A stretch of DNA of 64,000 nt, taken from Anaerolineales bacterium (GTDB lineage Bacteria > Chloroflexota > Anaerolineae > Anaerolineales > UBA11579). The position numbers and the translations under genes are program-made. This document shows, one piece after another, positions 1 through 64,000 of this stretch. Where the stretch lies: contig JAHBVB010000001.1 of the NCBI GenBank assembly GCA_019637805.1, positions 5,262 through 69,261 on the forward strand, written 5' to 3'. The notes under the pieces are model-generated. The model made no database searches and was not told the origin of the DNA. It saw nothing but the letters and a program-made list of their open reading frames with translations. Position 1 is the stretch's first letter. Each line of letters starts with the position of its first letter.

Positions 1-3000
1 ACAACGCGGTCACCACCCGCGGCCGCGTGCTGGATACGGCCACGCTGAACGCATACAACCCGGAGCAATTCGAGGAAGACGCCAGCGGCGCGAGCGCCTC
101 CATCGGAGTCGGCGCGGTCAGCAAATCGATCTATGCGGTCAACGGCAACACTGTCGTGGTGCCGCCCGTGGAGGCGGCCCCGGGGGATGTGATTACCTAT
201 CGCATCCAATACAGCCTGCCCACCGGCGACGTGGAGAACCTGTTCTTCGAAGATTATTTGCCCCTGCCCGTCTTCCGGGTGACAGACCCGGATGCCAATG
301 GCGTGTTCGGGCCTCCCTGGCAGTTCGTGGTCAATGCATGCGCCACAGCGGATGCTACCGTGCCCCCCGCCGGTTTCGTCAAATATGGCCCGAACGAGAC
401 CTACTGCGCCTACAGCGGCATCCTGCCAACGCTTTCAACCAATGCCGCCAACAACCGCCTGGATATTTTTTATGGCGATTTCGACGGAGTGTTCGAAGCG
501 CCCTACACGATCGACCTGCTCTTCTCAGTCACGCTGACCGACGAGCCGTTCGCCGACCGCCTCTTCCTGACCAACCAGGCGCAGTCCTCGGAGAGCAACA
601 CCAGCGCACAGGCTTCCACGGCCAGCGCCCTGGCGCAGTTCATCCTCACCCAGCCCATGCTGAATATCAGCAAGGGCGTCGTTGGGGTGGACAATCCGGC
701 AGGCGTGATCGCGCCGCTGCCGGTGGGGCCGGTCGTCTTTAGCCTGGCCGCCTGCCCGCGATTCGCCGGCACGATTTCATCCACCAACCTGGCCGCCAAC
801 CCGGTGGACAGCAACCTGAGCATGGTGGACGCCGGCGATGTGGTCACCATGGCCATCATCGTGGAAAACAGCGGGTCCGGTGTCGCCGGAGCCTTCGACG
901 TTTTGCTGCGTGATGAACTGCCCGCCGGCCTCAATCTGGTGCCCGGCAGTCTGTGCGTCACCAACGGCGCCGGTACGCCGCTGGCCTATTCCGGAGCCGA
1001 AGCGGACTTCTTCACGCCCACCGGCATCGAGCTGGTCGACCCGGTGGATGGCGCGCTGGCCGTTTCCCATCCCAACAATGGCCTGAACATCGCCGTGATC
1101 ACCTACCAGGTGATCCTGGACGGCAGTGTGGAAGCCGGCGAAGTGCTGGTGAACACCGCGTCCATATTGGATTATGCCGGCGTGGAGGACGGTGCCTCCC
1201 ACCTAGTGAACCCACTGGAAGACACCGCCGAGATCACCCTGGCGGAACCGGAGGCCACCAAGACTCTGGTGACCACCGAGATCAGCGACGCCTTCAACGA
1301 CCATACCGAGGCGGTGATCGGCGAGATGGTCACCTACGAAGTGACGCTGCGCTTCCCCGAAGGGGTGACGCCCGGGGCTATTCTGGTTGACACGCTGGAT
1401 GCGGGCCTGGCGTTTGTGGACTGCCTGGCAGTCAGCCGCTCCTCAGCCGACCTGACCAGCAACCTCGGCGCGGGCGACTTCTCCGACCGTTGCGCCAGCG
1501 CGGTGATTGGCCCCAATGGAGGCACGATTACTTTCGATCTGGGCGATGTAAGCAACGCCAACACCGACAACGCCCAGGACGAGACGCTGACTATCCAGTA
1601 TCGGGTGATCGTGGTCAACCAGTCAAGCAACCAGGCGGGGACGCAACTGAACAACCAGGCCACGCTGAACTTCCAGGCCGGCAGCGTTTCGGCCTCGGCG
1701 CCCAACGTGCGCGTGATCGAGCCGACGGTGAACACGATCAAATCGGCGCTGCCCACCAGCGGCGACGGTGGCGACACGATCACTTTCTCGATCACGATGA
1801 GCAGCCCCATGGGAGTCAACGCGGCGGTTGCCCACGATGTGACCTGGAGCGACACCATCCCAGCCCACATGACCTATGTGGCAGCTTCCCTTGCTGAGGG
1901 CGCCTGCAGCGTTTCGCCTGCCCTGAACGATACGCTGCCCACCCTGACAGCCACCTGGAGCGCGATCAACCCCGGGCAGAGCTGTACGCTCACCTTCCAG
2001 GCGACGATCAACCACACCGCAGTCCCCGGTCAAACCCTGACCAACACAGCCGAAACGCGCTGGACGAGCCTGCCCGGCGACGAGTCGGCCCCGCGCTCGC
2101 CCTTCAACGCCAACTCGGTGGAGCGCAGCGGGGCGGGCGGTTTGCTTGGTTTAGGCGCGCTGAACGATTACCGCACCCAGGGCCAGGCGAGCGTGACGAT
2201 CAGCGCCACCACGCCGGAAAAATTCCTGCTCATGACCTCCGAAGACCACACCACCACGATTGCGGGCGTGCCCCGCGTGGCCATCGGTGAAATCGTGCGC
2301 TACCGGCTGGTGATCCAGCTGCCCGAGGGGGCCGCCCCCAACTTCCAGATCCGGGACAACCTGCCCGCGGGGCTGGTCTTTGTCAACGACGGCACGGCCA
2401 AAGCCGCGTTCGTCTCCACCGGCGGAATCGTCTCGGCCGGCGTTGGCATTGTGTCCGCAGTGAGCGATGCCAACTGCCAGTTCGCCGGCAATGCGGCCGA
2501 CGGAGTCAATCCGGCCATCCCGGCCGCCTGCCCGGCGCTGGCCAACGAGAACGTGGGCAGCACCAACAGCACCATCGCCGATGTGGACGGCTATCTCTCG
2601 GACACCGACCCGTTCTTCAAGCTGGGCAGCCTGCTGAACAACGACAGCGACGCGGACGATGAGTACATCATCCTCGAGTTCAACGCGTTGGTGATGAACA
2701 TCGCCGGCAATGGCACCGGCACCGACCGGGACAACACCTTCCACGTCTTCATCGATGGCAACCAGGTGGGGCTGGAATCGAACAGCGTGCAGGTACGCAC
2801 TGCCCAGCCCGCGCTCACGCTGGCCAAGGCTTCCGTGCTAGACCCCTCGCAGGATGCGGGCGATGCCCTGGTGTACACGCTGACCATCTCGGCAGCCAGC
2901 GGCGCCGACCAGGCCACTGCCTTTGACCTGCAAGTGGTGGATGTGGTGGACAGCGCCTTGAGTGTGGGCGCGGTCAATGTCATCTCCACCCAGGGCGCTA

Positions 3001-6000
3001 CCTGTAGCGGCGGCACGGCCTTCGCCACCAATGCGCTGACCGTCGGGCAAACCGTCACGGTCACCGCCTCTTGCCTCGACCCCGGCGCCAGCATCACCGT
3101 GACGATCAACACCACCGTGGCCGCCAGCGCCACGGCGGGGCAGATCATCCCCAACAGCGCAGACCTCAGCTATACCAGCCTGCCCGGCGATTTTGGCACC
3201 AGCGGCAACCCTACCGGCTCTTACCTGGGTACACTGCTGGCCTTTGGCTACGAATCGAATCCAAGCCAGCAGCACGGCGAACGCACCGGCGCCGGCGGGG
3301 TGAACGCGTATGCCGATGCGGACAACATCCAGGATGCGCTCTCGACGCCGGCGATCACCAAGCTGCAGCCCGTGCCGGCGGCTTACACCATCGGCGACCT
3401 GGTCACCTACGATATTCTGGTCACCCTGCCCGAGGGCATCACCCCGCAGTTGGTCGTGTTCGATGACCTGCCGGACGGTCTGGTCTACCAAAGCCACACG
3501 GTGATCACCAGCGCGGCGGCCAGCGGTGGCCTGCTGGCGGCGGACTTCGCCGGCACCTTGCTGGCGCCCGCCATAGACCTGACCGGGGGCGACCTGAGCC
3601 TGGCCTTTGGCGACGCCACCACAACCGCGGATAACGTGACCACCAACAACACCTTCATGGTGCGCGTGGAAACGCTGGTGGCCAACGTGATCGGCAACCA
3701 GAACGGCACTGCCCTGGAGAACACCGCCACACTCGACTGGCTGGGCGGCACACCCCTGGCTTCCGGCCCAATTGTGATCACGGTAATCGAACCGGAGCTG
3801 CAGATCGTCAAGGGCGTGGACAACCCCACGCCCGGCCTCGGCCAGACGGTCACATTCAGCCTGACCATCAGCCACCTGCCGGGCAGCACTTCGCCCGCCC
3901 TGGATGTACTCCTGTTCGACGATGTGCCCGCGGAGCTGCTGGTGGACCTGGCCACGCTGGCGTTCAGCGACACCCCGGCGAACTGCGCGGTTGGCGTGGA
4001 CACCAGCAGCAGTGCCGGCAACGTGATAGAGGCCAGTGTGGACGAGCTGCCGCTGGGCTGCTCGCTGGAGATCACCTTTGATGCGCTGGTCCAGTTCCCC
4101 GGAGTGCTCTTGGGCGACACGATCACCAACGACGTTGCGATCAGCTGGACTTCGCAGCCGGGGCCGAACGGAGACGAGAGAGACGGCTCGGGCGGCGTGA
4201 ACGATTACAGCGCCGATGACAGCCTTGTCCTGACTGTGGAGGGCGTGGACCTGGCGATCACCAAGGATGATGGCGGCATCAATGTGGATCCTGGAGACGA
4301 TATTGATTACACGCTGAGCTATGTCAACAATGGCAATGCGGATGCCACGGGCGTAGTGATCACCGAAACCGTGCCCGATTACACCACCTTCAATGCCGCC
4401 CTGAGCACCGTAGGCTGGAGCTGCGCGAACGGCAGCCCGGCCGGGACGGTGTGCACCTTCCCGCTGGGCACGATCGCCAGCGGCGCCTCCGCCACGGTGA
4501 ACTTCGTGGTCACCGTGATCACGCCGCTGCCGGCGGCCATCACCGAGACGCTGAACACGACCCGCATCGACGACGACGGCAGCAAGGGCCTCGATCCCAC
4601 GCCCAGCGACAACGAAGACAGCGACATCACCCCGCTGCAGGCCGTGCCCGACTTGGAGATACTCAAGGACAACGGCGTGTCGATCGTCGCCCCCGGAAGC
4701 ATCTTCACCTACACTCTGACGATCAGCAACATCGGCAACCAGGATGCCACCGGCGTGGCTGTCAGCGATACGCTGCCGCCCCAGGTCACCTTCCTCAGCG
4801 CCATCGACAGCGGCGTTGAAGCCGGCGGCATCGTCACCTGGCCGCTGTTCGACCTGGCCTCCGGCGACACGGTGACCCGTACAGTCACCGTTCAGGTCAA
4901 CGATCCATTTACGCCGTTCGCCACCCAGATCACCAACCAGGCCACGGTAACGGACGACGGCACCAACGGCCCGGACCCCGACCTGAGCAACAACACGGAT
5001 GACGACACTGACCAGTTGGTCAGCCTGGCCAATCTGAACATTACCAAGCAGGTCACCGCGTCGAACCAGGCGTTTACCGCGCACCCGGAAGTGGCCATCG
5101 GCGAGATGGTCAGCTACGAAATCATCCTCAGCATCCCGCCCGGGGATTTGCCCGCCATGATGGTGGCAGATACCCTGACCGCCGGTCTGGCTTTTGTGGA
5201 GTGCGTGGAAGTGATCGCTTCGAGCGGCGACCTGACCACGACCCTTGCAGGGGGGTTCAGCTCGATCTGCAGTTCGGCCGTATTCGAGGAGGAGCCGACC
5301 GGCAGCGTGGAGCCGGTGGACCAGGGCCGCCGCATGGTGCTGGACTTTGGCGATGTGGCCAATACCGGCGCCGTCAACCACACGATCACCATCCGCTACA
5401 CGGCCGTGGTGCTGAACTCGCTGGACAACGTGAGCCAAACGATACTGGCCAACAGCGCGCTATGGGAGTGGCAGAGCGGCCTGCTCAGCGTGCTGAGTGA
5501 GGACCTGATCGTCGTCGAACCGCAACTGGTCCTGGCGATGACCGCCGACCGGGATGTGGTGCTGCCGGGCCAGGCGGTGACCTTCCGGCTGACCCTGCAG
5601 CACACCTCGGGCAGCGAGACGGACGCCTTCGACGTGGTGCTCAGCAATCAGTTGCCGGCCAGCCTGGTCTTGATCCCCGGCACGCTGCGACATGTCTCCG
5701 GCCAAACGCCGACATTGCTGACCGAACTGGGCGCCAGTGTCGAAATCACCTGGGACCAGTTCCTGAACAATGGCCAGGACTCGGTGATCGAATTCCAGGC
5801 TTTGGTGGGCGCCGTCTCCGCGGGAGATGTGATCACCAACATCGCACTGGCCGAATGGAGCAGTCTGCCGGGCGATTTCAGCCTGCCGCAATCGTTGCAC
5901 AACACCCTCTCGAGCGAACGCGCCTATCTGCCCGGCGACCCGCTCAACCCATACCTCACCGAAGCCAATGTAGAGCTGACCGTGCCGGGGGGGTTGCCGG

Positions 6001-6506
6001 CCACCGGCTTTGCCCCGGGCCAGGTGAGCGCCATCCCTGAGCCTGCCGGCCCGATGTACCAGGACCTGGGCGACCTGCGCATAGAAATCCCGAACATCAA
6101 CATCTCGGAGAGTATCGTGGGCGTACCGCTGCAAAGCGAGCAGTGGGATGTGACCTGGTTGAACAACGACATCGGCTATCTGGACGGCACGGCTTACCCC
6201 ACCCGCCCGGGCAATTCGATCCTCACCGCCCACGTCTACCTGGCTGATGGCCGCCCCGGCCCCTTCGTCAACCTGCACACGTTGAAGTGGGGCAACGAAG
6301 TGGTGGTTTACTCGGCCGGCTACAGATATGTCTACGAAGTGCGCGAAGTTTCGCTGGTCGATCCGGCAGACCTCTCCGTGCTGGAGGGTGACGGCTATAC
6401 CTGGCTGACCCTGATCACCTGCCGCGGCTACGACGAAACCAACGACAGCTACCAGTGGCGCGTGGCGGTGAGAGCGGTACTGGTCCGCGTTGAGCCGGGC
6501 AGCTAA
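1..6506 (+). CDS. Giant surface adhesin-like repeat protein (5'-partial) ending in an LPATG motif fused to a sortase domain
   Basis: One uninterrupted ORF. Codons 3-26 upstream of the track start (27) are also open, so the N-terminus lies outside the window. T/N/D/V/G-rich extracellular-type composition. At least four modules open with [AV][VA]IGE[MI]V.Y or YTIGDLVTY (nt ~1311, ~2277, ~3384, ~5091). Module-end motif [WY]-[TS]-S-[LQ]-P-G ... ER-x-G-x-GG-[VL]-N-[DA]-Y at nt 2061, 3171, 4146, 5856 (last copy degenerate). Two DUF11-type repeats and a C-terminal sortase signature. Confidence 0.85.
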   Translation, partial: NAVTTRGRVLDTATLNAYNPEQFEEDASGASASIGVGAVSKSIYAVNGNTVVVPPVEAAPGDVITYRIQYSLPTGDVENLFFEDYLPLPVFRVTDPDANGVFGPPWQFVVNACATADATVPPAGFVKYGPNETYCAYSGILPTLSTNAANNRLDIFYGDFDGVFEAPYTIDLLFSVTLTDEPFADRLFLTNQAQSSESNTSAQASTASALAQFILTQPMLNISKGVVGVDNPAGVIAPLPVGPVVFSLAACPRFAGTISSTNLAANPVDSNLSMVDAGDVVTMAIIVENSGSGVAGAFDVLLRDELPAGLNLVPGSLCVTNGAGTPLAYSGAEADFFTPTGIELVDPVDGALAVSHPNNGLNIAVITYQVILDGSVEAGEVLVNTASILDYAGVEDGASHLVNPLEDTAEITLAEPEATKTLVTTEISDAFNDHTEAVIGEMVTYEVTLRFPEGVTPGAILVDTLDAGLAFVDCLAVSRSSADLTSNLGAGDFSDRCASAVIGPNGGTITFDLGDVSNANTDNAQDETLTIQYRVIVVNQSSNQAGTQLNNQATLNFQAGSVSASAPNVRVIEPTVNTIKSALPTSGDGGDTITFSITMSSPMGVNAAVAHDVTWSDTIPAHMTYVAASLAEGACSVSPALNDTLPTLTATWSAINPGQSCTLTFQATINHTAVPGQTLTNTAETRWTSLPGDESAPRSPFNANSVERSGAGGLLGLGALNDYRTQGQASVTISATTPEKFLLMTSEDHTTTIAGVPRVAIGEIVRYRLVIQLPEGAAPNFQIRDNLPAGLVFVNDGTAKAAFVSTGGIVSAGVGIVSAVSDANCQFAGNAADGVNPAIPAACPALANENVGSTNSTIADVDGYLSDTDPFFKLGSLLNNDSDADDEYIILEFNALVMNIAGNGTGTDRDNTFHVFIDGNQVGLESNSVQVRTAQPALTLAKASVLDPSQDAGDALVYTLTISAASGADQATAFDLQVVDVVDSALSVGAVNVISTQGATCSGGTAFATNALTVGQTVTVTASCLDPGASITVTINTTVAASATAGQIIPNSADLSYTSLPGDFGTSGNPTGSYLGTLLAFGYESNPSQQHGERTGAGGVNAYADADNIQDALSTPAITKLQPVPAAYTIGDLVTYDILVTLPEGITPQLVVFDDLPDGLVYQSHTVITSAAASGGLLAADFAGTLLAPAIDLTGGDLSLAFGDATTTADNVTTNNTFMVRVETLVANVIGNQNGTALENTATLDWLGGTPLASGPIVITVIEPELQIVKGVDNPTPGLGQTVTFSLTISHLPGSTSPALDVLLFDDVPAELLVDLATLAFSDTPANCAVGVDTSSSAGNVIEASVDELPLGCSLEITFDALVQFPGVLLGDTITNDVAISWTSQPGPNGDERDGSGGVNDYSADDSLVLTVEGVDLAITKDDGGINVDPGDDIDYTLSYVNNGNADATGVVITETVPDYTTFNAALSTVGWSCANGSPAGTVCTFPLGTIASGASATVNFVVTVITPLPAAITETLNTTRIDDDGSKGLDPTPSDNEDSDITPLQAVPDLEILKDNGVSIVAPGSIFTYTLTISNIGNQDATGVAVSDTLPPQVTFLSAIDSGVEAGGIVTWPLFDLASGDTVTRTVTVQVNDPFTPFATQITNQATVTDDGTNGPDPDLSNNTDDDTDQLVSLANLNITKQVTASNQAFTAHPEVAIGEMVSYEIILSIPPGDLPAMMVADTLTAGLAFVECVEVIASSGDLTTTLAGGFSSICSSAVFEEEPTGSVEPVDQGRRMVLDFGDVANTGAVNHTITIRYTAVVLNSLDNVSQTILANSALWEWQSGLLSVLSEDLIVVEPQLVLAMTADRDVVLPGQAVTFRLTLQHTSGSETDAFDVVLSNQLPASLVLIPGTLRHVSGQTPTLLTELGASVEITWDQFLNNGQDSVIEFQALVGAVSAGDVITNIALAEWSSLPGDFSLPQSLHNTLSSERAYLPGDPLNPYLTEANVELTVPGGLPATGFAPGQVSAIPEPAGPMYQDLGDLRIEIPNINISESIVGVPLQSEQWDVTWLNNDIGYLDGTAYPTRPGNSILTAHVYLADGRPGPFVNLHTLKWGNEVVVYSAGYRYVYEVREVSLVDPADLSVLEGDGYTWLTLITCRGYDETNDSYQWRVAVRAVLVRVEPGS
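4248..4905 (+). other. Two tandem DUF11-type (conserved repeat domain) Ig-like repeats inside the adhesin
   Basis: DLAITKDDGG..PGDDIDYTLSYVNNGNADATGVVITETVP...ASATVNFVVTV, then DLEILKDNG..PGSIFTYTLTISNIGNQDATGVAVSDTLP...TVTRTVTVQVN. This is the classic D-L-x-[IL]-x-K ... Y-x-[IL]-x-[VI]-x-N-x-G...A layout of DUF11 repeats. Confidence 0.7.
5994..6008 (+). other. LPATG sortase-recognition (LPXTG) motif in frame within the adhesin
   Basis: Codons TTG CCG GCC ACC GGC = L-P-A-T-G in the adhesin frame ((5994-27) is divisible by 3). The motif is followed by a Pro/Gly linker rather than a hydrophobic helix plus basic tail. Confidence 0.6.
6075..6503 (+). other. Sortase (cysteine transpeptidase) catalytic domain at the C-terminus of the adhesin ORF
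   Basis: LRIEIPNINISESIVGVP ... PGNSILTAHV (His codon 6231-6233) ... WLTLITC (TLxTC, Cys codon 6420-6422) ... WRVAVRAVLV (conserved Arg). Order and spacing fit the sortase His-Cys-Arg triad. Confidence 0.8.
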
Positions 6507-6527
6507 CCCGCGTTCAAATTAGCCCTC

Positions 6528-6558
6528 AAGGCCGCCTGGAATTCCAGGCGGCCTTTTT
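6528..6558 (+). terminator. Rho-independent terminator after the adhesin gene
   Basis: Perfect stem AAGGCCGCCTGG (6528-6539) / CCAGGCGGCCTT (6544-6555), loop AATT, run of five T at 6554-6558. Lies 22 nt after the TAA stop. Confidence 0.8.
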
Positions 6559-6579
6559 GTACAGGCTGGCGTTTCAGGC

Positions 6580-6585
6580 TATCAT
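6580..6585 (+). promoter_or_regulatory. -10-like hexamer TATCAT, 6 nt upstream of the ATG (leaderless candidate)
   Basis: TATCAT at 6580-6585, spacer CAGCAG, ATG at 6592. No Shine-Dalgarno in between. Confidence 0.35.
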
Positions 6586-6591
6586 CAGCAG

Positions 6592-7950
6592 ATGAGCCAC
6601 AAATCGGCCGAAGTCGTCATCTGCGGCGCGGGCATCCTCGGGGTCAGCGCCGCCTATTTCCTGAGCAGGCTGGGCGTTCGGGATATCGTGCTCATTGACC
6701 AACAGGCTCCGCTCACGCTGACATCCGACAAATCCACCGAGTGCTACCGCAACTGGTGGCCCGGCCCCGGCGATGCCATGGTGGCGCTGATGAACCGCAG
6801 CATCAGCCTGATGGAGGAAATGGCCGCGCAGAACGGCAACCTCTTCCACCTCAACCGGCGCGGCTATTTGTATGTGAGCACCGCCGCGGACGGCGCCGAG
6901 CGCCTGCGCGCCGCGGCCGCCGAGGCCAGCGGCCTGGGCGCCGGCGAACTGCGCGAGCACGGACCGGGCGCGCCGGGCTATCGGGCGCACCAGCCCGAAG
7001 GCGTGGGCGGCCCGCTGGGCGCCGACCTGCTGGACGGCGCCGCGGCACGGGCCGCCTTCCCCTACCTGAGCGCGGATACCCGCGCTGCGCTGCACGTGCG
7101 CCGCGCCGGCTGGCTCAGCGCGCAAACCTTCGGCATGTGGATGCTGGAGCAGGCCAAGGCCGCCGGCGCCGAAGTGGTCAGCGGGCGGCTGGCGGCGGTG
7201 GAGGCCAGCGCCGGGGCGGTCTCTGGCGTGGCGCTGGAGGACAGGAGCCAGATACGCACACCGGTGTTCATCAACGCCGCCGGGCCGTACCTCGGCCAGG
7301 TAAGCGCTCTGCTCGGGGTCGACATCCCGATCAGCAACGAAGTGCACCTCAAGGCGGCGTTCAACGACCACCTCGGCGCGCTGCCCCGCGAGGCGCCGTT
7401 GGTGATCTGCGCCGACGAACAGGAACTGGACTGGGCGCCGGAGGAGCGCGAGCTGCTGGCCAGCGACCCGCAGACCGCCGGCTTGCTTGAGCGGCTGCCC
7501 TCGGGGGCGCATACACGCCCGGAGGGCGACCGCGCCGCCCAGAGCATTCTGGTACTGTGGGATACGCACAACGAAGCCGTGGAGCCGACCTTCCCCATCG
7601 TCGAAGACCCGTTTTACGCTGAACTGGCCGTGCGCGGCCTGGCGCGTGTGCTGCCGGGCATGGCGGCCTACGCAAACCGCCTGCCGCGGCCGCAGGTGGA
7701 CGGCGGCTACTACACCAAGACGCAAGAGAACCGCCCGCTGGCCGGGCCGCTGGGCGTGTCAGGCGCCTACCTCATCGGCGCTGCCTCGGGCTACGGCGTG
7801 ATGGCCGCCGCCGGGCTGGCCGAGCTGCTCGCCGCGCACCTCACCGGCGGGGAGCTGCCCGGTTACGCACCGTTGTTCGAGTTCAGCCGCTACGCCGACC
7901 CGGATTACCAGGCGCAGCTGGCGGGCTGGGGCGAGAGCTGGCAGCTGTGA
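6592..7950 (+). CDS. FAD-dependent oxidoreductase (DAO-like family)
   Basis: N-terminal dinucleotide-binding fold VVICGAGILGVSAAYFL..VLIDQ. 452 aa, typical for the D-amino-acid/sarcosine oxidase-like family. C-terminal GAASGYGVM motif. Confidence 0.7.
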   Translation: MSHKSAEVVICGAGILGVSAAYFLSRLGVRDIVLIDQQAPLTLTSDKSTECYRNWWPGPGDAMVALMNRSISLMEEMAAQNGNLFHLNRRGYLYVSTAADGAERLRAAAAEASGLGAGELREHGPGAPGYRAHQPEGVGGPLGADLLDGAAARAAFPYLSADTRAALHVRRAGWLSAQTFGMWMLEQAKAAGAEVVSGRLAAVEASAGAVSGVALEDRSQIRTPVFINAAGPYLGQVSALLGVDIPISNEVHLKAAFNDHLGALPREAPLVICADEQELDWAPEERELLASDPQTAGLLERLPSGAHTRPEGDRAAQSILVLWDTHNEAVEPTFPIVEDPFYAELAVRGLARVLPGMAAYANRLPRPQVDGGYYTKTQENRPLAGPLGVSGAYLIGAASGYGVMAAAGLAELLAAHLTGGELPGYAPLFEFSRYADPDYQAQLAGWGESWQL

Positions 7951-8021
7951 GGCCGGGTAAGAGTTCACCGTCGTAAGAGTCTTATAAGAAAGGCCGGCCG
8001 GGTAATGCGGTCGGGTCTAAT

Positions 8022-8030
8022 TGGTATAAT
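8022..8030 (+). promoter_or_regulatory. Extended -10 promoter element TGGTATAAT upstream of ftsH
   Basis: TG-G-TATAAT (TATAAT = 8025-8030), about 47 nt upstream of the GTG start. GGAGG at 8065-8069 lies 7 nt before GTG 8077. The -35 is weak. Confidence 0.45.
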
Positions 8031-8076
8031 TCGACGAATGTCAATTTGCGATACCCGCAATCTTGGAGGCGCTTAA

Positions 8077-9948
8077 GTGAATACCCCCCGCAGCCGAGTA
8101 TCGGTACTCTACCTGCTCTTTTTCGCTGCGCTGGTCTTTTTTGTTTTTGCAAGTTACTACCAGCGAATCAACACCCAGGAACCGCTCAGCATTAACCAGG
8201 TGGCCGCCGACATCCAGGCCGGCCGCGTGGCACGCGTCATCACCGACAACGACCGGCTAACCGTGGTCTACCGCAGCGGCGAAGAGCGCGCCGCGCAGAA
8301 AGAGCCCGTGGCCACCACTGTCGAACAGCTGATGGCCCTGGGCGTGACCCAGGAGCAGCTCACCGCCAACCGCATCACCATCGAGGTCAAACCGCCAAGC
8401 TCCTGGCTGGGCATAGCGACGGTGATGACCTACCTGCTGCCGGTCATCGTGCTGGCTGCGTTGCTTTGGTTCGTCTTCCGCCAGGCGCAGGGCAGCAACA
8501 ACGCGGCGATGTCCTTCGGCAAATCGCGGGCGCGCATGTTCACCGGCGAAAGCCCTCAGGTGACCTTCAAGGATGTCGCCGGGGTGGAAGAGGCCAAAGT
8601 GGACCTGCAGGAGATCGTCGAGTTCCTCAAGGAACCCGACAAGTTCGTGCAGCTGGGCGCCCGCATCCCCAAGGGCGTGCTGCTGGTTGGCCGCCCGGGG
8701 ACCGGCAAGACCCTGCTGGCCAAGGCCGTCTCCGGCGAAGCCGGCGTGCCTTTCTTCTCCATCTCCGGTTCCGAATTCGTCGAGATGTTCGTGGGCGTAG
8801 GCGCCAGCCGTGTGCGCGACCTCTTCGACCAGGCCAAGCGCCACTCGCCCTGCATTATCTTCATCGACGAAATCGACGCCGTGGGCCGCCAGCGCGGCGC
8901 CGGCCTGGGCGGCAGCCACGACGAGCGCGAACAGACGCTCAACCAGATGCTGGTGGAGATGGACGGCTTCGATACCGACACCAACATCATCATGATCGCC
9001 GCCACCAACCGCCCCGATATTTTGGACCCAGCGCTGCTGCGCCCCGGCCGCTTCGACCGCCGGGTGATGCTGGACGCGCCGGATGTGAAAGACCGCGAAG
9101 CCATCCTCAAGGTGCATGTGCGCGGCAAACCGCTGTCCAAGAGCGTCAAGCTGGATGTGATCGCCCGCGCCACCCCGGGCCTGGTGGGCGCCGACTTGGA
9201 GAACCTGGTCAACGAGGCGGCCATTCTGACCGCCCGGCGCAACAAGAAAGCCATCGGCATGGACGAGCTTCAGGAAGCCATTGAACGCAACATGATCGGC
9301 CCGGAGCGCAAGACGCGCATCATCACCCCGGACGAGAAGACCATCGTGGCCTACCACGAGGCCGGCCACGCCGTGGTGGCCCACGCCCTGCCCAACTGCG
9401 ACCCGGTGCACAAAGTGACCATCGTGCCGCGCGGCCGCGCCGGCGGCTTCGTGCTGGCCCTGCCGGATGAGGACTACACCATGATCAGCCGGGCCAAGCT
9501 ACTGGACCGCATGGCCTTCACGCTGGGCGGCCGCGCCGCCGAAGAGATCATCTTCGACGACATCACCTCCGGCGCCCAGAGCGACCTTGAGCACGTGACC
9601 CGTGTGGCGCGCGAAATGGTCACCCGCCTGGGCATGAGCAAAGAGTTGGGGCCGCGCGTGTACGGACAGAAAGAGGAACTGGTCTTCCTCGGCCGCGAGA
9701 TTTCGGAACAGCGCGACTACTCCGAAGCGGTCGCCCAGAAGATCGACGAAGAAGTCCACAAACTGGTCGTGGAAGCCCTGACCCGGGCACGCAAGACCTT
9801 GACCAAATACAAGTCTCACCTGCACAAAGTGGCCAAGAAGCTGATGGAAGTGGAAACCCTCAGCCGGGAAGAGTTCGAAAAGCTCTTCCCCACGCCAGTA
9901 CCCAAGCGCAGCGGCACGCCGCGTTTGGTCAGCGCCAACTCCCGCTAG
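8077..9948 (+). CDS. ftsH: ATP-dependent zinc metalloprotease FtsH
   Basis: Two N-terminal TM segments, AAA+ Walker [14 protein letters not shown], Walker [12 protein letters not shown] region, zinc motif HEAGHA. GTG start with GGAGG upstream. Confidence 0.95.
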
Positions 9949-9952
9949 CTTC

Positions 9953-9985
9953 AAAGAGCCAGGCAATGCCTGGCTCTTTCTTTTT
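9953..9985 (+). terminator. Rho-independent terminator after ftsH
   Basis: Stem AAAGAGCCAGG (9953-9963) / CCTGGCTCTTT (9969-9979), loop CAATG, then C + TTTTT (9981-9985). Confidence 0.8.
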
Positions 9986-9990
9986 AACTG

Positions 9991-9996
9991 TAAAAT
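9991..9996 (+). promoter_or_regulatory. -10-like hexamer TAAAAT, 7 nt upstream of the ATG of the FAAL gene (leaderless candidate)
   Basis: TAAAAT at 9991-9996, spacer ACCGCCC, ATG at 10004. No SD. Sits directly after the ftsH terminator. Confidence 0.4.
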
Positions 9997-10003
9997 ACCG
10001 CCC

Positions 10004-11662
<1,659 letters not shown>

Positions 11663-11668
11663 AGAGAG

Positions 11669-11917
11669 CTAGCTCGCCCGAGCTTCGATCAAGCCGGCAA
11701 GTTGCTCCAGCGTATCGAAGGTTTCGGCGTTGAGCTCGGTATCATCCAGGCGCACGCCCCAGGTCTGCTCCACAAACAGCGACAAGTCCACCAGCGAGAA
11801 CGAGTCGATCAATCCACCGGAAATTAGCGCTTCCGTGGCGGAGAGCGTTTTGTCCGGACGCTTCAAGATCTCGCCGGTGATGTATGTGTTCAGCTTGCTG
11901 ATGATTTCTGCTTTCAT
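11669..11917 (-). CDS. Acyl/D-alanyl-type carrier protein (phosphopantetheine attachment)
   Basis: 82 aa, acidic. GGLIDSFSLVDL matches the [DG]-S-[FL] phosphopantetheinyl-serine context of ACP/DltC-like carriers. The start overlaps the upstream stop as ATGA (11917-11914). Confidence 0.7.
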   Translation of the reverse strand: MKAEIISKLNTYITGEILKRPDKTLSATEALISGGLIDSFSLVDLSLFVEQTWGVRLDDTELNAETFDTLEQLAGLIEARAS

Positions 11918-13044
11918 TTTTTCTCCAAGTCAAAGAGCTCGGCCAGTACAGTTGCGATCTGCTGGGCCAATTGCTGTGTGCCCGCTGGCGTCAGGTGAAT
12001 GGGCGTATTGGTGAATTGGTCATTGTCCACCGCTTGCCACAGGTCGGCGTAATGCCAACTCTGCCGCTCCGCCTCAGCTTGCAGCCACTGGCGGTATTGG
12101 TCGTAGGCCCAGCGCGGATAAAAGGAATTGTAACGAATATCACTGTTGGCGCCGCGGCTGACAAACATAGGTTCGTTGATCAACAGCACGGGCGTCTCGC
12201 CGGCGCGCTGGATGCCGGCGGCGAGCACATCCAAGGCCAACGCAGTTTCGGGCAGCTCCGGCGGCAGAAATTCGCCATAGCGCTCATCCGCCTCCAGGTC
12301 GATGGCATGGCGTTCCACCTGCTCAGGAATGTGCACATCCACACCGGTGGCCGCCCACAAGACGCCGTAGAACTGCAAGCGCAATAAGTCTGCCAGGTTG
12401 CGCCGCTGGCCCAGCAAGCTGGCGCCCCAGGCATCCTGGCGGACGAAAGCAGGGTCCGCCGGGTCCAACGGCAGGCCATGATTGCGGATCAGTGCTTCGG
12501 CCCGCTGCGGGTTGTGCTGCAGCAGCGGCGAGCTGTCCTGCTTGCTCAGCGGAAAAGCTTCCAACGTCAGCGGCCAAATCAGCAGGTCGGGCTGGTAACG
12601 TATGGCGTAATCCAGAATGAGTAGGTCCTTGCTTAGTGAAATAGTCGGATGGCCAAGGTTGTAAAAGACCGCCCGGCGACCATCGGCCGTCCGCAACCCG
12701 GCGGCGTTGAGTGCCGACGTCAGTGTGTCTTTATTCTCCAGCAAATAGCCCCATACTGAAGAATCGCCGATCAGCAGTACGCGGTACTCGTCGGCGGCCT
12801 TGGGCGTGCCGTGCAGCTGGTGCGAGGCAAACATGGCCTCCAGGCTGTACAGGCTCAGGTTGTAGGCGCGCCCCGGATCATCGCCATAGGGCAGCCGCTC
12901 ACGCCCGGGCAGCAGTCCGTTGTACAAGCTGAGCCCGCCCAAAGCCGGCATGGGGTCAAAGGCTGCGAAGAGCAGGTTGACCAGCACAAACAGCAGCGCG
13001 GCCTTGAGAACAATCCGCACAGGTGAAACCACCGGTGATCTCAT
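11914..13044 (-). CDS. Membrane-anchored SGNH/GDSL-family protein, DltD-like position in the cluster
   Basis: Start taken at ATG 13044 (ATGA overlap with the MBOAT stop; the track ORF extends to 13155). N-terminal TM IVLKAALLFVLVNLLFAAF, block I LLIGDSSVWGY, block V DNDQFTNTPIHLTPAG (D..H). Confidence 0.7.
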   Translation of the reverse strand: MRSPVVSPVRIVLKAALLFVLVNLLFAAFDPMPALGGLSLYNGLLPGRERLPYGDDPGRAYNLSLYSLEAMFASHQLHGTPKAADEYRVLLIGDSSVWGYLLENKDTLTSALNAAGLRTADGRRAVFYNLGHPTISLSKDLLILDYAIRYQPDLLIWPLTLEAFPLSKQDSSPLLQHNPQRAEALIRNHGLPLDPADPAFVRQDAWGASLLGQRRNLADLLRLQFYGVLWAATGVDVHIPEQVERHAIDLEADERYGEFLPPELPETALALDVLAAGIQRAGETPVLLINEPMFVSRGANSDIRYNSFYPRWAYDQYRQWLQAEAERQSWHYADLWQAVDNDQFTNTPIHLTPAGTQQLAQQIATVLAELFDLEKK

Positions 13045-14450
13045 CGGCCCACCCCCACCCCGGCCAACACGCCAAAGACATGCGCCGCATCTGCCGGCTG
13101 CGGCAGGGCAAACCACACCCAACCCAGCGCAACGAAGACCAGGGTGGCCAGCCAACCCAGGCCGCTGGCCAAGCGCGGCTCAAACGGCAGTGGCCGCGCT
13201 TTGGCGAATTGCGCCCACTGGTTGTGGGCGAACAAGCCCAGACCGTGCCACAGGCCCCAGGCCAGGAAGTTCCAGGTGATGCCGTGCCACAGGCCGATCA
13301 GGCCCATGGTGCTCAGCTGGCCCAGCAGCACCACCAGCCAGACCGGCGCGCCGCGGCCGCGCAGCCAGCGCGTGAAGGGATTGAAGAAATAGGCCCGGAA
13401 CCACTGCGCCAGGGTAATGTGCCAACTGTTCCAGAATTGGGTCAGGTTGGGTTTGCGATAAGGCTGGGTGAAGTTCTCCGGCAAGGTCACGCCAAACAGC
13501 TGGCCCAGTCCGATAGCGATGCTGGTGTAACCCGCGAAGTCGAAGAAGATACGCAGGGCATAAGCCAACAACAGCAACCACATCCACAGCGGCTGACTGA
13601 CCTGCCAGGCGTTGACTGGATTGAGTGCAAAGAAGGCCAGCCCGTCAGCCAGGACGAACTTCATCACCAGGCCGCTGAGCAAGCGCTGGCCGGCCGCCAG
13701 CAGCCCGGCACTGTCCAAGACAAAACCAGGCTCCAGCTGGGGCACAAAGCGCTCAACGCGCTCAATCGGGCCAGCGGTGAGTGCCGGGAAAAAGACGATG
13801 TAGGTGATGAAGTCGCGCAGCCCCACTTCCCCCAGGCGGCCGGCCAGCCGGTCACGCAGCACATGGATCAGCCGGAAGGCGATGTAGGAGAAACCCAGCC
13901 AGCCCAGGTCCAGCGTGCTGGCCAGCGCCGGGTCCTGGCCGCCCAGGCCGCGCAGCCAGGCGCTGGCCGCCTGCACCAGCGGCGGCGACTTGAGCACCAC
14001 CAGCAGGCCGATCAAGAGCAGCACGCCGCCGTGCAGCCAGGCGGCCTGGCCGCGGCCCAGGCGGTACGCCAGCACAGCAGCAACGGCCAGGAGGGCCAGG
14101 CCGCCGCCCGCCAGTTCCAACCCCGGCGGGCGGGCCGGGCTGAGAGCGCTGAGCGGCTCGACAACGCGGGAGGCGCTGACCAGCAGGGCCAGGGCCGCCA
14201 AGCCGGCAGCCGCCCAGGCGTCTTGGCGGTTCCAGCGCCGCGGCAGGGTCAGCGCCCAGACCAGCACTGCCAGGCCCAGGCTGGCCAGGGGCAGCAGGTA
14301 GGGCAGATTGCGCACGAAGGAGGCAGGCTGCAGCCAGAAAGCCGCCAGGACGCTGGCGGCAAACAGCAGCCAGGCGCGGTCCAGCCAGCGGTACAGACGG
14401 CTCGCCAGCAGGCCTAAGCCGGCAAAGATCAGGATCTGGGTCAGGGTCAT
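13041..14450 (-). CDS. MBOAT-family membrane-bound O-acyltransferase (DltB/AlgI-like)
   Basis: Polytopic, 469 aa. Conserved FWNSWHITLAQWFRAYFF (catalytic His region) and GLWHGITWNFLAWGLWHG. Confidence 0.85.
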   Translation of the reverse strand: MTLTQILIFAGLGLLASRLYRWLDRAWLLFAASVLAAFWLQPASFVRNLPYLLPLASLGLAVLVWALTLPRRWNRQDAWAAAGLAALALLVSASRVVEPLSALSPARPPGLELAGGGLALLAVAAVLAYRLGRGQAAWLHGGVLLLIGLLVVLKSPPLVQAASAWLRGLGGQDPALASTLDLGWLGFSYIAFRLIHVLRDRLAGRLGEVGLRDFITYIVFFPALTAGPIERVERFVPQLEPGFVLDSAGLLAAGQRLLSGLVMKFVLADGLAFFALNPVNAWQVSQPLWMWLLLLAYALRIFFDFAGYTSIAIGLGQLFGVTLPENFTQPYRKPNLTQFWNSWHITLAQWFRAYFFNPFTRWLRGRGAPVWLVVLLGQLSTMGLIGLWHGITWNFLAWGLWHGLGLFAHNQWAQFAKARPLPFEPRLASGLGWLATLVFVALGWVWFALPQPADAAHVFGVLAGVGVGR

Positions 14451-14451
14451 G

Positions 14452-14571
14452 CTAAAAACCCTGGTAGATCCATAACGGGCTGGCGTCGGCCGTCATGACC
14501 AGCAACGCCATCACGGCCAAACACAATAGGACGGCGTAGAGGTTCTCGCGAGTTAATAGAGACTTAAGCAT
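14452..14571 (-). CDS. DltX-like single-pass micropeptide (39 aa) ending WIYQGF
   Basis: Internal ATG (14571) of the 80-aa track ORF gives MLKSLLTRENLYAVLLCLAVMALLVMTADASPLWIYQGF: one TM helix plus a C-terminal aromatic-I-Y-x-x-F. The TAG stop lies 1 nt before the MBOAT ATG. Confidence 0.55.
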   Translation of the reverse strand: MLKSLLTRENLYAVLLCLAVMALLVMTADASPLWIYQGF

Positions 14572-14581
14572 GGAAAGCGAA

Positions 14582-14587
14582 ATTATA
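14582..14587 (-). promoter_or_regulatory. -10-like TATAAT (minus strand), 10 nt upstream of the micropeptide ATG
   Basis: Plus-strand ATTATA at 14582-14587 is TATAAT on the minus strand. No SD before ATG 14571. Divergent from the mmuM-like gene. Confidence 0.35.
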
Positions 14588-14605
14588 AAGCAGTCAGGCA
14601 AACGG

Positions 14606-14611
14606 TAAAAT
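14606..14611 (+). promoter_or_regulatory. -10-like hexamer TAAAAT, 5 nt upstream of the ATG (leaderless candidate)
   Basis: TAAAAT at 14606-14611, spacer GCGGC, ATG at 14617. No SD. Confidence 0.35.
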
Positions 14612-14616
14612 GCGGC

Positions 14617-15504
14617 ATGAGAACCTTTCGAGAACGACTTATCGATCCACGGCCCATCCTGCTGGATGGGGCCATGGGCACTGAACTGGAACACCGCGGC
14701 ATCAACACGGATACACCGATCTGGTCAGCGATGGCCCTGATCGAGAAACCTGATCTGGTGGAACAAGTCCACCGCGATTATTTGGACGCCGGGGCTGAGG
14801 TGCTGATCACCAACACCTTCCGCACCCACCGCCGCAACCTGGCCAGCATGGGCATGGGCGAGCGGGCCGCCGAACTGACCGCCCTGGCGGTGGCGATCGC
14901 CCAGCAAGCCATCCGCGCCAGCGGGCGCGTGGCCTGGGTGGCCGGCTCCCTGGCCCCGCTGGAGGACAGCTACGTGGCCAACGCCCTGCCGCGCGAAACC
15001 TACCTGGAAGAACACGGCGAAATGGCCGCGCACCTGGCCGCGACCGGCGCCGACCTGCTGCTGGTGGAAACCATCAGTACGATCCGCGAGGCCTCGGCCG
15101 CCGCCGAAGCGGCACGCGCTACCGGGCTGCCTTACGGGGTCAGCTTCATTTGCAAGACGGACGGGCGCATGTTCTCTGGCGAGTCACTGGCCGAGGCAGT
15201 CGCCGCGCTGCAATCCTTCACGCCCGACTTTCTGGGCATCAACTGCACCGCGGCCCCTGAACTGCACCTGGCGCTGGCCGAGCTGCGCAACGCCACCAAT
15301 CTGCCCATCGCGGTGTACGCCAACCCCAGCCACACCGAAGACTACCAGCACTGGGACGAGACCGCCGCGGTTGACCCGCAGGTCTACGCGGGTTATGGGG
15401 AAAGATGGCTGCAAGGCGGCGCCCAACTGCTGGGCGGCTGCTGCGGCACCACGCCGGAACACATCGCCGCATTGCACGACTTGATCGGGGTGGAGGATGC
15501 GTAG
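14617..15504 (+). CDS. Homocysteine S-methyltransferase
   Basis: N-terminal ILLDGAMGTELEHRGI and C-terminal zinc-ligand motif LLGGCCGTTPEHI, both typical of the S-methyltransferase (MmuM/BHMT-like) domain. Confidence 0.85.
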   Translation: MRTFRERLIDPRPILLDGAMGTELEHRGINTDTPIWSAMALIEKPDLVEQVHRDYLDAGAEVLITNTFRTHRRNLASMGMGERAAELTALAVAIAQQAIRASGRVAWVAGSLAPLEDSYVANALPRETYLEEHGEMAAHLAATGADLLLVETISTIREASAAAEAARATGLPYGVSFICKTDGRMFSGESLAEAVAALQSFTPDFLGINCTAAPELHLALAELRNATNLPIAVYANPSHTEDYQHWDETAAVDPQVYAGYGERWLQGGAQLLGGCCGTTPEHIAALHDLIGVEDA

Positions 15505-16210
15505 TAGCCTGCCGGCCAACGATCATTTCATCCAGATCTACAAGAATCAGGCGGCCGCCTATCACCAGCTGATCGCGGCCGAAGACGCCGACGGCAACCT
15601 GCTGCCGGCCCTGCAGGCGGTTGCCCCGCTGAGCGGCGCACGCATTCTGGACCTGGGCAGCGGCAGTGGGCGCATCCCTCTGCTCTTGCAGGAGATCGAT
15701 TGCGAGATCGTCGCCAGCGACATCCACCATGCCATGCTGGTGGAACAAGCCGCCCAGGCCGCCGCGGCTGGGCGCCGCTGGCCGCTGTTGGTGGCGGACG
15801 GCCGCCGCCTGCCGCTGGCTGGCGGCTGGGCCGACGCCAGCATCGCCGGCTGGGCTTACGGCCACTTCACGGGCTGGAGCGCCGACTGGCGGATCGAGGC
15901 GCAGCAGGCCGTGGCCGAAATGCGGCGCGCCACCCGCCCCGGCGGCGTCATGGTCATTTTCGAGACCTTGGGCACCGGCGCCCTGCAGCCTGCCCCGCCC
16001 AACCCGGCCTTGGCCGATTACTACGCCTGGCTGGAGGATGAACTGGGCTTCCAACGGCAGGCCATCGCCACCGATTACGATTTCGGCTCAGTGGAACGGG
16101 CGGCAGAGATCTGTGGCTTCTTCTTTGGTGAGGAACTGGCGGCCAGGGTGCGCCAGAATGCTTGGAGCCGGGTACCGGAATGGACCGGCATGTGGAGCCG
16201 GTGGGCCTAA
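15497..16210 (+). CDS. Class I SAM-dependent methyltransferase
   Basis: Motif I ILDLGSGSGRIPLLL and post-I acidic residue (ASDI). 8-nt overlap with the upstream gene. Confidence 0.7.
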   Translation: MRSSLPANDHFIQIYKNQAAAYHQLIAAEDADGNLLPALQAVAPLSGARILDLGSGSGRIPLLLQEIDCEIVASDIHHAMLVEQAAQAAAAGRRWPLLVADGRRLPLAGGWADASIAGWAYGHFTGWSADWRIEAQQAVAEMRRATRPGGVMVIFETLGTGALQPAPPNPALADYYAWLEDELGFQRQAIATDYDFGSVERAAEICGFFFGEELAARVRQNAWSRVPEWTGMWSRWA

Positions 16211-16214
16211 ACCC

Positions 16215-16255
16215 GTCATTCTGAGCCAGCGGCGCAGCCGCGCCGCCAAGAATCC
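16215..16255 (+). repeat. Intergenic hairpin repeat GTCATTCTGAGC-[GC hairpin]-CAAGAATCC (copy 1)
   Basis: GTCATTCTGAGC (16215-16226); internal stem GCGGCGC (16229-16235) / GCGCCGC (16240-16246); AAGAATC end (16248-16254). The same termini recur inverted at 28227-28285. Confidence 0.6.
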
Positions 16256-16309
16256 ATCACCACCCATAAATCCTATATTCGTTCATGCAGGCAGCTGGGA
16301 TTCGGGATG

Positions 16310-16336
16310 CTACGTGTCGCTCTGAGCGACACGTAG
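16310..16336. repeat. Perfect 13-bp inverted repeat CTACGTGTCGCTC / GAGCGACACGTAG between convergent genes
   Basis: 16310-16322 pairs perfectly with 16324-16336. Lies 18 nt downstream of the mutS stop. No T-tract, so the terminator role is uncertain. Confidence 0.4.
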
Positions 16337-16353
16337 GTGCACAGCAGCGGCCG

Positions 16354-18939
16354 TTATCGGCTCTTTCGCTCTCCAAACTGCTTCTTCCACTCCCACAGCT
16401 TGTTCAGGGCTTCCATGGGCGACATGCCTTCCACATCCAGGGCGCGCAGCTCATCGAGCAGCGGACTGTGGGCGGGGAACAGTTCCGGCTGGCTGGCTGG
16501 CGGCGAGCCCCCGGGCTTGGCCTGGCGGCCGCCAGCTTCCAGCTCAGCCAGGATCTGCCCGGCGCGCTGCAGCACCGGTTTGGGCAGCCCGGCCAGCTGG
16601 CCAACGTGGATGCCATAGGAACGGTCAGTGGCGCCCGGCACGATCTTGTGCAGGAAGACGACTTGCTCGCCCTCCTCGCTGACCGCCACATTGTAGTTGC
16701 GCACGCCGGGCAGCTCGGCGGCCAGCTGCACCAGTTCGTGGTAATGGGTGGCAAATAGGGTGCGGGCGCCGAGCTTAGGCGCGTTGTGGATGTGCTCGAT
16801 CACGGCCCAGGCGATAGACAAGCCGTCGTAAGTGCTGGTGCCGCGCCCGATCTCATCCAGGATCAGCAGGCTGCGCGGGCTGGCATGATGCAGGATATTG
16901 GCTGTCTCGACCATCTCGACCATGAAGGTCGACTGGCCGGCGTGGATCTCATCCTGCGCGCCGATGCGGGTGAAGATGCGGTCCACCAGCCCGATGCGGG
17001 CGCCAGCCGCGGGCACAAAGCCGCCCATCTGGGCCATCAGCACGATCAGGGCCACTTGGCGCAAATAAGTGGATTTGCCGCTCATGTTGGGCCCGGTGAT
17101 CAGGCGCACGCGCTCCCCATCCTCAAACAACGTATCGTTGGGCACGAAGCGCGCCTGGCCCGGCAGCAAACGCTCCACCACCGGGTGGCGGCCGTCACGG
17201 ATGTCCAACGTCGTATCTGCCAGCAGCTCCGGCCGCGCATAGCCATTCAGGGCGGCCACTTCGGCCAGGGCCGCCAGGCAGTCGGCGGCGGCCAGTGCCC
17301 GGGCCACCGCCAGCAGCGCCGGCACCTGGGCGGCCAGCTGGCTGCACAAGTCGCGGAACAAGCGCGTCTCCACCGCCAGGATACGCTCCTCGGCGTTGAG
17401 CACCTGGGCTTCCACTTCTTTCATCTCTGGCGTGATATAGCGCTCGGCGTTGACCAGGGTTTGCTTGCGAATGTACTCGGCCGGCAGGTTGCCGTCGTCC
17501 TTGGCCTTGGTGACTTCAATGTAATAGCCGTGCACTTTGTTGTAGCCGACCTTGAGGCTCTTGATGCCCGTGCGTTTCCGTTCAGCGGCCTCCAGGTTAG
17601 CGATCCAATCGCGCGCCTTCTGAGTGGAGGTCATCACTTCATCCAGCTCACTGGAATAGCCTGGTCGGATGACGCCCATGTGGCCCAGCACAGCGGGCGG
17701 CTCTTCGGCCAAGGCGGCGTCCAGCAGCTCCAGCGCCGGAGCGCAGGGCGCCAGCCCTTCCAGCAGGCCGGGGGCGGCCGCAGCCAGCGCCGCGCTGCGA
17801 GCAATCACCTGCGGCAGAGCTTGCAAGGTTTCACGGATGGCGGCCAGGTCGCGCGGCTGGGCGCTGCCGCCCAGCACGCGGTTGGCCAGGCGTTCCAGGT
17901 CGCCCAACGGGCGCAGGGCGGCGCGCAGTTCGGCGCGCGGCAGGCCCTCGGCGTACAAATGCGCCACGCCGGCTTGACGCAGGTGGATGGCCCCCAGGTC
18001 CAGCAGCGGCTTGCTGACCCACTGGCGCAGCAGGCGGCGGCCCATGGGCGTGATGCAGACATCCAACACATCCAGCAGCGAGCCGCGCGGCCCGCCGCGC
18101 AGGGCTTCGGTGAGTTCCAGGGTGCGGCGGGCTTCGCCGTCCAGGGTCATGAATTCGTCCAGGCTGTAGGCGTGCAAGCTGCTGAGCAGGTTCAGCGCGG
18201 CGGACTGAGTCTCGCCCAAATATTGCAGCAGCGCCCCGGCGGCCTGCAGGGCCAGCGGGCGCGTCTCCAGCCCGTAAGCCTTGAGGCTGGCGACCTTGAA
18301 ATGAGCCAGCAGGGTCTCCCGGCAGCGGCCGGGCTCAAAGTGCCAGGCCGCCCAGGGGCTGGCATGCAGGTCAATATCGGGCGGCGGGTCGCCTTCGGCG
18401 TGCAGCAACTCGGCCGGGGCCAGGCGCAGCAGTTCGGCGCGCAGGGCCGCCGGGCCATCCAGCTCGGTCACGCTGAACTCGCCCGTAGTCACATCGGCAA
18501 AGGCCAGCCCGGTGCGGCCTTCGGCCTGCACCAGGGCGGCCAGGTAGTTGTTGGCATCGCCGGGCAGCAGGCCCGGCTCCACCACCGTGCCGGGGGTGAC
18601 GATGCGCACGACTTCACGCGGCATCAGACCCTTCACCGGCTCCGTGCCCACCTGTTCGCAGATGGCCACGTGGTGGCCTTTCTCGATCAGGCGGGCCAGA
18701 TAATTTTCGGCGGCGTGGTGTGGGATGCCGGCCATCGGCACGCGGTGCCCCTTAGCCACGTTGCGCGAGGTGAGCACGATGTCCAGGTCACGCGCCACCA
18801 CTTCGGCGTCAGCATCGAAGGTTTCGTAGAAATCCCCCAGGCGGAAGAACAGGATCGCTCCCGGATACTGGCGCTTGATCTCCAGGTATTGCTGGCGCAC
18901 CGGGCTGATGCGCTCGTCCTGTCCGTTGGGGGAAAGCAT
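16354..18939 (-). CDS. mutS: DNA mismatch repair protein MutS
   Basis: 861 aa. N-terminal mismatch-binding PVRQQYLEIKRQYP..FFRLGDFYE, Walker A GPNMSGKSTYLRQ, STFMVEM, DEIGRGTSTYDG. Confidence 0.95.
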   Translation of the reverse strand: MLSPNGQDERISPVRQQYLEIKRQYPGAILFFRLGDFYETFDADAEVVARDLDIVLTSRNVAKGHRVPMAGIPHHAAENYLARLIEKGHHVAICEQVGTEPVKGLMPREVVRIVTPGTVVEPGLLPGDANNYLAALVQAEGRTGLAFADVTTGEFSVTELDGPAALRAELLRLAPAELLHAEGDPPPDIDLHASPWAAWHFEPGRCRETLLAHFKVASLKAYGLETRPLALQAAGALLQYLGETQSAALNLLSSLHAYSLDEFMTLDGEARRTLELTEALRGGPRGSLLDVLDVCITPMGRRLLRQWVSKPLLDLGAIHLRQAGVAHLYAEGLPRAELRAALRPLGDLERLANRVLGGSAQPRDLAAIRETLQALPQVIARSAALAAAAPGLLEGLAPCAPALELLDAALAEEPPAVLGHMGVIRPGYSSELDEVMTSTQKARDWIANLEAAERKRTGIKSLKVGYNKVHGYYIEVTKAKDDGNLPAEYIRKQTLVNAERYITPEMKEVEAQVLNAEERILAVETRLFRDLCSQLAAQVPALLAVARALAAADCLAALAEVAALNGYARPELLADTTLDIRDGRHPVVERLLPGQARFVPNDTLFEDGERVRLITGPNMSGKSTYLRQVALIVLMAQMGGFVPAAGARIGLVDRIFTRIGAQDEIHAGQSTFMVEMVETANILHHASPRSLLILDEIGRGTSTYDGLSIAWAVIEHIHNAPKLGARTLFATHYHELVQLAAELPGVRNYNVAVSEEGEQVVFLHKIVPGATDRSYGIHVGQLAGLPKPVLQRAGQILAELEAGGRQAKPGGSPPASQPELFPAHSPLLDELRALDVEGMSPMEALNKLWEWKKQFGERKSR

Positions 18940-18945
18940 GCGGAA

Positions 18946-18951
18946 ATTCTA
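18946..18951 (-). promoter_or_regulatory. -10-like TAGAAT (minus strand), 6 nt upstream of the mutS ATG (leaderless candidate)
   Basis: Plus-strand ATTCTA at 18946-18951 is TAGAAT on the minus strand. Spacer of 6 nt to ATG 18939. No SD. Confidence 0.35.
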
Positions 18952-18969
18952 ACAGCTAGGGTTACGGGT

Positions 18970-19842
18970 TCAGCGACGGGCGCCCGGCAGGCTCTGCGCC
19001 AGCCACCAATTGCGCAGCGTATTGACCAGTACGGCAGACCCGTCTTGCATGTAGGGAATCCTGAGCTTCCGGCCGCTATCCAATGTCAGCATCACTGAAT
19101 ATTCAACGCCTCTGTGGAGACGCGAACGAAAGCGCTCACGCTGCAAAGATATGGACTCGATTTCCTCCACAGAAACTGTCTTTGTAGAGCCTAGCACAGG
19201 CTGCAAATGCAAAGCGCCGCCAAGAATAGCGATACTGCGATACGCCCGCAACAAAGGAAGAATAAACTGAAAAAAGATAAAGATAAAAAAAACACTCAAG
19301 AGAAGCCCAGTGAAGGTGTCATCCAAAAATCCCCAGAGAACACCAGCCAATGCGATTGCGAACATCGTAAAAGAAATAGCCATCAGGTTTTTATCTATCG
19401 AAAAAATCTTCTCATGGTAATCATTCCAGAGTTGAGGCAAGTGTTCCCGAATGTATTCATTCACTATCGGAAAATCGGCCACTTCAGAATCGATCAACAC
19501 TTTGACGCGTTGGTTGTGATCGTGCAGAGTGTACGTAGCGCTGCTAACACCGATGGAGTTAAAACCTCCGACTGCATCCCAACGTAATACCTGTTGCTTT
19601 CTAAAGTAACCTACTTGAATTTCTTCAGGATGCAGCGTAACACTGTACGAGACCATCATGCTAGGCAAGATGATGGCGACGACAAAAAGAGGCAGCACCA
19701 AAAGCACAATCCAAGCCACTTCAGCTCGCAATAGAATCAGTGCCGCGGCGATGGATATGAGTACTGCAGGGATGACCGCCAAGCGCTGCCAAATACTATA
19801 CTGATATCGTTTCCCGGCGATCGTTTTGTTCTCGTCCTGCAT
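18970..19842 (-). CDS. Hypothetical membrane protein; by eye a duplicated [2 TM + small beta-rich (PH-like?) domain] architecture
   Basis: 290 aa with four hydrophobic segments in two pairs, each followed by a ~70-aa soluble stretch. The gene lies in a low-GC patch (19/60 G+C at 19261-19320). No motif recognised. Confidence 0.5.
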   Translation of the reverse strand: MQDENKTIAGKRYQYSIWQRLAVIPAVLISIAAALILLRAEVAWIVLLVLPLFVVAIILPSMMVSYSVTLHPEEIQVGYFRKQQVLRWDAVGGFNSIGVSSATYTLHDHNQRVKVLIDSEVADFPIVNEYIREHLPQLWNDYHEKIFSIDKNLMAISFTMFAIALAGVLWGFLDDTFTGLLLSVFFIFIFFQFILPLLRAYRSIAILGGALHLQPVLGSTKTVSVEEIESISLQRERFRSRLHRGVEYSVMLTLDSGRKLRIPYMQDGSAVLVNTLRNWWLAQSLPGARR

Positions 19843-19920
19843 GCCTGTTCTCTGGCCCTCCCATTCCAGGTCAAGTCTTCACTTGGAATTATATAGGCGA
19901 TTGAGGGATAAATCGTCGCA

Positions 19921-19949
19921 TTGTTCACAAACCCCATTCGTCTTATAAT
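19921..19949 (+). promoter_or_regulatory. Sigma70-type promoter TTGTTC-17-TATAAT for the ABC ATPase gene
   Basis: -35 TTGTTC (19921-19926), 17-nt spacer, -10 TATAAT (19944-19949). GGAGG (19974-19978) lies 9 nt upstream of ATG 19988. Confidence 0.5.
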
Positions 19950-19987
19950 TGCCCTACCATACATTCGAGAACTGGAGGTTCAGAACA

Positions 19988-21088
19988 ATGGCAAGCGTAA
20001 CATATGATCACGTGACCAAGAAGTACGGCGACGTACTGGCGGTCAACGACCTCAATATCCATATTGAGGACAAAGAGTTTTTGGTTTTGGTCGGCCCCTC
20101 GGGCTGCGGCAAAACCACGGCCCTGCGCCTTTTGGCCGGGCTGGAAGACATCACCGCAGGCGAGATCCGCATCGGTGACCGAGTGGTGAATGACCTGGCC
20201 CCCAAAGATCGCGATATCGCCATGGTCTTCCAATCCTACGCCCTCTATCCCCACATGAGCGTCTTCGACAATATGGCCTTTGGTCTGCGCCTCCGTAAAA
20301 TGGAAAAGGCGGAGATCAAGCGCCGGGTAGACAAGGCCGCCAGCATCCTGGGCATCGAAGCCCTGTTGCAGCGCAAACCGCGCCAGCTCTCCGGCGGCCA
20401 GCGCCAGCGTGTGGCCGTGGGCCGCGCCATCGTGCGCGAGCCCAACGTCTTCCTGCTGGACGAGCCGCTCTCCAACCTGGACGCCAAACTGCGCGTGCAA
20501 ACCCGCGCCGAACTGAGCAAGCTGCACAAGGACCTGGCGACGACCTTTATCTACGTGACCCACGACCAGGTGGAAGCCATGACCATGGCCACCCGCATCG
20601 CCGTGATGAGCCAGGGCGTGCTGCAGCAGATCGACACCCCGCACAATCTGTACGACTATCCGGCCAACAAGTTCGTGGCCGGCTTCATCGGCTCGCCCGC
20701 CATGAACTTCTTCGATGCCAAGCTGGTCAAGGGCAGCGGCAAGCTGGTGGTGGACGCGGGCGTCTTCCAGATTGACGTGCCCAAGAAATCCACCAAGGCC
20801 TACGAAGGCCATGTGGGCCAGTCTGTCACTCTGGGCATCCGCCCCGAAGACATTCACCACACCAAGTTCACCCCGGCCGGCATTACCCCGGCCAAGGTGG
20901 AGGGCAAGGTAGAAGTGGTCGAGCTGATGGGCAACGAGATCGTGACCTACATCAAGTCCGGCAACGCCAACTACGTGGCCCGGGTGGACCCGCGCGCCGA
21001 GTACAAGTACGGTGACAAAGTGCAGGTCATCTTCAACTCGGACAATATCCACCTGTTCGACAACAACACCGAAAAGGCCATTCGCTAA
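19988..21088 (+). CDS. ABC transporter ATP-binding protein, sugar-import type (MalK/UgpC/MsmX-like)
   Basis: Start moved to ATG 19988 (MASVTYDHVTKKYG) behind GGAGG. Walker A GPSGCGKTT, signature LSGGQRQRVAVGRA, Walker B FLLDEPLSNLD, C-terminal MalK-like regulatory/TOBE region. Confidence 0.9.
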   Translation: MASVTYDHVTKKYGDVLAVNDLNIHIEDKEFLVLVGPSGCGKTTALRLLAGLEDITAGEIRIGDRVVNDLAPKDRDIAMVFQSYALYPHMSVFDNMAFGLRLRKMEKAEIKRRVDKAASILGIEALLQRKPRQLSGGQRQRVAVGRAIVREPNVFLLDEPLSNLDAKLRVQTRAELSKLHKDLATTFIYVTHDQVEAMTMATRIAVMSQGVLQQIDTPHNLYDYPANKFVAGFIGSPAMNFFDAKLVKGSGKLVVDAGVFQIDVPKKSTKAYEGHVGQSVTLGIRPEDIHHTKFTPAGITPAKVEGKVEVVELMGNEIVTYIKSGNANYVARVDPRAEYKYGDKVQVIFNSDNIHLFDNNTEKAIR

Positions 21089-21114
21089 CCCGCAAGGCCT
21101 GCTCTAGGTACAAT

Positions 21115-21150
21115 AAGAGCAACGCCATATGGCGTTGCTCTTTTACTTTT
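21115..21150 (+). terminator. Rho-independent terminator after the ABC ATPase gene
   Basis: Stem AAGAGCAACGCC (21115-21126) / GGCGTTGCTCTT (21131-21142), loop ATAT, T-rich tail TTACTTTT. Confidence 0.75.
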
Positions 21151-21165
21151 AACCAAAGGATACAC

Positions 21166-22377
21166 ATGCCTGCCGAACACCTGATCCCCCTGTTACGCAA
21201 AGACGTGCCCAGCAAGATCGTCTTGCTGGTGATGGACGGCCTGGGAGACATCCCCACCGAGCCTGGCGGGCTGACGCCGCTGGAAGCCGCCCATACCCCG
21301 CACCTGGACCGCCTGGCGGCCGAGGGCGCGCTGGGGCGCACCATCCCGGTGCGCCCCGGGGTGACCCCGGGTTCCGGCCCGGCGCACCTGGCCATGTTCG
21401 GCTATGACCCGCTGACCTACCTGGTCGGCCGCGGCGTGATGGAAGCGCTGGGGATTGGCATGCAGGTCGGCGCCGGCGATGTGGCCGTGCGCGGCAACTT
21501 CTGCACGCTGGACGCGGCAGGCAACATCATCGACCGGCGCGCCGGGCGCATTTCCAGCGAAGAAGCCGCCCCGATCATCGAGTTGCTGCAGGGCGTGCAA
21601 GTCCCCGGCATGACCGCCGAAGTGCAGATGGTGAAGGAATACCGCTTTGCCCTGGTGCTGCGCGGCGTCGGTTTGCAGGGCGACATTGAGGACACCGACC
21701 CGCAGGTCACCGGCCAGCCACCGCTGCCCGCCGTCGCCCGCAGCCAGGGTTCGCAGAAGACCGCCGAGTTGGTCAACGCCTGGATCGCCGCCGCCCACCA
21801 GGCGCTGGCGGACCAGCCCAAGGCCAACGGCATTACCTTGCGCGGCTTCGGCGGGGACCCGCGCCTGCCGCAGTACACTGATGCCTACGGCCTGCGCGGC
21901 GCCTGCGTAGCGGTCTATCCGATGTACAAGGGCGTTTCCCAGCTGGTGGGCATGGACGTGATCAAGTTCTCTGGCGAAAGCCCGGCGGACGAATTTGCCG
22001 CCGCCCAAAACGTGTGGGGCGACTACGACTTCTTCTTCATCCACATCAAGAAAACCGACAGCATGGGCGAAGACGGCAACTACGACGGCAAGCTCAAAGT
22101 GATCGAGAGCGTGGATGCGGCGCTGCCGGCCTTGCTGGAACTCAAGCCGGACGTACTGCTGGTGACTGGCGACCACTCCACCCCGGTGCCGATGCGGGCA
22201 CACTCCTGGCATCCGGTGCCGCTGCTGCTCTGGTCAACGCAGAATGCGCTGCCGGACGCGCAGACCCAGTTCGGCGAACGCGCCTGCGGCCTGGGCGGTC
22301 TGGGCACCATCCCAGCCACCGATATCATGCCGCTGGCCCTGGCGCACGCCGGGCGGCTGGAGAAATTTGGAGCTTAG
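21166..22377 (+). CDS. apgM: Cofactor-independent phosphoglycerate mutase, archaeal-type (ApgM family)
   Basis: 403 aa. IVLLVMDGLGD near the N-terminus, LLVTGDHSTP..HSWHPVP near the C-terminus (alkaline-phosphatase-superfamily metal ligands). Confidence 0.8.
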   Translation: MPAEHLIPLLRKDVPSKIVLLVMDGLGDIPTEPGGLTPLEAAHTPHLDRLAAEGALGRTIPVRPGVTPGSGPAHLAMFGYDPLTYLVGRGVMEALGIGMQVGAGDVAVRGNFCTLDAAGNIIDRRAGRISSEEAAPIIELLQGVQVPGMTAEVQMVKEYRFALVLRGVGLQGDIEDTDPQVTGQPPLPAVARSQGSQKTAELVNAWIAAAHQALADQPKANGITLRGFGGDPRLPQYTDAYGLRGACVAVYPMYKGVSQLVGMDVIKFSGESPADEFAAAQNVWGDYDFFFIHIKKTDSMGEDGNYDGKLKVIESVDAALPALLELKPDVLLVTGDHSTPVPMRAHSWHPVPLLLWSTQNALPDAQTQFGERACGLGGLGTIPATDIMPLALAHAGRLEKFGA

Positions 22378-22381
22378 AAAT

Positions 22382-24079
22382 TTGGGGGGATCACTGAACT
22401 ATAAAGGACTCATCCTCGCGGCCCTGGCCTGGTTGCTGGTGGTTTTGCCCGCCTATTTCCTGAGCGCCTTCTTTGCCGCCCAGCCCCCGAACCCCATCCA
22501 ACTGGTTCTGCAAGCCTGGCTGGTTATCAGCGTACTCGGTTGGATTGTCACCCAAGGTCTACACCTGGCCCTCGAAAACTGGCGAACTCCCAATTTGAAG
22601 GAAGACTGGCCGACATGGTTGGCGCTGGCCTTGGTTGGGCGCTTCACCTGGCGCGTGATTGAAATTGGCCTGTCCTTTGAAGGATTGCTGCCCCTCAGCC
22701 GGCTGCTTTTGCCGGCAGAAAGCCTGCCCCTGTTTGGCTTGGCCAGCGCGATGGGCCTGGCCAGTTTGATCTTCCTCCAGGTCTATGGAAAGAAACAGTG
22801 GCCGGCCGTGTTTCTGCATGTACAAGGCTGGCTGAAAAGCCACTGGCAAGGGCTGTTGATGGCTGCCTTGTTCTTTGTTTTGTACTTTGTGTTGGCCAAT
22901 GTGATCAATCGCATGGACTTCAACCTAAACAATGTGTTCTTTGCGGCCGACAGCCACCAATGGCAATTGCGTGCCGCCCATCCGCATGGCTATACGATGG
23001 AGATGCGCGCCGTGCACCCGCTGGCCTTCTTTGTTCTGCGCCCAATCACGTTCCTCACGGCTTTCCTGCTTGCTACAGACACCTATCAAGCTATGAAGTT
23101 TCTGCTGGGCTTGCTGGGCGGCACGCAGATCTACTTGGCGTGGATCTTGATCACCCGCCTGACACAGCGTCCAACCTATGCGCTCCTGATCGCCGGTCTG
23201 TTTGGCATTTCTACCGCCAACCTGGTTTTTTCGCCCCTGATGGAAAGCTATATGGCTTCGGCTTTCCTGCTGGTGCTTTTCTATGTGCTGCTGCAACGCG
23301 GCGCGGCTGTTCATTGGCTGCTGCTCAACGCAGTGGCCGTCTTTGGGGTGACCATCTCAAACCTGGTGCAGGTCATGCTTGGTTTCTTTTTGGCGGACAT
23401 GCGCATTAAACGCGCGGTTCTGTTCGCGTTGGCTGTGCTGGTCATCAGCGCCGGCCTAAACCTGGCACACGCCGCCATGTACCCAGATTCAGCTCTGTAC
23501 TTTGTCCCCGAGAAAATTGGGGGAGAGACGGAACATCTCCAACTGGGCAGCACCCCAGAAGAGTTTGCAGCCCGCGCCAACATCGTCAGCCGGGATGTGT
23601 TCCTATTCAGTGCGGTGGCGCCGCAACCTTTCCTGCTGACGCAAGAGAAGGATGAACGCGGCGAGTTCCCCAAGTTCAATTTCATGCTTGGGCCAAACTC
23701 TGCTCGCCTGACCGGGCTGGGAAAGGTGGCTGCCCCGCTTTGGACGGCGTTATTGCTTAGTTCAGTGGCCGGATTTGTCCTCAGCCTGCGCCAGGAAAAG
23801 CTTTCGTTGAACAACCGCTATGCCTTGGCATTTTTGGGTTGTGTGATGTTCAATTACATCTTCCACATGGTCTACGGGTATGAACCCTTCTTGTACGCTG
23901 TAGATTGGAATTACGCCCTGTTCTTTTTTGTGGCGCTTGGATTACAGCGCTGGGCGCACCACTGGCCTGTGACCCTCGCCCTGGTGGGTCTGCTGGCCTT
24001 GCTGAGCCTCAACAATCTGGCTTTTATTCACTTCTTGTTCAGCAATATTGCGCCTTACATTCTCGGGCTGGTTGGTTAG
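22382..24079 (+). CDS. Polytopic integral membrane protein of unknown function (possibly glycosyltransferase-C-like)
   Basis: More than 10 hydrophobic segments. The track ORF starts at 22244 inside apgM. I take TTG 22382, which lies 10 nt after GGAG (22368-22371) and just after the apgM stop. No catalytic motif recognised. Confidence 0.5.
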   Translation: MGGSLNYKGLILAALAWLLVVLPAYFLSAFFAAQPPNPIQLVLQAWLVISVLGWIVTQGLHLALENWRTPNLKEDWPTWLALALVGRFTWRVIEIGLSFEGLLPLSRLLLPAESLPLFGLASAMGLASLIFLQVYGKKQWPAVFLHVQGWLKSHWQGLLMAALFFVLYFVLANVINRMDFNLNNVFFAADSHQWQLRAAHPHGYTMEMRAVHPLAFFVLRPITFLTAFLLATDTYQAMKFLLGLLGGTQIYLAWILITRLTQRPTYALLIAGLFGISTANLVFSPLMESYMASAFLLVLFYVLLQRGAAVHWLLLNAVAVFGVTISNLVQVMLGFFLADMRIKRAVLFALAVLVISAGLNLAHAAMYPDSALYFVPEKIGGETEHLQLGSTPEEFAARANIVSRDVFLFSAVAPQPFLLTQEKDERGEFPKFNFMLGPNSARLTGLGKVAAPLWTALLLSSVAGFVLSLRQEKLSLNNRYALAFLGCVMFNYIFHMVYGYEPFLYAVDWNYALFFFVALGLQRWAHHWPVTLALVGLLALLSLNNLAFIHFLFSNIAPYILGLVG

Positions 24080-24118
24080 CCGGGTCTGAGACCGGCCCCT
24101 CAGGGCAAGCCTCGCGTA

Positions 24119-24136
24119 GGGCGGTTGCAACCGCCC
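24119..24136. repeat. GC-rich palindrome GGGCGGTTGCAACCGCCC between convergent genes (REP-like hairpin / possible terminator)
   Basis: Perfect 18-nt palindrome (stem GGGCGGTT/AACCGCCC) in the 129-nt gap between two convergent genes. No T-tract. Confidence 0.4.
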
Positions 24137-24208
24137 CTCCTCTTCCAGCGTACACCGCCTGCTTATGGCAAGTTCGAGTTGTGAAGTAAGAGGTCGAAGT
24201 TCCCGCCT

Positions 24209-24865
24209 TTACCCTCTCGCCTTCAGCCTGGGCCATACCCAGCCCAGCAGCAAACCGCCCAGGGCGGTCAGCAGGCCGGCGGCGATGAAGACATCCTGCC
24301 AGAAGCGCATGGGGAACAGGCGAATCAGCGTATCGGTGTACTGGAACAGCCAGGTATCGCCCTCAAAAAAGATACGGTGAAAACCGACAAAGATGGCGTC
24401 GAAACTGAGCACCACCAGGATCAGGATGGCAGCGATCAGCAGCACAGTCAGCCGCCCGCCCTGCTGAATGGCGCTGCGCAGTTCCGCGCTCCAGCCGCCG
24501 CGCCGCGCCAGCAAAAAGAGCGCCACCGAAGCCAGCGTGATCCCAACCCACACATTGAGCACGGCCTGGGTCAGCTGTTTGACGTCGTGCATGTGGCGCA
24601 GCTCGCGCTGGTTGTACAGCGGGGCGCCATCGGGGAAGGTTTGATCACCCAGAAATTCGATGCCTTCTTCATTCACCAGGTAGTCCAGGGCAGAGAGCGC
24701 ATAGCGCTGGCGGTCGGCGGCGGGCATGCCGTAGCTGTCCGCCGGGAAACCGGGCAGGCTGTACTCCAACTCTACGAAGGCGGGGGTCAGCAGCAAGCGC
24801 AGCCCGGTGAGCAGCAAAAAGACCGGCACGATCAGTGAAACGAGACCCAAGAATAGCTTACGCAT
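24209..24865 (-). CDS. TIGR01906/DUF1461-family integral membrane protein (family of the lipoprotein intramolecular transacylase Lit)
   Basis: 218 aa. N-terminal TM, then LLLTPAFVELEY..., conserved ELRHMHDVKQL, and three C-terminal TM segments. The start overlaps the upstream stop (TAATG at 24867-24863). Confidence 0.6.
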   Translation of the reverse strand: MRKLFLGLVSLIVPVFLLLTGLRLLLTPAFVELEYSLPGFPADSYGMPAADRQRYALSALDYLVNEEGIEFLGDQTFPDGAPLYNQRELRHMHDVKQLTQAVLNVWVGITLASVALFLLARRGGWSAELRSAIQQGGRLTVLLIAAILILVVLSFDAIFVGFHRIFFEGDTWLFQYTDTLIRLFPMRFWQDVFIAAGLLTALGGLLLGWVWPRLKARG

Positions 24866-26418
24866 TATTGCAAGTCCTCCACCCCATCCGAAGTGAAAAA
24901 GTTAAGCACCATACTGTTGACGATCCACTCCACCGGGGCGCGCTCGTCGGTCAGCACCAGGCCGCCAGTGGGCGTTTGCTGGCGATTGACCAGGGCGCGC
25001 TCGATCACAGTCAGCAGCAGCGGGTGCACGCCGGGTTCGCCGTGCAGACGGATGTAATTGGCCTGCAGGTCGTCGAAGCTGGTGGGCTGCACCGTGGCGT
25101 AGACGATGGAGTTGAAGCTGTTGGGCACGTCCATCACGTGCACGCTGGCGAAGACCTGGCTGAGCGTGGCGACCAGCGCGTCCACCAGACGGCGGTCGCT
25201 GGGTGTGCGGCCGACGTTGATGGTCAGCACCCCATGCTCGCTGAGCTTTTCGCGGCACAGGCTGAAGAATTCCACCGTGGTCAGGTGCGGCGGAATGTAG
25301 GGCGGGCGATAGGCGTCCACCTGGATCAGGTCATAGCTGTGGGGACTGTTGCGCAACCCCATGCGCCCGTCGGCGGCGATAGCGTTCAAGTTTGGCATGG
25401 TCATGCCAAACAGTTGGCGCCCCACCTCGATCAGCTTGGGGTCGATCTCAAACCCATCGATAGGCACCGGCCCGAAGACCTCGCTGGCCTGCAGGGCACT
25501 GGTGCCGGCCGCCAGCCCCACCACGGCGATGCGCCCCACCGCGTGCGGTTCAGCGTCTGGATTAAAGAACGGCGCCACCAAGAACTGCTCCCAGGTGCCG
25601 CGGAAATCCAACTGCTCCGGATTGTAGACCGAGTGCACACCCTGGCCTTCGTTCAGGCGCAGGTAGCGCGTGCCGTTGAACTCTAGCACTTGAATGTAGT
25701 TGTAGGCCGACTCGGCTTCGTAGACCTGTCCGGGCGTGTTCTTGAAGGCGCCCCCCGCCCAAATGGCGGACAAGGCGGCCAGCAGCAGCGGCAGCCAGAC
25801 CCAGCGGGCCGCCAAGCGCGCCCCGCCGGCCTGCCACAAGCCGGCCAGCGCCACTGCCATCAGGTAGAAACTGAAGATGAGGAAGGTGTAGGTGCTGCCC
25901 ACCAGCGGGATGACCACCAGCACCGGCAGGAAAGTGCCCACAAACGAGCCGATGGTGGAAATGGCGTACAGCCGCCCAGCCGTTTGGCCGGCCTGCTCTT
26001 TGTTGTCCAGCGAGAGCCGGATGGCAAAGGGCGAGACCATGCCCAGCAGGCTGATGGGCACTATAAACAAGATCAGCACCGAAGCAAAGGAGCCGGCCAG
26101 CACGCCCAGTTGCAGGTGGTCAAAGGCGTCGGCAGCCAGGCGTAGCACCGGGCGGGCGGCCAACGCCGCCAGACCCGAAGTGAAGGCGCCCCACAGGATG
26201 ATGCGATAGAACAGATCGAGGTGCGGGGCACGGTCGGCCCAGCGCCCGCCGATGAAGTAGCCGATGGTCAGATAGATCAACATCAGGCCGATAATGCTGG
26301 CCCACACCAGGTTGCTGGTGCCAAAGACATTACCCAGCAAGCGGGAGGCGGTGAATTCCACCGCCAGGGTGGTCATGCCGGCGGAGAAGACGCTAAAGGC
26401 CAGGAAGCGCGGGGACAT
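24865..26418 (-). CDS. Fused membrane (MFS-like) / spermidine-synthase-like methyltransferase-fold protein
   Basis: About 200-aa polytopic N-terminus, then a spermidine-synthase-like domain (IAVVGLAAGT, GFEIDPKLIEVGRQ, DLIQVDAY). Confidence 0.7.
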   Translation of the reverse strand: MSPRFLAFSVFSAGMTTLAVEFTASRLLGNVFGTSNLVWASIIGLMLIYLTIGYFIGGRWADRAPHLDLFYRIILWGAFTSGLAALAARPVLRLAADAFDHLQLGVLAGSFASVLILFIVPISLLGMVSPFAIRLSLDNKEQAGQTAGRLYAISTIGSFVGTFLPVLVVIPLVGSTYTFLIFSFYLMAVALAGLWQAGGARLAARWVWLPLLLAALSAIWAGGAFKNTPGQVYEAESAYNYIQVLEFNGTRYLRLNEGQGVHSVYNPEQLDFRGTWEQFLVAPFFNPDAEPHAVGRIAVVGLAAGTSALQASEVFGPVPIDGFEIDPKLIEVGRQLFGMTMPNLNAIAADGRMGLRNSPHSYDLIQVDAYRPPYIPPHLTTVEFFSLCREKLSEHGVLTINVGRTPSDRRLVDALVATLSQVFASVHVMDVPNSFNSIVYATVQPTSFDDLQANYIRLHGEPGVHPLLLTVIERALVNRQQTPTGGLVLTDERAPVEWIVNSMVLNFFTSDGVEDLQ

Positions 26419-26446
26419 AGGCGGGCATTATAGCCTGCCATGCCGT

Positions 26447-26944
26447 TCAGCCGTCGCGTTGGTAGAGGAACACCGTGAAGTCGATGTCGCCAGGCGATTG
26501 GCCAAAGTCTGTCAGCATGGCGGCGCACTCGCTGCGGTGCTGCATGCCGTGGTTGACCACGTGCCAGAGGCAATGCCACAGGGTGCGCTTCACAGTCCAG
26601 CCCTCATCGTCAAAGGTAATCGTCGCGGCCAGGTCGGTGTCTTTGAGGCCCTTGAGGTAGGCCCACATCTCGGCCTCGTCCTGCTCCCAGCGCGTCCGCA
26701 TTGAAGGCACATCAGGGAAATGCTCACCAACCAAAACATCAAATTTCGCCAGGCCCTGCTGGAATATGACCCGCCAGCCAAGCTCGCCGTCCACAATGTG
26801 AGCCAACGTGCCGCGCAGGCTGCCCCAACTGAACGAGGTCGGCTGGCGGAACTGCTCAATGGTCAGCTGCTCCGCCTTGGAGAGCAGTAGCTTGTTGGCC
26901 CAGTAGTTGTATTCGAAGATATCTCTGATGGCAGCCAGGTTCAT
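26447..26944 (-). CDS. DinB-family protein
   Basis: 165 aa. YNYWANKLLL at the N-terminus and a His triad context (LAHIV..., HVVNHGMQHRSE) typical of the DinB/YfiT four-helix bundle. GGAGG precedes the ATG. Confidence 0.75.
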   Translation of the reverse strand: MNLAAIRDIFEYNYWANKLLLSKAEQLTIEQFRQPTSFSWGSLRGTLAHIVDGELGWRVIFQQGLAKFDVLVGEHFPDVPSMRTRWEQDEAEMWAYLKGLKDTDLAATITFDDEGWTVKRTLWHCLWHVVNHGMQHRSECAAMLTDFGQSPGDIDFTVFLYQRDG

Positions 26945-27019
26945 ACGTCCTCCAATACGGGGGAATTATACGCTGGCAATATTTCACAAAGCGGCAGTTA
27001 TGATGGTTATAGGGATTAG

Positions 27020-27523
27020 ATGAACAAACCTGACTTTAGCGAGCTGGTGGAAGCGCACGGCCGCGAGTTGCACGCTTACCTGTGGCGGCTGCTGGGCGAC
27101 GAGGCCGAAGCGCAGGACTGCCTGCAAGACGCCTTTGTGCGCGCCCTGCGCGCCTACGGGAAAATACACGATACGCGTTTCTTGCGCGCCTGGCTGTACA
27201 AGATCGCCACCAATACCGCCCGCAGCCGCCAGGTGCAGGGCGCCCGTCGGGCCGCCCGTGAAACCGAATGGCTGGAGCCGCTGGCTGCCCCCGGGGGCGT
27301 GGAAGCGGCCGTGACCCAGCGCCACCAATTGGCGCAGCTGCGGCGCGCCGTGCGCAGCCTGCCGGCCCGCCAGCAAGCTGCTCTGATGCTGCGCAAATAC
27401 CAGGAACTGGACTACGCCGAAGTGGCCGCCGCGCTGGGCTGCAGCCAGGCCGCGGCCCGCGCCAACGTCTACCAGGCGCTCAAGAAACTGCGCCAATGGT
27501 TCAAGGAGAACGAACATGACTAA
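27020..27523 (+). CDS. ECF-type RNA polymerase sigma-70 factor
   Basis: Region 2 (ELHAYLWRLLGDEAEAQDCLQDAFVRA..FLRAWLYKIATN) and region 4 HTH (LPARQQAALMLRKYQELDYAEVAAALGCSQAAARANVYQALKKLR). Confidence 0.85.
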   Translation: MNKPDFSELVEAHGRELHAYLWRLLGDEAEAQDCLQDAFVRALRAYGKIHDTRFLRAWLYKIATNTARSRQVQGARRAARETEWLEPLAAPGGVEAAVTQRHQLAQLRRAVRSLPARQQAALMLRKYQELDYAEVAAALGCSQAAARANVYQALKKLRQWFKENEHD

Positions 27524-28172
27524 TCCCTACATCGACTGGGTTGAAGACGGCGCCAGCGCGCCGGATGGATTGAGCCAGGCACTGGACGGTCTGTACCAGG
27601 CCGGCCCGCCGCCCGCCGCGGCCCAGGCCGCCCTGCGCGCCTTGCAAAGCGCGCTGCAGCCCATCCACTATGACCGGCTGGAGGACAGCCCGCTGGGGCC
27701 GCTGTGGCTGGCCGTTGGCCCTCAAGGGCTGCTGGCCGTGGAATACGGCGGCACGGAAGCGGATCTGCTGGCGTATCTGCACAAAATCCGCCCGGGGCAA
27801 GCGGCCCAGCGTTCCGCGACCGCTCTGGCGGACATCAAAGACAAGCTCTCGGCCTACCTGGCGCAGGACAGCACACAGCTTTCACTGGATGTAGACCTCA
27901 GCGCGCTGACTGACTTCCAACAGCGTGTGCTGGAGGAGGCCCGCCGCGTGCCGCGCGGCCAGGTGACCACCTACAGCCAGATCGCCAAACGGCTGGGGAT
28001 GCCGAAGGCTGTGCGAGCCGTAGGACAAGCCCTGCGCCGCAACCCGATCCCGATCGTGGTGCCCTGCCACCGCGTGGTCGCCTCAGACGGCAGTCTGGGC
28101 GGCTACGGCGGGGAGATGAGCAGCCAGCGCAAGATCAAGCTGCTGCAGTTGGAGGGCGCCTGGCTGGCGTGA
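27516..28172 (+). CDS. ogt: Methylated-DNA--protein-cysteine methyltransferase with ~50-aa N-terminal extension
   Basis: Active site IPIVVPCHRVV, helix-turn-helix TYSQIAKRLGMPKAVRAVGQALRRNP. 8-nt overlap with the sigma-factor gene. Confidence 0.85.
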   Translation: MTNPYIDWVEDGASAPDGLSQALDGLYQAGPPPAAAQAALRALQSALQPIHYDRLEDSPLGPLWLAVGPQGLLAVEYGGTEADLLAYLHKIRPGQAAQRSATALADIKDKLSAYLAQDSTQLSLDVDLSALTDFQQRVLEEARRVPRGQVTTYSQIAKRLGMPKAVRAVGQALRRNPIPIVVPCHRVVASDGSLGGYGGEMSSQRKIKLLQLEGAWLA

Positions 28173-28226
28173 CCTGGCCGGCAGGTCGCACGTGGTTTCA
28201 GGTTTCTCCGAAGAGACGGTTGTACA

Positions 28227-28285
28227 GATTCTTCGCGGGTCAGGATCCGCGTCCCGGTGAAAGCTCGCCACCCGCTCAGAATGAC
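28227..28285 (-). repeat. Intergenic hairpin repeat GTCATTCTGAGC-[hairpin]-GAAGAATC (copy 2, inverted)
   Basis: The minus strand reads GTCATTCTGAGCGGGTGGCGAG...CCCGCGAAGAATC. The closing stem, read on the plus strand, is GCGGGT (28235-28240) pairing with ACCCGC (28270-28275). Shares both termini with 16215-16255. Confidence 0.6.
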
Positions 28286-28363
28286 ACAGAGTGCTGTAAG
28301 ATGACTGCACTTGGCCGAGTCCATACAGTATTCCGACCGCAGATTTTAGAATGAGGTAAACCC

Positions 28364-29311
28364 ATGCGCACTGCTCAAGGCATCCACCACATCACCGCCA
28401 TCGGTTCCGACCCACAACGCCTAGTCGATTTTTATACACAGACCCTCGGCCTGCGCCTGGTCAAGAAGACCGTCAACCAGGACGACGTCTCCGCTTACCA
28501 TCTCTTCTTCGGCGACCAAACCGGCGGGCCGGGCATGGACCTGACCTTCTTCACTTTCCCGCGGGTGGCCACTGGCAGCCGCGGCGCCGGCCAGGTGACC
28601 ACCACTTCGCTGGCGGTGCCCGCCGCCAGCCTGCCTTTCTGGCAGGCGCGCTTTGAGGCGCTGGGCGTGACGCAGGAGCCGCTGGGCAACCAGTTCGGCT
28701 GGGAGCGCCTGGTCTTCTATGACCCGGACAACCAGCAGTTGGAGCTGGTGGGCGTGGACGATTTGCCTGCCGACACATCCCAGGTCTGGACCACCAGCCA
28801 GGTCGGCGTGGAGCAGGCCATCCGTCATTTCCATTCCGCCCGCATGCTGGTCAACGACAAGAGTCTGATCGAACCGATCCTGATCCAATCCTTCGGCTAT
28901 GAACGGATGGCCGAAGAGGGCGATCTCAGCCTCTACGTGCAGCCAGGCGTGCAGCGCAGCGCCTATCTGGAACTGCAAGTGGACCCGGACGCCGGCCCCG
29001 GCCGCAACGCCTCCGGCACCGTGCATCACATCGCCTTCACCGCCGAAGATGACGGCGCGCAAAATGAACTGCGTGAGCAGGTGCGCCGCCTGGGCCTGCA
29101 GCCCACCGAAGTGATTGACCGCTACTATTTCAAGTCTGTGTATTTCCGCACCCCGGCTGGCGTGCTCTTCGAGATCGCCACGTCCGGCCCCGGCTTCACC
29201 GCCGACGAAGACGCCGCCACCTTGGGCGAGCGCCTGGCGCTGCCGCCTTTCCTGGAGCCGCACCGCGAGCAAATCGAAGCCGGGCTCACCCCCGTAACGG
29301 TCCAGCAGTAA
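28364..29311 (+). CDS. Ring-cleaving dioxygenase, VOC superfamily (MhqO-like)
   Basis: Two VOC modules. GIHHITAIGSDPQRLVDFYTQTLGLRLVKKTVNQDD..YHLFFGD and GTVHHIAFTAEDD...YFKSVYFRTPAGVLFEIAT. Confidence 0.8.
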   Translation: MRTAQGIHHITAIGSDPQRLVDFYTQTLGLRLVKKTVNQDDVSAYHLFFGDQTGGPGMDLTFFTFPRVATGSRGAGQVTTTSLAVPAASLPFWQARFEALGVTQEPLGNQFGWERLVFYDPDNQQLELVGVDDLPADTSQVWTTSQVGVEQAIRHFHSARMLVNDKSLIEPILIQSFGYERMAEEGDLSLYVQPGVQRSAYLELQVDPDAGPGRNASGTVHHIAFTAEDDGAQNELREQVRRLGLQPTEVIDRYYFKSVYFRTPAGVLFEIATSGPGFTADEDAATLGERLALPPFLEPHREQIEAGLTPVTVQQ

Positions 29312-29928
29312 TGGACGGCACCGCGCTGAATTACTTCACCCACGTGCACGTAGACAATGGGCGCTCACGCACCTTGTTCCTGTTGCACGGCACAGGCGGC
29401 AACGAGCGCGATCTGCTGCCGCTGGTGGAACCGCTGGCTGAGCAATACAACTTGGTTGGCCTGCGCGGCAACGTGCAAGAAGGCGGCATGCCGCGTTTCT
29501 TCGCCCGCCAGGCGATGGGCGTCTTCGACCAGGAAAGCATCCGCACCGAGACCGAAAAGCTGGCCGCCTTCCTGGCGGCCTGGAACCAGCAGCACGACCT
29601 CAACCCTGAGCAGGCTGCCTTTGTGGGCTACTCCAATGGGGCTAACATGATCCTGGCCACGCTGCTGCGCTACCCCAGCCTGCTGCGCCGGGCGGCCCTG
29701 CTGCACTGCATGTTGCCCTTCGACCCGCCGCAGGTGAATCTCAGCGGCGGGCGTTACCTGGTGACCCACGGCCTGCAAGACGGCATGATGCCGCCGGGCG
29801 CAGCCGCGGCGGTCATCGCTGCCCTGCAGGCGGCCGGCGCCACGGTGGAGGAGTTCTCGCATCCCGGCGGCCACGAGTTGACCCACGCCGAGCGCGAGGC
29901 GCTGCTGGCTTTCCTGAACGCGGGCTGA
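29311..29928 (+). CDS. Alpha/beta hydrolase, phospholipase/carboxylesterase family (MhqD-like)
   Basis: LFLLHGTGGNERDLL, nucleophile elbow VGYSNGANM, C-terminal GGHEL. The start overlaps the upstream stop (TAATG). Confidence 0.75.
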   Translation: MDGTALNYFTHVHVDNGRSRTLFLLHGTGGNERDLLPLVEPLAEQYNLVGLRGNVQEGGMPRFFARQAMGVFDQESIRTETEKLAAFLAAWNQQHDLNPEQAAFVGYSNGANMILATLLRYPSLLRRAALLHCMLPFDPPQVNLSGGRYLVTHGLQDGMMPPGAAAAVIAALQAAGATVEEFSHPGGHELTHAEREALLAFLNAG

Positions 29929-29978
29929 CCTGGCAAGGCGCAGCAACAGGCTGCGCCCCTGCTGGCGGCGCAGTCCAC

Positions 29979-29984
29979 TATAAT
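29979..29984 (+). promoter_or_regulatory. -10 hexamer TATAAT, 6 nt upstream of the alaS ATG (leaderless candidate)
   Basis: TATAAT at 29979-29984, spacer TGCGCC, ATG at 29991. No SD. The -35 is poor. Confidence 0.4.
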
Positions 29985-29990
29985 TGCGCC

Positions 29991-32723
29991 ATGCCAACAC
30001 CAACCACTGCCAACCAAATCCGGCAATCATTCATTGATTTCTTTATCAAGAAGTATGGGCACACCTTTGTGCCCTCCTCCTCCCTGGTGCCGGGCGGGGA
30101 TGCCACCCTGCTCTTCACCAATTCGGGCATGGTGCAGTTCAAAGATGTTTTCCTCGGCACCGACCAGCGGCCTTATGTACGCGCCGCCAATTCGCAGAAG
30201 TGCCTGCGCGTGGCCGGAAAGCACAACGATCTGGAAGATGTCGGCACAGACGACACGCACCACACCTTCTTTGAGATGCTGGGCAACTGGTCTTTTGGCG
30301 ACTATTACAAAAAAGAGGCCATTGCCTGGGCCTGGGAACTGCTGACCAAGGAGTGGGGCCTGCCGCCGGAGCAGCTTTACGCTTCGGTGTTCAAGGACGA
30401 CCAGGGCGACATCCCCACCGACGACGAGGCCGCCGAAGCCTGGCTGGCCCAGCCCGGCTTTGACCCAACGCATCTCATTTACCTGGGGCGCAAGGACAAC
30501 TTCTGGGAGATGGCCGACACCGGCCCCTGCGGCCCGAACAGCGAAATCCACATCGACCTTGGCCCAGCAAAGGGCGAACTGACCCAGACCGCAGCCGGCC
30601 AGGTGGACCTCGACGGGCCGCGCTTCGTGGAGCTGTGGAACCTGGTCTTCATCCAATACAACCGCAGCAGCGCCACTCAGCTGGATCCGCTACCCGCCAT
30701 GCATGTCGACACGGGCATGGGCCTGGAGCGCATCGTCTCGGTGCTGCAAGGCGTGGACTCCAACTATCGCACCGATTTATTCACGCCGATTATCGCCAAG
30801 CTGCAGCAGCTCACTGGCCACAGCGATGCCGAGCGCGACGCCAACTACACCCCCTACCGCGTCATCGCCGACCACAGCCGTGCGGCGGCCTTCCTGATCG
30901 CTGACGGCGTGGTGCCGGGCAATTTGGGCCGCAACTACGTGGCGCGCATGATCATCCGCCGCGCCGCCCGCTTTGGCGGCAAGCTCGGCCTGCAGGGGCC
31001 GTTCCTGGCCCCGCTGGCCGAGGCGATCATCGAGCAGTATGGCGAGGCATACCCGGAGTTGGAAAAGAACCGTAAGACCATCCTGGATAACCTGACCCGC
31101 GAAGAAGAGCGCTTTGCCCAGACGCTGGAAAGCGGCCTGGCCCATTTGGAAGAGCTGCTGGCCGGCCTCAAGGGCGAAAAGACCCTCTCCGGTGCGGCCG
31201 CCTTTGAGCTGTACGCCACCTACGGCCTGCCTTTCGAGATCACCCGCGACATCGTGCGCGAACGCGGCCTGGACGTAGACGAACCCGGGTTCCAGGACGC
31301 CATGGAAACCCACCGCCTGGCCTCCGGCGGCGGCCAGGCCATGGGCGCCTTGGGCGGCGAACAAGCCGGCGCCTACGCCGAGGTCCTCAAAGAATTGCAA
31401 GGCGCCGGCAAGCTGGGCAAAAGCGGCGTGGCTTACGACCCCTATGGGCCGCTGGAAGCGGAGGGCGAAGTGCTGGCGCTGATGCGCGACGGCCAGCCCG
31501 TGCCGCAAGCCGAGCCGGGCGACACGGTTGGTGTGCTGCTGCCCGCCACGCCCTTCTATGTGGCCTCCGGCGGCCAGATCAGCGACACCGGCATCATCGT
31601 CTCCGCCAACGGGGCGGGCTGGCGCATCCGCGTCAGCGACACGCAGCAACCCGCGGCTGGGGCGGTGGTGCACATTGGCCAGGTGCTGGAAGGCCGGCCC
31701 GCCGTGGGCGATGCCGCCCGGGCGAGCGTGGATCGCGTCCGCCGCCAGGACATCATGCGCAACCACACCGCCACCCACCTGCTGCACGCTGCCCTGCACC
31801 AGGTGCTGGGTGAACATGCTCGCCAGGCGGGTTCGCTGGTGGCCCCAGACCGGCTGCGCTTCGACTTCACCCATCCCCGGGCCCTGACCAAAGAAGAGCT
31901 GGCCGAAATTCAGGCCAAGGTCAACAATTGGGCGCTGGACAACTATCCGGTCGTGATCGAATACAAATCGCTGGATGAGGCCAAGGCCGAAGGCGCCATG
32001 GCCCTCTTTGGCGAGAAATACGGCGCCGAGGTGCGCACTGTGGCCATCGGTGAAGGCCAGCCCTTCTCCTACGAGCTGTGCGGCGGCACGCACCTCAGCC
32101 AAACCGGCGATGTGGGCCTGTTCCTGCTGACCAGCGAGGGCAGCGCAGCGGCCGGCATCCGCCGCATTGAGGCGGTCACTGGCCGGGCGGCGTATGCCCT
32201 GGCCGAAAAGCGCCACGCGGCGTTGAGCGCCGCGGCGCGCACGCTCAAGACCACGCCGGAAGAGCTGCCCGAAAAGGCGTTGGCGCTGCAGTCTGAGCTC
32301 AACCGCATGGACAAAGAAATTTCCGAGTACAAGGTGGCCCGCGCCCAGGAAGGCCTGCAAGACGTGTTGGCCAACGTGCCTGAGGTGGCAGGAGTGCCGC
32401 TGCTCACCGCGGTGGTGCCCGGCGCAGACGCTGAAGCCCTGCGCAGCCTGGCGGACCGCTTCCGCCAGCAGTACCCCAGTGGGGTGGCCCTGCTGGCTGG
32501 CCTGGCCGACGGCCGCGCCACGCTGATCGCGGCGATCACCAAGGACCTGGTGGGCCGCGGCCTGCACGCTGGCGAGCTGGTCAAACTGGCCGCCGCGCCG
32601 CTGGGCGGCAGCGGCGGCGGCAAGCCGGACCTGGCCCAGGCTGGCGGCGACGATAACGGAAAAATCACAGAAGCTTTAGGGCAGGCAGAATTCTGGTTGA
32701 AAGACAAACTGGCCGGCACGTAG
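29991..32723 (+). CDS. alaS: Alanine--tRNA ligase
   Basis: 910 aa. Class II core (FTNSGMVQFK, WNLVFIQYNR), editing-domain HTATHLLH and CGGTH, C-terminal DHHA1-like region. Confidence 0.95.
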   Translation: MPTPTTANQIRQSFIDFFIKKYGHTFVPSSSLVPGGDATLLFTNSGMVQFKDVFLGTDQRPYVRAANSQKCLRVAGKHNDLEDVGTDDTHHTFFEMLGNWSFGDYYKKEAIAWAWELLTKEWGLPPEQLYASVFKDDQGDIPTDDEAAEAWLAQPGFDPTHLIYLGRKDNFWEMADTGPCGPNSEIHIDLGPAKGELTQTAAGQVDLDGPRFVELWNLVFIQYNRSSATQLDPLPAMHVDTGMGLERIVSVLQGVDSNYRTDLFTPIIAKLQQLTGHSDAERDANYTPYRVIADHSRAAAFLIADGVVPGNLGRNYVARMIIRRAARFGGKLGLQGPFLAPLAEAIIEQYGEAYPELEKNRKTILDNLTREEERFAQTLESGLAHLEELLAGLKGEKTLSGAAAFELYATYGLPFEITRDIVRERGLDVDEPGFQDAMETHRLASGGGQAMGALGGEQAGAYAEVLKELQGAGKLGKSGVAYDPYGPLEAEGEVLALMRDGQPVPQAEPGDTVGVLLPATPFYVASGGQISDTGIIVSANGAGWRIRVSDTQQPAAGAVVHIGQVLEGRPAVGDAARASVDRVRRQDIMRNHTATHLLHAALHQVLGEHARQAGSLVAPDRLRFDFTHPRALTKEELAEIQAKVNNWALDNYPVVIEYKSLDEAKAEGAMALFGEKYGAEVRTVAIGEGQPFSYELCGGTHLSQTGDVGLFLLTSEGSAAAGIRRIEAVTGRAAYALAEKRHAALSAAARTLKTTPEELPEKALALQSELNRMDKEISEYKVARAQEGLQDVLANVPEVAGVPLLTAVVPGADAEALRSLADRFRQQYPSGVALLAGLADGRATLIAAITKDLVGRGLHAGELVKLAAAPLGGSGGGKPDLAQAGGDDNGKITEALGQAEFWLKDKLAGT

Positions 32724-32772
32724 CCCAGTTATCGTAGATATCACTACGTTGGTGAAGATAAGTTCAATAAAC

Positions 32773-32808
32773 AAAAACTGGGGCGGGAAAAATCCCGCCC
32801 CAGTTTTT
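32773..32808. terminator. Bidirectional Rho-independent terminator between alaS and the convergent small membrane-protein gene
   Basis: AAAAA-CTGGGGCGGGA (32778-32788) loop AAAA TCCCGCCCCAG (32793-32803)-TTTTT. A-run and T-run flank the stem. Confidence 0.85.
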
Positions 32809-32823
32809 GTTACTTCCGCGCAG

Positions 32824-33192
32824 CTAAATCAGCAGCGTCAAAGCAGTCAGCACTACGCCAGTAATGGCCGCTTTTAACTGCACACGTTGCGCTTGTTGTT
32901 TGACCTGCGCCAATTCACCAGCGTCTTCGATCTTTTCCAGCGTTTCGCCGATCTTGCGGGCATTCTGTGCGGCAAAACCCACGCAGGTTTGGTCCTTCCA
33001 CTGGAAGAAGCCTGAAGCGGCCCCGGCGAAGGGCATGAAGAGCAAGAGACGCCAGGTGGGATGTAGATCATTGGAGACGAACAGCCAGAGCAGGACCAGG
33101 GCGGCGATAAAGGCGAAGATGCCAAAGGTCAGGCGCTTGCGCCTCTCGGCGGTGTTGATGTTGGGGATACAAACTTCAGCTGAAGTGGTCAT
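32824..33192 (-). CDS. Hypothetical small membrane protein
   Basis: 122 aa with three hydrophobic segments. No motif recognised. A terminator lies downstream. Confidence 0.45.
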   Translation of the reverse strand: MTTSAEVCIPNINTAERRKRLTFGIFAFIAALVLLWLFVSNDLHPTWRLLLFMPFAGAASGFFQWKDQTCVGFAAQNARKIGETLEKIEDAGELAQVKQQAQRVQLKAAITGVVLTALTLLI

Positions 33193-33298
33193 AAAAGAAA
33201 CTCCTTTGCAGTGGAGCGATTTTATCCTGCAGGGTCAGCAATACCCCACATCCGTTTCGCTTTGTGCTCCTTGTGTCTTTGTGGTTAACTTGTCGGCG

Positions 33299-33715
33299 AT
33301 GAAGGTTTTAGCCGTAGACCCTGGAGAAGTGCGCATTGGGCTGGCGATCAGCGACCCCAGCGGCACGCTGGCGCGGCCCTTGCAGATCATCCAGCACATT
33401 GCCCGCGACAAGGACGCCGAGCGCGTGGCGGCCATCGCCGCAGAGCACGGCGTGGGACGCATCGTGGTCGGCCTGGCGCTCAATGAGCACGGCCGCCCCA
33501 CCCGCAGCGGGCGCAAAGCCGCCCGCATGGCGGAGCGGCTGCGCGGCCTGACCGGGCTGGATGTCGACCTAGTGGAGGAGAGCTTCACCACTCAGAAGGC
33601 GCTGCGCGTGCGCCAGGAGATGGAATTCAGCCGCAAGAAAAAACAAAGATCGGTGGACGCTGAAGCGGCCGCCGTCATTCTGCAAGAATACTTAGATGAA
33701 AGGCAGGCGGAATAG
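33299..33715 (+). CDS. ruvX: Holliday junction resolvase-like nuclease RuvX (YqgF)
   Basis: Start moved to ATG 33299 (MKVLAVDPGEVRIGLAISD). The YqgF family D-x-G...G.A signature is present. 138 aa. Confidence 0.85.
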   Translation: MKVLAVDPGEVRIGLAISDPSGTLARPLQIIQHIARDKDAERVAAIAAEHGVGRIVVGLALNEHGRPTRSGRKAARMAERLRGLTGLDVDLVEESFTTQKALRVRQEMEFSRKKKQRSVDAEAAAVILQEYLDERQAE

Positions 33716-34841
33716 CATGCCGCGCTCGCTGTCCTGCCTCGTGGCGCTGGGCCTGCTGGCCGTGCTGGCCTTTGTAGGTTTCTTTGCCTTCAACGGCCTG
33801 ATCGCCCGGACCGAAAATCACTTCGGCCCGCCAGCGGCCGGGCTGAGCAGCCTGCAGCGCACACGCCTGGGCCTGGAGTTGGGTTGGCGAGCCGATGCCC
33901 TGCTGCGCCCCGTGGATCCGGGCGCCCAGCCGGTGCGGTTTGACATCGCCCTGGGCGAACCCACCCTTCAGTTGGTCAATCGCCTGCAAGACGCCGGACT
34001 GGTACGCGAAGCCGGCTTGTTCTCGAGCTATCTAGTCTACAGCGGGCTGGACACGCAGCTGCAAGCGGGCAGCTACCAACTCAGCCCGGCCATGAACGCC
34101 CCGGAACTGGCCGCCGCCCTGCTCGACCCCACGCCGGGGTCGGTCACGCTGGTGGTCCTGCCCGGCTGGCGGCTGGAGGAGATCGCCGCCAGTCTGCCCA
34201 GCGCCGGGGTGGCCTTCAGCCCTGAAGACTTTTTGCGGGCGGCTTGGACGCCGCCCGCCAGCCTGCCGCTGCCCGCCGGTCTGCCCAGCGGCAGCAGCCT
34301 GGAAGGGTATTTGCTGCCGGGCAGCTACGAGATCCCGCGCGAACATGATGCACTGCAAACGCTGGAGCTGCTGCTCGAACAGGGCTACCAGCAAGTGCTG
34401 GACGCGGCCCTGCGCCAGGGCTTTGCCGCCCAGGGCCTCAGCGAGCACCAGGCCTTCATCCTCGCCTCGATCGTGCAGCGCGAAGCCGTGATCGCCGAGG
34501 AAATCCCGGCCATCGCGGCCGTCTTCGCCAACCGCGTGCAAATCGGTATGAAGTTGGAGGCCGACCCCACGGTGCAATATGCGGTGGGGTACGACGCGGC
34601 CCGCGGCGGCTGGTGGCCGCGCCCGCTGACCTTTAGCGATCTGGGGCTGGATTCACCGTACAACAGCTATCGTTACGAGCAGCTGCCCGGCCCGATTGCC
34701 GCGCCCAGCCTGGCGGCCCTGCAAGCGGTGGCCCAACCGCCGCAATCGCCCTATTTCTTCTTTCAGGCCGCCTGCGACGGCTCCGGCTGGCACGTATTCG
34801 CCGTCACCTATGAAGAGCACTTGAGAAATAACTGCAATTAG
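33696..34841 (+). CDS. mltG: Endolytic murein transglycosylase MltG (YceG-like)
   Basis: N-terminal TM anchor. LASIVQREA (catalytic Glu context) and SPYNSYRYEQLPGPIAAPS. Alternative start at ATG 33717, preceded by AGGCGG. Confidence 0.8.
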   Translation: MKGRRNSMPRSLSCLVALGLLAVLAFVGFFAFNGLIARTENHFGPPAAGLSSLQRTRLGLELGWRADALLRPVDPGAQPVRFDIALGEPTLQLVNRLQDAGLVREAGLFSSYLVYSGLDTQLQAGSYQLSPAMNAPELAAALLDPTPGSVTLVVLPGWRLEEIAASLPSAGVAFSPEDFLRAAWTPPASLPLPAGLPSGSSLEGYLLPGSYEIPREHDALQTLELLLEQGYQQVLDAALRQGFAAQGLSEHQAFILASIVQREAVIAEEIPAIAAVFANRVQIGMKLEADPTVQYAVGYDAARGGWWPRPLTFSDLGLDSPYNSYRYEQLPGPIAAPSLAALQAVAQPPQSPYFFFQAACDGSGWHVFAVTYEEHLRNNCN

Positions 34842-34857
34842 CCAGGGTCAACCGCGG

Positions 34858-34863
34858 TAAACT
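34858..34863 (+). promoter_or_regulatory. -10-like hexamer TAAACT, 6 nt upstream of the ATG (leaderless candidate)
   Basis: TAAACT at 34858-34863, spacer ACTCGC, ATG at 34870. No SD. Confidence 0.3.
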
Positions 34864-34869
34864 ACTCGC

Positions 34870-36285
34870 ATGACACCTCAAGGGCTGCCTGAATCCAAAG
34901 AATTACGCGTATACGACAGCATCATGGGCGCCATTGGCAATACGCCGCTGGTGCGCCTGAGCAAACTGGCCAAGCAATTGCCTGTGCCGCTGTATGCCAA
35001 AGTGGAGTTCATTAATCCCGGCGGCTCGGTCAAAGACCGCATTGGCGTCACCATCATCGATTCGGCGGAGCAGCAGGGGCTGCTTAAGCCGGGTGGCACA
35101 GTCGTGGAGGCCACTTCGGGCAACACTGGCGTCGGCTTGGCCATCGTGTGCGCCATCCGCGGCTACAAGTCGGTCTTCGTCATGCCAGACAAGATGAGCC
35201 AGGAGAAGATCCAGCTGCTGCGCGCCTTTGGCGCCAAAGTGGTCATCACCCCCACAGCGGTGGCCCCCGAAGACCCGCGTTCGTATTACCGTGTCGCCGA
35301 ACGCCTGGCCAAAGAGACCCCCAATGCCATCCTGGCCAACCAATACCACAACCCGGACAACCCGCGCAGCCATTATGAGACCACCGGCCCCGAAATTTGG
35401 GAGCAGACCGGCGGCAAGGTCACCGATGTGATCATCGGCATGGGCACCGGCGGCACCTACAGCGGCGTGGGCAAATATTTGAAAGAGCAGAACCCCAAGG
35501 TGCGTATTGTGGGTGTCGATGTGGAAGGCTCGATCCTCAAAGAGATCTGGGAGAACCACGGCCAGATCCCGGAAGGCGTCGAAGCCATCACCTACAAAGT
35601 CGAGGGCATTGGCGAAGATTTCCTGCCTTCCACCAGCGACCTCTCCCAACTGGACGCGATCGTGCGCGTCAACGACAAAGAATCTTTCACCTGGGCGCGG
35701 CGCCTGGTGGCGGAAGAAGGCATCTTTGCCGGCGGCTCCGCCGGCTCGGCGCTGGCCGGCGCCATGCGCTACTGCGCCGGGCTGGAAGCAGGCAGCCTGG
35801 CTGTGGTGCTGCTTCCAGACTCCGGCTCGCGCTACCTCTCCAAGTTCTTCGATGACAAGTGGATGCGCGAGAACGGCTTCCTCGAATCCGAGTGGAGCGA
35901 AGCCTCTCTGCGCGAAGCCCTGGCCGCCAAGAATATTTCGCAGCTCATCGCCGCTTCAGCACAGGACACCATCAGCGCAGTCGTCGCCCAGATGAAAGAA
36001 TACGGCATTTCGCAGCTGCCCGTGCTCAACGCCGAAGAAGATGTAGCCGGCCTGGTGCGTGAGGGCGACCTGCTGACCTTCCTGCTGGATGGCAAGAACG
36101 AGCGCCCCGGCGAGCAGCCCATCGAAAGCCTGCTGCAGCCCGCTCCGCCCAGCCTCTCGGCCGAGATGGTCCTGGGCGATGCAATGAGCGAACTGCTGAC
36201 GCATGGCGCCATCCTGGTCACTGACGGCGGCAAGCCGATCGGCATTCTGACCAAGATCGACGTGCTGGACTTCATCCAGCGCTAG
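34870..36285 (+). CDS. Cystathionine beta-synthase-type enzyme (PLP CysK-fold + tandem CBS domains)
   Basis: PLP-lysine context NPGGSVKDRI, SGNTG loop, GTGGT, then about 130 aa of C-terminal CBS-pair (..ISQLPVL...GILTKIDVLDFI). Confidence 0.8.
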   Translation: MTPQGLPESKELRVYDSIMGAIGNTPLVRLSKLAKQLPVPLYAKVEFINPGGSVKDRIGVTIIDSAEQQGLLKPGGTVVEATSGNTGVGLAIVCAIRGYKSVFVMPDKMSQEKIQLLRAFGAKVVITPTAVAPEDPRSYYRVAERLAKETPNAILANQYHNPDNPRSHYETTGPEIWEQTGGKVTDVIIGMGTGGTYSGVGKYLKEQNPKVRIVGVDVEGSILKEIWENHGQIPEGVEAITYKVEGIGEDFLPSTSDLSQLDAIVRVNDKESFTWARRLVAEEGIFAGGSAGSALAGAMRYCAGLEAGSLAVVLLPDSGSRYLSKFFDDKWMRENGFLESEWSEASLREALAAKNISQLIAASAQDTISAVVAQMKEYGISQLPVLNAEEDVAGLVREGDLLTFLLDGKNERPGEQPIESLLQPAPPSLSAEMVLGDAMSELLTHGAILVTDGGKPIGILTKIDVLDFIQR

Positions 36286-36295
36286 GGGACGCGCC

Positions 36296-37135
36296 ATGGC
36301 GCACAACCTGCCCCAACTGCAAATCCTGCCCACCGCATCGCTCACGCCACACGAGTGGCATGACGACCAGCGCGCCAAGCCGCTGGTGGATCGCTTACGC
36401 GCCAGCGGCGTGCTGCGCAATCCGCCCATCGTCACGCCCCTGGCCGACGGCTCGGGACGTTACATGGTGCTGGACGGCGCCAACCGCAGCACGGCCTTCC
36501 GCCAAATGGGCTTGCCGCACATCCTGGCCCAGGTGGTCGCCCCGAATGATCCAGGCCTGGACCTGCACACGTGGAACCATGTCCTCTGGGGTTGGGATGC
36601 CGCCGAATTTTTGAAAACGCTGGCCGGCATCGAAGACACCCGCATGCAGGAGATAGACCCCACCGTGCGCCGCCCGCAGTCGCGCTGGCCGATAAAAACG
36701 CTGGTGTGGGTGCAGACGCCAGACGGCAAAGCGCACATCGTGCGCAGCCAGCCGGACGACCTAGCCGGGCGCTCACGCCGCCTGGTGGAAGTAGCCCGGG
36801 CCTACATGGGCAAAGCCACCCTGGACCGCACTACGGCCCAGCAGGTCTCGCAGCTGGGCGACAAATACGCAGAGCTGACCGCCATCGTGGTCTACCCACC
36901 CTATACACCGGGAGAAGTTTTGGAACTGTGCGCCGCCGGCATTCTGCTGCCGCCGGGCATCACGCGCTTTACGATCTCGCCGCGCGGCCTGCGCGTCAAC
37001 TACCCGCTGGACGAGCTCTCCGCTGACCGGCCGATCGAGGCCAAGAACGCTGCTTTGGAGCGCTGGATCAGCGAGCGGATTGCACGCAAAGGTGTGCGCT
37101 ATTACGCCGAGCCCACCGTGCTCTATGACGAGTAA
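36296..37135 (+). CDS. ParB/Srx-fold protein, SerK/SbnI-like (putative free L-serine kinase)
   Basis: LQILPTASLTPHEW...NPPIVTPL..GRYMVLDGANRSTAF is a ParB-N-like core. The C-terminal LPPGITRFTISPRGLRVNYPL...YYAEPTVLYDE resembles, from memory, the SbnI/SerK layout. No DNA-binding HTH is evident. Confidence 0.45.
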   Translation: MAHNLPQLQILPTASLTPHEWHDDQRAKPLVDRLRASGVLRNPPIVTPLADGSGRYMVLDGANRSTAFRQMGLPHILAQVVAPNDPGLDLHTWNHVLWGWDAAEFLKTLAGIEDTRMQEIDPTVRRPQSRWPIKTLVWVQTPDGKAHIVRSQPDDLAGRSRRLVEVARAYMGKATLDRTTAQQVSQLGDKYAELTAIVVYPPYTPGEVLELCAAGILLPPGITRFTISPRGLRVNYPLDELSADRPIEAKNAALERWISERIARKGVRYYAEPTVLYDE

Positions 37136-37158
37136 TCAGCGCTTAGCGAGGCGGTTAT

Positions 37159-37556
37159 TTATCCTTCTTTTTTGAGCTGCTGGGCAATCATTAAATTGTA
37201 GCCATCCAAATCACTGGCATTGAAGGCTCGTTCACCCCAATCACGGGTTTCGATTTCTTTGGTGATCAGCGCACCGCTGTCTTGGGCCGCTTTGTAGATT
37301 GCGTCGATGTTCAAGCCCTCGCCCAGGTTGATATAGATCTGCACACCGGTGCCGCGCTTGGACATATCCGCAGGGCGACAAAGCCCTCCGTGATACCCAG
37401 CAGTATCTCGGCATCTCCCAGCTTTACGCCAGCAAATTCGACTTGACCTTTGTCGGTAGGCGGCATTTGCCAGGCCAGTTCAACCCTTAATGTTTGTGTG
37501 TAATACTTAATCGCCGCCGCGACGTCTTCGCAGGCAAGAATAGGTGAGAGTGGCAC
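37159..37556 (-). pseudogene. Frameshifted VOC/glyoxalase-bleomycin-resistance family gene
   Basis: Two overlapping minus-strand ORFs (37556-37311 and 37365-37159) together give one ~130-aa VOC protein (..LGDAEILLGITEGFV | ..MSKRGTGVQIYINLGEGLNIDAIY..RDWGERAFNASDLDGYNLMIAQ). The frames switch within about 37365-37390. Confidence 0.6.
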
Positions 37557-37565
37557 CGATCCCCT

Positions 37566-37916
37566 TTATCCCGGCGTGCCACCCAGGGTTTTGTCGTCGC
37601 GTAAACGCCGCTTGGTATCTTCTTCTTCCAGGGCGCTCCAGTCGGTATTCTTGCCGCCCAGGAATGCTTTAAGAAAAATGTGGATCGATTCGACGCGGTC
37701 CGTGTATTGCTCCAAATCTTCGCGCTCGATCACGATCCGGGCCGCTTCACGCAGCGTGGCCCCAGTCGATTCCTCTTTGAATTCCTTGATGACCTTGTCA
37801 AGAAAATCGGTGAACTCCGCCGAGCTGGTCTCCAAACCGCCGATGGCGTGGCCCATGCCTTCAGAAGCGGCATCCATCGCGTCCTGGCTTTTGTCCTTCT
37901 TCTCGTTTTCGGGCAT
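37566..37916 (-). CDS. Hypothetical acidic protein
   Basis: 116 aa from ATG 37916. GGAGG (minus strand, 37927-37923) lies 6 nt upstream. Helical, E/D/K-rich, no motif. Preferred over the antisense ORF 37576-37929. Confidence 0.45.
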   Translation of the reverse strand: MPENEKKDKSQDAMDAASEGMGHAIGGLETSSAEFTDFLDKVIKEFKEESTGATLREAARIVIEREDLEQYTDRVESIHIFLKAFLGGKNTDWSALEEEDTKRRLRDDKTLGGTPG

Positions 37917-37931
37917 CACAACCTCCTAGGG

Positions 37932-39071
37932 TTAGCTCAGCGCCTGCTCCAGATCCGTAATCAAGTCATCCACATGCTCTAGGCCGACAGACAGGCGCAC
38001 CAGGCTGGGGCTGACCTCCAGCGGAGAACCGGCAGTGGACAGGTGAGTCATCGCCGCCGGCACTTCGATCAGCGATTCGACACCGCCCAGCGACTCAGCC
38101 AATGTGAAAATGCGCGTGCGCTCCACCATCTTGCGGGCGGCGGCTTCACCGCCTGCTATCTCAAACGAAACCATGCCGCCGCCATTACGCATCTGGCGGC
38201 GCGCCAGCGCTTGCTGTGGGTGAGAGCTGTGGAAGGGATAGTACAACTGGCTGACCTTGGGATGGTCGGCCAAAAAGGCCGCCACGGCTTGCGCATTGGC
38301 CGCATGGCGGTCCATGCGCAAGTGCAGCGTCTTCAGGCCGCGCAGGATCAGGAAACAGTCCATCGGCCCGGGTACAGCGCCGGCCGCGTTCTGCAAGAAT
38401 GCCAGGCGTTCCGCCAGGGTTTGATCATTCAAAGCGATCAAGCCCAAGACCGAGTCAGAGTGGCCGCCCAGGTACTTGGTGGCAGAGTGCAGCACAATAT
38501 CGGCGCCCAGCTTGAGGGGCTGCTGCAAATAGGGAGAAGCGAAAGTATTGTCCACCACCAGCAGAGGGGCATTGGGGCGCTGCTTGAGCAGCTCTGCGAT
38601 GGCAGCCAGGTCCGCCAGGCGCAGGTAGGGGTTGGTCGGCGTTTCCAGCCAGACCATGCGCGTCTTATCGCTCAGCGCGGCGTCCACCGCGGCCGGGTCG
38701 GTCGCATCCATATAGCGAAACACCAGCCCAAAGCGGCGATATTCCTTGTCGAACAGGCGGAAGGTGCCGCCGTACACATCGCCGCCCACCAGCACTTCAT
38801 CGCCGGGGGAAAGCGTGCGAATGATGGTGTCGGTGGCGGCCAGACCAGAGCCAAACGCCAGGCCGTGGGCTGCCCCTTCTAGGGCCGCCAGGCAATCCTG
38901 CAGCGCGGTGCGCGTAGGGTTGCCGGTGCGGGAATATTCGTAGCCTTTGTGTTCGCCCACGCGCGGCTGTGCATAGGTGGAGGTCTGGTAGATCGGCGTC
39001 ATCACCGCCCCGGTTTGCGGGTCGGCGGGTTGGCCGGCATGGATGGCGAGGGTCTCGAAATGGTCGGGCAT
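37932..39071 (-). CDS. Cystathionine gamma-lyase/synthase family PLP enzyme (trans-sulfuration)
   Basis: Start moved to ATG 39071 (MPDHFETLAIHAGQ) behind GGAGGA. PLP-lysine motif HSATKYLGGHSD. C-terminal LAESLGGVESL. Confidence 0.85.
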   Translation of the reverse strand: MPDHFETLAIHAGQPADPQTGAVMTPIYQTSTYAQPRVGEHKGYEYSRTGNPTRTALQDCLAALEGAAHGLAFGSGLAATDTIIRTLSPGDEVLVGGDVYGGTFRLFDKEYRRFGLVFRYMDATDPAAVDAALSDKTRMVWLETPTNPYLRLADLAAIAELLKQRPNAPLLVVDNTFASPYLQQPLKLGADIVLHSATKYLGGHSDSVLGLIALNDQTLAERLAFLQNAAGAVPGPMDCFLILRGLKTLHLRMDRHAANAQAVAAFLADHPKVSQLYYPFHSSHPQQALARRQMRNGGGMVSFEIAGGEAAARKMVERTRIFTLAESLGGVESLIEVPAAMTHLSTAGSPLEVSPSLVRLSVGLEHVDDLITDLEQALS

Positions 39072-39200
39072 GTGTCCTCCGCAAAACATTGTAATCCACC
39101 CACTATATGTGCCGCGCAACAATAAGCCTTCTGCGTCGTTGGCGAGGCTGTGCCAATCGTGCTATGGTGCATGCTATTGCCAAACTTGAAAGGTGACCGT

Positions 39201-39941
39201 ATGAAGACAAAGTCCTTCCTAATATTGAGCGCCCTCTGCCTGCTGCTGGCAGCCTGCGGCGGCGCGGCCGCGCCGCAACCCGCCGAGGCGACCGCCGCGC
39301 AGGTCGATGAGCAGCCGCCCAGTCCGCCAAATGTGCCCCCGTTGGAAGGCGCGCAAGGCGTGGTCCTCGCCGACATCAATTGGTACCTCAATGGAGACAC
39401 GCTGGCGATGTTCGGGTTGGCGCAAAACAATGGCGCCAGCGACCTGTACGACGTGATGGTGATGGTCAGACTGCTGGACGCGGCCGGCCAGGCGGTGGAT
39501 GCCGGTTCACGCGAGTTGCCCGTGCTGGAAGCCGGTGGGCATGCCCCCTTCATTGTTACATTCCCAGCCAGCCTCGAATGGGAAGGCTATGAAGCTGTCT
39601 TCCTGGAGCTGCCTACCGGCCCCAACACCGTGCTGCAGCCGCAGGACTTTGAGATCGTCAGCGCCAGCGAAGTGCCGGGTTCGTGCCACAGCGTGCCCGG
39701 CTCGGTCTTTGACCTGGGTGTAGAGGTGAAGCAGGTTGGCGAAGTGCGCGGTGATGCCCATGAGTTGTTGGCCGCTTTGTTTGACCCGAGCGGGAACATC
39801 ATCGCCGTCTCCGCCGCCTGGATCTGCGCCGAAACGGACGACAGCATCCTCTTCGAGATCAGCGTAGGCCCGGCGGAGATCGCCGAAGGAGAGATCGACA
39901 GCTACCAGCTGTTCGTTTACGGCTACATACTTGGAGGCTAA
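39201..39941 (+). CDS. FxLYD-domain lipoprotein
   Basis: Start ATG 39201. Lipobox LLLAAC|GG. ASDLYDVMVMVRLLDAAGQAV matches the FxLYD-type beta-sandwich motif, and a second similar module follows. Confidence 0.6.
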   Translation: MKTKSFLILSALCLLLAACGGAAAPQPAEATAAQVDEQPPSPPNVPPLEGAQGVVLADINWYLNGDTLAMFGLAQNNGASDLYDVMVMVRLLDAAGQAVDAGSRELPVLEAGGHAPFIVTFPASLEWEGYEAVFLELPTGPNTVLQPQDFEIVSASEVPGSCHSVPGSVFDLGVEVKQVGEVRGDAHELLAALFDPSGNIIAVSAAWICAETDDSILFEISVGPAEIAEGEIDSYQLFVYGYILGG

Positions 39942-39947
39942 AAAATA

Positions 39948-39984
39948 AACAGAGAAGCCGCCCGATGTGGGCGGCTTCTCTGTT
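39948..39984 (+). terminator. Intrinsic-terminator-like hairpin after the lipoprotein gene
   Basis: 16-bp stem AACAGAGAAGCCGCCC (39948-39963) / GGGCGGCTTCTCTGTT (39969-39984), loop GATGT. Weak T tail. Confidence 0.6.
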
Positions 39985-40010
39985 AGCACCGGCCAGCCGT
40001 GCGCTCAAGC

Positions 40011-40016
40011 TATAAT
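40011..40016 (+). promoter_or_regulatory. -10 hexamer TATAAT, 7 nt upstream of the ATG (leaderless candidate)
   Basis: TATAAT at 40011-40016, spacer CCCTAGT, ATG at 40024. No SD. Confidence 0.4.
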
Positions 40017-40023
40017 CCCTAGT

Positions 40024-40446
40024 ATGTCGGACATCTTCTTTACCAGCCTGGACGAAGCCCCGCTGCCCCCGGATGAAGTGCGCATTCGCCAACTAACCGC
40101 CCAGCCACGCCCCGACGGCGGGCGGGTGAACGTCAAGTTTGCGCTGACCCCGTTCCAGAAACGCCCTAACCTCGAAATCGATATCCTGAACTCCATCGAC
40201 CAGCCAGTCTCCAACCTCAGCGTGGTCGAAGCGATTGACACCGAAATGGAATTCACCATGCACTTGCGAGAAGCCCAGCCAGGCGGCCAATACCGCCTGC
40301 AGATGCAGGTCTTCTATGCAGACGTAGAAGGCAACGCTCTGCAGGAAGGCGAAACATCCTCTTCCGGCGAGATCTTGCAGCGCGCCCGCTATGTAGTGGA
40401 CCGGCGCCAAATCGAATTTGAGGTACCTACCGGAGCCAGGAACTGA
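40024..40446 (+). CDS. Hypothetical protein
   Basis: 140 aa from ATG 40024 (MSDIFFTSLDEAPLPPDEVRI...). Coding-like composition, no motif recognised. Confidence 0.45.
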   Translation: MSDIFFTSLDEAPLPPDEVRIRQLTAQPRPDGGRVNVKFALTPFQKRPNLEIDILNSIDQPVSNLSVVEAIDTEMEFTMHLREAQPGGQYRLQMQVFYADVEGNALQEGETSSSGEILQRARYVVDRRQIEFEVPTGARN

Positions 40447-40494
40447 GGCGATCCCGCCTGAGTCCCATCGCCCGCTCCATCCTCCTTCCCGCAC

Positions 40495-42195
40495 ATGAGC
40501 AGAGATTCTGATATCGCTCCCCCGCGCACCGGCCTGCGCCGTTTCTCCTTCGCCATTCTGGCCGGCAGCACCTTCCTTCTGCTGGCCATGGCCTGGCCCG
40601 CTCTGGCCCAAAGTGATTTGGCGCAGGCGGCCAGCCCCACACCCGAGCCCAGCCTCAGCACAATCGCCCCAACAGACACACCAGCCATCCCACCCCCAGC
40701 CACAATCGCCGCCACATCAAGCAGCTTGGGCGGATTGGCGCAGGGCAGCATCCTGCTCGGCCTCAACGCCGCCGGGTATCAGCAGCTCGCCTGGTATCAG
40801 CCCGGGGCGGCCCAGCTCTCCGGCTTGTCCGCCGGCGACTGGGATGATGCGCAGCCAGCCGCCAGTCCCAGCGGGGGCCAGCTGGCCTTCACTTCCAACC
40901 GCAGCGGCAACTGGGATCTTTACCTGATGGAGCTGAGCAGCGGACAAACCAACCGCCTGAGCGATGACGCCGCCTACGACGGCAACCCCAGTTGGTCGCC
41001 TGGGGGCGATTGGCTGGCCTACGAGCATGACCTGGGCGGCAATCTGGAGATCTTCATGCGGCCGCTGGACGCGTCGGTCGACCCCGTGCCCCTAAGCAAC
41101 CATGCCGCCGCGGACTTTGAGCCTGCCTGGCGGCCGGGCGAGCAGCAGATCGCGTTCGTCTCCGTGCGTAGCGGCCTGGCGCAGCTTTGGCTGTTGGATT
41201 TGGAGCACAGCGGGGCGCAGCGCTTCCAGCTGATAGCCGCCAGCCCGCGGGCGCAAGCTGCCCCGGCCTGGTCGCCAGACGGCCGCTGGTTGGCCTGGTC
41301 CGAACAAGAAGACCTGACCTGGGCCATCTACCTGCTTGACATGAGCAACCCCGGCGCGGCGCGGCGGCTTGGTGCCGGCCATAACCCGCAATGGAGCCCC
41401 TCGGGTGAAACCGTGCTGGCGGAATTGCGGGATGCCCAGCGCAGCTACCTGACGGGCTACGACCTCGATGGCGGCCTGGCGCTGGCCCCGCAGCCGCTGC
41501 CCGGCCCGCTGAATGGGCTGGCCTGGGGGCCGGCCGCCCTAGGCGCAACCTTGCAAGCCCAAGCGCAGCCCATGGCTCCAGCGGCCAGTGAGGCGATCAA
41601 CCCCAGCGCCGAGCTGAGCGCGCTGGATAGCGTGCAGGCGCCCAGTGCGCAGCTGAGCTCGGCGGCAGAGCCGGCCTTTGACCTGCTGCGCCAGCGCACG
41701 GCCCAACTGCTGGGCTGGGACGCTCTCTCCAGCCTGGACAATGCCTTTGTGCCGCTCAGCGGCTTGCTGCCGCCGGGCCGCGGGCAGGACTGGCTGTACA
41801 CCGGGCGTGCCTTTGAACTGCATGCCGCCCTGCAGCCGGCCGGCTGGCTGGCGGCGGTGCGCGAAGACTTTGCCGGCCAGACCTATTGGCGCGTTTACCT
41901 GCGCACCGCCCGCCAAGATGGCGGGCTGGGGCTGCCTCTGCTGGCGCATCCTTGGGATTTCACGCTGGGCCAACCGGCCAATGAAATCCCGCAAGGTTAT
42001 TGGATCGACTTTACTGCCCTGGCCGCCGCCCACGGTTTTGAACGCCCGGCAGCCTTGGACAACTGGCAGCGCTATTACCCGGGCACGCTCTTCAGCCAAT
42101 TCGCATATCGCCAGGGGCTCAGCTGGGAAGCAGCCATGCTGCAGCTTTACGCAGCAGACGAACTGGCCGGCCTGCTGGCCAGCGGGTCGCCATGA
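40495..42195 (+). CDS. PD40/TolB-like beta-propeller repeat protein with uncharacterised C-terminal domain
   Basis: N-terminal TM/signal, Pro/Thr/Ala linker, then repeated F.S.RSGNWDLY / P.WSPDG..LA motifs (PD40 repeats). No recognisable motif in the roughly 220-aa C-terminus. Confidence 0.65.
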   Translation: MSRDSDIAPPRTGLRRFSFAILAGSTFLLLAMAWPALAQSDLAQAASPTPEPSLSTIAPTDTPAIPPPATIAATSSSLGGLAQGSILLGLNAAGYQQLAWYQPGAAQLSGLSAGDWDDAQPAASPSGGQLAFTSNRSGNWDLYLMELSSGQTNRLSDDAAYDGNPSWSPGGDWLAYEHDLGGNLEIFMRPLDASVDPVPLSNHAAADFEPAWRPGEQQIAFVSVRSGLAQLWLLDLEHSGAQRFQLIAASPRAQAAPAWSPDGRWLAWSEQEDLTWAIYLLDMSNPGAARRLGAGHNPQWSPSGETVLAELRDAQRSYLTGYDLDGGLALAPQPLPGPLNGLAWGPAALGATLQAQAQPMAPAASEAINPSAELSALDSVQAPSAQLSSAAEPAFDLLRQRTAQLLGWDALSSLDNAFVPLSGLLPPGRGQDWLYTGRAFELHAALQPAGWLAAVREDFAGQTYWRVYLRTARQDGGLGLPLLAHPWDFTLGQPANEIPQGYWIDFTALAAAHGFERPAALDNWQRYYPGTLFSQFAYRQGLSWEAAMLQLYAADELAGLLASGSP

Positions 42196-43283
42196 AGCCG
42201 CTGGGCTGGCTGGCGCTGGGCTGCGTCGGCTTGGCTTTGGCGGCCTGCCAAAGCCAGGCTGGGCTGCCCAGGAACACACCTGCGGCCACTCTGCTTATTA
42301 CAGACACTCAGGCGGCCTCAGCCAGCGCGGCGTGGACCCCCTCCCCGGCAGCCAGCCCCACGCCGTGGCCAGGCTATCCGGAAATCACTCTGGCGCCCTT
42401 CCCACTCTCCGCTGAGCAGCTGCAGCCGACCACAGCGCCAGTGAGCTCAGCCACGTCCTTGAGTGCGCCTATAGCCTTAGGCCCATACGACCATTTCTAT
42501 CTGCACTGGCCGCTGAGCCAGCACAACCTGCCCCCCAGCCAGCGCTATGGCGTATTTCAAGAGACCGGCGACAACAGCCTGCCGCACCTCGGGTTGGATG
42601 TCAGTCTGAATGCGGGCACACCCGTCCTGGCGGCGGGGGCCGGTGAAGTGGTCTGGGCAGATTACGGGCTCTTCTATCGATCACCCAGCTACCTAGAAGA
42701 CCCCTATGGCATCTCTGTGGCTATCCGCCACAGCTTCGGCCATCAGGGGCAACCGCTGTACACCATCTATGCACATTTGCGCGAAACCCGAGTGATGCTT
42801 GGCGACCAGGTGGTCGCCGGACAGGTCATCGGCCTCTCGGGCAATACCGGGCAGTCCAGCGGGCCGCACCTGCATTTTGAAGTGCGTCTGGGGGAAAACA
42901 GCGTGTACTTCACGCACAACCCGGAGCTGTGGATCGCCCCGACTGATGGCTACGGCGTGCTGGTCGGCCGCATTACCGACACGCGCGACTTTCCGCTGAT
43001 GAACCGGCTGGTCGAAGTGCGCAACCTGGCGGACCGCCGGCGCATCAACGCCTACAGCTACGCCACCCAAACTCGGCTGCTGCCGGACGGTTATTACAAT
43101 GAGAACTTTGTGCTGGGGGAGCTGCCCCCGGGCCGCTATGAAATCGCCATCCCGCACTTCGGCATCTGGAAACGTACCGAGGTAGAGATCAGGCCGGGCG
43201 CGGTTACGTATTTCCGATTCTCAGGAAATAATGGCTATAATTTTGACCTGCCCGCGTCAGCATTGCCGGGTAACACGCCTTGA
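42192..43283 (+). CDS. M23-family metallopeptidase lipoprotein
   Basis: Lipobox LALAAC. M23 motifs HLGLDV (HxxxD) and GNTGQSSGPHLHFEV (HxH). ATGA overlap with the upstream gene. Confidence 0.85.
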   Translation: MKPLGWLALGCVGLALAACQSQAGLPRNTPAATLLITDTQAASASAAWTPSPAASPTPWPGYPEITLAPFPLSAEQLQPTTAPVSSATSLSAPIALGPYDHFYLHWPLSQHNLPPSQRYGVFQETGDNSLPHLGLDVSLNAGTPVLAAGAGEVVWADYGLFYRSPSYLEDPYGISVAIRHSFGHQGQPLYTIYAHLRETRVMLGDQVVAGQVIGLSGNTGQSSGPHLHFEVRLGENSVYFTHNPELWIAPTDGYGVLVGRITDTRDFPLMNRLVEVRNLADRRRINAYSYATQTRLLPDGYYNENFVLGELPPGRYEIAIPHFGIWKRTEVEIRPGAVTYFRFSGNNGYNFDLPASALPGNTP

Positions 43284-43379
43284 GTTAGCATCGTTAGGCA
43301 AGTACATCCAGAATATAAGGGGGTAGACATTCACAAGACCTTTTACACCAATGCAATTCTTCTGCTAACGCTGGTCCTG

Positions 43380-44855
43380 TTGACAACCGTGGCCTTGTGG
43401 CCCAGCAGCCCAGCCAATCGCCAGGCAATTAGCCGGGATTCCGGCGTGTTCTTGTACACGGGATGGCGCATCTTAGAGGGAGAGATACCCTATCGCGATG
43501 TTTGGGACCACAAAACCCCTGGCATCTTTTACTTGGATGCTCTTGGGTTGGCTCTGGATCCGGCAAGCCTTTGGGGAGTTTGGGGGCTGGAATGGTTGTT
43601 CGTTTGCGCAGCAAGTGTCCTGCTATTCCTGCTGGTTAAGCGCCTATTTGGCACAACCAGCGCGGCACTCAGTATGCTGATGGTTTTAGTCGCGTTGTCG
43701 GACATGCTGGCAGGGGGAAATCTGACGCAGCTCCCCGCGCTGCCGTTCCAGGCTGGCGGCCTGTGGCTGGCGCTAAGGCTCACTCAGAATCCGGAAGACA
43801 AGAAGCCCTGGTTCTGGCTGGGTATTCTGACTGCTGGCACCGTCGTGTTCCGTCAGAATTCGGTAGGCGTTTTTGTGGCAGCCGCCGCTTGGATGCTGCT
43901 TTGGGCGGCGATCAACAGAAAGCCCACCCTCATCCTAAGATCTGCCCTCAATGGGGTGGCCGGTGTTGTGCTTGTAGCGCTCCCGGTGGCTTTGTATTTT
44001 GCCTATCACTCTGCTTTGGTTGAACTGTGGGATGCTGCGGTTCTGTTCAATATCCACTACGCCTCTGAAGGCGGGATTAGGGAACGCATCTCCGCACTGG
44101 TCAGCGGCTTTCAAGCTTTGGGTAGTGTTGGCTTGGCCGTGTTCCTATTGGCTGGGTTTGTCTTGGCAGTTCCAGCCTGGCTGAAAGACAAATCAAGCTC
44201 GGTATCTCACATTAGTAGCTACCTGCAATATCTGACATTGGCTTTTGTGCTTGAATTCGCATTGGTTGCCATGAGTGGGCGGCCACGTCTGCCCTATTTC
44301 ATTGCGCTGCTGCCCATGGCGACCGTCATGGCAGGATATTGCTTCTCGCGTATCGAGCGCTGGCTTGCTACCAAAACCACAATTGTGACGGCTCAGCGAA
44401 TTTTGGCGCTCTCGCTTGTATGCATCCTGATCTACATCTACCCACGCTACGAGGAAAACTTGCGCGCCAACCAAAACATTGAAAGGCCATTGGATGTAAT
44501 CAGCTATATCCAGCAACACACCAGCGACCAGGATCAAGTCCTGCTGGTTGGAGCGGAGACAAGCATTAACTTTGAAACCCGGAGGACAAGCCCAACTCGC
44601 TTCGTGTACCAATATCCCCTTTATCGCCAGGCGTACGCCCAACCCGACTATCTGGAAGAGTTCTTTGAAGATGTGCTGCGCCACAAACCTGCGCTGATCA
44701 TCTTGACCACTGGTGATACAGATATGCCCAATCGCTTTGGGGGCAGCAAAACAGCCCGTTCTGAAGAATTGGCCTACCAGATCAATCAGATATACAAACC
44801 GGTGCAAGTTTTTGAGAACGGCTGGCTCGCCCTGGCGCCGGTGGCCGGCGACTAA
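43380..44855 (+). CDS. Glycosyltransferase family 39/83-like (ArnT/PMT-type) polytopic membrane protein
   Basis: SRDSGVFLYTGWRILEGEIPYRDVWDHKTPG loop-1 motif and many TM segments. Coordinates follow the TTG in the ORF track, but the true start is probably upstream (see finding). Confidence 0.65.
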   Translation: MTTVALWPSSPANRQAISRDSGVFLYTGWRILEGEIPYRDVWDHKTPGIFYLDALGLALDPASLWGVWGLEWLFVCAASVLLFLLVKRLFGTTSAALSMLMVLVALSDMLAGGNLTQLPALPFQAGGLWLALRLTQNPEDKKPWFWLGILTAGTVVFRQNSVGVFVAAAAWMLLWAAINRKPTLILRSALNGVAGVVLVALPVALYFAYHSALVELWDAAVLFNIHYASEGGIRERISALVSGFQALGSVGLAVFLLAGFVLAVPAWLKDKSSSVSHISSYLQYLTLAFVLEFALVAMSGRPRLPYFIALLPMATVMAGYCFSRIERWLATKTTIVTAQRILALSLVCILIYIYPRYEENLRANQNIERPLDVISYIQQHTSDQDQVLLVGAETSINFETRRTSPTRFVYQYPLYRQAYAQPDYLEEFFEDVLRHKPALIILTTGDTDMPNRFGGSKTARSEELAYQINQIYKPVQVFENGWLALAPVAGD

Positions 44856-45331
44856 GCCACTTGCAACCGGCGGCCGCCTGTGTGCTGCTGCAACTCAACG
44901 GCGGTCAGCGGGAAGACCGCATTCGGCGTGCCGGCCGCGGCCCAGATCTGATCGTATTGAAACAGCGCTTCATCGATATAGGTGTGCGCCGGGTGGGCGT
45001 AACCGAAAGGCGCCACGCCGCCAATGGCGTAGCCCGTCACTTGGCGCACGAAGTCGGCGTCGGCCTTGGCCAGCTCGCCGCCCACCGCGGCGCGCAGTTT
45101 GGCCTCGTCCACGCGGTTGGCGCCGCTGGTGAAGGCCAGCACCGCGTCCCCGTCCGGGGCCACGCGAAAGATCAGCGACTTGACGATCTGGCCGACTTCG
45201 CAGCCAATCGCGGCCGCCGCGTCGGCTGCGGTGCGAGTGGTCTGGCTGAATTCGACGACTTGACCTGAAAGGTCAAGTCGTTTCAACAACTCTTGAAATT
45301 TGATCGCGGTGGGGTTGCTGGGCGGCAGCAT
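44852..45331 (-). CDS. YbaK/ProX-type aminoacyl-tRNA deacylase domain protein
   Basis: 159 aa. TRTAADAAAAIGCEVGQIVKSLIF...GGVAPFG pattern of the YbaK/EbsC editing domain. Confidence 0.75.
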   Translation of the reverse strand: MLPPSNPTAIKFQELLKRLDLSGQVVEFSQTTRTAADAAAAIGCEVGQIVKSLIFRVAPDGDAVLAFTSGANRVDEAKLRAAVGGELAKADADFVRQVTGYAIGGVAPFGYAHPAHTYIDEALFQYDQIWAAAGTPNAVFPLTAVELQQHTGGRRLQVA

Positions 45332-45846
45332 TACTGGACAATGATCTCCACGTAGATCTGCACGCCAAATTCCTGGCCACCCAGGTCAAAAGCCTTCCAG
45401 GCGCTGCGGTAAGTGCCGGGCAGCTGCGGGGCTTGGAACTGGATCGTGATGGCAGCGGTTTCCCCAGGCGGCACCTCCGGCAGGGCTTGTCGGTCAATGG
45501 CGCCCATGGCCACGTCTCCCACCAGCCGCACCGTATAGCCGCGCACCCAGGGGCAGCTGCCATCATTGCGCACCTGCCAGCTCTTCTCGAAGGTTTGGCC
45601 GGCCAGCATGTGCGTGCCGTCGGGGATATTCAGATCTTGCAGGAAGACCAGGCCATTGTCACAAGGCGCCGTCGGCGAGGGCGGCAGCGGGGTATGCGTC
45701 TCCAGGATCAGCGGAGCGGTGTCACCCGCCAGAGTCGGTGGGATGAACAGCCCCTGGTCTGCCGGCAGCGCGCTGCGGGTGCAGGCGGCCAGCAGCAGCA
45801 CCAGGCCGGCGCCAGCCAGCCATTGGCGGAGGGGGAAAGCGCGCAT
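45331..45846 (-). CDS. NBR1-Ig-like domain lipoprotein
   Basis: Lipobox LLLAAC. FEKSWQVRNDGSCPW...VPPGETAAITIQFQAPQLPGTYRSAWK matches the NBR1-like Ig fold signature. Confidence 0.65.
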   Translation of the reverse strand: MRAFPLRQWLAGAGLVLLLAACTRSALPADQGLFIPPTLAGDTAPLILETHTPLPPSPTAPCDNGLVFLQDLNIPDGTHMLAGQTFEKSWQVRNDGSCPWVRGYTVRLVGDVAMGAIDRQALPEVPPGETAAITIQFQAPQLPGTYRSAWKAFDLGGQEFGVQIYVEIIVQ

Positions 45847-45883
45847 ACGGTCAGTATACTAGCTGTTCAGCAGGGGATAAAAG

Positions 45884-45911
45884 AAAAAGGACGGCGAATG
45901 CCGTCCTTTTT
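45884..45911 (-). terminator. Rho-independent terminator after recA
   Basis: Stem AAAAAGGACGGC (45884-45895) / GCCGTCCTTTTT (45900-45911), loop GAAT. On the minus strand it is followed by CTTTTAT. Confidence 0.8.
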
Positions 45912-45915
45912 ATGA

Positions 45916-47025
45916 TCAGGCTTCCAGTGCTTCCATTTCATCCAGCGGCTCAGCCTCCAAGCCATCCTCGTCCATGATCTCCATCGATACTGGCGCCTGC
46001 AGCACTTTCTCGCGCACCTGCGCTTCGATGGTTTCCGCCAGCGCCGGGTTGTCGCGCAGGAAGTCCTTGGCGCTCTCGCGGCCCTGGCCAAGGCGTTCTT
46101 CGTTGTAGCTGTAGAAAGAGCCGCGCTTGTCGATCACTTCACAGGCCACCCCCAGGTCCAGCAGGTCGCCGGACTTGGAAATGCCTTCGTTGTACATAAT
46201 GTCGAACTCGGCGGTCTGGAACGGCGGGGCCACCTTATTCTTGACCACGCGCACCCGCGTGCGGTTGCCGACGACGTCCTGCCCGACCTTGATCGACTGG
46301 ATGCGGCGCACGTCCATGCGCACCGAAGCGTAGAACTTGAGCGCCATGCCGCCGGTGGTCGTCTCGGGATTGCCGAACATCACGCCGATCTTCTGGCGCA
46401 GCTGGTTGGTGAACACCACCGAGGTATTGGTCTGCTTGATGGCGCCCGACAGCTTGCGTAGCGCTTGCGACATCAGGCGAGCCTGCATGCCCATGGTGGC
46501 ATCGCCCATGTCGCCTTCGATCTCGGAACGCGGCACCAGGGCCGCCACCGAGTCGATCACCACCAGGTCCACCGCGCCGGAGCGCACCAGCGCTTCGGCG
46601 ATCTCCAGGGCTTGCTCGCCGGTGTCCGGCTGGGAGACCAGCAGCTTGTCCACATCCACGCCGCAGCGCGCCGCGTATTTCGGGTCGAGGGCGTGCTCCA
46701 TATCAATGAAAGCCGCCGTGCCGCCGCGCTTCTGCACTTCGGCCACAATGTGCTGGCAGATGGTGGTCTTGCCCGAGGATTCCGGGCCGTAGATCTCCGT
46801 CACACGGCCGCGTGGGATGCCGCCGACGCCCAGGGCGATGTCCAGTGAGAGCGAGCCGGTCGGCACCGCCTCCACCAGCATGCCGTGGGCTTCGCCCAGG
46901 CGCATGATGGCGCCTTCGCCGTAGCGTTTCATGATGTCATCCAGGGTGCGCTGCAGGGTCTTGCCGCGCTCGTCGCCGGGTTCGAGAGAGCCGTTCGCGC
47001 TTTCGTTGCCTTTTGCTCGTGCCAT
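45916..47025 (-). CDS. recA: Recombinase RecA
   Basis: Walker [29 protein letters not shown]2 region GNPETTTGG. 369 aa with an acidic C-terminal tail. Confidence 0.97.
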
Positions 47026-47046
47026 ATCTGTTCAGCCTCCGTCAGT

Positions 47047-47058
47047 GAACGAGTGTTC
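47047..47058. promoter_or_regulatory. Cheo-type SOS (LexA) box GAAC-N4-GTTC in the recA leader
   Basis: GAACGAGTGTTC at 47047-47058, a perfect GAAC-N4-GTTC, between the predicted -10 and the GGAGG of recA. Confidence 0.55.
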
Positions 47059-47071
47059 TAATATCAGACAG

Positions 47072-47100
47072 AATATAGAACATTCGTACAGTTCTGTCAA
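47072..47100 (-). promoter_or_regulatory. recA sigma70-type promoter TTGACA-17-TATATT with a second imperfect SOS box in the spacer
   Basis: The minus strand reads TTGACA (47100-47095) GAACTGTACGAATGTTC (17 nt) TATATT (47077-47072). The spacer contains GTACGAATGTTC (one mismatch to GAAC-N4-GTTC). GGAGG lies 10 nt before the ATG. Confidence 0.65.
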
Positions 47101-47108
47101 GGCGTTGG

Positions 47109-48035
47109 CTAGAGCAAAATGGAGAGCAACAGCGACTGCGTCACCACCGACAGCAACGTCGAGACCAGGATGGCGGTCGAGATCGTCGCCCGGCCCACTT
47201 GGTACTGCTCAGCCATGATGTAAGCGTTGACCCCCACCGGCAGCGCCGCGGCGATCACCGCCACGGCCGCCCACAGCGGCTCCAGCTCGAAGACGTGAAA
47301 GGCCAGCGCCCAGACGATCAGCGGCTGGGCCAGCAGTTTGAGCGCCACGATCACCCAGGCCTTGCCCAGCTCGCCGCCAATCTTGTACTCGCGCAGCGAG
47401 GCGCCCAGCACGATCAGCGAGCAGGGCAGCGCCGCCTGGCCGATGATGTGCACCGCCTCGGCCAGTGGGCCGGGCAGCCCCAGCCCCAGCGCCCGGGCCA
47501 GCACACCGGCCAACAGGCCCAGGATCAGCGGGTTGGTCATCAGCTGGCGGGCAGAGAAGCGCAGCTGGCGGAGCCAGTCGCCTGGGTCGCCGCGCTCCAT
47601 CAGCAGCAGAAAGACGCTGAACAACAACACGCTGTGCAACGAGATCAGGATCAGCATGGGCAGCAGCCCGGCTTCGCCAAAGGCTGCCGAGACCACCGGC
47701 AGGCCGATCAGCACCATATTGGAATAGGCCCCACCCAGGCCGAAGACGGCCTGCTCTTTCGGGGCCGCGCCAAACAGCCATTTGCTGAGCAAATACCCCA
47801 GCGCGTAGACGATGAAAGACCCGGCGAAGAAGGACAGCAGGAACTGCCAACGGAAGACGCCGGGCGACTCTAAGTTCGCTAGTGAGTCGAAAAGCAGCAG
47901 CGGCAGCGCCAAGACGAAGACGAACTTGGAGATGCCGCTGTTGTCCGCCGCGGACAGCCAACCCCAGCGGGCCGCCAGGTAACCGACGGCCACCACGGCG
48001 AAGACGGGGACGATGATGGCGAGGATGTGGGTCAC
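47109..48035 (-). CDS. AEC-family (auxin efflux carrier-like) transporter
   Basis: 308 aa with about 10 TM segments. N-terminal ILAIIVPVFAVVAVGYL and overall AEC/malonate-transporter-like layout. GTG start. Confidence 0.7.
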   Translation of the reverse strand: MTHILAIIVPVFAVVAVGYLAARWGWLSAADNSGISKFVFVLALPLLLFDSLANLESPGVFRWQFLLSFFAGSFIVYALGYLLSKWLFGAAPKEQAVFGLGGAYSNMVLIGLPVVSAAFGEAGLLPMLILISLHSVLLFSVFLLLMERGDPGDWLRQLRFSARQLMTNPLILGLLAGVLARALGLGLPGPLAEAVHIIGQAALPCSLIVLGASLREYKIGGELGKAWVIVALKLLAQPLIVWALAFHVFELEPLWAAVAVIAAALPVGVNAYIMAEQYQVGRATISTAILVSTLLSVVTQSLLLSILL

Positions 48036-48041
48036 GGGGCT

Positions 48042-48047
48042 ATCTTA
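48042..48047 (-). promoter_or_regulatory. -10-like TAAGAT (minus strand), 6 nt upstream of the GTG start of the AEC gene (leaderless candidate)
   Basis: Plus-strand ATCTTA at 48042-48047 is TAAGAT on the minus strand. 6-nt spacer to GTG 48035. No SD. Confidence 0.3.
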
Positions 48048-48113
48048 CACCCGAAGCGGTTGTCCCCCACAAACGAACACGATTAAAATCATCAAAAACT
48101 AGGAGGCAAAGAA

Positions 48114-48665
48114 ATGATGATTTTCTATCAAATAGCTAGTGGGATTTTGCTTTTGACTTCAGCACTCGTTCTGTTACAGGGCAAGGACTGGGGCGCACTG
48201 GGAACCTCTCTATCAGCTGTCGCTATTCTACTGTTTACTGAGTTCTATCTCAAAAAGAGAGAAAAAGATAATGAAGCTGATAAGAGGCTCTATCAAGAAT
48301 TCCTTGTATCTTTAGGAACACATAAATTTGAGACGTTTCGAAGTTACGATTTTGGTTCAGCTTTCCGCTCCGAGTGGTTTGATCCTCTAAAGCAACACCT
48401 CTATTCGTGGAAAAACCCGGAGCACGAGTTTCTGGACAAGAAAATAGCTGCAAAGCATGTAGAGTTACTTGATTGCATAGACACCCTCTTAGAAGAAGTT
48501 AGTGTCCACTCCAATTTTGTAGGAGGGGATGTGCGTGCTATTTCAAAAGATTTGGAGCACGCTCAGTTCATGGAAGCTGCTGAAGCAATCAATACTGCAG
48601 CAAATAATTTCGAAACCAAACATGCTGAGTTTGTAAGGTTGTGCAAGAAGAGGCTTTCAGTTTAA
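48114..48665 (+). CDS. Hypothetical membrane-anchored protein (low-GC orphan)
   Basis: 183 aa. Two N-terminal hydrophobic helices, then a helical K/E-rich domain. Strong AGGAGG 8 nt upstream of the ATG. Local G+C is far below the window bulk (19/60 at 48241-48300). Confidence 0.55.
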   Translation: MMIFYQIASGILLLTSALVLLQGKDWGALGTSLSAVAILLFTEFYLKKREKDNEADKRLYQEFLVSLGTHKFETFRSYDFGSAFRSEWFDPLKQHLYSWKNPEHEFLDKKIAAKHVELLDCIDTLLEEVSVHSNFVGGDVRAISKDLEHAQFMEAAEAINTAANNFETKHAEFVRLCKKRLSV

Positions 48666-48689
48666 ACGTGTCCTCTGAGCAGTCTTTAT

Positions 48690-51657
<2,968 letters not shown>

Positions 51658-51675
51658 TCATGGCAGGGGAGTTAA

Positions 51676-51714
51676 AAGACATCGGGGAGGGGTGTTGACA
51701 GGGACCCCTCCCCG
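51676..51714 (-). terminator. Intrinsic terminator after the roadblock/LC7 gene
   Basis: 11-bp stem CGGGGAGGGGT (51683-51693) / ACCCCTCCCCG (51704-51714), 10-nt loop. On the minus strand it is followed by ATGTCTTTTAAC. Confidence 0.55.
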
Positions 51715-51750
51715 AGGCGTTGATCAGATGGCAGGGTGGAACGGCGTACT

Positions 51751-52125
51751 CTACGACACATAGGCAAGCAGATCCGCCGCGGCGCGGCGCATTTCCAAAA
51801 AGATGATACCCAGCTTGGATTCGTTGCGGGAAAGCGCCGCCAGCACTGCGTCGCGGCCCACGGCAGTCAGCAGCACCAGACCCTGGTCGCCGCGGATGTA
51901 GACTTCCTCAAATTCGCCGCGTTGCAATTCTACAGAGATGCGTTCGCCCAGGCTCAGCATGGCGGCAGACATGGCCGCAATGCGCTCTTCACTGACTTCG
52001 GCCGGCAGGGCCGAGGCCAGCGACAGACCGTCGGCGGTGACCACCGCCGAGCCGAGGATGTCGGGAGCTGCGGCTTGCAGCTCTCGCAGGCGATGTATCA
52101 TTTCAGTCGCGCGCGTTTCAGCCAT
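51751..52125 (-). CDS. Roadblock/LC7 (MglB-like) domain protein
   Basis: About 124 aa. ..ILGSAVVTADGLSLASAL....ERIAAMSAAMLSLGERI...EEVYIRGDQGLVLLTAVG.. is the typical Robl/LC7 pattern. ATG 52125 (GTG 52128 is an alternative). Confidence 0.7.
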   Translation of the reverse strand: MAETRATEMIHRLRELQAAAPDILGSAVVTADGLSLASALPAEVSEERIAAMSAAMLSLGERISVELQRGEFEEVYIRGDQGLVLLTAVGRDAVLAALSRNESKLGIIFLEMRRAAADLLAYVS

Positions 52126-52186
52126 CACTCGGTTGGTTTAGTCTACCATATCGGTCAAGCGCAGCCCTATCCGGCGGGAAGGCAGG

Positions 52187-52474
52187 CTACTCTTCGCTCT
52201 GCTCCACCGCCCTCAGCAGGGCTTCTTCCTCCAACGTCAGCAAATACTCTTCTTCGATAGTGCGCGCCGGGCGCAGGATCAGGTAGATCAGCACCCCGGG
52301 GATAAACAAGACCACTGGAACCAACACCGCCAGCGTGCGGCGCAGCGGCTGGCTGATACGCGCTTGGGCGTCTCTCCAGGTCCAATACACCAGGCTGGCC
52401 CACAAGGCCAGCAGGAAAGCGGCCCCCCATACAGAGAGCGCCCCCGCCAGAGTGCCCAAGCTTTGCAAGTCCAT
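52187..52474 (-). CDS. Small two-TM membrane protein (PLD-nuclease-N-terminal-like)
   Basis: Start chosen at ATG 52474 (MDLQSLGTLAGALSVWG...) because a perfect TATAAT lies 6 nt upstream. Two TM helices flank WTWRDAQAR, and the C-tail is acidic. Confidence 0.5.
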   Translation of the reverse strand: MDLQSLGTLAGALSVWGAAFLLALWASLVYWTWRDAQARISQPLRRTLAVLVPVVLFIPGVLIYLILRPARTIEEEYLLTLEEEALLRAVEQSEE

Positions 52475-52480
52475 AGGCTC

Positions 52481-52486
52481 ATTATA
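52481..52486 (-). promoter_or_regulatory. -10 TATAAT (minus strand), 6 nt upstream of ATG 52474 (leaderless candidate)
   Basis: Plus-strand ATTATA at 52481-52486 is TATAAT on the minus strand. Spacer GAGCCT, then ATG. No SD. Confidence 0.4.
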
Positions 52487-52573
52487 GTGGCTTGTCCCCA
52501 CGGTTGCCCATTTTGACATTCTGTTGGGCATATAGTACACTTCGCCTCGCTTCGCAACCCGTCAGAACGGGAG

Positions 52574-52598
52574 GACGCTCTCGCCGAGAGCGTCTTTT
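52574..52598 (+). promoter_or_regulatory. Terminator-like hairpin + T4 in the leader of the PfkB-ahcY operon (possible attenuator)
   Basis: Stem GACGCTCTC (52574-52582) / GAGAGCGTC (52586-52594), loop GCC, TTTT (52595-52598). Lies 21 nt upstream of ATG 52620. Confidence 0.35.
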
Positions 52599-52619
52599 AG
52601 TGTGGCGAGAGAAAACTTG

Positions 52620-53585
52620 ATGGATATTCTTGTTACCGGTTCAGTCGCGTACGACTACCTGATGACCTTCCCCGGTCATTTCAAAGAGCACCTCCTCCCC
52701 GAACATCTCGAAAAGATCAGCCTCTCCTTCCTGGTAGAGAGCCTGGTGCGCCGCCGTGGCGGCATCGCCCCCAACATCGCCTATACCTTGGCGCTACTGG
52801 GCGGGCGGCCGCGCGTGCTGGCCACCGTGGGCGAAGACTTTGCCGACTACCGCGCCTTCCTCGAAGAGCACGGTGTGGACACCGCCAACATCCAGGTGGT
52901 GCCGGGCACCTACACCGCCTCGTTCTTCGCCACCACAGACCGCTCCAACGCCCAGGTGGCCAGCTTCTACCCCGGCGCCATGGCCCATGCCGGCGAGCTC
53001 TCCCTGCACGAACTGCAAGGGCCGCGCCCAGAAATGGTGATCGTCTCCCCCAACGAGCCCGGCGCCATGCAGCGCTATATCGACGAATGCAAAGCGCTGA
53101 GCATCCCCTATATCTACGACCCCAGCCAGCAGATCATCCGCTTCGAAGGTGATGTGCTGCGCGCCGGCGTGGAGAGTGCACACGCCTTGTTCGCCAATGA
53201 ATACGAGTTTGAGCTGATCAAGGACAAGACCAAGATGTCTGCCGATGAGATCCTCTCACACCTCAAGTTCATGGCCATCACCATGGGTCCTAAGGGCGCC
53301 CTGGTGTATGTGGACGGTGAAGAAAAACCGGTCGAGGCTTTCCCCACCGAGCACATCGTAGACCCCACCGGCGGCGGCGATGCCTTCCGCGGCGGCTTCC
53401 TCACCGGGTACCGCATGGGCTTGGATTGGGACATCTGCGCCCAGATCGGCTCCTTAGCGGCCACCTACTGCCTGGAAAACGAAGGCCCGCAGGCCCACCA
53501 CTTCACCCCGCAGCAGTTCCTCTCCCGCTACGAAGAGTTTTACAAAGACGCCAGCGCGCTGCATGCGCTGATCCCCAGTCATTGA
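52620..53585 (+). CDS. PfkB-family carbohydrate/nucleoside kinase (probable adenosine kinase by context)
   Basis: Start ATG 52620 (MDILVTGSVAYDYL; GTG 52602 would lie next to the hairpin). PfkB signature DPTGGGDAFRGGF. Directly upstream of ahcY. Confidence 0.75.
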   Translation: MDILVTGSVAYDYLMTFPGHFKEHLLPEHLEKISLSFLVESLVRRRGGIAPNIAYTLALLGGRPRVLATVGEDFADYRAFLEEHGVDTANIQVVPGTYTASFFATTDRSNAQVASFYPGAMAHAGELSLHELQGPRPEMVIVSPNEPGAMQRYIDECKALSIPYIYDPSQQIIRFEGDVLRAGVESAHALFANEYEFELIKDKTKMSADEILSHLKFMAITMGPKGALVYVDGEEKPVEAFPTEHIVDPTGGGDAFRGGFLTGYRMGLDWDICAQIGSLAATYCLENEGPQAHHFTPQQFLSRYEEFYKDASALHALIPSH

Positions 53586-53611
53586 TCCGCACGTTATAAG
53601 GAATGGAGTAA

Positions 53612-54877
<1,266 letters not shown>

Positions 54878-54894
54878 CCCGAAGCTATATACAA

Positions 54895-54925
54895 AAAAGA
54901 CGCCGCACTCCGTGCGGCGTCTTTT
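54895..54925. terminator. Bidirectional Rho-independent terminator between ahcY and the convergent hydrolase gene
   Basis: 14-bp stem AAAAGACGCCGCAC (54895-54908) / GTGCGGCGTCTTTT (54912-54925), loop TCC, flanked by A-run and T-run. Confidence 0.85.
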
Positions 54926-54938
54926 ATTTCACAAGGTA

Positions 54939-55934
54939 TTAGCCTCCATCATCTTGGTCGTAAAAATCCACCACTTTGGGCGGTGATTTCTCGACAATCG
55001 TACTGAAGAAATATCGCGCCTCTTCATAGCTACCATCATGTCCTTGATGACCAATCGCCGGATGGACGCGCAAACCAAGCCATCCCTTCTTCTTGGTATA
55101 GCTCTGAACCAATGGCAAAGTGTCCTCACCAAAAGGGTTTGAACGATCATATTGATTCTGGATCAGAAAGAGTGGGGGCAAAGCTTCTGCGCGTTCTGCT
55201 TCCAGGCATACATCTGGCAGGCCTCTAAACTCAAGGTCATCAGGGTGCGCCAGGGCAGTGTAACTCGTTTCAATCCCGCGTTTATAGTATTCGGCAGCCT
55301 TTTTCTTCAGATCTATGATTGGGGTCATCGTGTAAATTCCATCCGCCTGATACTTAATACCATGATACAAAGCAGCGAACCCACCCATGGAGGTTCCTAA
55401 AGTAAACCAGTGAGAGGGGTTTCGTTCTGCTTGGACTTTCCTGATTAAGGCATTTGTCAGCTTCTCAACATGGTTATCACCCTTTTCCCCCCAAAACCAA
55501 CTCCCCAGATTTTTATAACCATAACTATCCAACGGCAACAAAAGATCAAACTGCCTCCAGCTGTAGCGAATATCCTCAATCTCAAAGCCAAGATAGCCAT
55601 GAAATATCGTGATCAGGCCCTTTGATTCAGCCAAGGCGGGAAAGAGAGCATAACGCATCGTATCGCCACTAGCATGCTGATAAATCAAAGGAAACTGTGT
55701 ACTACGATCTTTGCTTGCTTCGCTCTTTTTGGCTTGTCCACTCCGCTTGCGCGCATAATCTCTAATGGATGTAATCCCCGGCGCCAGAAGGAGGTCGGGG
55801 TCCGCCCCGGCCAAAGGAAAGGGGATATCTGCCTTTTTGCGAGGGTACAGGCTCTTTACCGCGCGTTGAAGCCCTAAAATACGCAGCTTATTCCACAAAC
55901 GTCGCAAGCGATGTGTGAAAGAAAGTTCATCCAT
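54939..55934 (-). CDS. Alpha/beta-hydrolase-fold protein (low-GC accessory gene)
   Basis: 331 aa. Nucleophile elbow GTSMGGFAALYHG, later acidic and His candidates (..QNQYDRSNP.., ..GHQGHDGS). Local G+C is about 42% (25/60 at 55501-55560). Confidence 0.55.
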   Translation of the reverse strand: MDELSFTHRLRRLWNKLRILGLQRAVKSLYPRKKADIPFPLAGADPDLLLAPGITSIRDYARKRSGQAKKSEASKDRSTQFPLIYQHASGDTMRYALFPALAESKGLITIFHGYLGFEIEDIRYSWRQFDLLLPLDSYGYKNLGSWFWGEKGDNHVEKLTNALIRKVQAERNPSHWFTLGTSMGGFAALYHGIKYQADGIYTMTPIIDLKKKAAEYYKRGIETSYTALAHPDDLEFRGLPDVCLEAERAEALPPLFLIQNQYDRSNPFGEDTLPLVQSYTKKKGWLGLRVHPAIGHQGHDGSYEEARYFFSTIVEKSPPKVVDFYDQDDGG

Positions 55935-56063
55935 CCGGTTTTTCTCTGTTTCCTTGATATTCTGGAACCTGCTAGAATATCTGTGCAGTTTACCACCCCC
56001 GCACCCGCGGCGGTGGCCTAGCGCTTTTAAAAGCTCATATGCATTTTAAGCCTTCGGAGAACC

Positions 56064-56678
56064 ATGTTCTGGCGTAAAAAGAAAGAAATCAACGACAACC
56101 CGCCTTTCGTCATCGTCGGCCTGGGCAACCCCGGGCCTGAGTACGCGCTGAACCGGCACAATGCCGGTTTCCTGGCCGTGGACGAGATGGCCCGTCAGCT
56201 GGAAACCACCTTCAGCCGCATGCAGTCCGAGGCGCTGGTGGCCAGCGCCCGTCATGGCGAAGAACGCCTGGTGCTGGCCAAGCCGCGCACTTACATGAAC
56301 CGCTCGGGCAGTGCTGTGCGCGGGCTGCTGCGCTTCTACAAGGCGCCGTTGGAAAAACTGCTGGTGCTCTATGACGACGTCGATTTGCCCTTTGGCAGCC
56401 TGCGCCTGCGCGCCGAGGGCGGCTCCGCCGGGCAAAAGGGTATGAAGTCGATCATCGAGAACCTCGGCGGCCAGGACTTTGCGCGCCTGCGGGTGGGCGT
56501 GGGCCGGCCCAAGGGCCGCATGCGCACACCCGACCACGTATTGCAAGATTTCTCCCGGCAGGAACGCGAAGAACTGCCCTTCGTGCTGCAGCGCGCCGCC
56601 GAAGCTGGCCTCAGCTTTGTCAGTGACGGCATCGTCACCGCCATGAACAAGTACAACGCGCATGAAAGTGATGAGTGA
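56064..56678 (+). CDS. pth: Peptidyl-tRNA hydrolase
   Basis: VIVGLGNPGPEYALNRHNAGF, YMNRSG, DDVDLPFG..R.R..G. GGAGAA lies just before the ATG. Confidence 0.93.
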   Translation: MFWRKKKEINDNPPFVIVGLGNPGPEYALNRHNAGFLAVDEMARQLETTFSRMQSEALVASARHGEERLVLAKPRTYMNRSGSAVRGLLRFYKAPLEKLLVLYDDVDLPFGSLRLRAEGGSAGQKGMKSIIENLGGQDFARLRVGVGRPKGRMRTPDHVLQDFSRQEREELPFVLQRAAEAGLSFVSDGIVTAMNKYNAHESDE

Positions 56679-56718
56679 TCAGTAAATTAGGGATCCCCAA
56701 TTACTGATTTCTAAGCAC

Positions 56719-59700
56719 ATGGAAGCTTTACTGACCACTATCCAACAGCTGCCCGCCTTCCAGGAACTGGCGGCGCGCCCAGACCGGGCTGGCAAGCTCG
56801 GGCTGATCCGCGCCGCGCGCCTGCCGTTGGCGGCCGCCTTGGCCGCAGCCAACGGCCGCCCTGCCCTGCTGCTCACCCAGCGCCGTGACCGGGCGCTGAC
56901 CTACCTGGAGGAACTCGGCCTCTGGGCGCCGCAGCTCATGCGCCAATATTTTGCCGAGCCCAGCTCGCTGTTCTACGAGAACGCCGCCTGGAGTGAGACG
57001 GCCCGCCGCGAGCGCCTGGCCGTGCTGGCCGGTCTGGCCTTGCCCAATCCAGACCTGCCTCCGCCCTTTATCCTTGCCAGCGGTCGCGCCCTCATGGCGC
57101 GCACTCTGCCCAAGCCCGACTTCCTGGCAGCCAGCCTTAGCCTGCATAGTGGCAGCCGCCAGGACCCGCTGGCCCTGGCCGAGCGACTGGTGCGCAGCGG
57201 TTACGAAAACGCCAGCAGCGTCACCGCCCCCGGCCAGTTCGCCCGCCGCGGCGGCATTCTAGACCTGTGGGCCATGCAAGACCCGCTGCCCATCCGCCTG
57301 GAATTCTTTGGCGACGAGGTCGACAGCCTGCGCCGCTTTGAACCGGGCAGCCAGCGCACGGTGGAAGAGGTTGAACTGGCCCAGATCAGCCCAGCCCGCG
57401 AATATCTGCTCGATCGCCAGGCCGAGACCGGGCTGGAGGCCAAAGACCTCAACGAATTTCATATTCCCCTGCTGCACGCCGAAACCGCCAGCTTGCTGGA
57501 CTACCTACCCGTCGACACCCTGGTGCTGGTCGATGACATGGAAGCCTTGCAGGAGCAGATCAGCGACCTGGAAACCCAGGCGCTCAGCATCCGTCAGGAG
57601 AATTTGGTCACCGGCCTGCTGACTGAAGCCCATGCCCTGCCCTACCTGACCCTGGACGAGATTCGTGACCAACTGTCCGATCGGCCTTTGCTGGAGTTGG
57701 GGCCGGCCGAATCGCTGGAAGAAGCTGACGGCCTGGCCAGCCTGTTTCGCCCTGGGCCGCGCTTTGGCGGCCAACTCAAGCTGGCCATCGACCACATCGA
57801 ACGCCTGCTGGACAACGGAGAGCAGGTGCATCTGGTCTCGCGCCAGGCACCCCGTCTGCACGACCTCTGGCTGGAGCGCAGCTTCGCCAGCCAGCGCGAA
57901 AACCCTCCCATCTTCACCGATGGCACCCTGGGCGACGGCTGGAGCTTGCAGCAGCCCAGGGAGCCTGTGGTGCACCTGCTGACCGATGGCGAGATTTTCG
58001 GCTGGGGCCGCCCGCAACCCCGCCGCCAGCCGCGCCCGGAGCGTGAATCCCCCGAGGCGCCCTATGTCGACCTGCAGAACGACGAGTGGGTCGTGCACAT
58101 TGACCACGGCATCGGCATCTTCAAAGGCCTGGTCGAAGCCAGGATCGAAGGCGTCGCCCGTGAGTTCCTGCGTGTGGAATACGCCGGCGGCGATCAGCTC
58201 TACGTACCCGTGCACCAGGCGGACCGGCTGACCCGCTATGTGGGCGGCCGTGGTGAAGCCCCGCTGCTCAGCCGCCTGGGCGGCACGGAATGGCGCAGCT
58301 CCAAGGCGCGCGTGCGCCGGGCTGTGGAGGCCATCGCCGAAGACTTGTTGGAGCTCTACGCCCGCCGCGAGATGGCCCAGGGACACGCCTTCGGCCCAGA
58401 CAGCGCCTGGCAGCGCGAGCTGGAAGCCAGCTTCCCCTATGTGGAAACCGAGGACCAACTGCGCGTGCTGGAAGAGGTCAAGCGTGATATGGAAAGCAGC
58501 CGCCCGATGGACCGCCTGGTCTGCGGCGACGCCGGCTACGGCAAGACCGAAGTCGCCTTACGCGCCGCCTTCAAAGCCGTGGCAGATGGCAAGCAGGTCG
58601 CCATGCTGGTGCCTACCACCGTGTTGGCCCAGCAGCACTACGAAACTTTCCAGCAACGCCTGGCAGCCTTCCCGGTCACAGTGGATATGCTCTCCCGTTT
58701 CCGCACCAGCAGCGAACAGGCTGATACGCTGCGCAGGCTGGCCGCCGGACAGGTGGATATCGTCATTGGCACCCACCGCCTGGTGCAAAAAGATGTGCAG
58801 TTCAAAGACCTGGGCCTGCTGATCATTGACGAAGAACAGCGTTTTGGCGTGACCCATAAGGAATATCTCAAGAAGATGCGCACTGAAGTGGACGTGCTCA
58901 CGATGACCGCCACGCCCATCCCGCGCACCCTATACATGTCGCTCACCGGCGTGCGCGACATCTCCACCATCAGTACCCCGCCGGAAGAGCGCCTGCCGGT
59001 GGTCACGCATGTCGGCCCCTATTCGGAGCAGTTGGTGCGCCGGGCGATTTTGCGTGAGCTCGACCGCGGCGGGCAGGCCTTCTTCGTGCACAACCGCGTG
59101 CAAACCATTGAGGGCATGCGCCGCCAGCTGACCAAACTGCTGCCAGACCTGCGCATTGCCGTGGCCCACGGGCAGTTACCGGAGCACGAATTGGCCGAGC
59201 GCATGGCGGCCTTCACCCGCGGCGAGGTGGATGTCTTGCTAACCACCACCATCATCGAGTCTGGCTTGGATATCCCCAACGCCAACACGCTCATCGTGGA
59301 CCGGGCCGACACCTTCGGGCTGGCCCAGCTCTACCAGCTGCGCGGCCGGGTGGGCCGCGGCGCCCAGCGCGCCTACGCCTACTTCTTCCGCCACGGCCAG
59401 CGCGCCACCACGCAGGAAGGCCGCCAGCGCCTCGATACGATTGCCGAGAACACGCATCTGGGCGCCGGCTTTTCCGTGGCCATGCGCGACATGCAAATCC
59501 GCGGCACCGGCGACCTGCTCGGCAACCGCCAGCACGGCCTCATCGCCGCCGTCGGTTTCCATCTCTACACTCGCCTGCTCTCCAAAGCCGTCATGGACCT
59601 CAAACGCAGCGGCAAGCTGCCCACCGGCGCTGGCGCGGCGCAGATTAGCCTCTATCACCCCATCATCAATGTGGATCTGCCCATCGAAGTCGGCATCCCC

Positions 59701-60126
59701 GCCGCCTATGTAGACGACAAGGCCATGCGTTTGAAACTCTACCGCCGCCTGGCAGACATTCACGACCTGAACGAGATCGAAGCACTGGAAGAGGAATTCA
59801 CGGATCGCTTTGGCAAGCTGCCGGAGGAAGTGCAGAACCTGCTCTACCAGCTCAAAGTGCGTGTGTTGGCCGAGCAAGCCGGGGTCATATCGATCAGCAT
59901 CGAGAACAAGCAATTGGCTCTGCGCTATCCTCTGCCCGCGCCCAAAGACCCGCCCAAGCGCTACCCCAACCTGGGCGCCGGAGTGCGCACCAGCAAGCAT
60001 GTCGTCTGGCTGGCGGGCTTGGAGGGAGCAGGCTGGCGCGCCCGCCTGCTGGAGGTGCTCTCCACCCTGGTCGCCTCTCCCCCGCAGACGGAAAAGCGCC
60101 CGTTGATGGAAGTTCCTGTTCAATAA
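56719..60126 (+). CDS. mfd: Transcription-repair coupling factor Mfd
   Basis: 1135 aa. CarD/RNAP-interaction region ([12 protein letters not shown]), helicase motifs [26 protein letters not shown], and translocation TRG motif QLRGRVGR. Confidence 0.95.
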
Positions 60127-60130
60127 AAAA

Positions 60131-60154
60131 CGCCGGCAGAAGCCGGCGCTTTTT
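60131..60154 (+). terminator. Rho-independent terminator after mfd
   Basis: Stem CGCCGGC (60131-60137) / GCCGGCG (60142-60148), loop AGAA, then C + TTTTT (60150-60154), preceded by an A-run. Confidence 0.7.
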
Positions 60155-60204
60155 ATCTTCGTCTTGTTAAGGTGCACAGCCGTGCGCCGTTAACTGCAGG
60201 ATAC

Positions 60205-60948
60205 CTATTGGGAAACAGCCACAAAGTTCAGTTCCAGAATAACCTGCGGCGACACCGAGGCCACCTGGGGCGGGGTCTGGATCAGCCCCAGACCGAACTG
60301 CTCGCGGGCCACTGTGGCGCTGGCCTGGCCACTGAGGCGGGTCTCAGACTCCACGCGAACGGTCACATCAAAGGTCACTTCGCTGACCTGGTCTTTGATC
60401 TGCAGGTCGCCCACGACCTGGAAAGTGAACGTGTCGCCCACGGCCACACTTGCCGGCAATCCCAGCAATTGCTTGGGGGTGAAAGTGATGAACTCAAAGG
60501 CGCCAGTCTGCAGGATGGCGTTCTGAATGGCGCGGTTGCGGTTGCCGTTGTCGGTCGCAAAAGTGCGTGCATTGACCGTGACCGGCCCCATTTGGGTCGC
60601 GGCCGGGTTGGCCGGGTCGATCAGGATCTGGCCCGCCACCTGGCTGGCTACACCAATGACTGTCTTGGGTGACCCACTCAGGATCTCATCAATCAAAAAG
60701 CGGGCTTCGGTCTCCGTCTGCACCAGCTCAAAGGTCGTCGCTCCGTCTGCGGCAGCGGACTCTCCGGAACCGCTTTCCACTTCGGTGGGTTGGATCACTT
60801 CCGCCTGGGGCAGGGTTGCTTCAATGGGGATAGCGGTGATCTCGCCGCTGGGAGCCGCAGTCGGGCCCAGCACCCAAACCCCCAATGCCGCCATCGCCAC
60901 CAAAGCAGCGGCAGCCAAGCCGAGTACAACTTTAACAACAGTACGCAT
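60205..60948 (-). CDS. YceI-family (polyisoprenoid-binding-like) secreted protein
   Basis: N-terminal signal/anchor, then F.LV...TEARF.I.E.. and TFTFQVVGDLQIKDQVSEVTFDVTV, typical of the YceI-like lipocalin fold. Confidence 0.7.
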   Translation of the reverse strand: MRTVVKVVLGLAAAALVAMAALGVWVLGPTAAPSGEITAIPIEATLPQAEVIQPTEVESGSGESAAADGATTFELVQTETEARFLIDEILSGSPKTVIGVASQVAGQILIDPANPAATQMGPVTVNARTFATDNGNRNRAIQNAILQTGAFEFITFTPKQLLGLPASVAVGDTFTFQVVGDLQIKDQVSEVTFDVTVRVESETRLSGQASATVAREQFGLGLIQTPPQVASVSPQVILELNFVAVSQ

Positions 60949-61094
60949 GTATTAGTTCTCCAATCAATAAAGGGATTAAACGCATTCAATGTAACAGAGT
61001 CGCATTAAGTTCGCATGAATGCTAGCATTTGCGGCTTGTCAATTGTTGCAAAGTATACTTACGTATCAATCAAGGATTTGGCGTTTTGAAAAAC

Positions 61095-62360
61095 ATGATG
61101 GGACAACTGCACAAGTTGTTGTCAAATGATGTCACCTGGAGCGTGGTCAGCTTGGGCATCATGGCAGTAAGCGGCTTGCTACTGGTGGCGCTCCTGCGCT
61201 GGCACAGTGCTGAGACCCTGGGCGTGTTCAACCAGGTGTACGCTGTCTTCATCATCCTCTCACAGATTGGCGTAGGCGGGGTGCAGTTCTCCACACTAAA
61301 GCACGTATCGCACGCCAGCGATGATCTATCCGCATGTTGGGAGATCACTCTCAGCGCCCTACTGCTGGTGGCCCTGATCATGCTGCCGGTGGTTGTCGCA
61401 CTGTGGCTGCTGGCCGAGCCAATCGGCGCGTTCCTCAACAGCGATGCAGTAGCCGTCGGTATCCGCCTGGCTACACCAGGCCTGTTGTTCTTTGGGCTCA
61501 ACAAAGTCCTAATAAACGTGGTCAACGGCCTGGATAAAATCAAGGCAAACTCGGTCTTCAGAGCGCTGCGCTTCATCTTGCTGCCACTGGTAGTTTTTGT
61601 TTTTGTTATTCAAGACCAGCCGGCGGATCAGTTTGCCTTCGCGCTAACCCTGACCGAGATCACAGTTTTTTGCAGCCTGCTGATTTTTGTTTTTGGCCGG
61701 CTGCTCAAAGCCCAACCGCTGCGCAATTTTAGGCATTGGCTACACCAACATGTCTCGTTCGGTGCCCGAGGAGTGCTAAGCGGTGTATTGCTCGACCTAA
61801 ACACGCGGATTGATGTGCTGATGCTCGGCTATTTCACCAGCGATGCCTTGGTCGGCATTTACAGCTTCGCCTCAACATTGGCGGAGGGCTTTGCTCAAAT
61901 ACCCATCGCAGTGCGCTGGAGCATAGACCCCAAGCTGGGACAGCACTTTGCAAAAAGTGAACCCACCGAAATAGAAGAGCTCTCCCGAGTTACTCGGCGG
62001 CAACTGTTTCCATGGTCCCTTGCCGCGGGCCTATTGGGAATGGCTGCATTTCCCGCTCTTTCCTGGCTTGTCGACGGCAATGTAGACACCCTAGGTTGGC
62101 AACTCTTCGCCATCATGATAGTAGCGGTCACTATCAGTGCCGGCTATCGCTCTTTCGGCGGCATATTGTTACAAGGCGGACGCCCGGAAATGTATACGCT
62201 GGTAATCGTGGCGCTAGTGGCTGGCGACGCTCTGATGAATTTGGGCTTCATCCCTTGGTTGGGAGTAACTGGCGCGGCAATCGTAACCGCGACTACTTAT
62301 CTGCTTGAAGCGTTATACCTGCGACTTGCAGCAAAACGCTTGTTTGCAATCAGGCTTTAG
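61095..62360 (+). CDS. Polysaccharide biosynthesis flippase (MOP/Wzx-like)
   Basis: Start at ATG 61095. About 12 TM segments. Wzx/PST-family layout with conserved basic residues in the loops. Sits in a low-GC polysaccharide cluster. Confidence 0.65.
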   Translation: MMGQLHKLLSNDVTWSVVSLGIMAVSGLLLVALLRWHSAETLGVFNQVYAVFIILSQIGVGGVQFSTLKHVSHASDDLSACWEITLSALLLVALIMLPVVVALWLLAEPIGAFLNSDAVAVGIRLATPGLLFFGLNKVLINVVNGLDKIKANSVFRALRFILLPLVVFVFVIQDQPADQFAFALTLTEITVFCSLLIFVFGRLLKAQPLRNFRHWLHQHVSFGARGVLSGVLLDLNTRIDVLMLGYFTSDALVGIYSFASTLAEGFAQIPIAVRWSIDPKLGQHFAKSEPTEIEELSRVTRRQLFPWSLAAGLLGMAAFPALSWLVDGNVDTLGWQLFAIMIVAVTISAGYRSFGGILLQGGRPEMYTLVIVALVAGDALMNLGFIPWLGVTGAAIVTATTYLLEALYLRLAAKRLFAIRL

Positions 62361-62928
62361 CCGGCTTGCGAGAGCGGATGACTTTGCAGGGCGCGCCAAC
62401 CGCCACTGAATAGGGAGGAATATCACGCGTGACCACAGAAGAGCTACCGATCACCGAGCCCCGGCCAATACGCACTCCTCGATTGATGACCACATGGTTG
62501 CCGATCCAAACATCATCCTCAATGACCACAGGGGCGGTGATCATCCCCTGCTCGCTGATCGGCACATCGGGCTGCGAGAAATCATGGTCTGACGAATTGA
62601 TGCAAACATAAGCAGCCACTCGAACACCGTCACCCAATGTAACACCGCCATATCCATCTATGTTCACGCCTTGGTTTAGCGAGCAATTCCGTCCCACCTT
62701 AACCAGCCATGGAAACCAAATCGTGACTCCATCCGATATGTAAGTGGACTTAATCTCTGCCCCAAATAATCTAATCACGGCAAAACGAAAGAGATTGGAG
62801 AAGGGAAAAGACCAGTACTTGAACAGCGAATACAGCAGAAAAAACAACCCGTGCAAGATGTAGTTTCGCGTGTTGGCCATATCAGAGCGGGGTCGAACCT
62901 TCCGGCTGAAGTCTGCCTTATTATCCAT
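62350..62928 (-). CDS. Hexapeptide-repeat (left-handed beta-helix) acetyltransferase, WcaF-like
   Basis: Start ATG 62928, 1 nt after the upstream stop. N-terminal membrane-associated helix, then hexapeptide repeats (VTLGDGVRVAAYV, VVIEDDVWIGNHVVINRGVRIGRGSVIGSSSVV). Confidence 0.75.
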   Translation of the reverse strand: MDNKADFSRKVRPRSDMANTRNYILHGLFFLLYSLFKYWSFPFSNLFRFAVIRLFGAEIKSTYISDGVTIWFPWLVKVGRNCSLNQGVNIDGYGGVTLGDGVRVAAYVCINSSDHDFSQPDVPISEQGMITAPVVIEDDVWIGNHVVINRGVRIGRGSVIGSSSVVTRDIPPYSVAVGAPCKVIRSRKPAKA

Positions 62929-62929
62929 T

Positions 62930-64000
62930 TCAATACAACCGCGGCGCGGCATTGATCCGCTCGATTGCATGCGCAAAATCGACCCCTATCGTATCGCAGT
63001 ACCAAAGTATCGATTCCAAACGTGGTTGGTTATCCCGGTGCACTAACTCCCAAGCCTTATCGCGGGAGAGCACACCTTCCCGGATCAGATTTGAACGCTG
63101 CGCGTCGTTCTCGGTAAAACCCGCCATACGATAATAAATGTAATTGTAAAACGAAGCAGTGCCATCACCAATTCGCCAGGTTGTTTCCGTATCGCTGGCC
63201 GTTTCCCAATCCAACTCTGCTTGCAACGTCTGCTCGATCTCGGCTTCATCCCAAGGAATGTAGTCATAAAAGATTTCATACTCGTGGGGGATCAGATAGT
63301 AAGACACATAGCCAAACAAGGTGTCTGCCACTGAGCTATTAATAAAGGCTGGGTTTAACGCCACTTGCTTGGCGTAATAGAAAACTTGCTGCATTTGGCT
63401 GCGCGCCGAGAGATGGTAATGCTTTTGCTTGGAATAATTCTCATTGGTGCCGGTAAAGCCGGACTTGAAGTCTGTACGTTCCAGGGGGTTCATGCTGAAC
63501 AAGATCAGATCAAGATCCATTTGCTCTTTGAGCATGTTGGCGTAGTAAAAGAACTGTTTATCCCCCGCCATGAACAGCGGAACGGTTCCCAATTCAGGGC
63601 GGTGCAGCCAGGCCAACACATTTTTCCGAATATTACGCCGCTTGCCACGTATATCGGCTGAAATCAAAATGTGTTCAATCCCCAGCTCGCCACAAACCCG
63701 GTACACATTCCGCCTGGCGAGGTCAGTGACCATCCCCCAATCATAGGTATAGGCCACTGGGTTCATGCCCAACTTGGTTTTCATATAATGGATCGCGTAT
63801 GAGCTATCCCGCCCGCCACTCAGTGGAGCCAAAACATTGGGGGAATCTGAACCCTTGCGCGGCAGGCTGTCTACTAACTGTTGCAGAGCATCATGCCCCT
63901 GGGGTTTATAAGGAGCATAGTTGTGGCAAAAATTGCACACGCCTTCCTGATCGTATTGGATGAACGGGAATGTTTCCGGCAATAGACAGCGGCTGCAACG
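62930..64000 (-). CDS. N-acetyl sugar amidotransferase (WbpG-like PP-loop ATPase), N-terminus beyond the window end
   Basis: The frame stays open to nt 64000 (..RCSRCLLPETFPFIQYDQEGVCNFC). PP-loop SGGRDSSY. The track start (TTG 63982) is therefore internal. Confidence 0.75.
   Translation of the reverse strand, partial: RCSRCLLPETFPFIQYDQEGVCNFCHNYAPYKPQGHDALQQLVDSLPRKGSDSPNVLAPLSGGRDSSYAIHYMKTKLGMNPVAYTYDWGMVTDLARRNVYRVCGELGIEHILISADIRGKRRNIRKNVLAWLHRPELGTVPLFMAGDKQFFYYANMLKEQMDLDLILFSMNPLERTDFKSGFTGTNENYSKQKHYHLSARSQMQQVFYYAKQVALNPAFINSSVADTLFGYVSYYLIPHEYEIFYDYIPWDEAEIEQTLQAELDWETASDTETTWRIGDGTASFYNYIYYRMAGFTENDAQRSNLIREGVLSRDKAWELVHRDNQPRLESILWYCDTIGVDFAHAIERINAAPRLY

Follow-up and report, generated by a model that had tools for sequence, protein, structure and literature searches.

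A conserved LPXTG–sortase module at the C-terminus of giant secreted proteins of Chloroflexota: a candidate for covalent self-attachment

Introduction

Can a surface protein carry, in one and the same polypeptide, both its sorting signal and the enzyme that reads it? Sortase biology is built on two separate partners, an enzyme and its substrate, which are both tethered to the membrane. The locus studied here departs from this scheme. It lies in a 64-kb stretch of DNA from an Anaerolineales bacterium (hereafter the window), at the end of a giant adhesin gene in which an LPATG motif is followed directly by a sortase domain. We asked whether this fusion is genuine, whether it is conserved among relatives, and how such a module might work.

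Results

Layout of the locus

Reading frame 3 of the forward strand was open from nucleotide 3 to the stop codon at 6504–6506 (2167 codons) and left the window at its left edge. The initial annotation had placed LPATG at codons 5994–6008 of this frame, as part of an adhesin of more than 2150 amino acids, and translation located it there, as residues 1998–2002. The motif is followed in the same polypeptide by a connector of 23 residues and a full sortase domain. Motif, connector and enzyme make up the last 173 residues of the protein, and the motif lies about 170–173 residues from the C-terminus. The features of the locus are listed below.

3..5993, + strand: stalk (passenger) of a giant secreted adhesin, as an open frame with DUF11/CLIPPER and TIGR04226 matches; cut by the left edge of the window
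5994..6008, + strand: LPATG, sortase recognition motif, with the predicted scissile bond Thr2001|Gly2002; supported by 84 genomic homologues
6006..6074, + strand: conserved connector G-FAPG-QVSAIPEPAGPMYQDLGD; supported by conservation in homologues, fixed length and the AF2 model
6075..6485, + strand: sortase catalytic domain, a predicted eight-stranded beta barrel with LRIEIP as beta1; supported by Pfam PF04203, AF2 and Foldseek
6144..6161, + strand: WDVTWL, family-specific motif in the loop region after beta2; supported by alignment A1 and HMMER against PDB
6231..6233, + strand: catalytic His2077 (GNSILTAHV), codon CAC; supported by alignments A1, A2 and A3 and by class C sortases
6420..6422, + strand: catalytic Cys2140 (TLITC), codon TGC; supported by alignments A1, A2 and A3 and by solved sortases
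6459..6461, + strand: catalytic-type Arg2153 (WRVAV), 13 residues past the Cys; supported by alignments A1, A2 and A3
6504..6506, + strand: stop codon TAA; the enzyme is the last element, with no transmembrane segment and no charged tail beyond it
6530..6558, + strand: intrinsic-terminator-like hairpin with a 10-bp G+C stem, a 4-nt loop and U5; supported by folding

Nothing was found to separate the motif from the enzyme, as had been claimed: the stretch between them contained no stop, no frameshift, no visible Shine-Dalgarno sequence and no transmembrane segment. Its single ATG (Met2018) was not preceded by a visible Shine-Dalgarno sequence, and this methionine was not kept in the homologues. 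The hydrophobic helix and basic tail that usually follow LPXTG were reported to be missing, in agreement with the Kyte-Doolittle profile of the last 260 amino acids, which revealed no transmembrane or hydrophobic segment (maximum 19-residue mean of 1.39). The protein ends 14 residues past the Arg. The strong terminator noted behind the gene was recovered by folding (stem 6530–6553, U5 6554–6558, dG −26.8 kcal/mol, z = −4.71); a simple consensus terminator scan did not flag this hairpin. Rfam and tRNA scans of the 64-kb window gave no matches.

The stalk and its probable export

Curated models matched all three types of domain that had been proposed for this protein, i.e., sortase, DUF11 and isopeptide domains. 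The stalk matched DUF11/CLIPPER with 226 bits and the isopeptide domain TIGR04226 with 191.7 bits in five stretches, and its domains are of pilin or adhesin type (SpaA, FctA, GramPos_pilinBB, TIGR04226). Passengers elsewhere in the family carry DUF7933, SdrD_B, SpaA, FctA and SHIRT domains. Complete homologues begin with cleavable signal peptides. Residue 1 of the window protein aligned with residues ~586–595 of full-length homologues bearing such peptides, and about 590 N-terminal residues, including a signal peptide, are therefore expected to lie outside the window. The N-terminus was sought via the neighbouring genes and was not recovered; the one contig that was reached ended inside ftsH.

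The stalk contains only 16 lysines, nearly all of them domain-initial. Lysine depletion was considered as a sign of a reactive thioester and was discarded as unspecific, because two further window proteins, both probably exported, were equally poor in lysine. No pilin motif was detected, neither [YF]PK in the window protein nor YPK[NDT] in 70 long family members.

Identity of the sortase domain

The initial annotation had read the region behind the motif as a complete sortase-type domain with a His, a Cys and an Arg at the active site. The Pfam model Sortase (PF04203; MEROPS C60) matched residues 2027–2161 over its whole length (1–125 of 125) with 76.8 bits, against a cut-off of 26.6, which corroborates the claim of a complete domain; TIGR01076 matched the C-terminal piece with 42.2 bits (cut-off 39.35). 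All three proposed active-site residues were present in the translation and aligned at the canonical positions of the sortase triad. His2077 and Cys2140 were invariant in our alignments A1, A2 and A3, and Arg2153 was conserved in at least 90% of the sequences in A1 and A2 and invariant in A3. In HMMER alignments, His2077 fell on the His of class C sortases, and Cys2140 on the Cys of the TLxTC motif of solved sortases.

The AF2 model of the domain reached a mean pLDDT of 90 and a pTM of 0.86. A fold search with this model returned 117 PDB matches at E ≤ 0.001, and all 50 among the matches listed were sortases. The best Foldseek matches were class C sortases (E ~3e-11, TM ~0.6), and sequence profiles likewise ranked this class first (E 1e-14 to 1e-11). 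Hence, triad and confidently predicted fold together identify the domain as a genuine sortase.

Assignment to a known sortase class was rejected, as none of the NCBIfam class models came near its cut-off. The class C model NF033745 scored 40.3 bits (cut-off 160), the class F model NF033748 scored 43.2 bits (cut-off 166), and the class D, E and GN models all stayed far under their cut-offs. NCBI names some family members class F sortase; current annotation reads either 'sortase' or 'class F sortase'. The family-specific WDxTWL motif, of which W54, W58 and L59 were invariant in A1, was not conserved in the aligned class C sortases. The DP[FWY] lid motif was absent from the connector of the window protein and from the family consensus, where LPXTGFAPG takes its place. 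NCBIfam LPXTG-anchor models were not among the families listed at E ≤ 0.01.

The motif and its connector

An LPXTG would be expected by chance 0.11 times per whole protein, and 0.002 times in a 40-residue stretch before the enzyme. All 84 genomic homologues had the motif at the corresponding site, with the consensus L/I-P-X-T-G-F-A-P-(G/N/D). Within these 84 copies, the first position was L in 70 and I in 6, P was found in 83, and T and G in all 84, while X was free (A, S, E, K, G, D and others). The residues after the Gly were hardly less constant (F in 84, A in 83, P in 84), and the same pattern of conservation recurred in 113 metagenomic fragments and 145 cluster representatives. An invariant scissile T-G with a free X, beside a conserved triad, is the pattern that a used cleavage site would show. 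Nothing in classical substrates corresponds to the invariant F-A-P that follows the scissile bond; the segment could be structural or regulatory, instead of or besides being cleaved.

The stretch between motif and enzyme had been described as a Pro/Gly-rich linker of about 22 residues. A connector of nearly this length (23 residues) is indeed present, but it is not a loose linker: both its sequence (GFAPG-x-V/I-T-x-L/I-P-x-Q-P...Y...LEIP) and its length are conserved. The distance from the Thr to WDxTWL was 47–48 amino acids in 256 of 302 sequences (85%), with a range of 45–50 and one outlier. Such constrained spacing from the Thr to the core is what would be expected for a tethered substrate. 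The passengers span ~100–5,300 amino acids.

In the AF2 models, the motif segment, although unstructured, had a pLDDT of 88–90 in the window protein and 91 in a homologue with 50% identity, as compared to 49–61 and 74, respectively, for the residues upstream of the motif. Support for docking here means the pLDDT of the motif segment on the domain, not the position of T-G relative to the Cys, and the two runs share most of their alignment and are not independent. The connector is probably a conserved element in its own right that is docked on the sortase domain. Covariation between motif or connector and domain (mutual information with APC) was weak, and its best relevant pair, the motif L/I with a position in the beta6/beta7 loop, ranked 53 of 15,051, a signal that shared ancestry may confound. 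For these reasons covariation was dropped as evidence.

Distribution of the family and its gene neighbourhood

The module is not confined to the window. About 1,460 protein clusters (50% identity) matched it at E ≤ 1e-30, and species-representative genomes yielded 428 genomic copies, almost all of them from Anaerolineales/Chloroflexota. Members also occurred in MAGs (metagenome-assembled genomes) of Anaerolinea, Bellilinea and Ornatilinea (loci L010, L054 and L059). The module was present in each of the best 150 of the ~1,460 clusters, and only two of these did not have it at the very C-terminus. Family proteins range from 0.3 to more than 5 thousand residues, are of the stalk type and bear signal peptides. 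A tblastn search yielded 85 matches in 76 loci of different species; the open frames there ranged in length from 300 to more than 3,500 amino acids and always ended in the enzyme, which took up the last ~170–180. In these 76 loci the genes were fused, as the initial annotation implied, rather than split into a substrate and a separate, membrane-anchored sortase. Judging from these sequences, the LPXTG–sortase module defines a large conserved family of Chloroflexota and is not a one-off.

The gene neighbourhoods, 1.29 Mb in total, gave the same picture. The pattern PxTGF[AT]P occurred 87 times, and in 84 cases an in-frame sortase Cys motif followed; the other three were explained by the end of a locus, a miss of the pattern or a frameshift. 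Motif and enzyme are thus coupled strictly 1:1. Two sortase ORFs that seemed to stand alone on long contigs (P0045, P0117) were rejected as exceptions, since they proved to be the last pieces of frameshifted giant genes in long-read MAGs; the giant genes at loci L004 and L052 were split likewise. Tandem paralogues were present at L014, L037 and L005. The only sortase homologues in the 1.29 Mb were the fused ones, and no ORF with a classical LPXTG, transmembrane segment and K/R tail was found in the 76 loci and the window. Neighbour clustering of the loci detected no conserved partner gene, only lineage-specific synteny (an ABC transporter in 13–15 loci) and fragments of the same gene.

Discussion

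A possible mechanism

We lean slightly towards a mechanism in cis, in which each enzyme processes its own single substrate at T|G and then transfers it to an amine acceptor, most likely in the cell wall. The protein would be exported by the Sec pathway, as the signal peptides of full-length homologues suggest, and its stalk would fold outside the cell. The C-terminal sortase domain would fold with its own LPATG-GFAPG segment placed on it in cis. Attack of Cys2140 on the Thr2001-Gly2002 bond would yield a thioacyl intermediate, with the enzyme acting both as catalyst and as leaving group. An amine acceptor would then resolve the thioester, such that the adhesin becomes covalently attached through Thr2001 and a fragment of ~166 residues, the sortase domain with GFAPG as its new N-terminus, is released. 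Because each adhesin brings its own enzyme, the enzyme would be stoichiometric and a membrane anchor would not be needed; the fusion would replace membrane tethering as the source of a high local substrate concentration. The likeliest acceptor would be the peptidoglycan of the same cell, through one of its free amino groups, which amounts to wall anchoring without a membrane-bound sortase. Without membrane retention, lipid II suggests itself less readily as acceptor here than in classical systems.

A bolder version, which we consider doubtful, regards the module as a single-chain, single-turnover ligation 'warhead' that converts its own Thr-Gly bond into an enzyme-held thioester, off the membrane, and passes it to any suitable amine. 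Acceptors could then include the wall of the same cell, an adjacent subunit or filament (in a sheath or fibres of these filamentous bacteria), and even a foreign surface. If true, this would be a sortase that acts independently of the membrane, and covalent adhesion on a new principle.

Alternative explanations

The sortase of one molecule might instead cut the LPXTG of its neighbours and link these together, or attach them to the wall, in an extracellular fibre- or sheath-like network of giant subunits. The nearest solved relatives, by profile and by fold, are the pilin-polymerising class C sortases, and both the pilin- or adhesin-type stalk domains and the tandem paralogues fit such a role. 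Yet action in trans requires neither a fixed spacing nor a private enzyme for each substrate. The missing YPK(N) pilin motif, the few and mostly domain-initial stalk lysines and the lack of any NCBIfam class match at cut-off also speak against it, and we consider it unlikely. Fixed spacing, 1:1 coupling and the confident AF2 placement of the motif segment, evidence drawn from sequences and models, favour cis over trans. Within a cis scheme, water could be the acceptor, in which case the C-terminal domain would merely remove itself and release or mature the adhesin without ligation. Sortases slowly hydrolyse their substrates when no nucleophile is at hand, no acceptor was identified here, and no membrane tether brings the enzyme near lipid II. 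However, a cleavable signal peptide already frees the secreted protein, a mere cut could be had more cheaply than with a transpeptidase fold and a fully conserved triad, and the adhesin would be left without visible means of attachment. We therefore regard autoproteolysis alone as improbable.

We likewise attach a low probability to the idea that LPXTG-GFAPG stays uncut as a pseudo-substrate, an autoinhibitory plug comparable to the DP(F/W/Y) lid that class C sortases carry, while the stalk-held enzyme acts on other proteins. The segment is N-terminal to beta1, which is where the lid of class C sortases lies, and binding contacts would be a plausible reason for the invariance of F-A-P behind the scissile bond. 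The 'LDPF' of class C adjoins GFAPG in a single HMMER alignment of low confidence (24rr_A); the remaining class C alignments begin at beta1, so that the equivalence with the lid is weak and was kept as a lead only. An uncut plug should moreover lose its scissile T-G, whereas both residues persist in all 84 homologues while X drifts; candidate substrates in trans were not found near any of the 76 loci, and once the signal peptide is cleaved the stalk holds the enzyme to nothing. It is very unlikely that a separate housekeeping sortase cuts the LPXTG and that the fused domain only stands in, for retention or folding, for the transmembrane segment and charged tail. This would leave the invariant His, Cys and Arg and the fixed spacing unexplained, a soluble domain could not retain the precursor in the membrane, and the 1.29 Mb around the family members contain no sortase homologue besides the fused copies. 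Finally, the initial annotation had pointed to the danger that a sequencing or assembly error had removed a stop or frameshift between 6008 and 6075. Adhesin and sortase would then be two genes that only the error had fused. The same in-frame junction recurs in ~1,460 protein clusters and in 76 loci that stem from different species and from different assemblers, and errors in long-read MAGs go the opposite way, breaking giant genes apart. An artefact of assembly or read-through has thus next to no probability, and we rejected it on the cross-species conservation of the junction.

Implications and comparison with known systems

In a whole order of filamentous bacteria that abound in the environment, both partners of the sortase reaction have apparently been fused and the anchor has been dropped, in more than 1,000 protein clusters, which suggests a self-contained covalent attachment of surface proteins. 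If the module processes itself, it would show that surface proteins can be fixed covalently without a membrane-bound sortase, help to explain how Anaerolineae build their surface, and offer protein engineering a compact (~175-residue), genetically encoded and self-contained ligation tag. We found no description of a natural LPXTG–sortase fusion in the full-text literature, subscription-only papers aside. Surveys of adhesins that restrict their search for LPXTG to the last 50 residues (PMC9210967, PMC12617251) are blind to this family.

The module shares with classical sorting (S. aureus SrtA and protein A) the enzyme superfamily, the H-C-R triad, an LPXTG with free X, and the kind of cargo, a long stalk built from isopeptide-stabilised Ig-like domains, which in full-length homologues follows a signal peptide at the N-terminus. 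In contrast to the classical system, enzyme and substrate are one polypeptide and neither part is anchored in the membrane. The classical motif lies in the last ~35–50 residues and is followed by a hydrophobic helix and a K/R tail, whereas here it stands ~173 residues before the C-terminus, with the enzyme behind it and an invariant F-A-P after the Gly. Class C sortases, which gave the best profile and fold matches (A. oris SrtC-1, 2xwg; S. pneumoniae SrtC-1, 2w1j; C. diphtheriae SrtA, 5k9a), also have an ordered segment N-terminal to beta1. Unlike these enzymes, the module has no DP(F/W/Y) lid, no transmembrane anchor and no separate pilin genes, and carries the family-specific WDxTWL insertion.

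By analogy, the proposed reaction resembles that of Hedgehog/intein HINT domains and of Gram-positive thioester-domain adhesins, where a protein's own backbone bond is turned into a (thio)ester that reacts with an external nucleophile in a single turnover; folds and chemistry are unrelated, and homology is neither claimed nor detected. Engineered fusions of sortase and LPXTG cleave themselves and are used for tag removal and protein ligation, usually in the order sortase-LPXTG-cargo and dependent on Ca2+ or glycine. They likewise hold sortase and LPXTG in one chain, and intramolecular cleavage there frees the cargo. The module described here differs in that it is natural, has the order cargo-LPXTG-sortase, and is conserved across a bacterial order.

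A sortase domain at the end of the adhesin

In frame 3 of the + strand, no stop interrupts the sequence from the window's first bases to a TAA at 6504-6506 (2167 codons), and the adhesin gene extends past the left edge. The first residue in the window aligns with residues ~586-595 of full-length, signal-peptide-bearing homologues, and therefore ~590 residues, including the signal peptide, lie to the left of the window. The visible part is a repetitive stalk matching Pfam DUF11 (now CLIPPER; 226 bits), TIGR04226 (NCBIfam 'isopeptide-forming domain-containing fimbrial protein'; 191.7 bits, five stretches) and the DUF11-type repeat TIGR01451 (187 bits). It ends in a module of LPXTG, connector and sortase domain:

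5994-6008, +: LPATG, residues 1998-2002
6075, +: start of beta1 of the sortase domain (LRIEIP), residue 2025
6144-6161, +: WDVTWL, with two invariant Trp, in the loop after beta2
6231-6233, +: catalytic His (CAC), residue 2077
6420-6422, +: catalytic Cys (TGC), residue 2140
6459-6461, +: conserved Arg, residue 2153, 13 residues past the Cys

The C-terminus lies 14 residues beyond the Arg. The initial annotation had described an LPATG joined in frame to a complete sortase domain, with no transmembrane segment between motif and enzyme and a strong terminator after the stop. Recomputed coordinates agreed with it in every detail (frame, LPATG, His, Cys, Arg, stop and hairpin). Pfam Sortase matched over the whole model (76.8 bits vs. 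a cut-off of 26.6), and no hydrophobic stretch was found in the last 260 residues (19-residue hydropathy maximum 1.39). A terminator-like hairpin with its trailing U5 (6530-6558) lies 24 nt past the stop (dG -26.8 kcal/mol, z -4.7); the consensus terminator scan reported nothing there despite the folding hairpin and five U.

The adhesin (3-6503) contains 16 Lys in 2167 residues (0.74%), nearly all on the first strand of the stalk domains; the median across 70 family cargos (the stalk proteins N-terminal of the module) is 0.98%. Equally Lys-poor and probably exported are a PD40-repeat protein (0 of 566 residues; 40495-42195) and an M23 peptidase (0.6%; 42192-43283), which form a small envelope-related cluster with a PMT_2-family glycosyltransferase (40495-44855). 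Cytoplasmic proteins of the window mostly have 2.3-5.5% Lys. Lys depletion may be a trait of exported proteins in general.

An MBOAT-family membrane O-acyltransferase (13041-14450, - strand) adjoins a 413-aa ORF with no Pfam match in the window and a faint GDSL-lipase mark in the matching public contig; the pair (11914-14450) looks like an AlgI/DltB-type envelope-modification pair. A public contig with the same genes (GCA_026129235.1, JAHCIK010000003.1) ends at ~9588, inside ftsH (8077-9948), which puts the break in that assembly ~3 kb past the giant gene. The window's gene at 14617-15504 is also present on a second contig, of >1 Mb. Elsewhere the window contains ordinary housekeeping genes (ftsH, mutS, alaS, recA, eno, pyrG, mfd, ahcY); no tRNA genes and no Rfam families at gathering score were found in the whole 64 kb.

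Distribution of the module

By chance, 0.11 LPXTG motifs are expected anywhere in the adhesin, so that one occurrence there is unremarkable; within 40 residues of the sortase domain the expectation is 0.002. A protein search with the last 201 residues of the adhesin yielded 182 proteins, mainly fragments from short metagenome contigs; the named ones are called 'sortase' or 'class F sortase' and come from Anaerolineales or Chloroflexi. Among the best 120 of these 182, [LIM]PxTGF precedes the enzyme in 112, nearly always as PxTGFAP(G/N), and the distance from motif to C-terminus is near constant, mostly 170-175 residues. Scanning one genome per species revealed 428 genomic relatives, and the 76 best loci come almost entirely from Anaerolineales/Chloroflexota MAGs, including long-read contigs up to 1.9 Mb. 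In 85 of 85 matches within these loci the enzyme takes up the final ~170-180 positions of an open frame that is 300 to >3,500 residues long. Searched exhaustively by profile, 1.84 billion cluster representatives gave 1,460 proteins at E<=1e-30. The best 150 of these (239-5,482 residues) all carry the module, at the extreme C-terminus except in P0165 and P0173. Full-length family members start with typical cleavable signal peptides.

The comparison with other genomes rules out chance or artefact as the origin of the junction, and we consider the probability of an artefact negligible. The initial annotation had raised an assembly error and a split arrangement in relatives as points to check; the same in-frame junction recurs across species, all 85 matches in the 76 loci are fused, and no genuine split version was found among the family members examined. 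Hence, the LPXTG-sortase feature is real, conserved and widespread.

The few short ORFs on long contigs that look like stand-alone sortases turned out to be the tail ends of giant genes that frameshifts break up in long-read assemblies. At four loci from long-read (nanopore-style) MAGs (L004, L052, L078:1752-8534, L079:1-8501), giant genes are split into same-strand ORF chains whose last piece is annotated as a small stand-alone sortase. These breaks are probably indel errors; possibly the genes are pseudogenes.

Cargo domains differ between members (DUF7933, SdrD_B, SpaA, SpaA_2, DUF7507, CLIPPER, CARDB, beta-helix, FctA, SHIRT), so that the module behaves like a portable cassette at the C-terminus. 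Multiple copies occur in several genomes, in some cases as tandem pairs: at loci L014 (2141-10537 and 10710-20123), L037 and L005, two giant genes ending in the sortase follow each other head to tail. In certain MAGs at least three copies are spread over separate contigs (e.g. CALCSH01: L036, L065, L070). Family protein P0173 (L080:4064-7210; contig 50% G+C), with SHIRT, FctA and Cna_B domains as cargo, has a tandem pair of sortase domains behind a single LPRTGFAPG; a degenerate LPKMGY lies ahead of the second (TFITC). Three adjoining ORFs resemble pieces of one giant gene.

Motif, connector and spacing

Residues at the motif in 84 genomic copies of the module
P4: L 70, I 6
P3: P 83
X: A 20, S 13, E 10, K 9, G 6, D 5, others
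P1: T 84
P1': G 84
+2: F 84
+3: A 83
+4: P 84
+5: G 62, N 11, D 7

A fixed scissile T-G with a free X is the signature of a real sortase site. Unlike in classical sortase substrates, the motif is extended by an invariant F-A-P, and in the same 84 copies the connector continues as x-(V/I)-T-x-(L/I)-P-x-Q-P...Y...LEIP. The supposed His/Cys/Arg triad held up in family alignments, where the catalytic His and Cys never vary and the Arg hardly does.

The scissile Thr lies 47-48 residues from WDxTWL in 256 of 302 sequences (range 45-50, one outlier) and 139-141 residues from the Cys in 296 of 323; cargo length varies fifty-fold while this spacing stays fixed. In 1.29 Mb (loci plus window), PxTGF[AT]P occurs 87 times and is followed in frame by the sortase Cys motif 84 times; of the other three, one lies at a locus end, one escapes the pattern and one has a frameshift. 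By this count, extended motif and enzyme are strictly coupled. No ORF in the same 1.29 Mb carries a classical LPXTG-hydrophobic-K/R tail.

The WDVTWL loop is specific to the family and absent from the class C sortases aligned with it; it may provide the surface on which the GFAPG segment docks.

Predicted structure

The AlphaFold2 model (nt 5922-6503; 121-sequence alignment) has a mean pLDDT of 90 and a pTM of 0.86. Scores are 49-61 for the twenty residues ahead of the motif, 88 and 90 for the blocks with LPATGF and with APGQVSAIPE, both without regular secondary structure, 76 for the middle of the connector and >90 for the barrel. A second run on P0024, a 50%-identical homologue, gave 91 for the block with STGFAPGVTT; the two runs share most of their alignment, which makes them dependent on each other. 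The prediction thus gives the motif a defined position on the sortase domain, in the catalytic groove or elsewhere.

Class C pilin-polymerising sortases (including A. oris SrtC-1, C. diphtheriae SrtA, group B streptococcus SrtC1 and the E. faecalis Ebp sortase) rank first both in a Foldseek comparison with the PDB and when PDB sequences are searched by profile, followed by classes D, E and A. The active site of class C sortases is occupied by a lid that precedes beta1 in the chain. In one alignment, of low confidence, this lid falls beside GFAPG, the others starting only at beta1; by analogy, this hints that a segment at the GFAPG position may reach the active site.

Proposed mechanism and alternatives

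Each substrate has its own enzyme on a fixed tether, with an invariant scissile bond, an intact triad and neither partner membrane-anchored. This combination suggests that the enzyme is used stoichiometrically and in a tethered state. On the simplest reading, the sortase domain would fold after Sec export with its own motif bound in cis, and Cys2140 would attack Thr2001-Gly2002. The enzyme, as its own leaving group, would remain thioester-linked to the adhesin until an amine acceptor resolved the intermediate, fixing the adhesin via Thr2001 and freeing the fragment beginning GFAPG. In classical systems, weak sortase affinity for LPXTG is offset by membrane tethering of both partners; the covalent tether would take over this role. 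We give such cis self-processing a little better than an even chance. Within it, the cell's own peptidoglycan is our preferred acceptor because the usual adhesin topology results and no further partner is needed; this is the mechanism's least supported step.

The class C affinity of the domain and the pilin-type stalk would also suit action in trans on the LPXTG of other molecules, giving polymers. Three features argue against this: motif and enzyme are coupled 1:1, their spacing is fixed, and a YPK(N) pilin motif is missing. We consider action in trans rather unlikely. A motif serving as an uncleaved pseudo-substrate plug is disfavoured by the invariant T-G and seems improbable, as does a reaction that ends in hydrolysis only. 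Processing of the LPXTG by a separate sortase is very improbable.

Comparison with known sortase systems

By HMM, triad and fold, the module belongs to the sortase superfamily. None of the NCBIfam sortase classes is approached: class F scores best (43 bits vs. 166), followed by class C (40 vs. 160). Besides missing the class F and class C cut-offs, the module differs from class C sortases in lacking the DP(F/W/Y) lid, the TM anchor and pilin-motif substrates. It shares LPXTG with the classical cell-wall sorting signal, but has neither hydrophobic segment nor charged tail, and its motif lies 170 residues from the C-terminus. Two large adhesin/isopeptide surveys sought sortase motifs solely in the last 50 residues (PMC9210967, PMC12617251), so the module family would escape them. 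We found no description of a natural LPXTG-sortase fusion in the full-text literature that could be searched; the parts are known, and their arrangement alters how a sortase system must work. The nearest known likeness is the engineered self-cleaving sortase fusion, which serves protein purification.

Follow-up and report, generated by a model that had tools for sequence, protein, structure and literature searches.

The 39-codon gene located directly 5' of a DltB-like MBOAT gene on the minus strand of the window (the whole 64-kb stretch of DNA that was analysed) encodes a member, the founding one as far as this window goes, of a large and still unnamed family of Anaerolineae microproteins, and we propose, with a probability of about 0.7, that this peptide is the detached acyl-shuttle arm of the MBOAT, operating within a five-step relay. 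The relay principle itself is already known; the microprotein family, its partners and the phylum are undescribed. The genes on which the argument depends, together with a promoter-like site, are as follows.

14452..14571, minus strand: microprotein gene, 39 codons plus TAG; product MLKSLLTRENLYAVLLCLAVMALLVMTADASPLWIYQGF
14582..14609, minus strand: promoter-like site TTTACC-16 nt-TATAAT, matching the sigma-70 consensus at 10/12 positions
13041..14450, minus strand: DltB-like MBOAT, 469 aa (PF03062 at 5e-25)
11914..13044, minus strand: membrane-anchored SGNH/GDSL-like protein, 376 aa, with an N-terminal transmembrane helix, G93-D94-S95 and H350
11669..11917, minus strand: acyl carrier protein (ACP), 82 aa, with a DSF serine site (PP-binding 2.3e-4, above the cut-off)
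10004..11662, plus strand: FAAL / long-chain acyl ligase-like adenylating enzyme, 552 aa (AMP-binding 3.6e-58)

On the minus strand, the peptide gene runs from the ATG at 14571-14569 to the TAG at 14454-14452, with the codon for Tyr36 at 14466-14464, and a single base (14451) separates this stop codon from the MBOAT ATG at 14450, so that the ORF proposed in the sequence-only reading, from ATG 14571 to a TAG 1 nt ahead of the MBOAT start, agrees with the sequence. As that reading also pointed out, the mechanical ORF list makes the peptide visible only as the end of an 80-aa ORF that opens with GTG (14452..14694); the 41 surplus codons of this longer ORF extend into a divergent homocysteine S-methyltransferase gene (start 14617). 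We take ATG 14571 to be the start because the homologues are most often 39 aa long and share the N-terminal pattern M-L-[KR]-x-L-[FL]-[ST]-R-E-N-L. The TATAAT at 14587-14582 and the lack of a Shine-Dalgarno sequence, to which attention had likewise been drawn, are both borne out: the -10 hexamer ends 10 nt upstream of the peptide ATG, and there is no Shine-Dalgarno purine run between the two. Two promoter-like sites were found in the region by consensus match compared to 0.6 expected. The peptide might, accordingly to this one promoter-like match, be translated from a near-leaderless start, a feature that cannot be conserved in the family because in most relatives a gene on the same strand lies directly upstream of the peptide. 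Rfam and tRNA scans of the 64-kb window yielded no matches.

The comparison that is most informative with regard to the status of this ORF involves 80 loci from species-representative genomes in which the MBOAT is 40-60% identical to that of the window. A small ORF ending in ...SP-x-WIYQGF-stop is present directly 5' of the MBOAT in approximately 67 of the approximately 75 evaluable Anaerolineae loci. The exceptions to the peptide count include one locus with masked bases upstream of the MBOAT (L007) and one with a frameshift inside the ORF (L011), and the small ORF is absent upstream of the MBOAT in six others (L015, L021, L040, L072, L074 and L075). The alignment of small ORFs upstream of homologous MBOAT genes that the sequence-only reading had suggested thus reveals a conserved gene in which the terminal [FW]-I-Y-x-x-F is kept. 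The family consensus can be written as xxxxLFSRENLxALxLCLxLIALxIxTADxSPxWIYQGF, where N10, Y36 and F39 are invariant across the aligned loci and E9, A13, P32, W34, I35, Q37 and G38 are conserved in at least 90% of them; the Tyr at position -4 and the Phe at position -1 each occur in 65/65 aligned locus copies, always at the extreme C-terminus.

The nucleotide sequences behind this alignment vary in the manner of a protein-coding gene. Third codon positions are the most variable (entropy 0.99 / 0.50 / 1.50 by codon position), and the median dN/dS across the loci is approximately 0.22. The invariant Tyr is encoded by TAT in 37 copies and by TAC in 28, the invariant Phe by TTC in 39 and by TTT in 26, all four codons for Pro and for Gly are in use within the peptide family, and TAA, TAG and TGA are each found immediately after the terminal Phe. 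The motif is also specific to this genomic position: a six-frame scan of the 64-kb window with [WFYLIVM][IVLF]Y..F-stop gives a single match, namely this ORF, and a relaxed version of the motif has only about 5 matches distant from an MBOAT in approximately 0.85 Mb of related loci. By the evidence of these substitution patterns, we have to conclude that the small ORF is a genuine gene under protein-level purifying selection.

The family extends far beyond the aligned loci. A profile search of a 5.8-billion-sequence collection, with a search alignment headed by a 43-aa homologue, retrieved at least 4,647 matching clusters at E<=0.01; in each of the best 120 of these at least 4,647 matches the terminus is WIYQGF, the commonest length being 39 aa, and, among the matches listed, every cluster named by its source is a "hypothetical protein" and none carries a Pfam domain. 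An exhaustive HMMER scan of 1.84 billion representatives clustered at 50% identity yielded 195 at E<=1e-3. Among the best 150 of these 195, Tyr occupies position -4 in 147/150 and Phe position -1 in 145/150, those that lack one or the other being truncated or read-through calls, and the representatives include the variants FIYQAF, FIYEGF and FLYEGF, which are literal instances of FxYxxF. The exact peptide of the window is recorded from one 4.8-kb Logan contig only; an identical MBOAT is also found on a 1.16-Mb contig for which there is no record of the peptide, which suggests that the peptide is probably uncalled in the long genome record. The earlier description of this gene as probably unannotated holds, then, for the window peptide on the 1.16-Mb contig and does not extend to its homologues, which are often annotated as 38-39-aa 'hypothetical protein', as is the orthologue from Leptolinea sp. 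HRD-7 (hypothetical protein BCY19582.1). The search of the PDB with the family profile returned no DltX chain and a single, spurious match to a transmembrane segment of FtsL (E=4.5).

Three elements can be distinguished along the 39 residues.

14539-14550, minus strand: conserved R-E-N-L, residues 8-11, of the basic N-terminus, on the predicted cytoplasmic side
14488..14541, minus strand: single hydrophobic transmembrane helix, residues ~11-28 (Kyte-Doolittle 15-residue mean up to 2.9)
14455..14472, minus strand: C-terminal hexapeptide W34-I-Y36-Q-G-F39, the proposed acyl-shuttle motif, which matches the published FxYxxF (PMC12148441)

In most members of the family, the first position of the hexapeptide is occupied by Trp rather than Phe. 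A net positive N-terminus is common to 66/66 family sequences (mean +2.5), and the charge of the 13-residue C-terminal tail is zero or negative in 65/66 (mean -0.8), a pattern that, under the positive-inside rule, puts the N-terminus in the cytoplasm and the C-terminus on the extracytoplasmic side. The peptide is thus predicted to be a single-pass membrane microprotein with the N-in/C-out topology.

What is the nature of the MBOAT that is encoded one base downstream? The best NCBIfam model is TIGR04091 (DltB), at 209 bits and under the 375 cut-off; the sole sequence relatives in the PDB are the DltB structures 6BUG and 8JEM (~2e-37); the AF2 model (pLDDT 84) has DltB as its nearest Foldseek neighbour (~1e-13), ahead of PORCN and HHAT; and the protein is 35% identical to L. 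oris DltB (1e-47). The window MBOAT is therefore nearest to DltB by family model, by PDB sequence search and by predicted fold alike. Its H389 and H344 align with H336 and H289 of DltB, respectively, both being invariant in 15 homologues, and in DltB these two histidines are active residues in the extracellular funnel (PMC11035591). A C-terminal Y..F tail was found in 0/120 of the MBOAT homologues checked, and FxYxxF is likewise missing from the window MBOAT. The homologues number in the thousands, and those named by their source are labelled Anaerolineales, Anaerolineae or Chloroflexi.

The other components of the presumptive system are encoded next to this pair. The SGNH gene is the next one after the MBOAT in 66/80 loci. 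The Pfam match of its product is weak (Lipase_GDSL_2, 1.3e-5, under the cut-off), a profile search of the PDB recovered neither DltD nor any other SGNH-family structure, there is no sequence similarity to L. oris DltD, and the single-sequence structure model reaches a pLDDT of only 33.7; the GDS motif and the His are conserved in 62 orthologues, and the putative role of this protein as the SGNH transferase rests on these motifs together with synteny. The carrier protein is matched by the NCBIfam ACP models, with weak matches to the DltC models (E ~1e-3), and shares 28% identity with L. oris DltC (E 1.5e-4). For the adenylating enzyme, the best NCBIfam models are PRK07768 (385 bits) and the fatty acyl-AMP ligase model PRK09192 (348 bits), both under cut-off, compared to 141 bits for an amino-acid adenylation model; the DltA models are absent from the top 25, and the identity to L. 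oris DltA is 24% (1e-13), that is, at the generic level of the ANL superfamily. Because all matches fall under the curated cut-offs, the substrate of this enzyme is not assignable from them.

The peptide, MBOAT, SGNH and ACP genes are, at the level of gene arrangement, translationally coupled: the MBOAT stop codon and the SGNH ATG form an ATGA overlap, the SGNH stop codon and the ACP ATG also overlap, and the distance from the peptide stop to the MBOAT start is between -4 and +1 nt in 43/60 loci. The adenylase gene is convergent with the ACP gene in the window and lies on the same strand in relatives; in 44 loci a single strand carries, in this order, the peptide, the MBOAT, the SGNH protein, usually a second, lipoprotein SGNH, the ACP and the FAAL. 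The window lacks this second SGNH gene as well as an upstream gene for a lipoprotein-like product of ~175 aa, both of which are present in approximately 50 loci. Of the loci with the peptide for which sufficient downstream sequence is available, 38/50 also have genes for ACP or FAAL, vs 0/5 peptide-less paralogous loci, an association that has a Fisher p=0.0018 when the loci are taken as independent of phylogeny. These five paralogous MBOAT loci (L015, L021, L072, L074 and L075) have neither the peptide nor a fused motif, which implies either that the peptide acts there in trans or that the motif is dispensable in some systems.

The obvious point of reference for a peptide of this kind is DltX, in which the tyrosine of the FXYXXF motif forms an acyl-Tyr intermediate (PMC12148441). 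In the Dlt relay, D-Ala is passed by DltB from DltC to the invariant Tyr of DltX and from there to the catalytic Ser of DltD, an SGNH protein (PMC12148441), and in DltX as well as in PatA the acyl group is accepted by the tyrosine of FXYXXF (PMC12148441, PMC13653941). The hexapeptide of DltX is FIYNEF in L. plantarum and B. thuringiensis (PMC13653941, PMC5541007) and FLYFGF in S. thermophilus (PMC11035591). The description of DltX in the sequence-only reading is in accord with this literature (PMC12148441, PMC13653941, PMC5541007). The likeness of the window peptide to DltX is considerable: each is a microprotein of ~40-50 aa that crosses the membrane once, keeps a basic N-terminus in the cytoplasm and exposes a short tail on the extracytoplasmic side; the free C-terminus has in both the form aromatic-[ILV]-Y-x-x-F with an invariant Tyr; and each belongs to an operon in which a motif-less DltB-type MBOAT is encoded along with a carrier protein, an adenylase and a protein of SGNH type, putative in the case of the window. 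The differences are no less clear. No sequence homology between the two peptides is detectable beyond the last 6-7 residues; the window family usually has Trp at the first motif position and possesses R-E-N-L before the transmembrane helix; its gene is directly 5' of the MBOAT rather than 5' of dltA; the adenylase is FAAL-like, the SGNH protein is unrelated in sequence to DltD and the ACP is only weakly DltC-like; and the host belongs to Chloroflexota (Anaerolineae), not to Bacillota.

Membership of the peptide in the DltX family was considered and rejected, given that the Pfam profile, the NCBIfam models and hhalign all fail to recover it. There was no match of the window peptide to PF12459 (DltX) at E<=1 and none in NCBIfam, and 0/44 family members passed the PF12459 threshold (best E=0.14), whereas B. 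thuringiensis DltX, used as the positive control, scored 2e-21 and 75.7 bits. The comparison by hhalign of the peptide family with a DltX alignment, for which PMC5541007 as well as records of Listeria, Niallia, S. aureus and Bacillus supplied the sequences, gave a probability of 2%, and only the last 7 residues were aligned, in register. A protein search seeded with B. thuringiensis DltX recovered only 12 close Bacillus relatives, and in the L. oris plasmid dlt operon no dltX ORF was found upstream of dltA. Thus, the earlier designation of the peptide as DltX-like stands with respect to architecture, motif and genomic context, and fails with respect to family membership as gauged by Pfam and by profile-profile comparison. 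Since the likeness is confined to motif and architecture, it could be convergent, and the peptide is most likely a functional analogue of DltX, whether through very remote homology or through convergence.

Given that all sequence-level elements of the Dlt scheme are present, the same relay appears most likely here. In this scheme, the FAAL-like enzyme would adenylate a carboxylic acid, probably a fatty acid or another acid that is not D-Ala, and load it onto the neighbouring ACP; the acyl-ACP would be received at the cytoplasmic face of the MBOAT; the MBOAT, through H389 and H344, would transfer the acyl group to the phenol of Tyr36 in the extracytoplasmic WIYQGF-COOH tail; the tail of the peptide would then swing over to the membrane-anchored SGNH protein, at its Ser95 site; and this protein would deposit the acyl group on an acceptor in the envelope. 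Tyr36 would accordingly play the part of the relay residue, via an acyl-Tyr intermediate analogous to that of DltX, and the cargo is probably a fatty or other non-D-Ala acid, as the donor module that consists of a FAAL-like enzyme and an ACP suggests. A broader and more tentative proposal, to which we would give somewhat less than even odds, is that the WIYQGF microprotein is the hallmark of a hitherto undescribed MBOAT pathway, dependent on a carrier protein and widely distributed among Anaerolineae, which would have put the acyl-tyrosine relay of Dlt to a new use: a FAAL-activated, probably fatty, acyl group would be exported and would lipidate a polymer or protein of the extracytoplasmic envelope.

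Several other interpretations of the small ORF have to be weighed against this one. Its very short length, the missing Shine-Dalgarno sequence and the fact that it is not listed separately among the mechanically derived ORFs might suggest an ORF that arose by chance, or a conserved element without coding function; this view is, however, effectively refuted by the codon-level evidence of selection, that is, the third-position variation, the dN/dS of ~0.22, the mixing of synonymous codons and the use of three stop codons, along with the thousands of homologues that have the identical length and end, and the probability left for it is negligible. Hardly more credible, in our view, is a cis-acting uORF, the product of which would be an arrest or coupling peptide that controls the translation of the MBOAT. 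The peptide stop does touch or overlap the MBOAT start in most loci, and arrest peptides, too, conserve C-terminal residues, but such a device would not be expected to carry a full transmembrane helix with a positive-inside charge pattern or to end in a motif that equals the known catalytic motif of the enzyme class, and the two genes are not always adjacent: a 376-aa gene intervenes between the peptide and the MBOAT in one locus (L035), and 30-100 nt do so in three more (L013, L030 and L063).

A purely structural role is harder to dismiss, considering that DltX, too, bridges DltB and DltD by transmembrane contacts (PMC12148441, PMC13653941) and that the conserved RENL on the cytoplasmic side and the transmembrane helix are suggestive of protein contacts. 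Nevertheless, it is unlikely that the peptide serves structure or assembly only, joining the MBOAT to the SGNH protein and never being covalently loaded with an acyl group: conservation peaks in the extracytoplasmic hexapeptide, where the invariant Tyr is three residues away from the free carboxyl, just where the catalytic motif has it, and the MBOAT has no acceptor motif of its own. So could the gene be a true, highly diverged dltX orthologue, part of a dlt operon of Chloroflexota by which D-Ala is added to a teichoic-acid-like polymer? The shared architecture, the C-terminal Tyr motif and the context of a DltB-like MBOAT and a carrier protein would all fit, the S. thermophilus DltX with its FLYFGF likewise has Gly at position -2 (PMC11035591), and the DltX proteins of Gram-negative bacteria are reported to be alike in topology without sequence similarity (PMC5541007). 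We consider this interpretation improbable all the same, because PF12459 and hhalign reveal no homology, and a D-alanylation operon is made unlikely by the adenylase, which scores 348-385 bits as a FAAL or long-chain acyl ligase vs 141 for the amino-acid model and is only 24% identical to DltA, and by the SGNH protein, which shows no similarity to DltD; the ACP, too, matches the DltC models at no better than E ~1e-3.

The detached acyl-shuttle arm, which we prefer to all these alternatives, has implications beyond the window. Transmembrane acyl transfer in bacteria by way of an acyl-tyrosine shuttle was established only recently, and the free-standing microprotein form of this shuttle has hitherto been described essentially for D-alanylation (DltX) alone; the present family would be a second shuttle microprotein, unrelated in sequence and associated with a FAAL-like enzyme and an ACP, from a phylum about whose envelope chemistry little is known. 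According to the 2025 JBC paper on PatA/PatB, neither a DltX-like microprotein nor a carrier protein exists in the other MBOAT/SGNH pathways (PMC12148441), a statement that a lipidating FAAL-ACP pathway, if it is real, would contradict. Schultz et al. 2023 aside, full-text literature searches yielded no DltX-like microprotein outside Dlt and no FAAL-ACP-MBOAT-SGNH system. The family predicts a new, testable acylation of the envelope and offers a natural comparison for determining which features of a shuttle are indispensable, with the Tyr, the Phe at the terminus and the free carboxyl group as candidates, and ..P-x-W-I-Y-Q-G-F-stop provides a simple annotation marker for thousands of "hypothetical" 39-aa genes.

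Systems other than the Bacillota dlt operons lend themselves to comparison as well. The PatA / AlgI-type MBOATs share with the window system an FxYxxF-COOH that is extracytoplasmic, follows a transmembrane helix and passes the acyl group to an SGNH protein (PMC12148441), with the difference that in PatA-type enzymes this hexapeptide is fused onto the MBOAT (PMC12148441) whereas in the window it resides on a separate gene product; furthermore, the linkage of an ACP and an adenylase to the MBOAT predicts acyl-ACP, and not acyl-CoA, as the donor here. The Schultz/Walker and Clarke model of a single FxYxxF-COOH per MBOAT-SGNH system accommodates the window genes, the motif being present on the microprotein and missing from the MBOAT. 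The dlt-type loci of Dickeya and Pectobacterium resemble the window in that they contain a small DltX-like ORF outside Firmicutes, similar in topology and not in sequence (PMC5541007), and differ in having been described as D-alanylation systems with dltA, a comparison that is made by description only (PMC5541007). Among the MBOAT homologues, a 575-aa protein (P0006) was considered as a possible fusion with the peptide and turned out to be an MBOAT joined to the start of an SGNH protein. The related locus with masked bases upstream of the MBOAT (L007) encodes a fused MBOAT that ends in ...SDFIYFQF.

About 50 of the 80 related loci, which encode MBOATs 40-60% identical to that of the window, carry two additional genes, namely, an upstream gene for a lipoprotein-like protein of about 175 aa and a gene for a second SGNH lipoprotein located between SGNH1 and the ACP gene. 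Example copies and the stretch with which they were compared are the following:

L010:5341-5868 and L010:8605-9633, the two extra genes in one related locus
window 11669-14571, the stretch compared with them

Both genes are missing in the window, where tblastn detected no match to either, and the gene for the FAAL-like adenylase is inverted; thus, the window cluster is a reduced, rearranged version. Only 45 nt (window 14572-14616) separate the ATG of the microprotein, the putative DltX-like shuttle, from that of the divergent homocysteine S-methyltransferase gene (14617), so the two promoters must overlap each other or the adjoining coding sequence.

Within the microprotein, the RENL segment (R8-E9-N10-L11, window 14539-14550), in which E-N is invariant or nearly so, lies where the transmembrane helix is predicted to meet the cytoplasm. 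DltX lacks an equivalent of this segment, for which contact with the MBOAT or with the ACP docking site is a possible role.

Five paralogous MBOAT loci (L015, L021, L072, L074 and L075; MBOAT at about 6000 in each), most of which include an SGNH gene, lack both the upstream microprotein and the Y..F motif at the MBOAT C-terminus, and neither an ACP nor a FAAL gene is present within 6 kb. One of these, L015, shares its MAG with L037, a locus that does encode the peptide, so action of the peptide in trans is conceivable. In L007, an Anaerolineales genome segment, an MBOAT of the fused type, with its own C-terminal SDFIYFQF, is followed by a 338-aa ORF (the two together at L007:1817-4232) and lies 2.8 kb upstream of the split-type MBOAT; hence the two architectures coexist in one genome. 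In L078 (4258-11465), a single microprotein ending in SWFLYEGF precedes two tandem MBOAT-SGNH pairs, after which come the ACP and the FAAL; the two pairs may share this peptide, or it may be used by the first pair only.

Two contigs, L029 and L069, are labelled Methanosarcinales archaeon and Pleurocapsa sp., and carry a cluster typical of Anaerolineae, including the WIYQGF peptide; these labels probably reflect binning error rather than lateral transfer. In L011 (5800-5900), a frameshift splits the microprotein ORF, so that LILTADQSP and PQWIYQGF-stop are read in different frames; given that the contig is 3.65 Mb long, this is either an assembly indel or a pseudogene.
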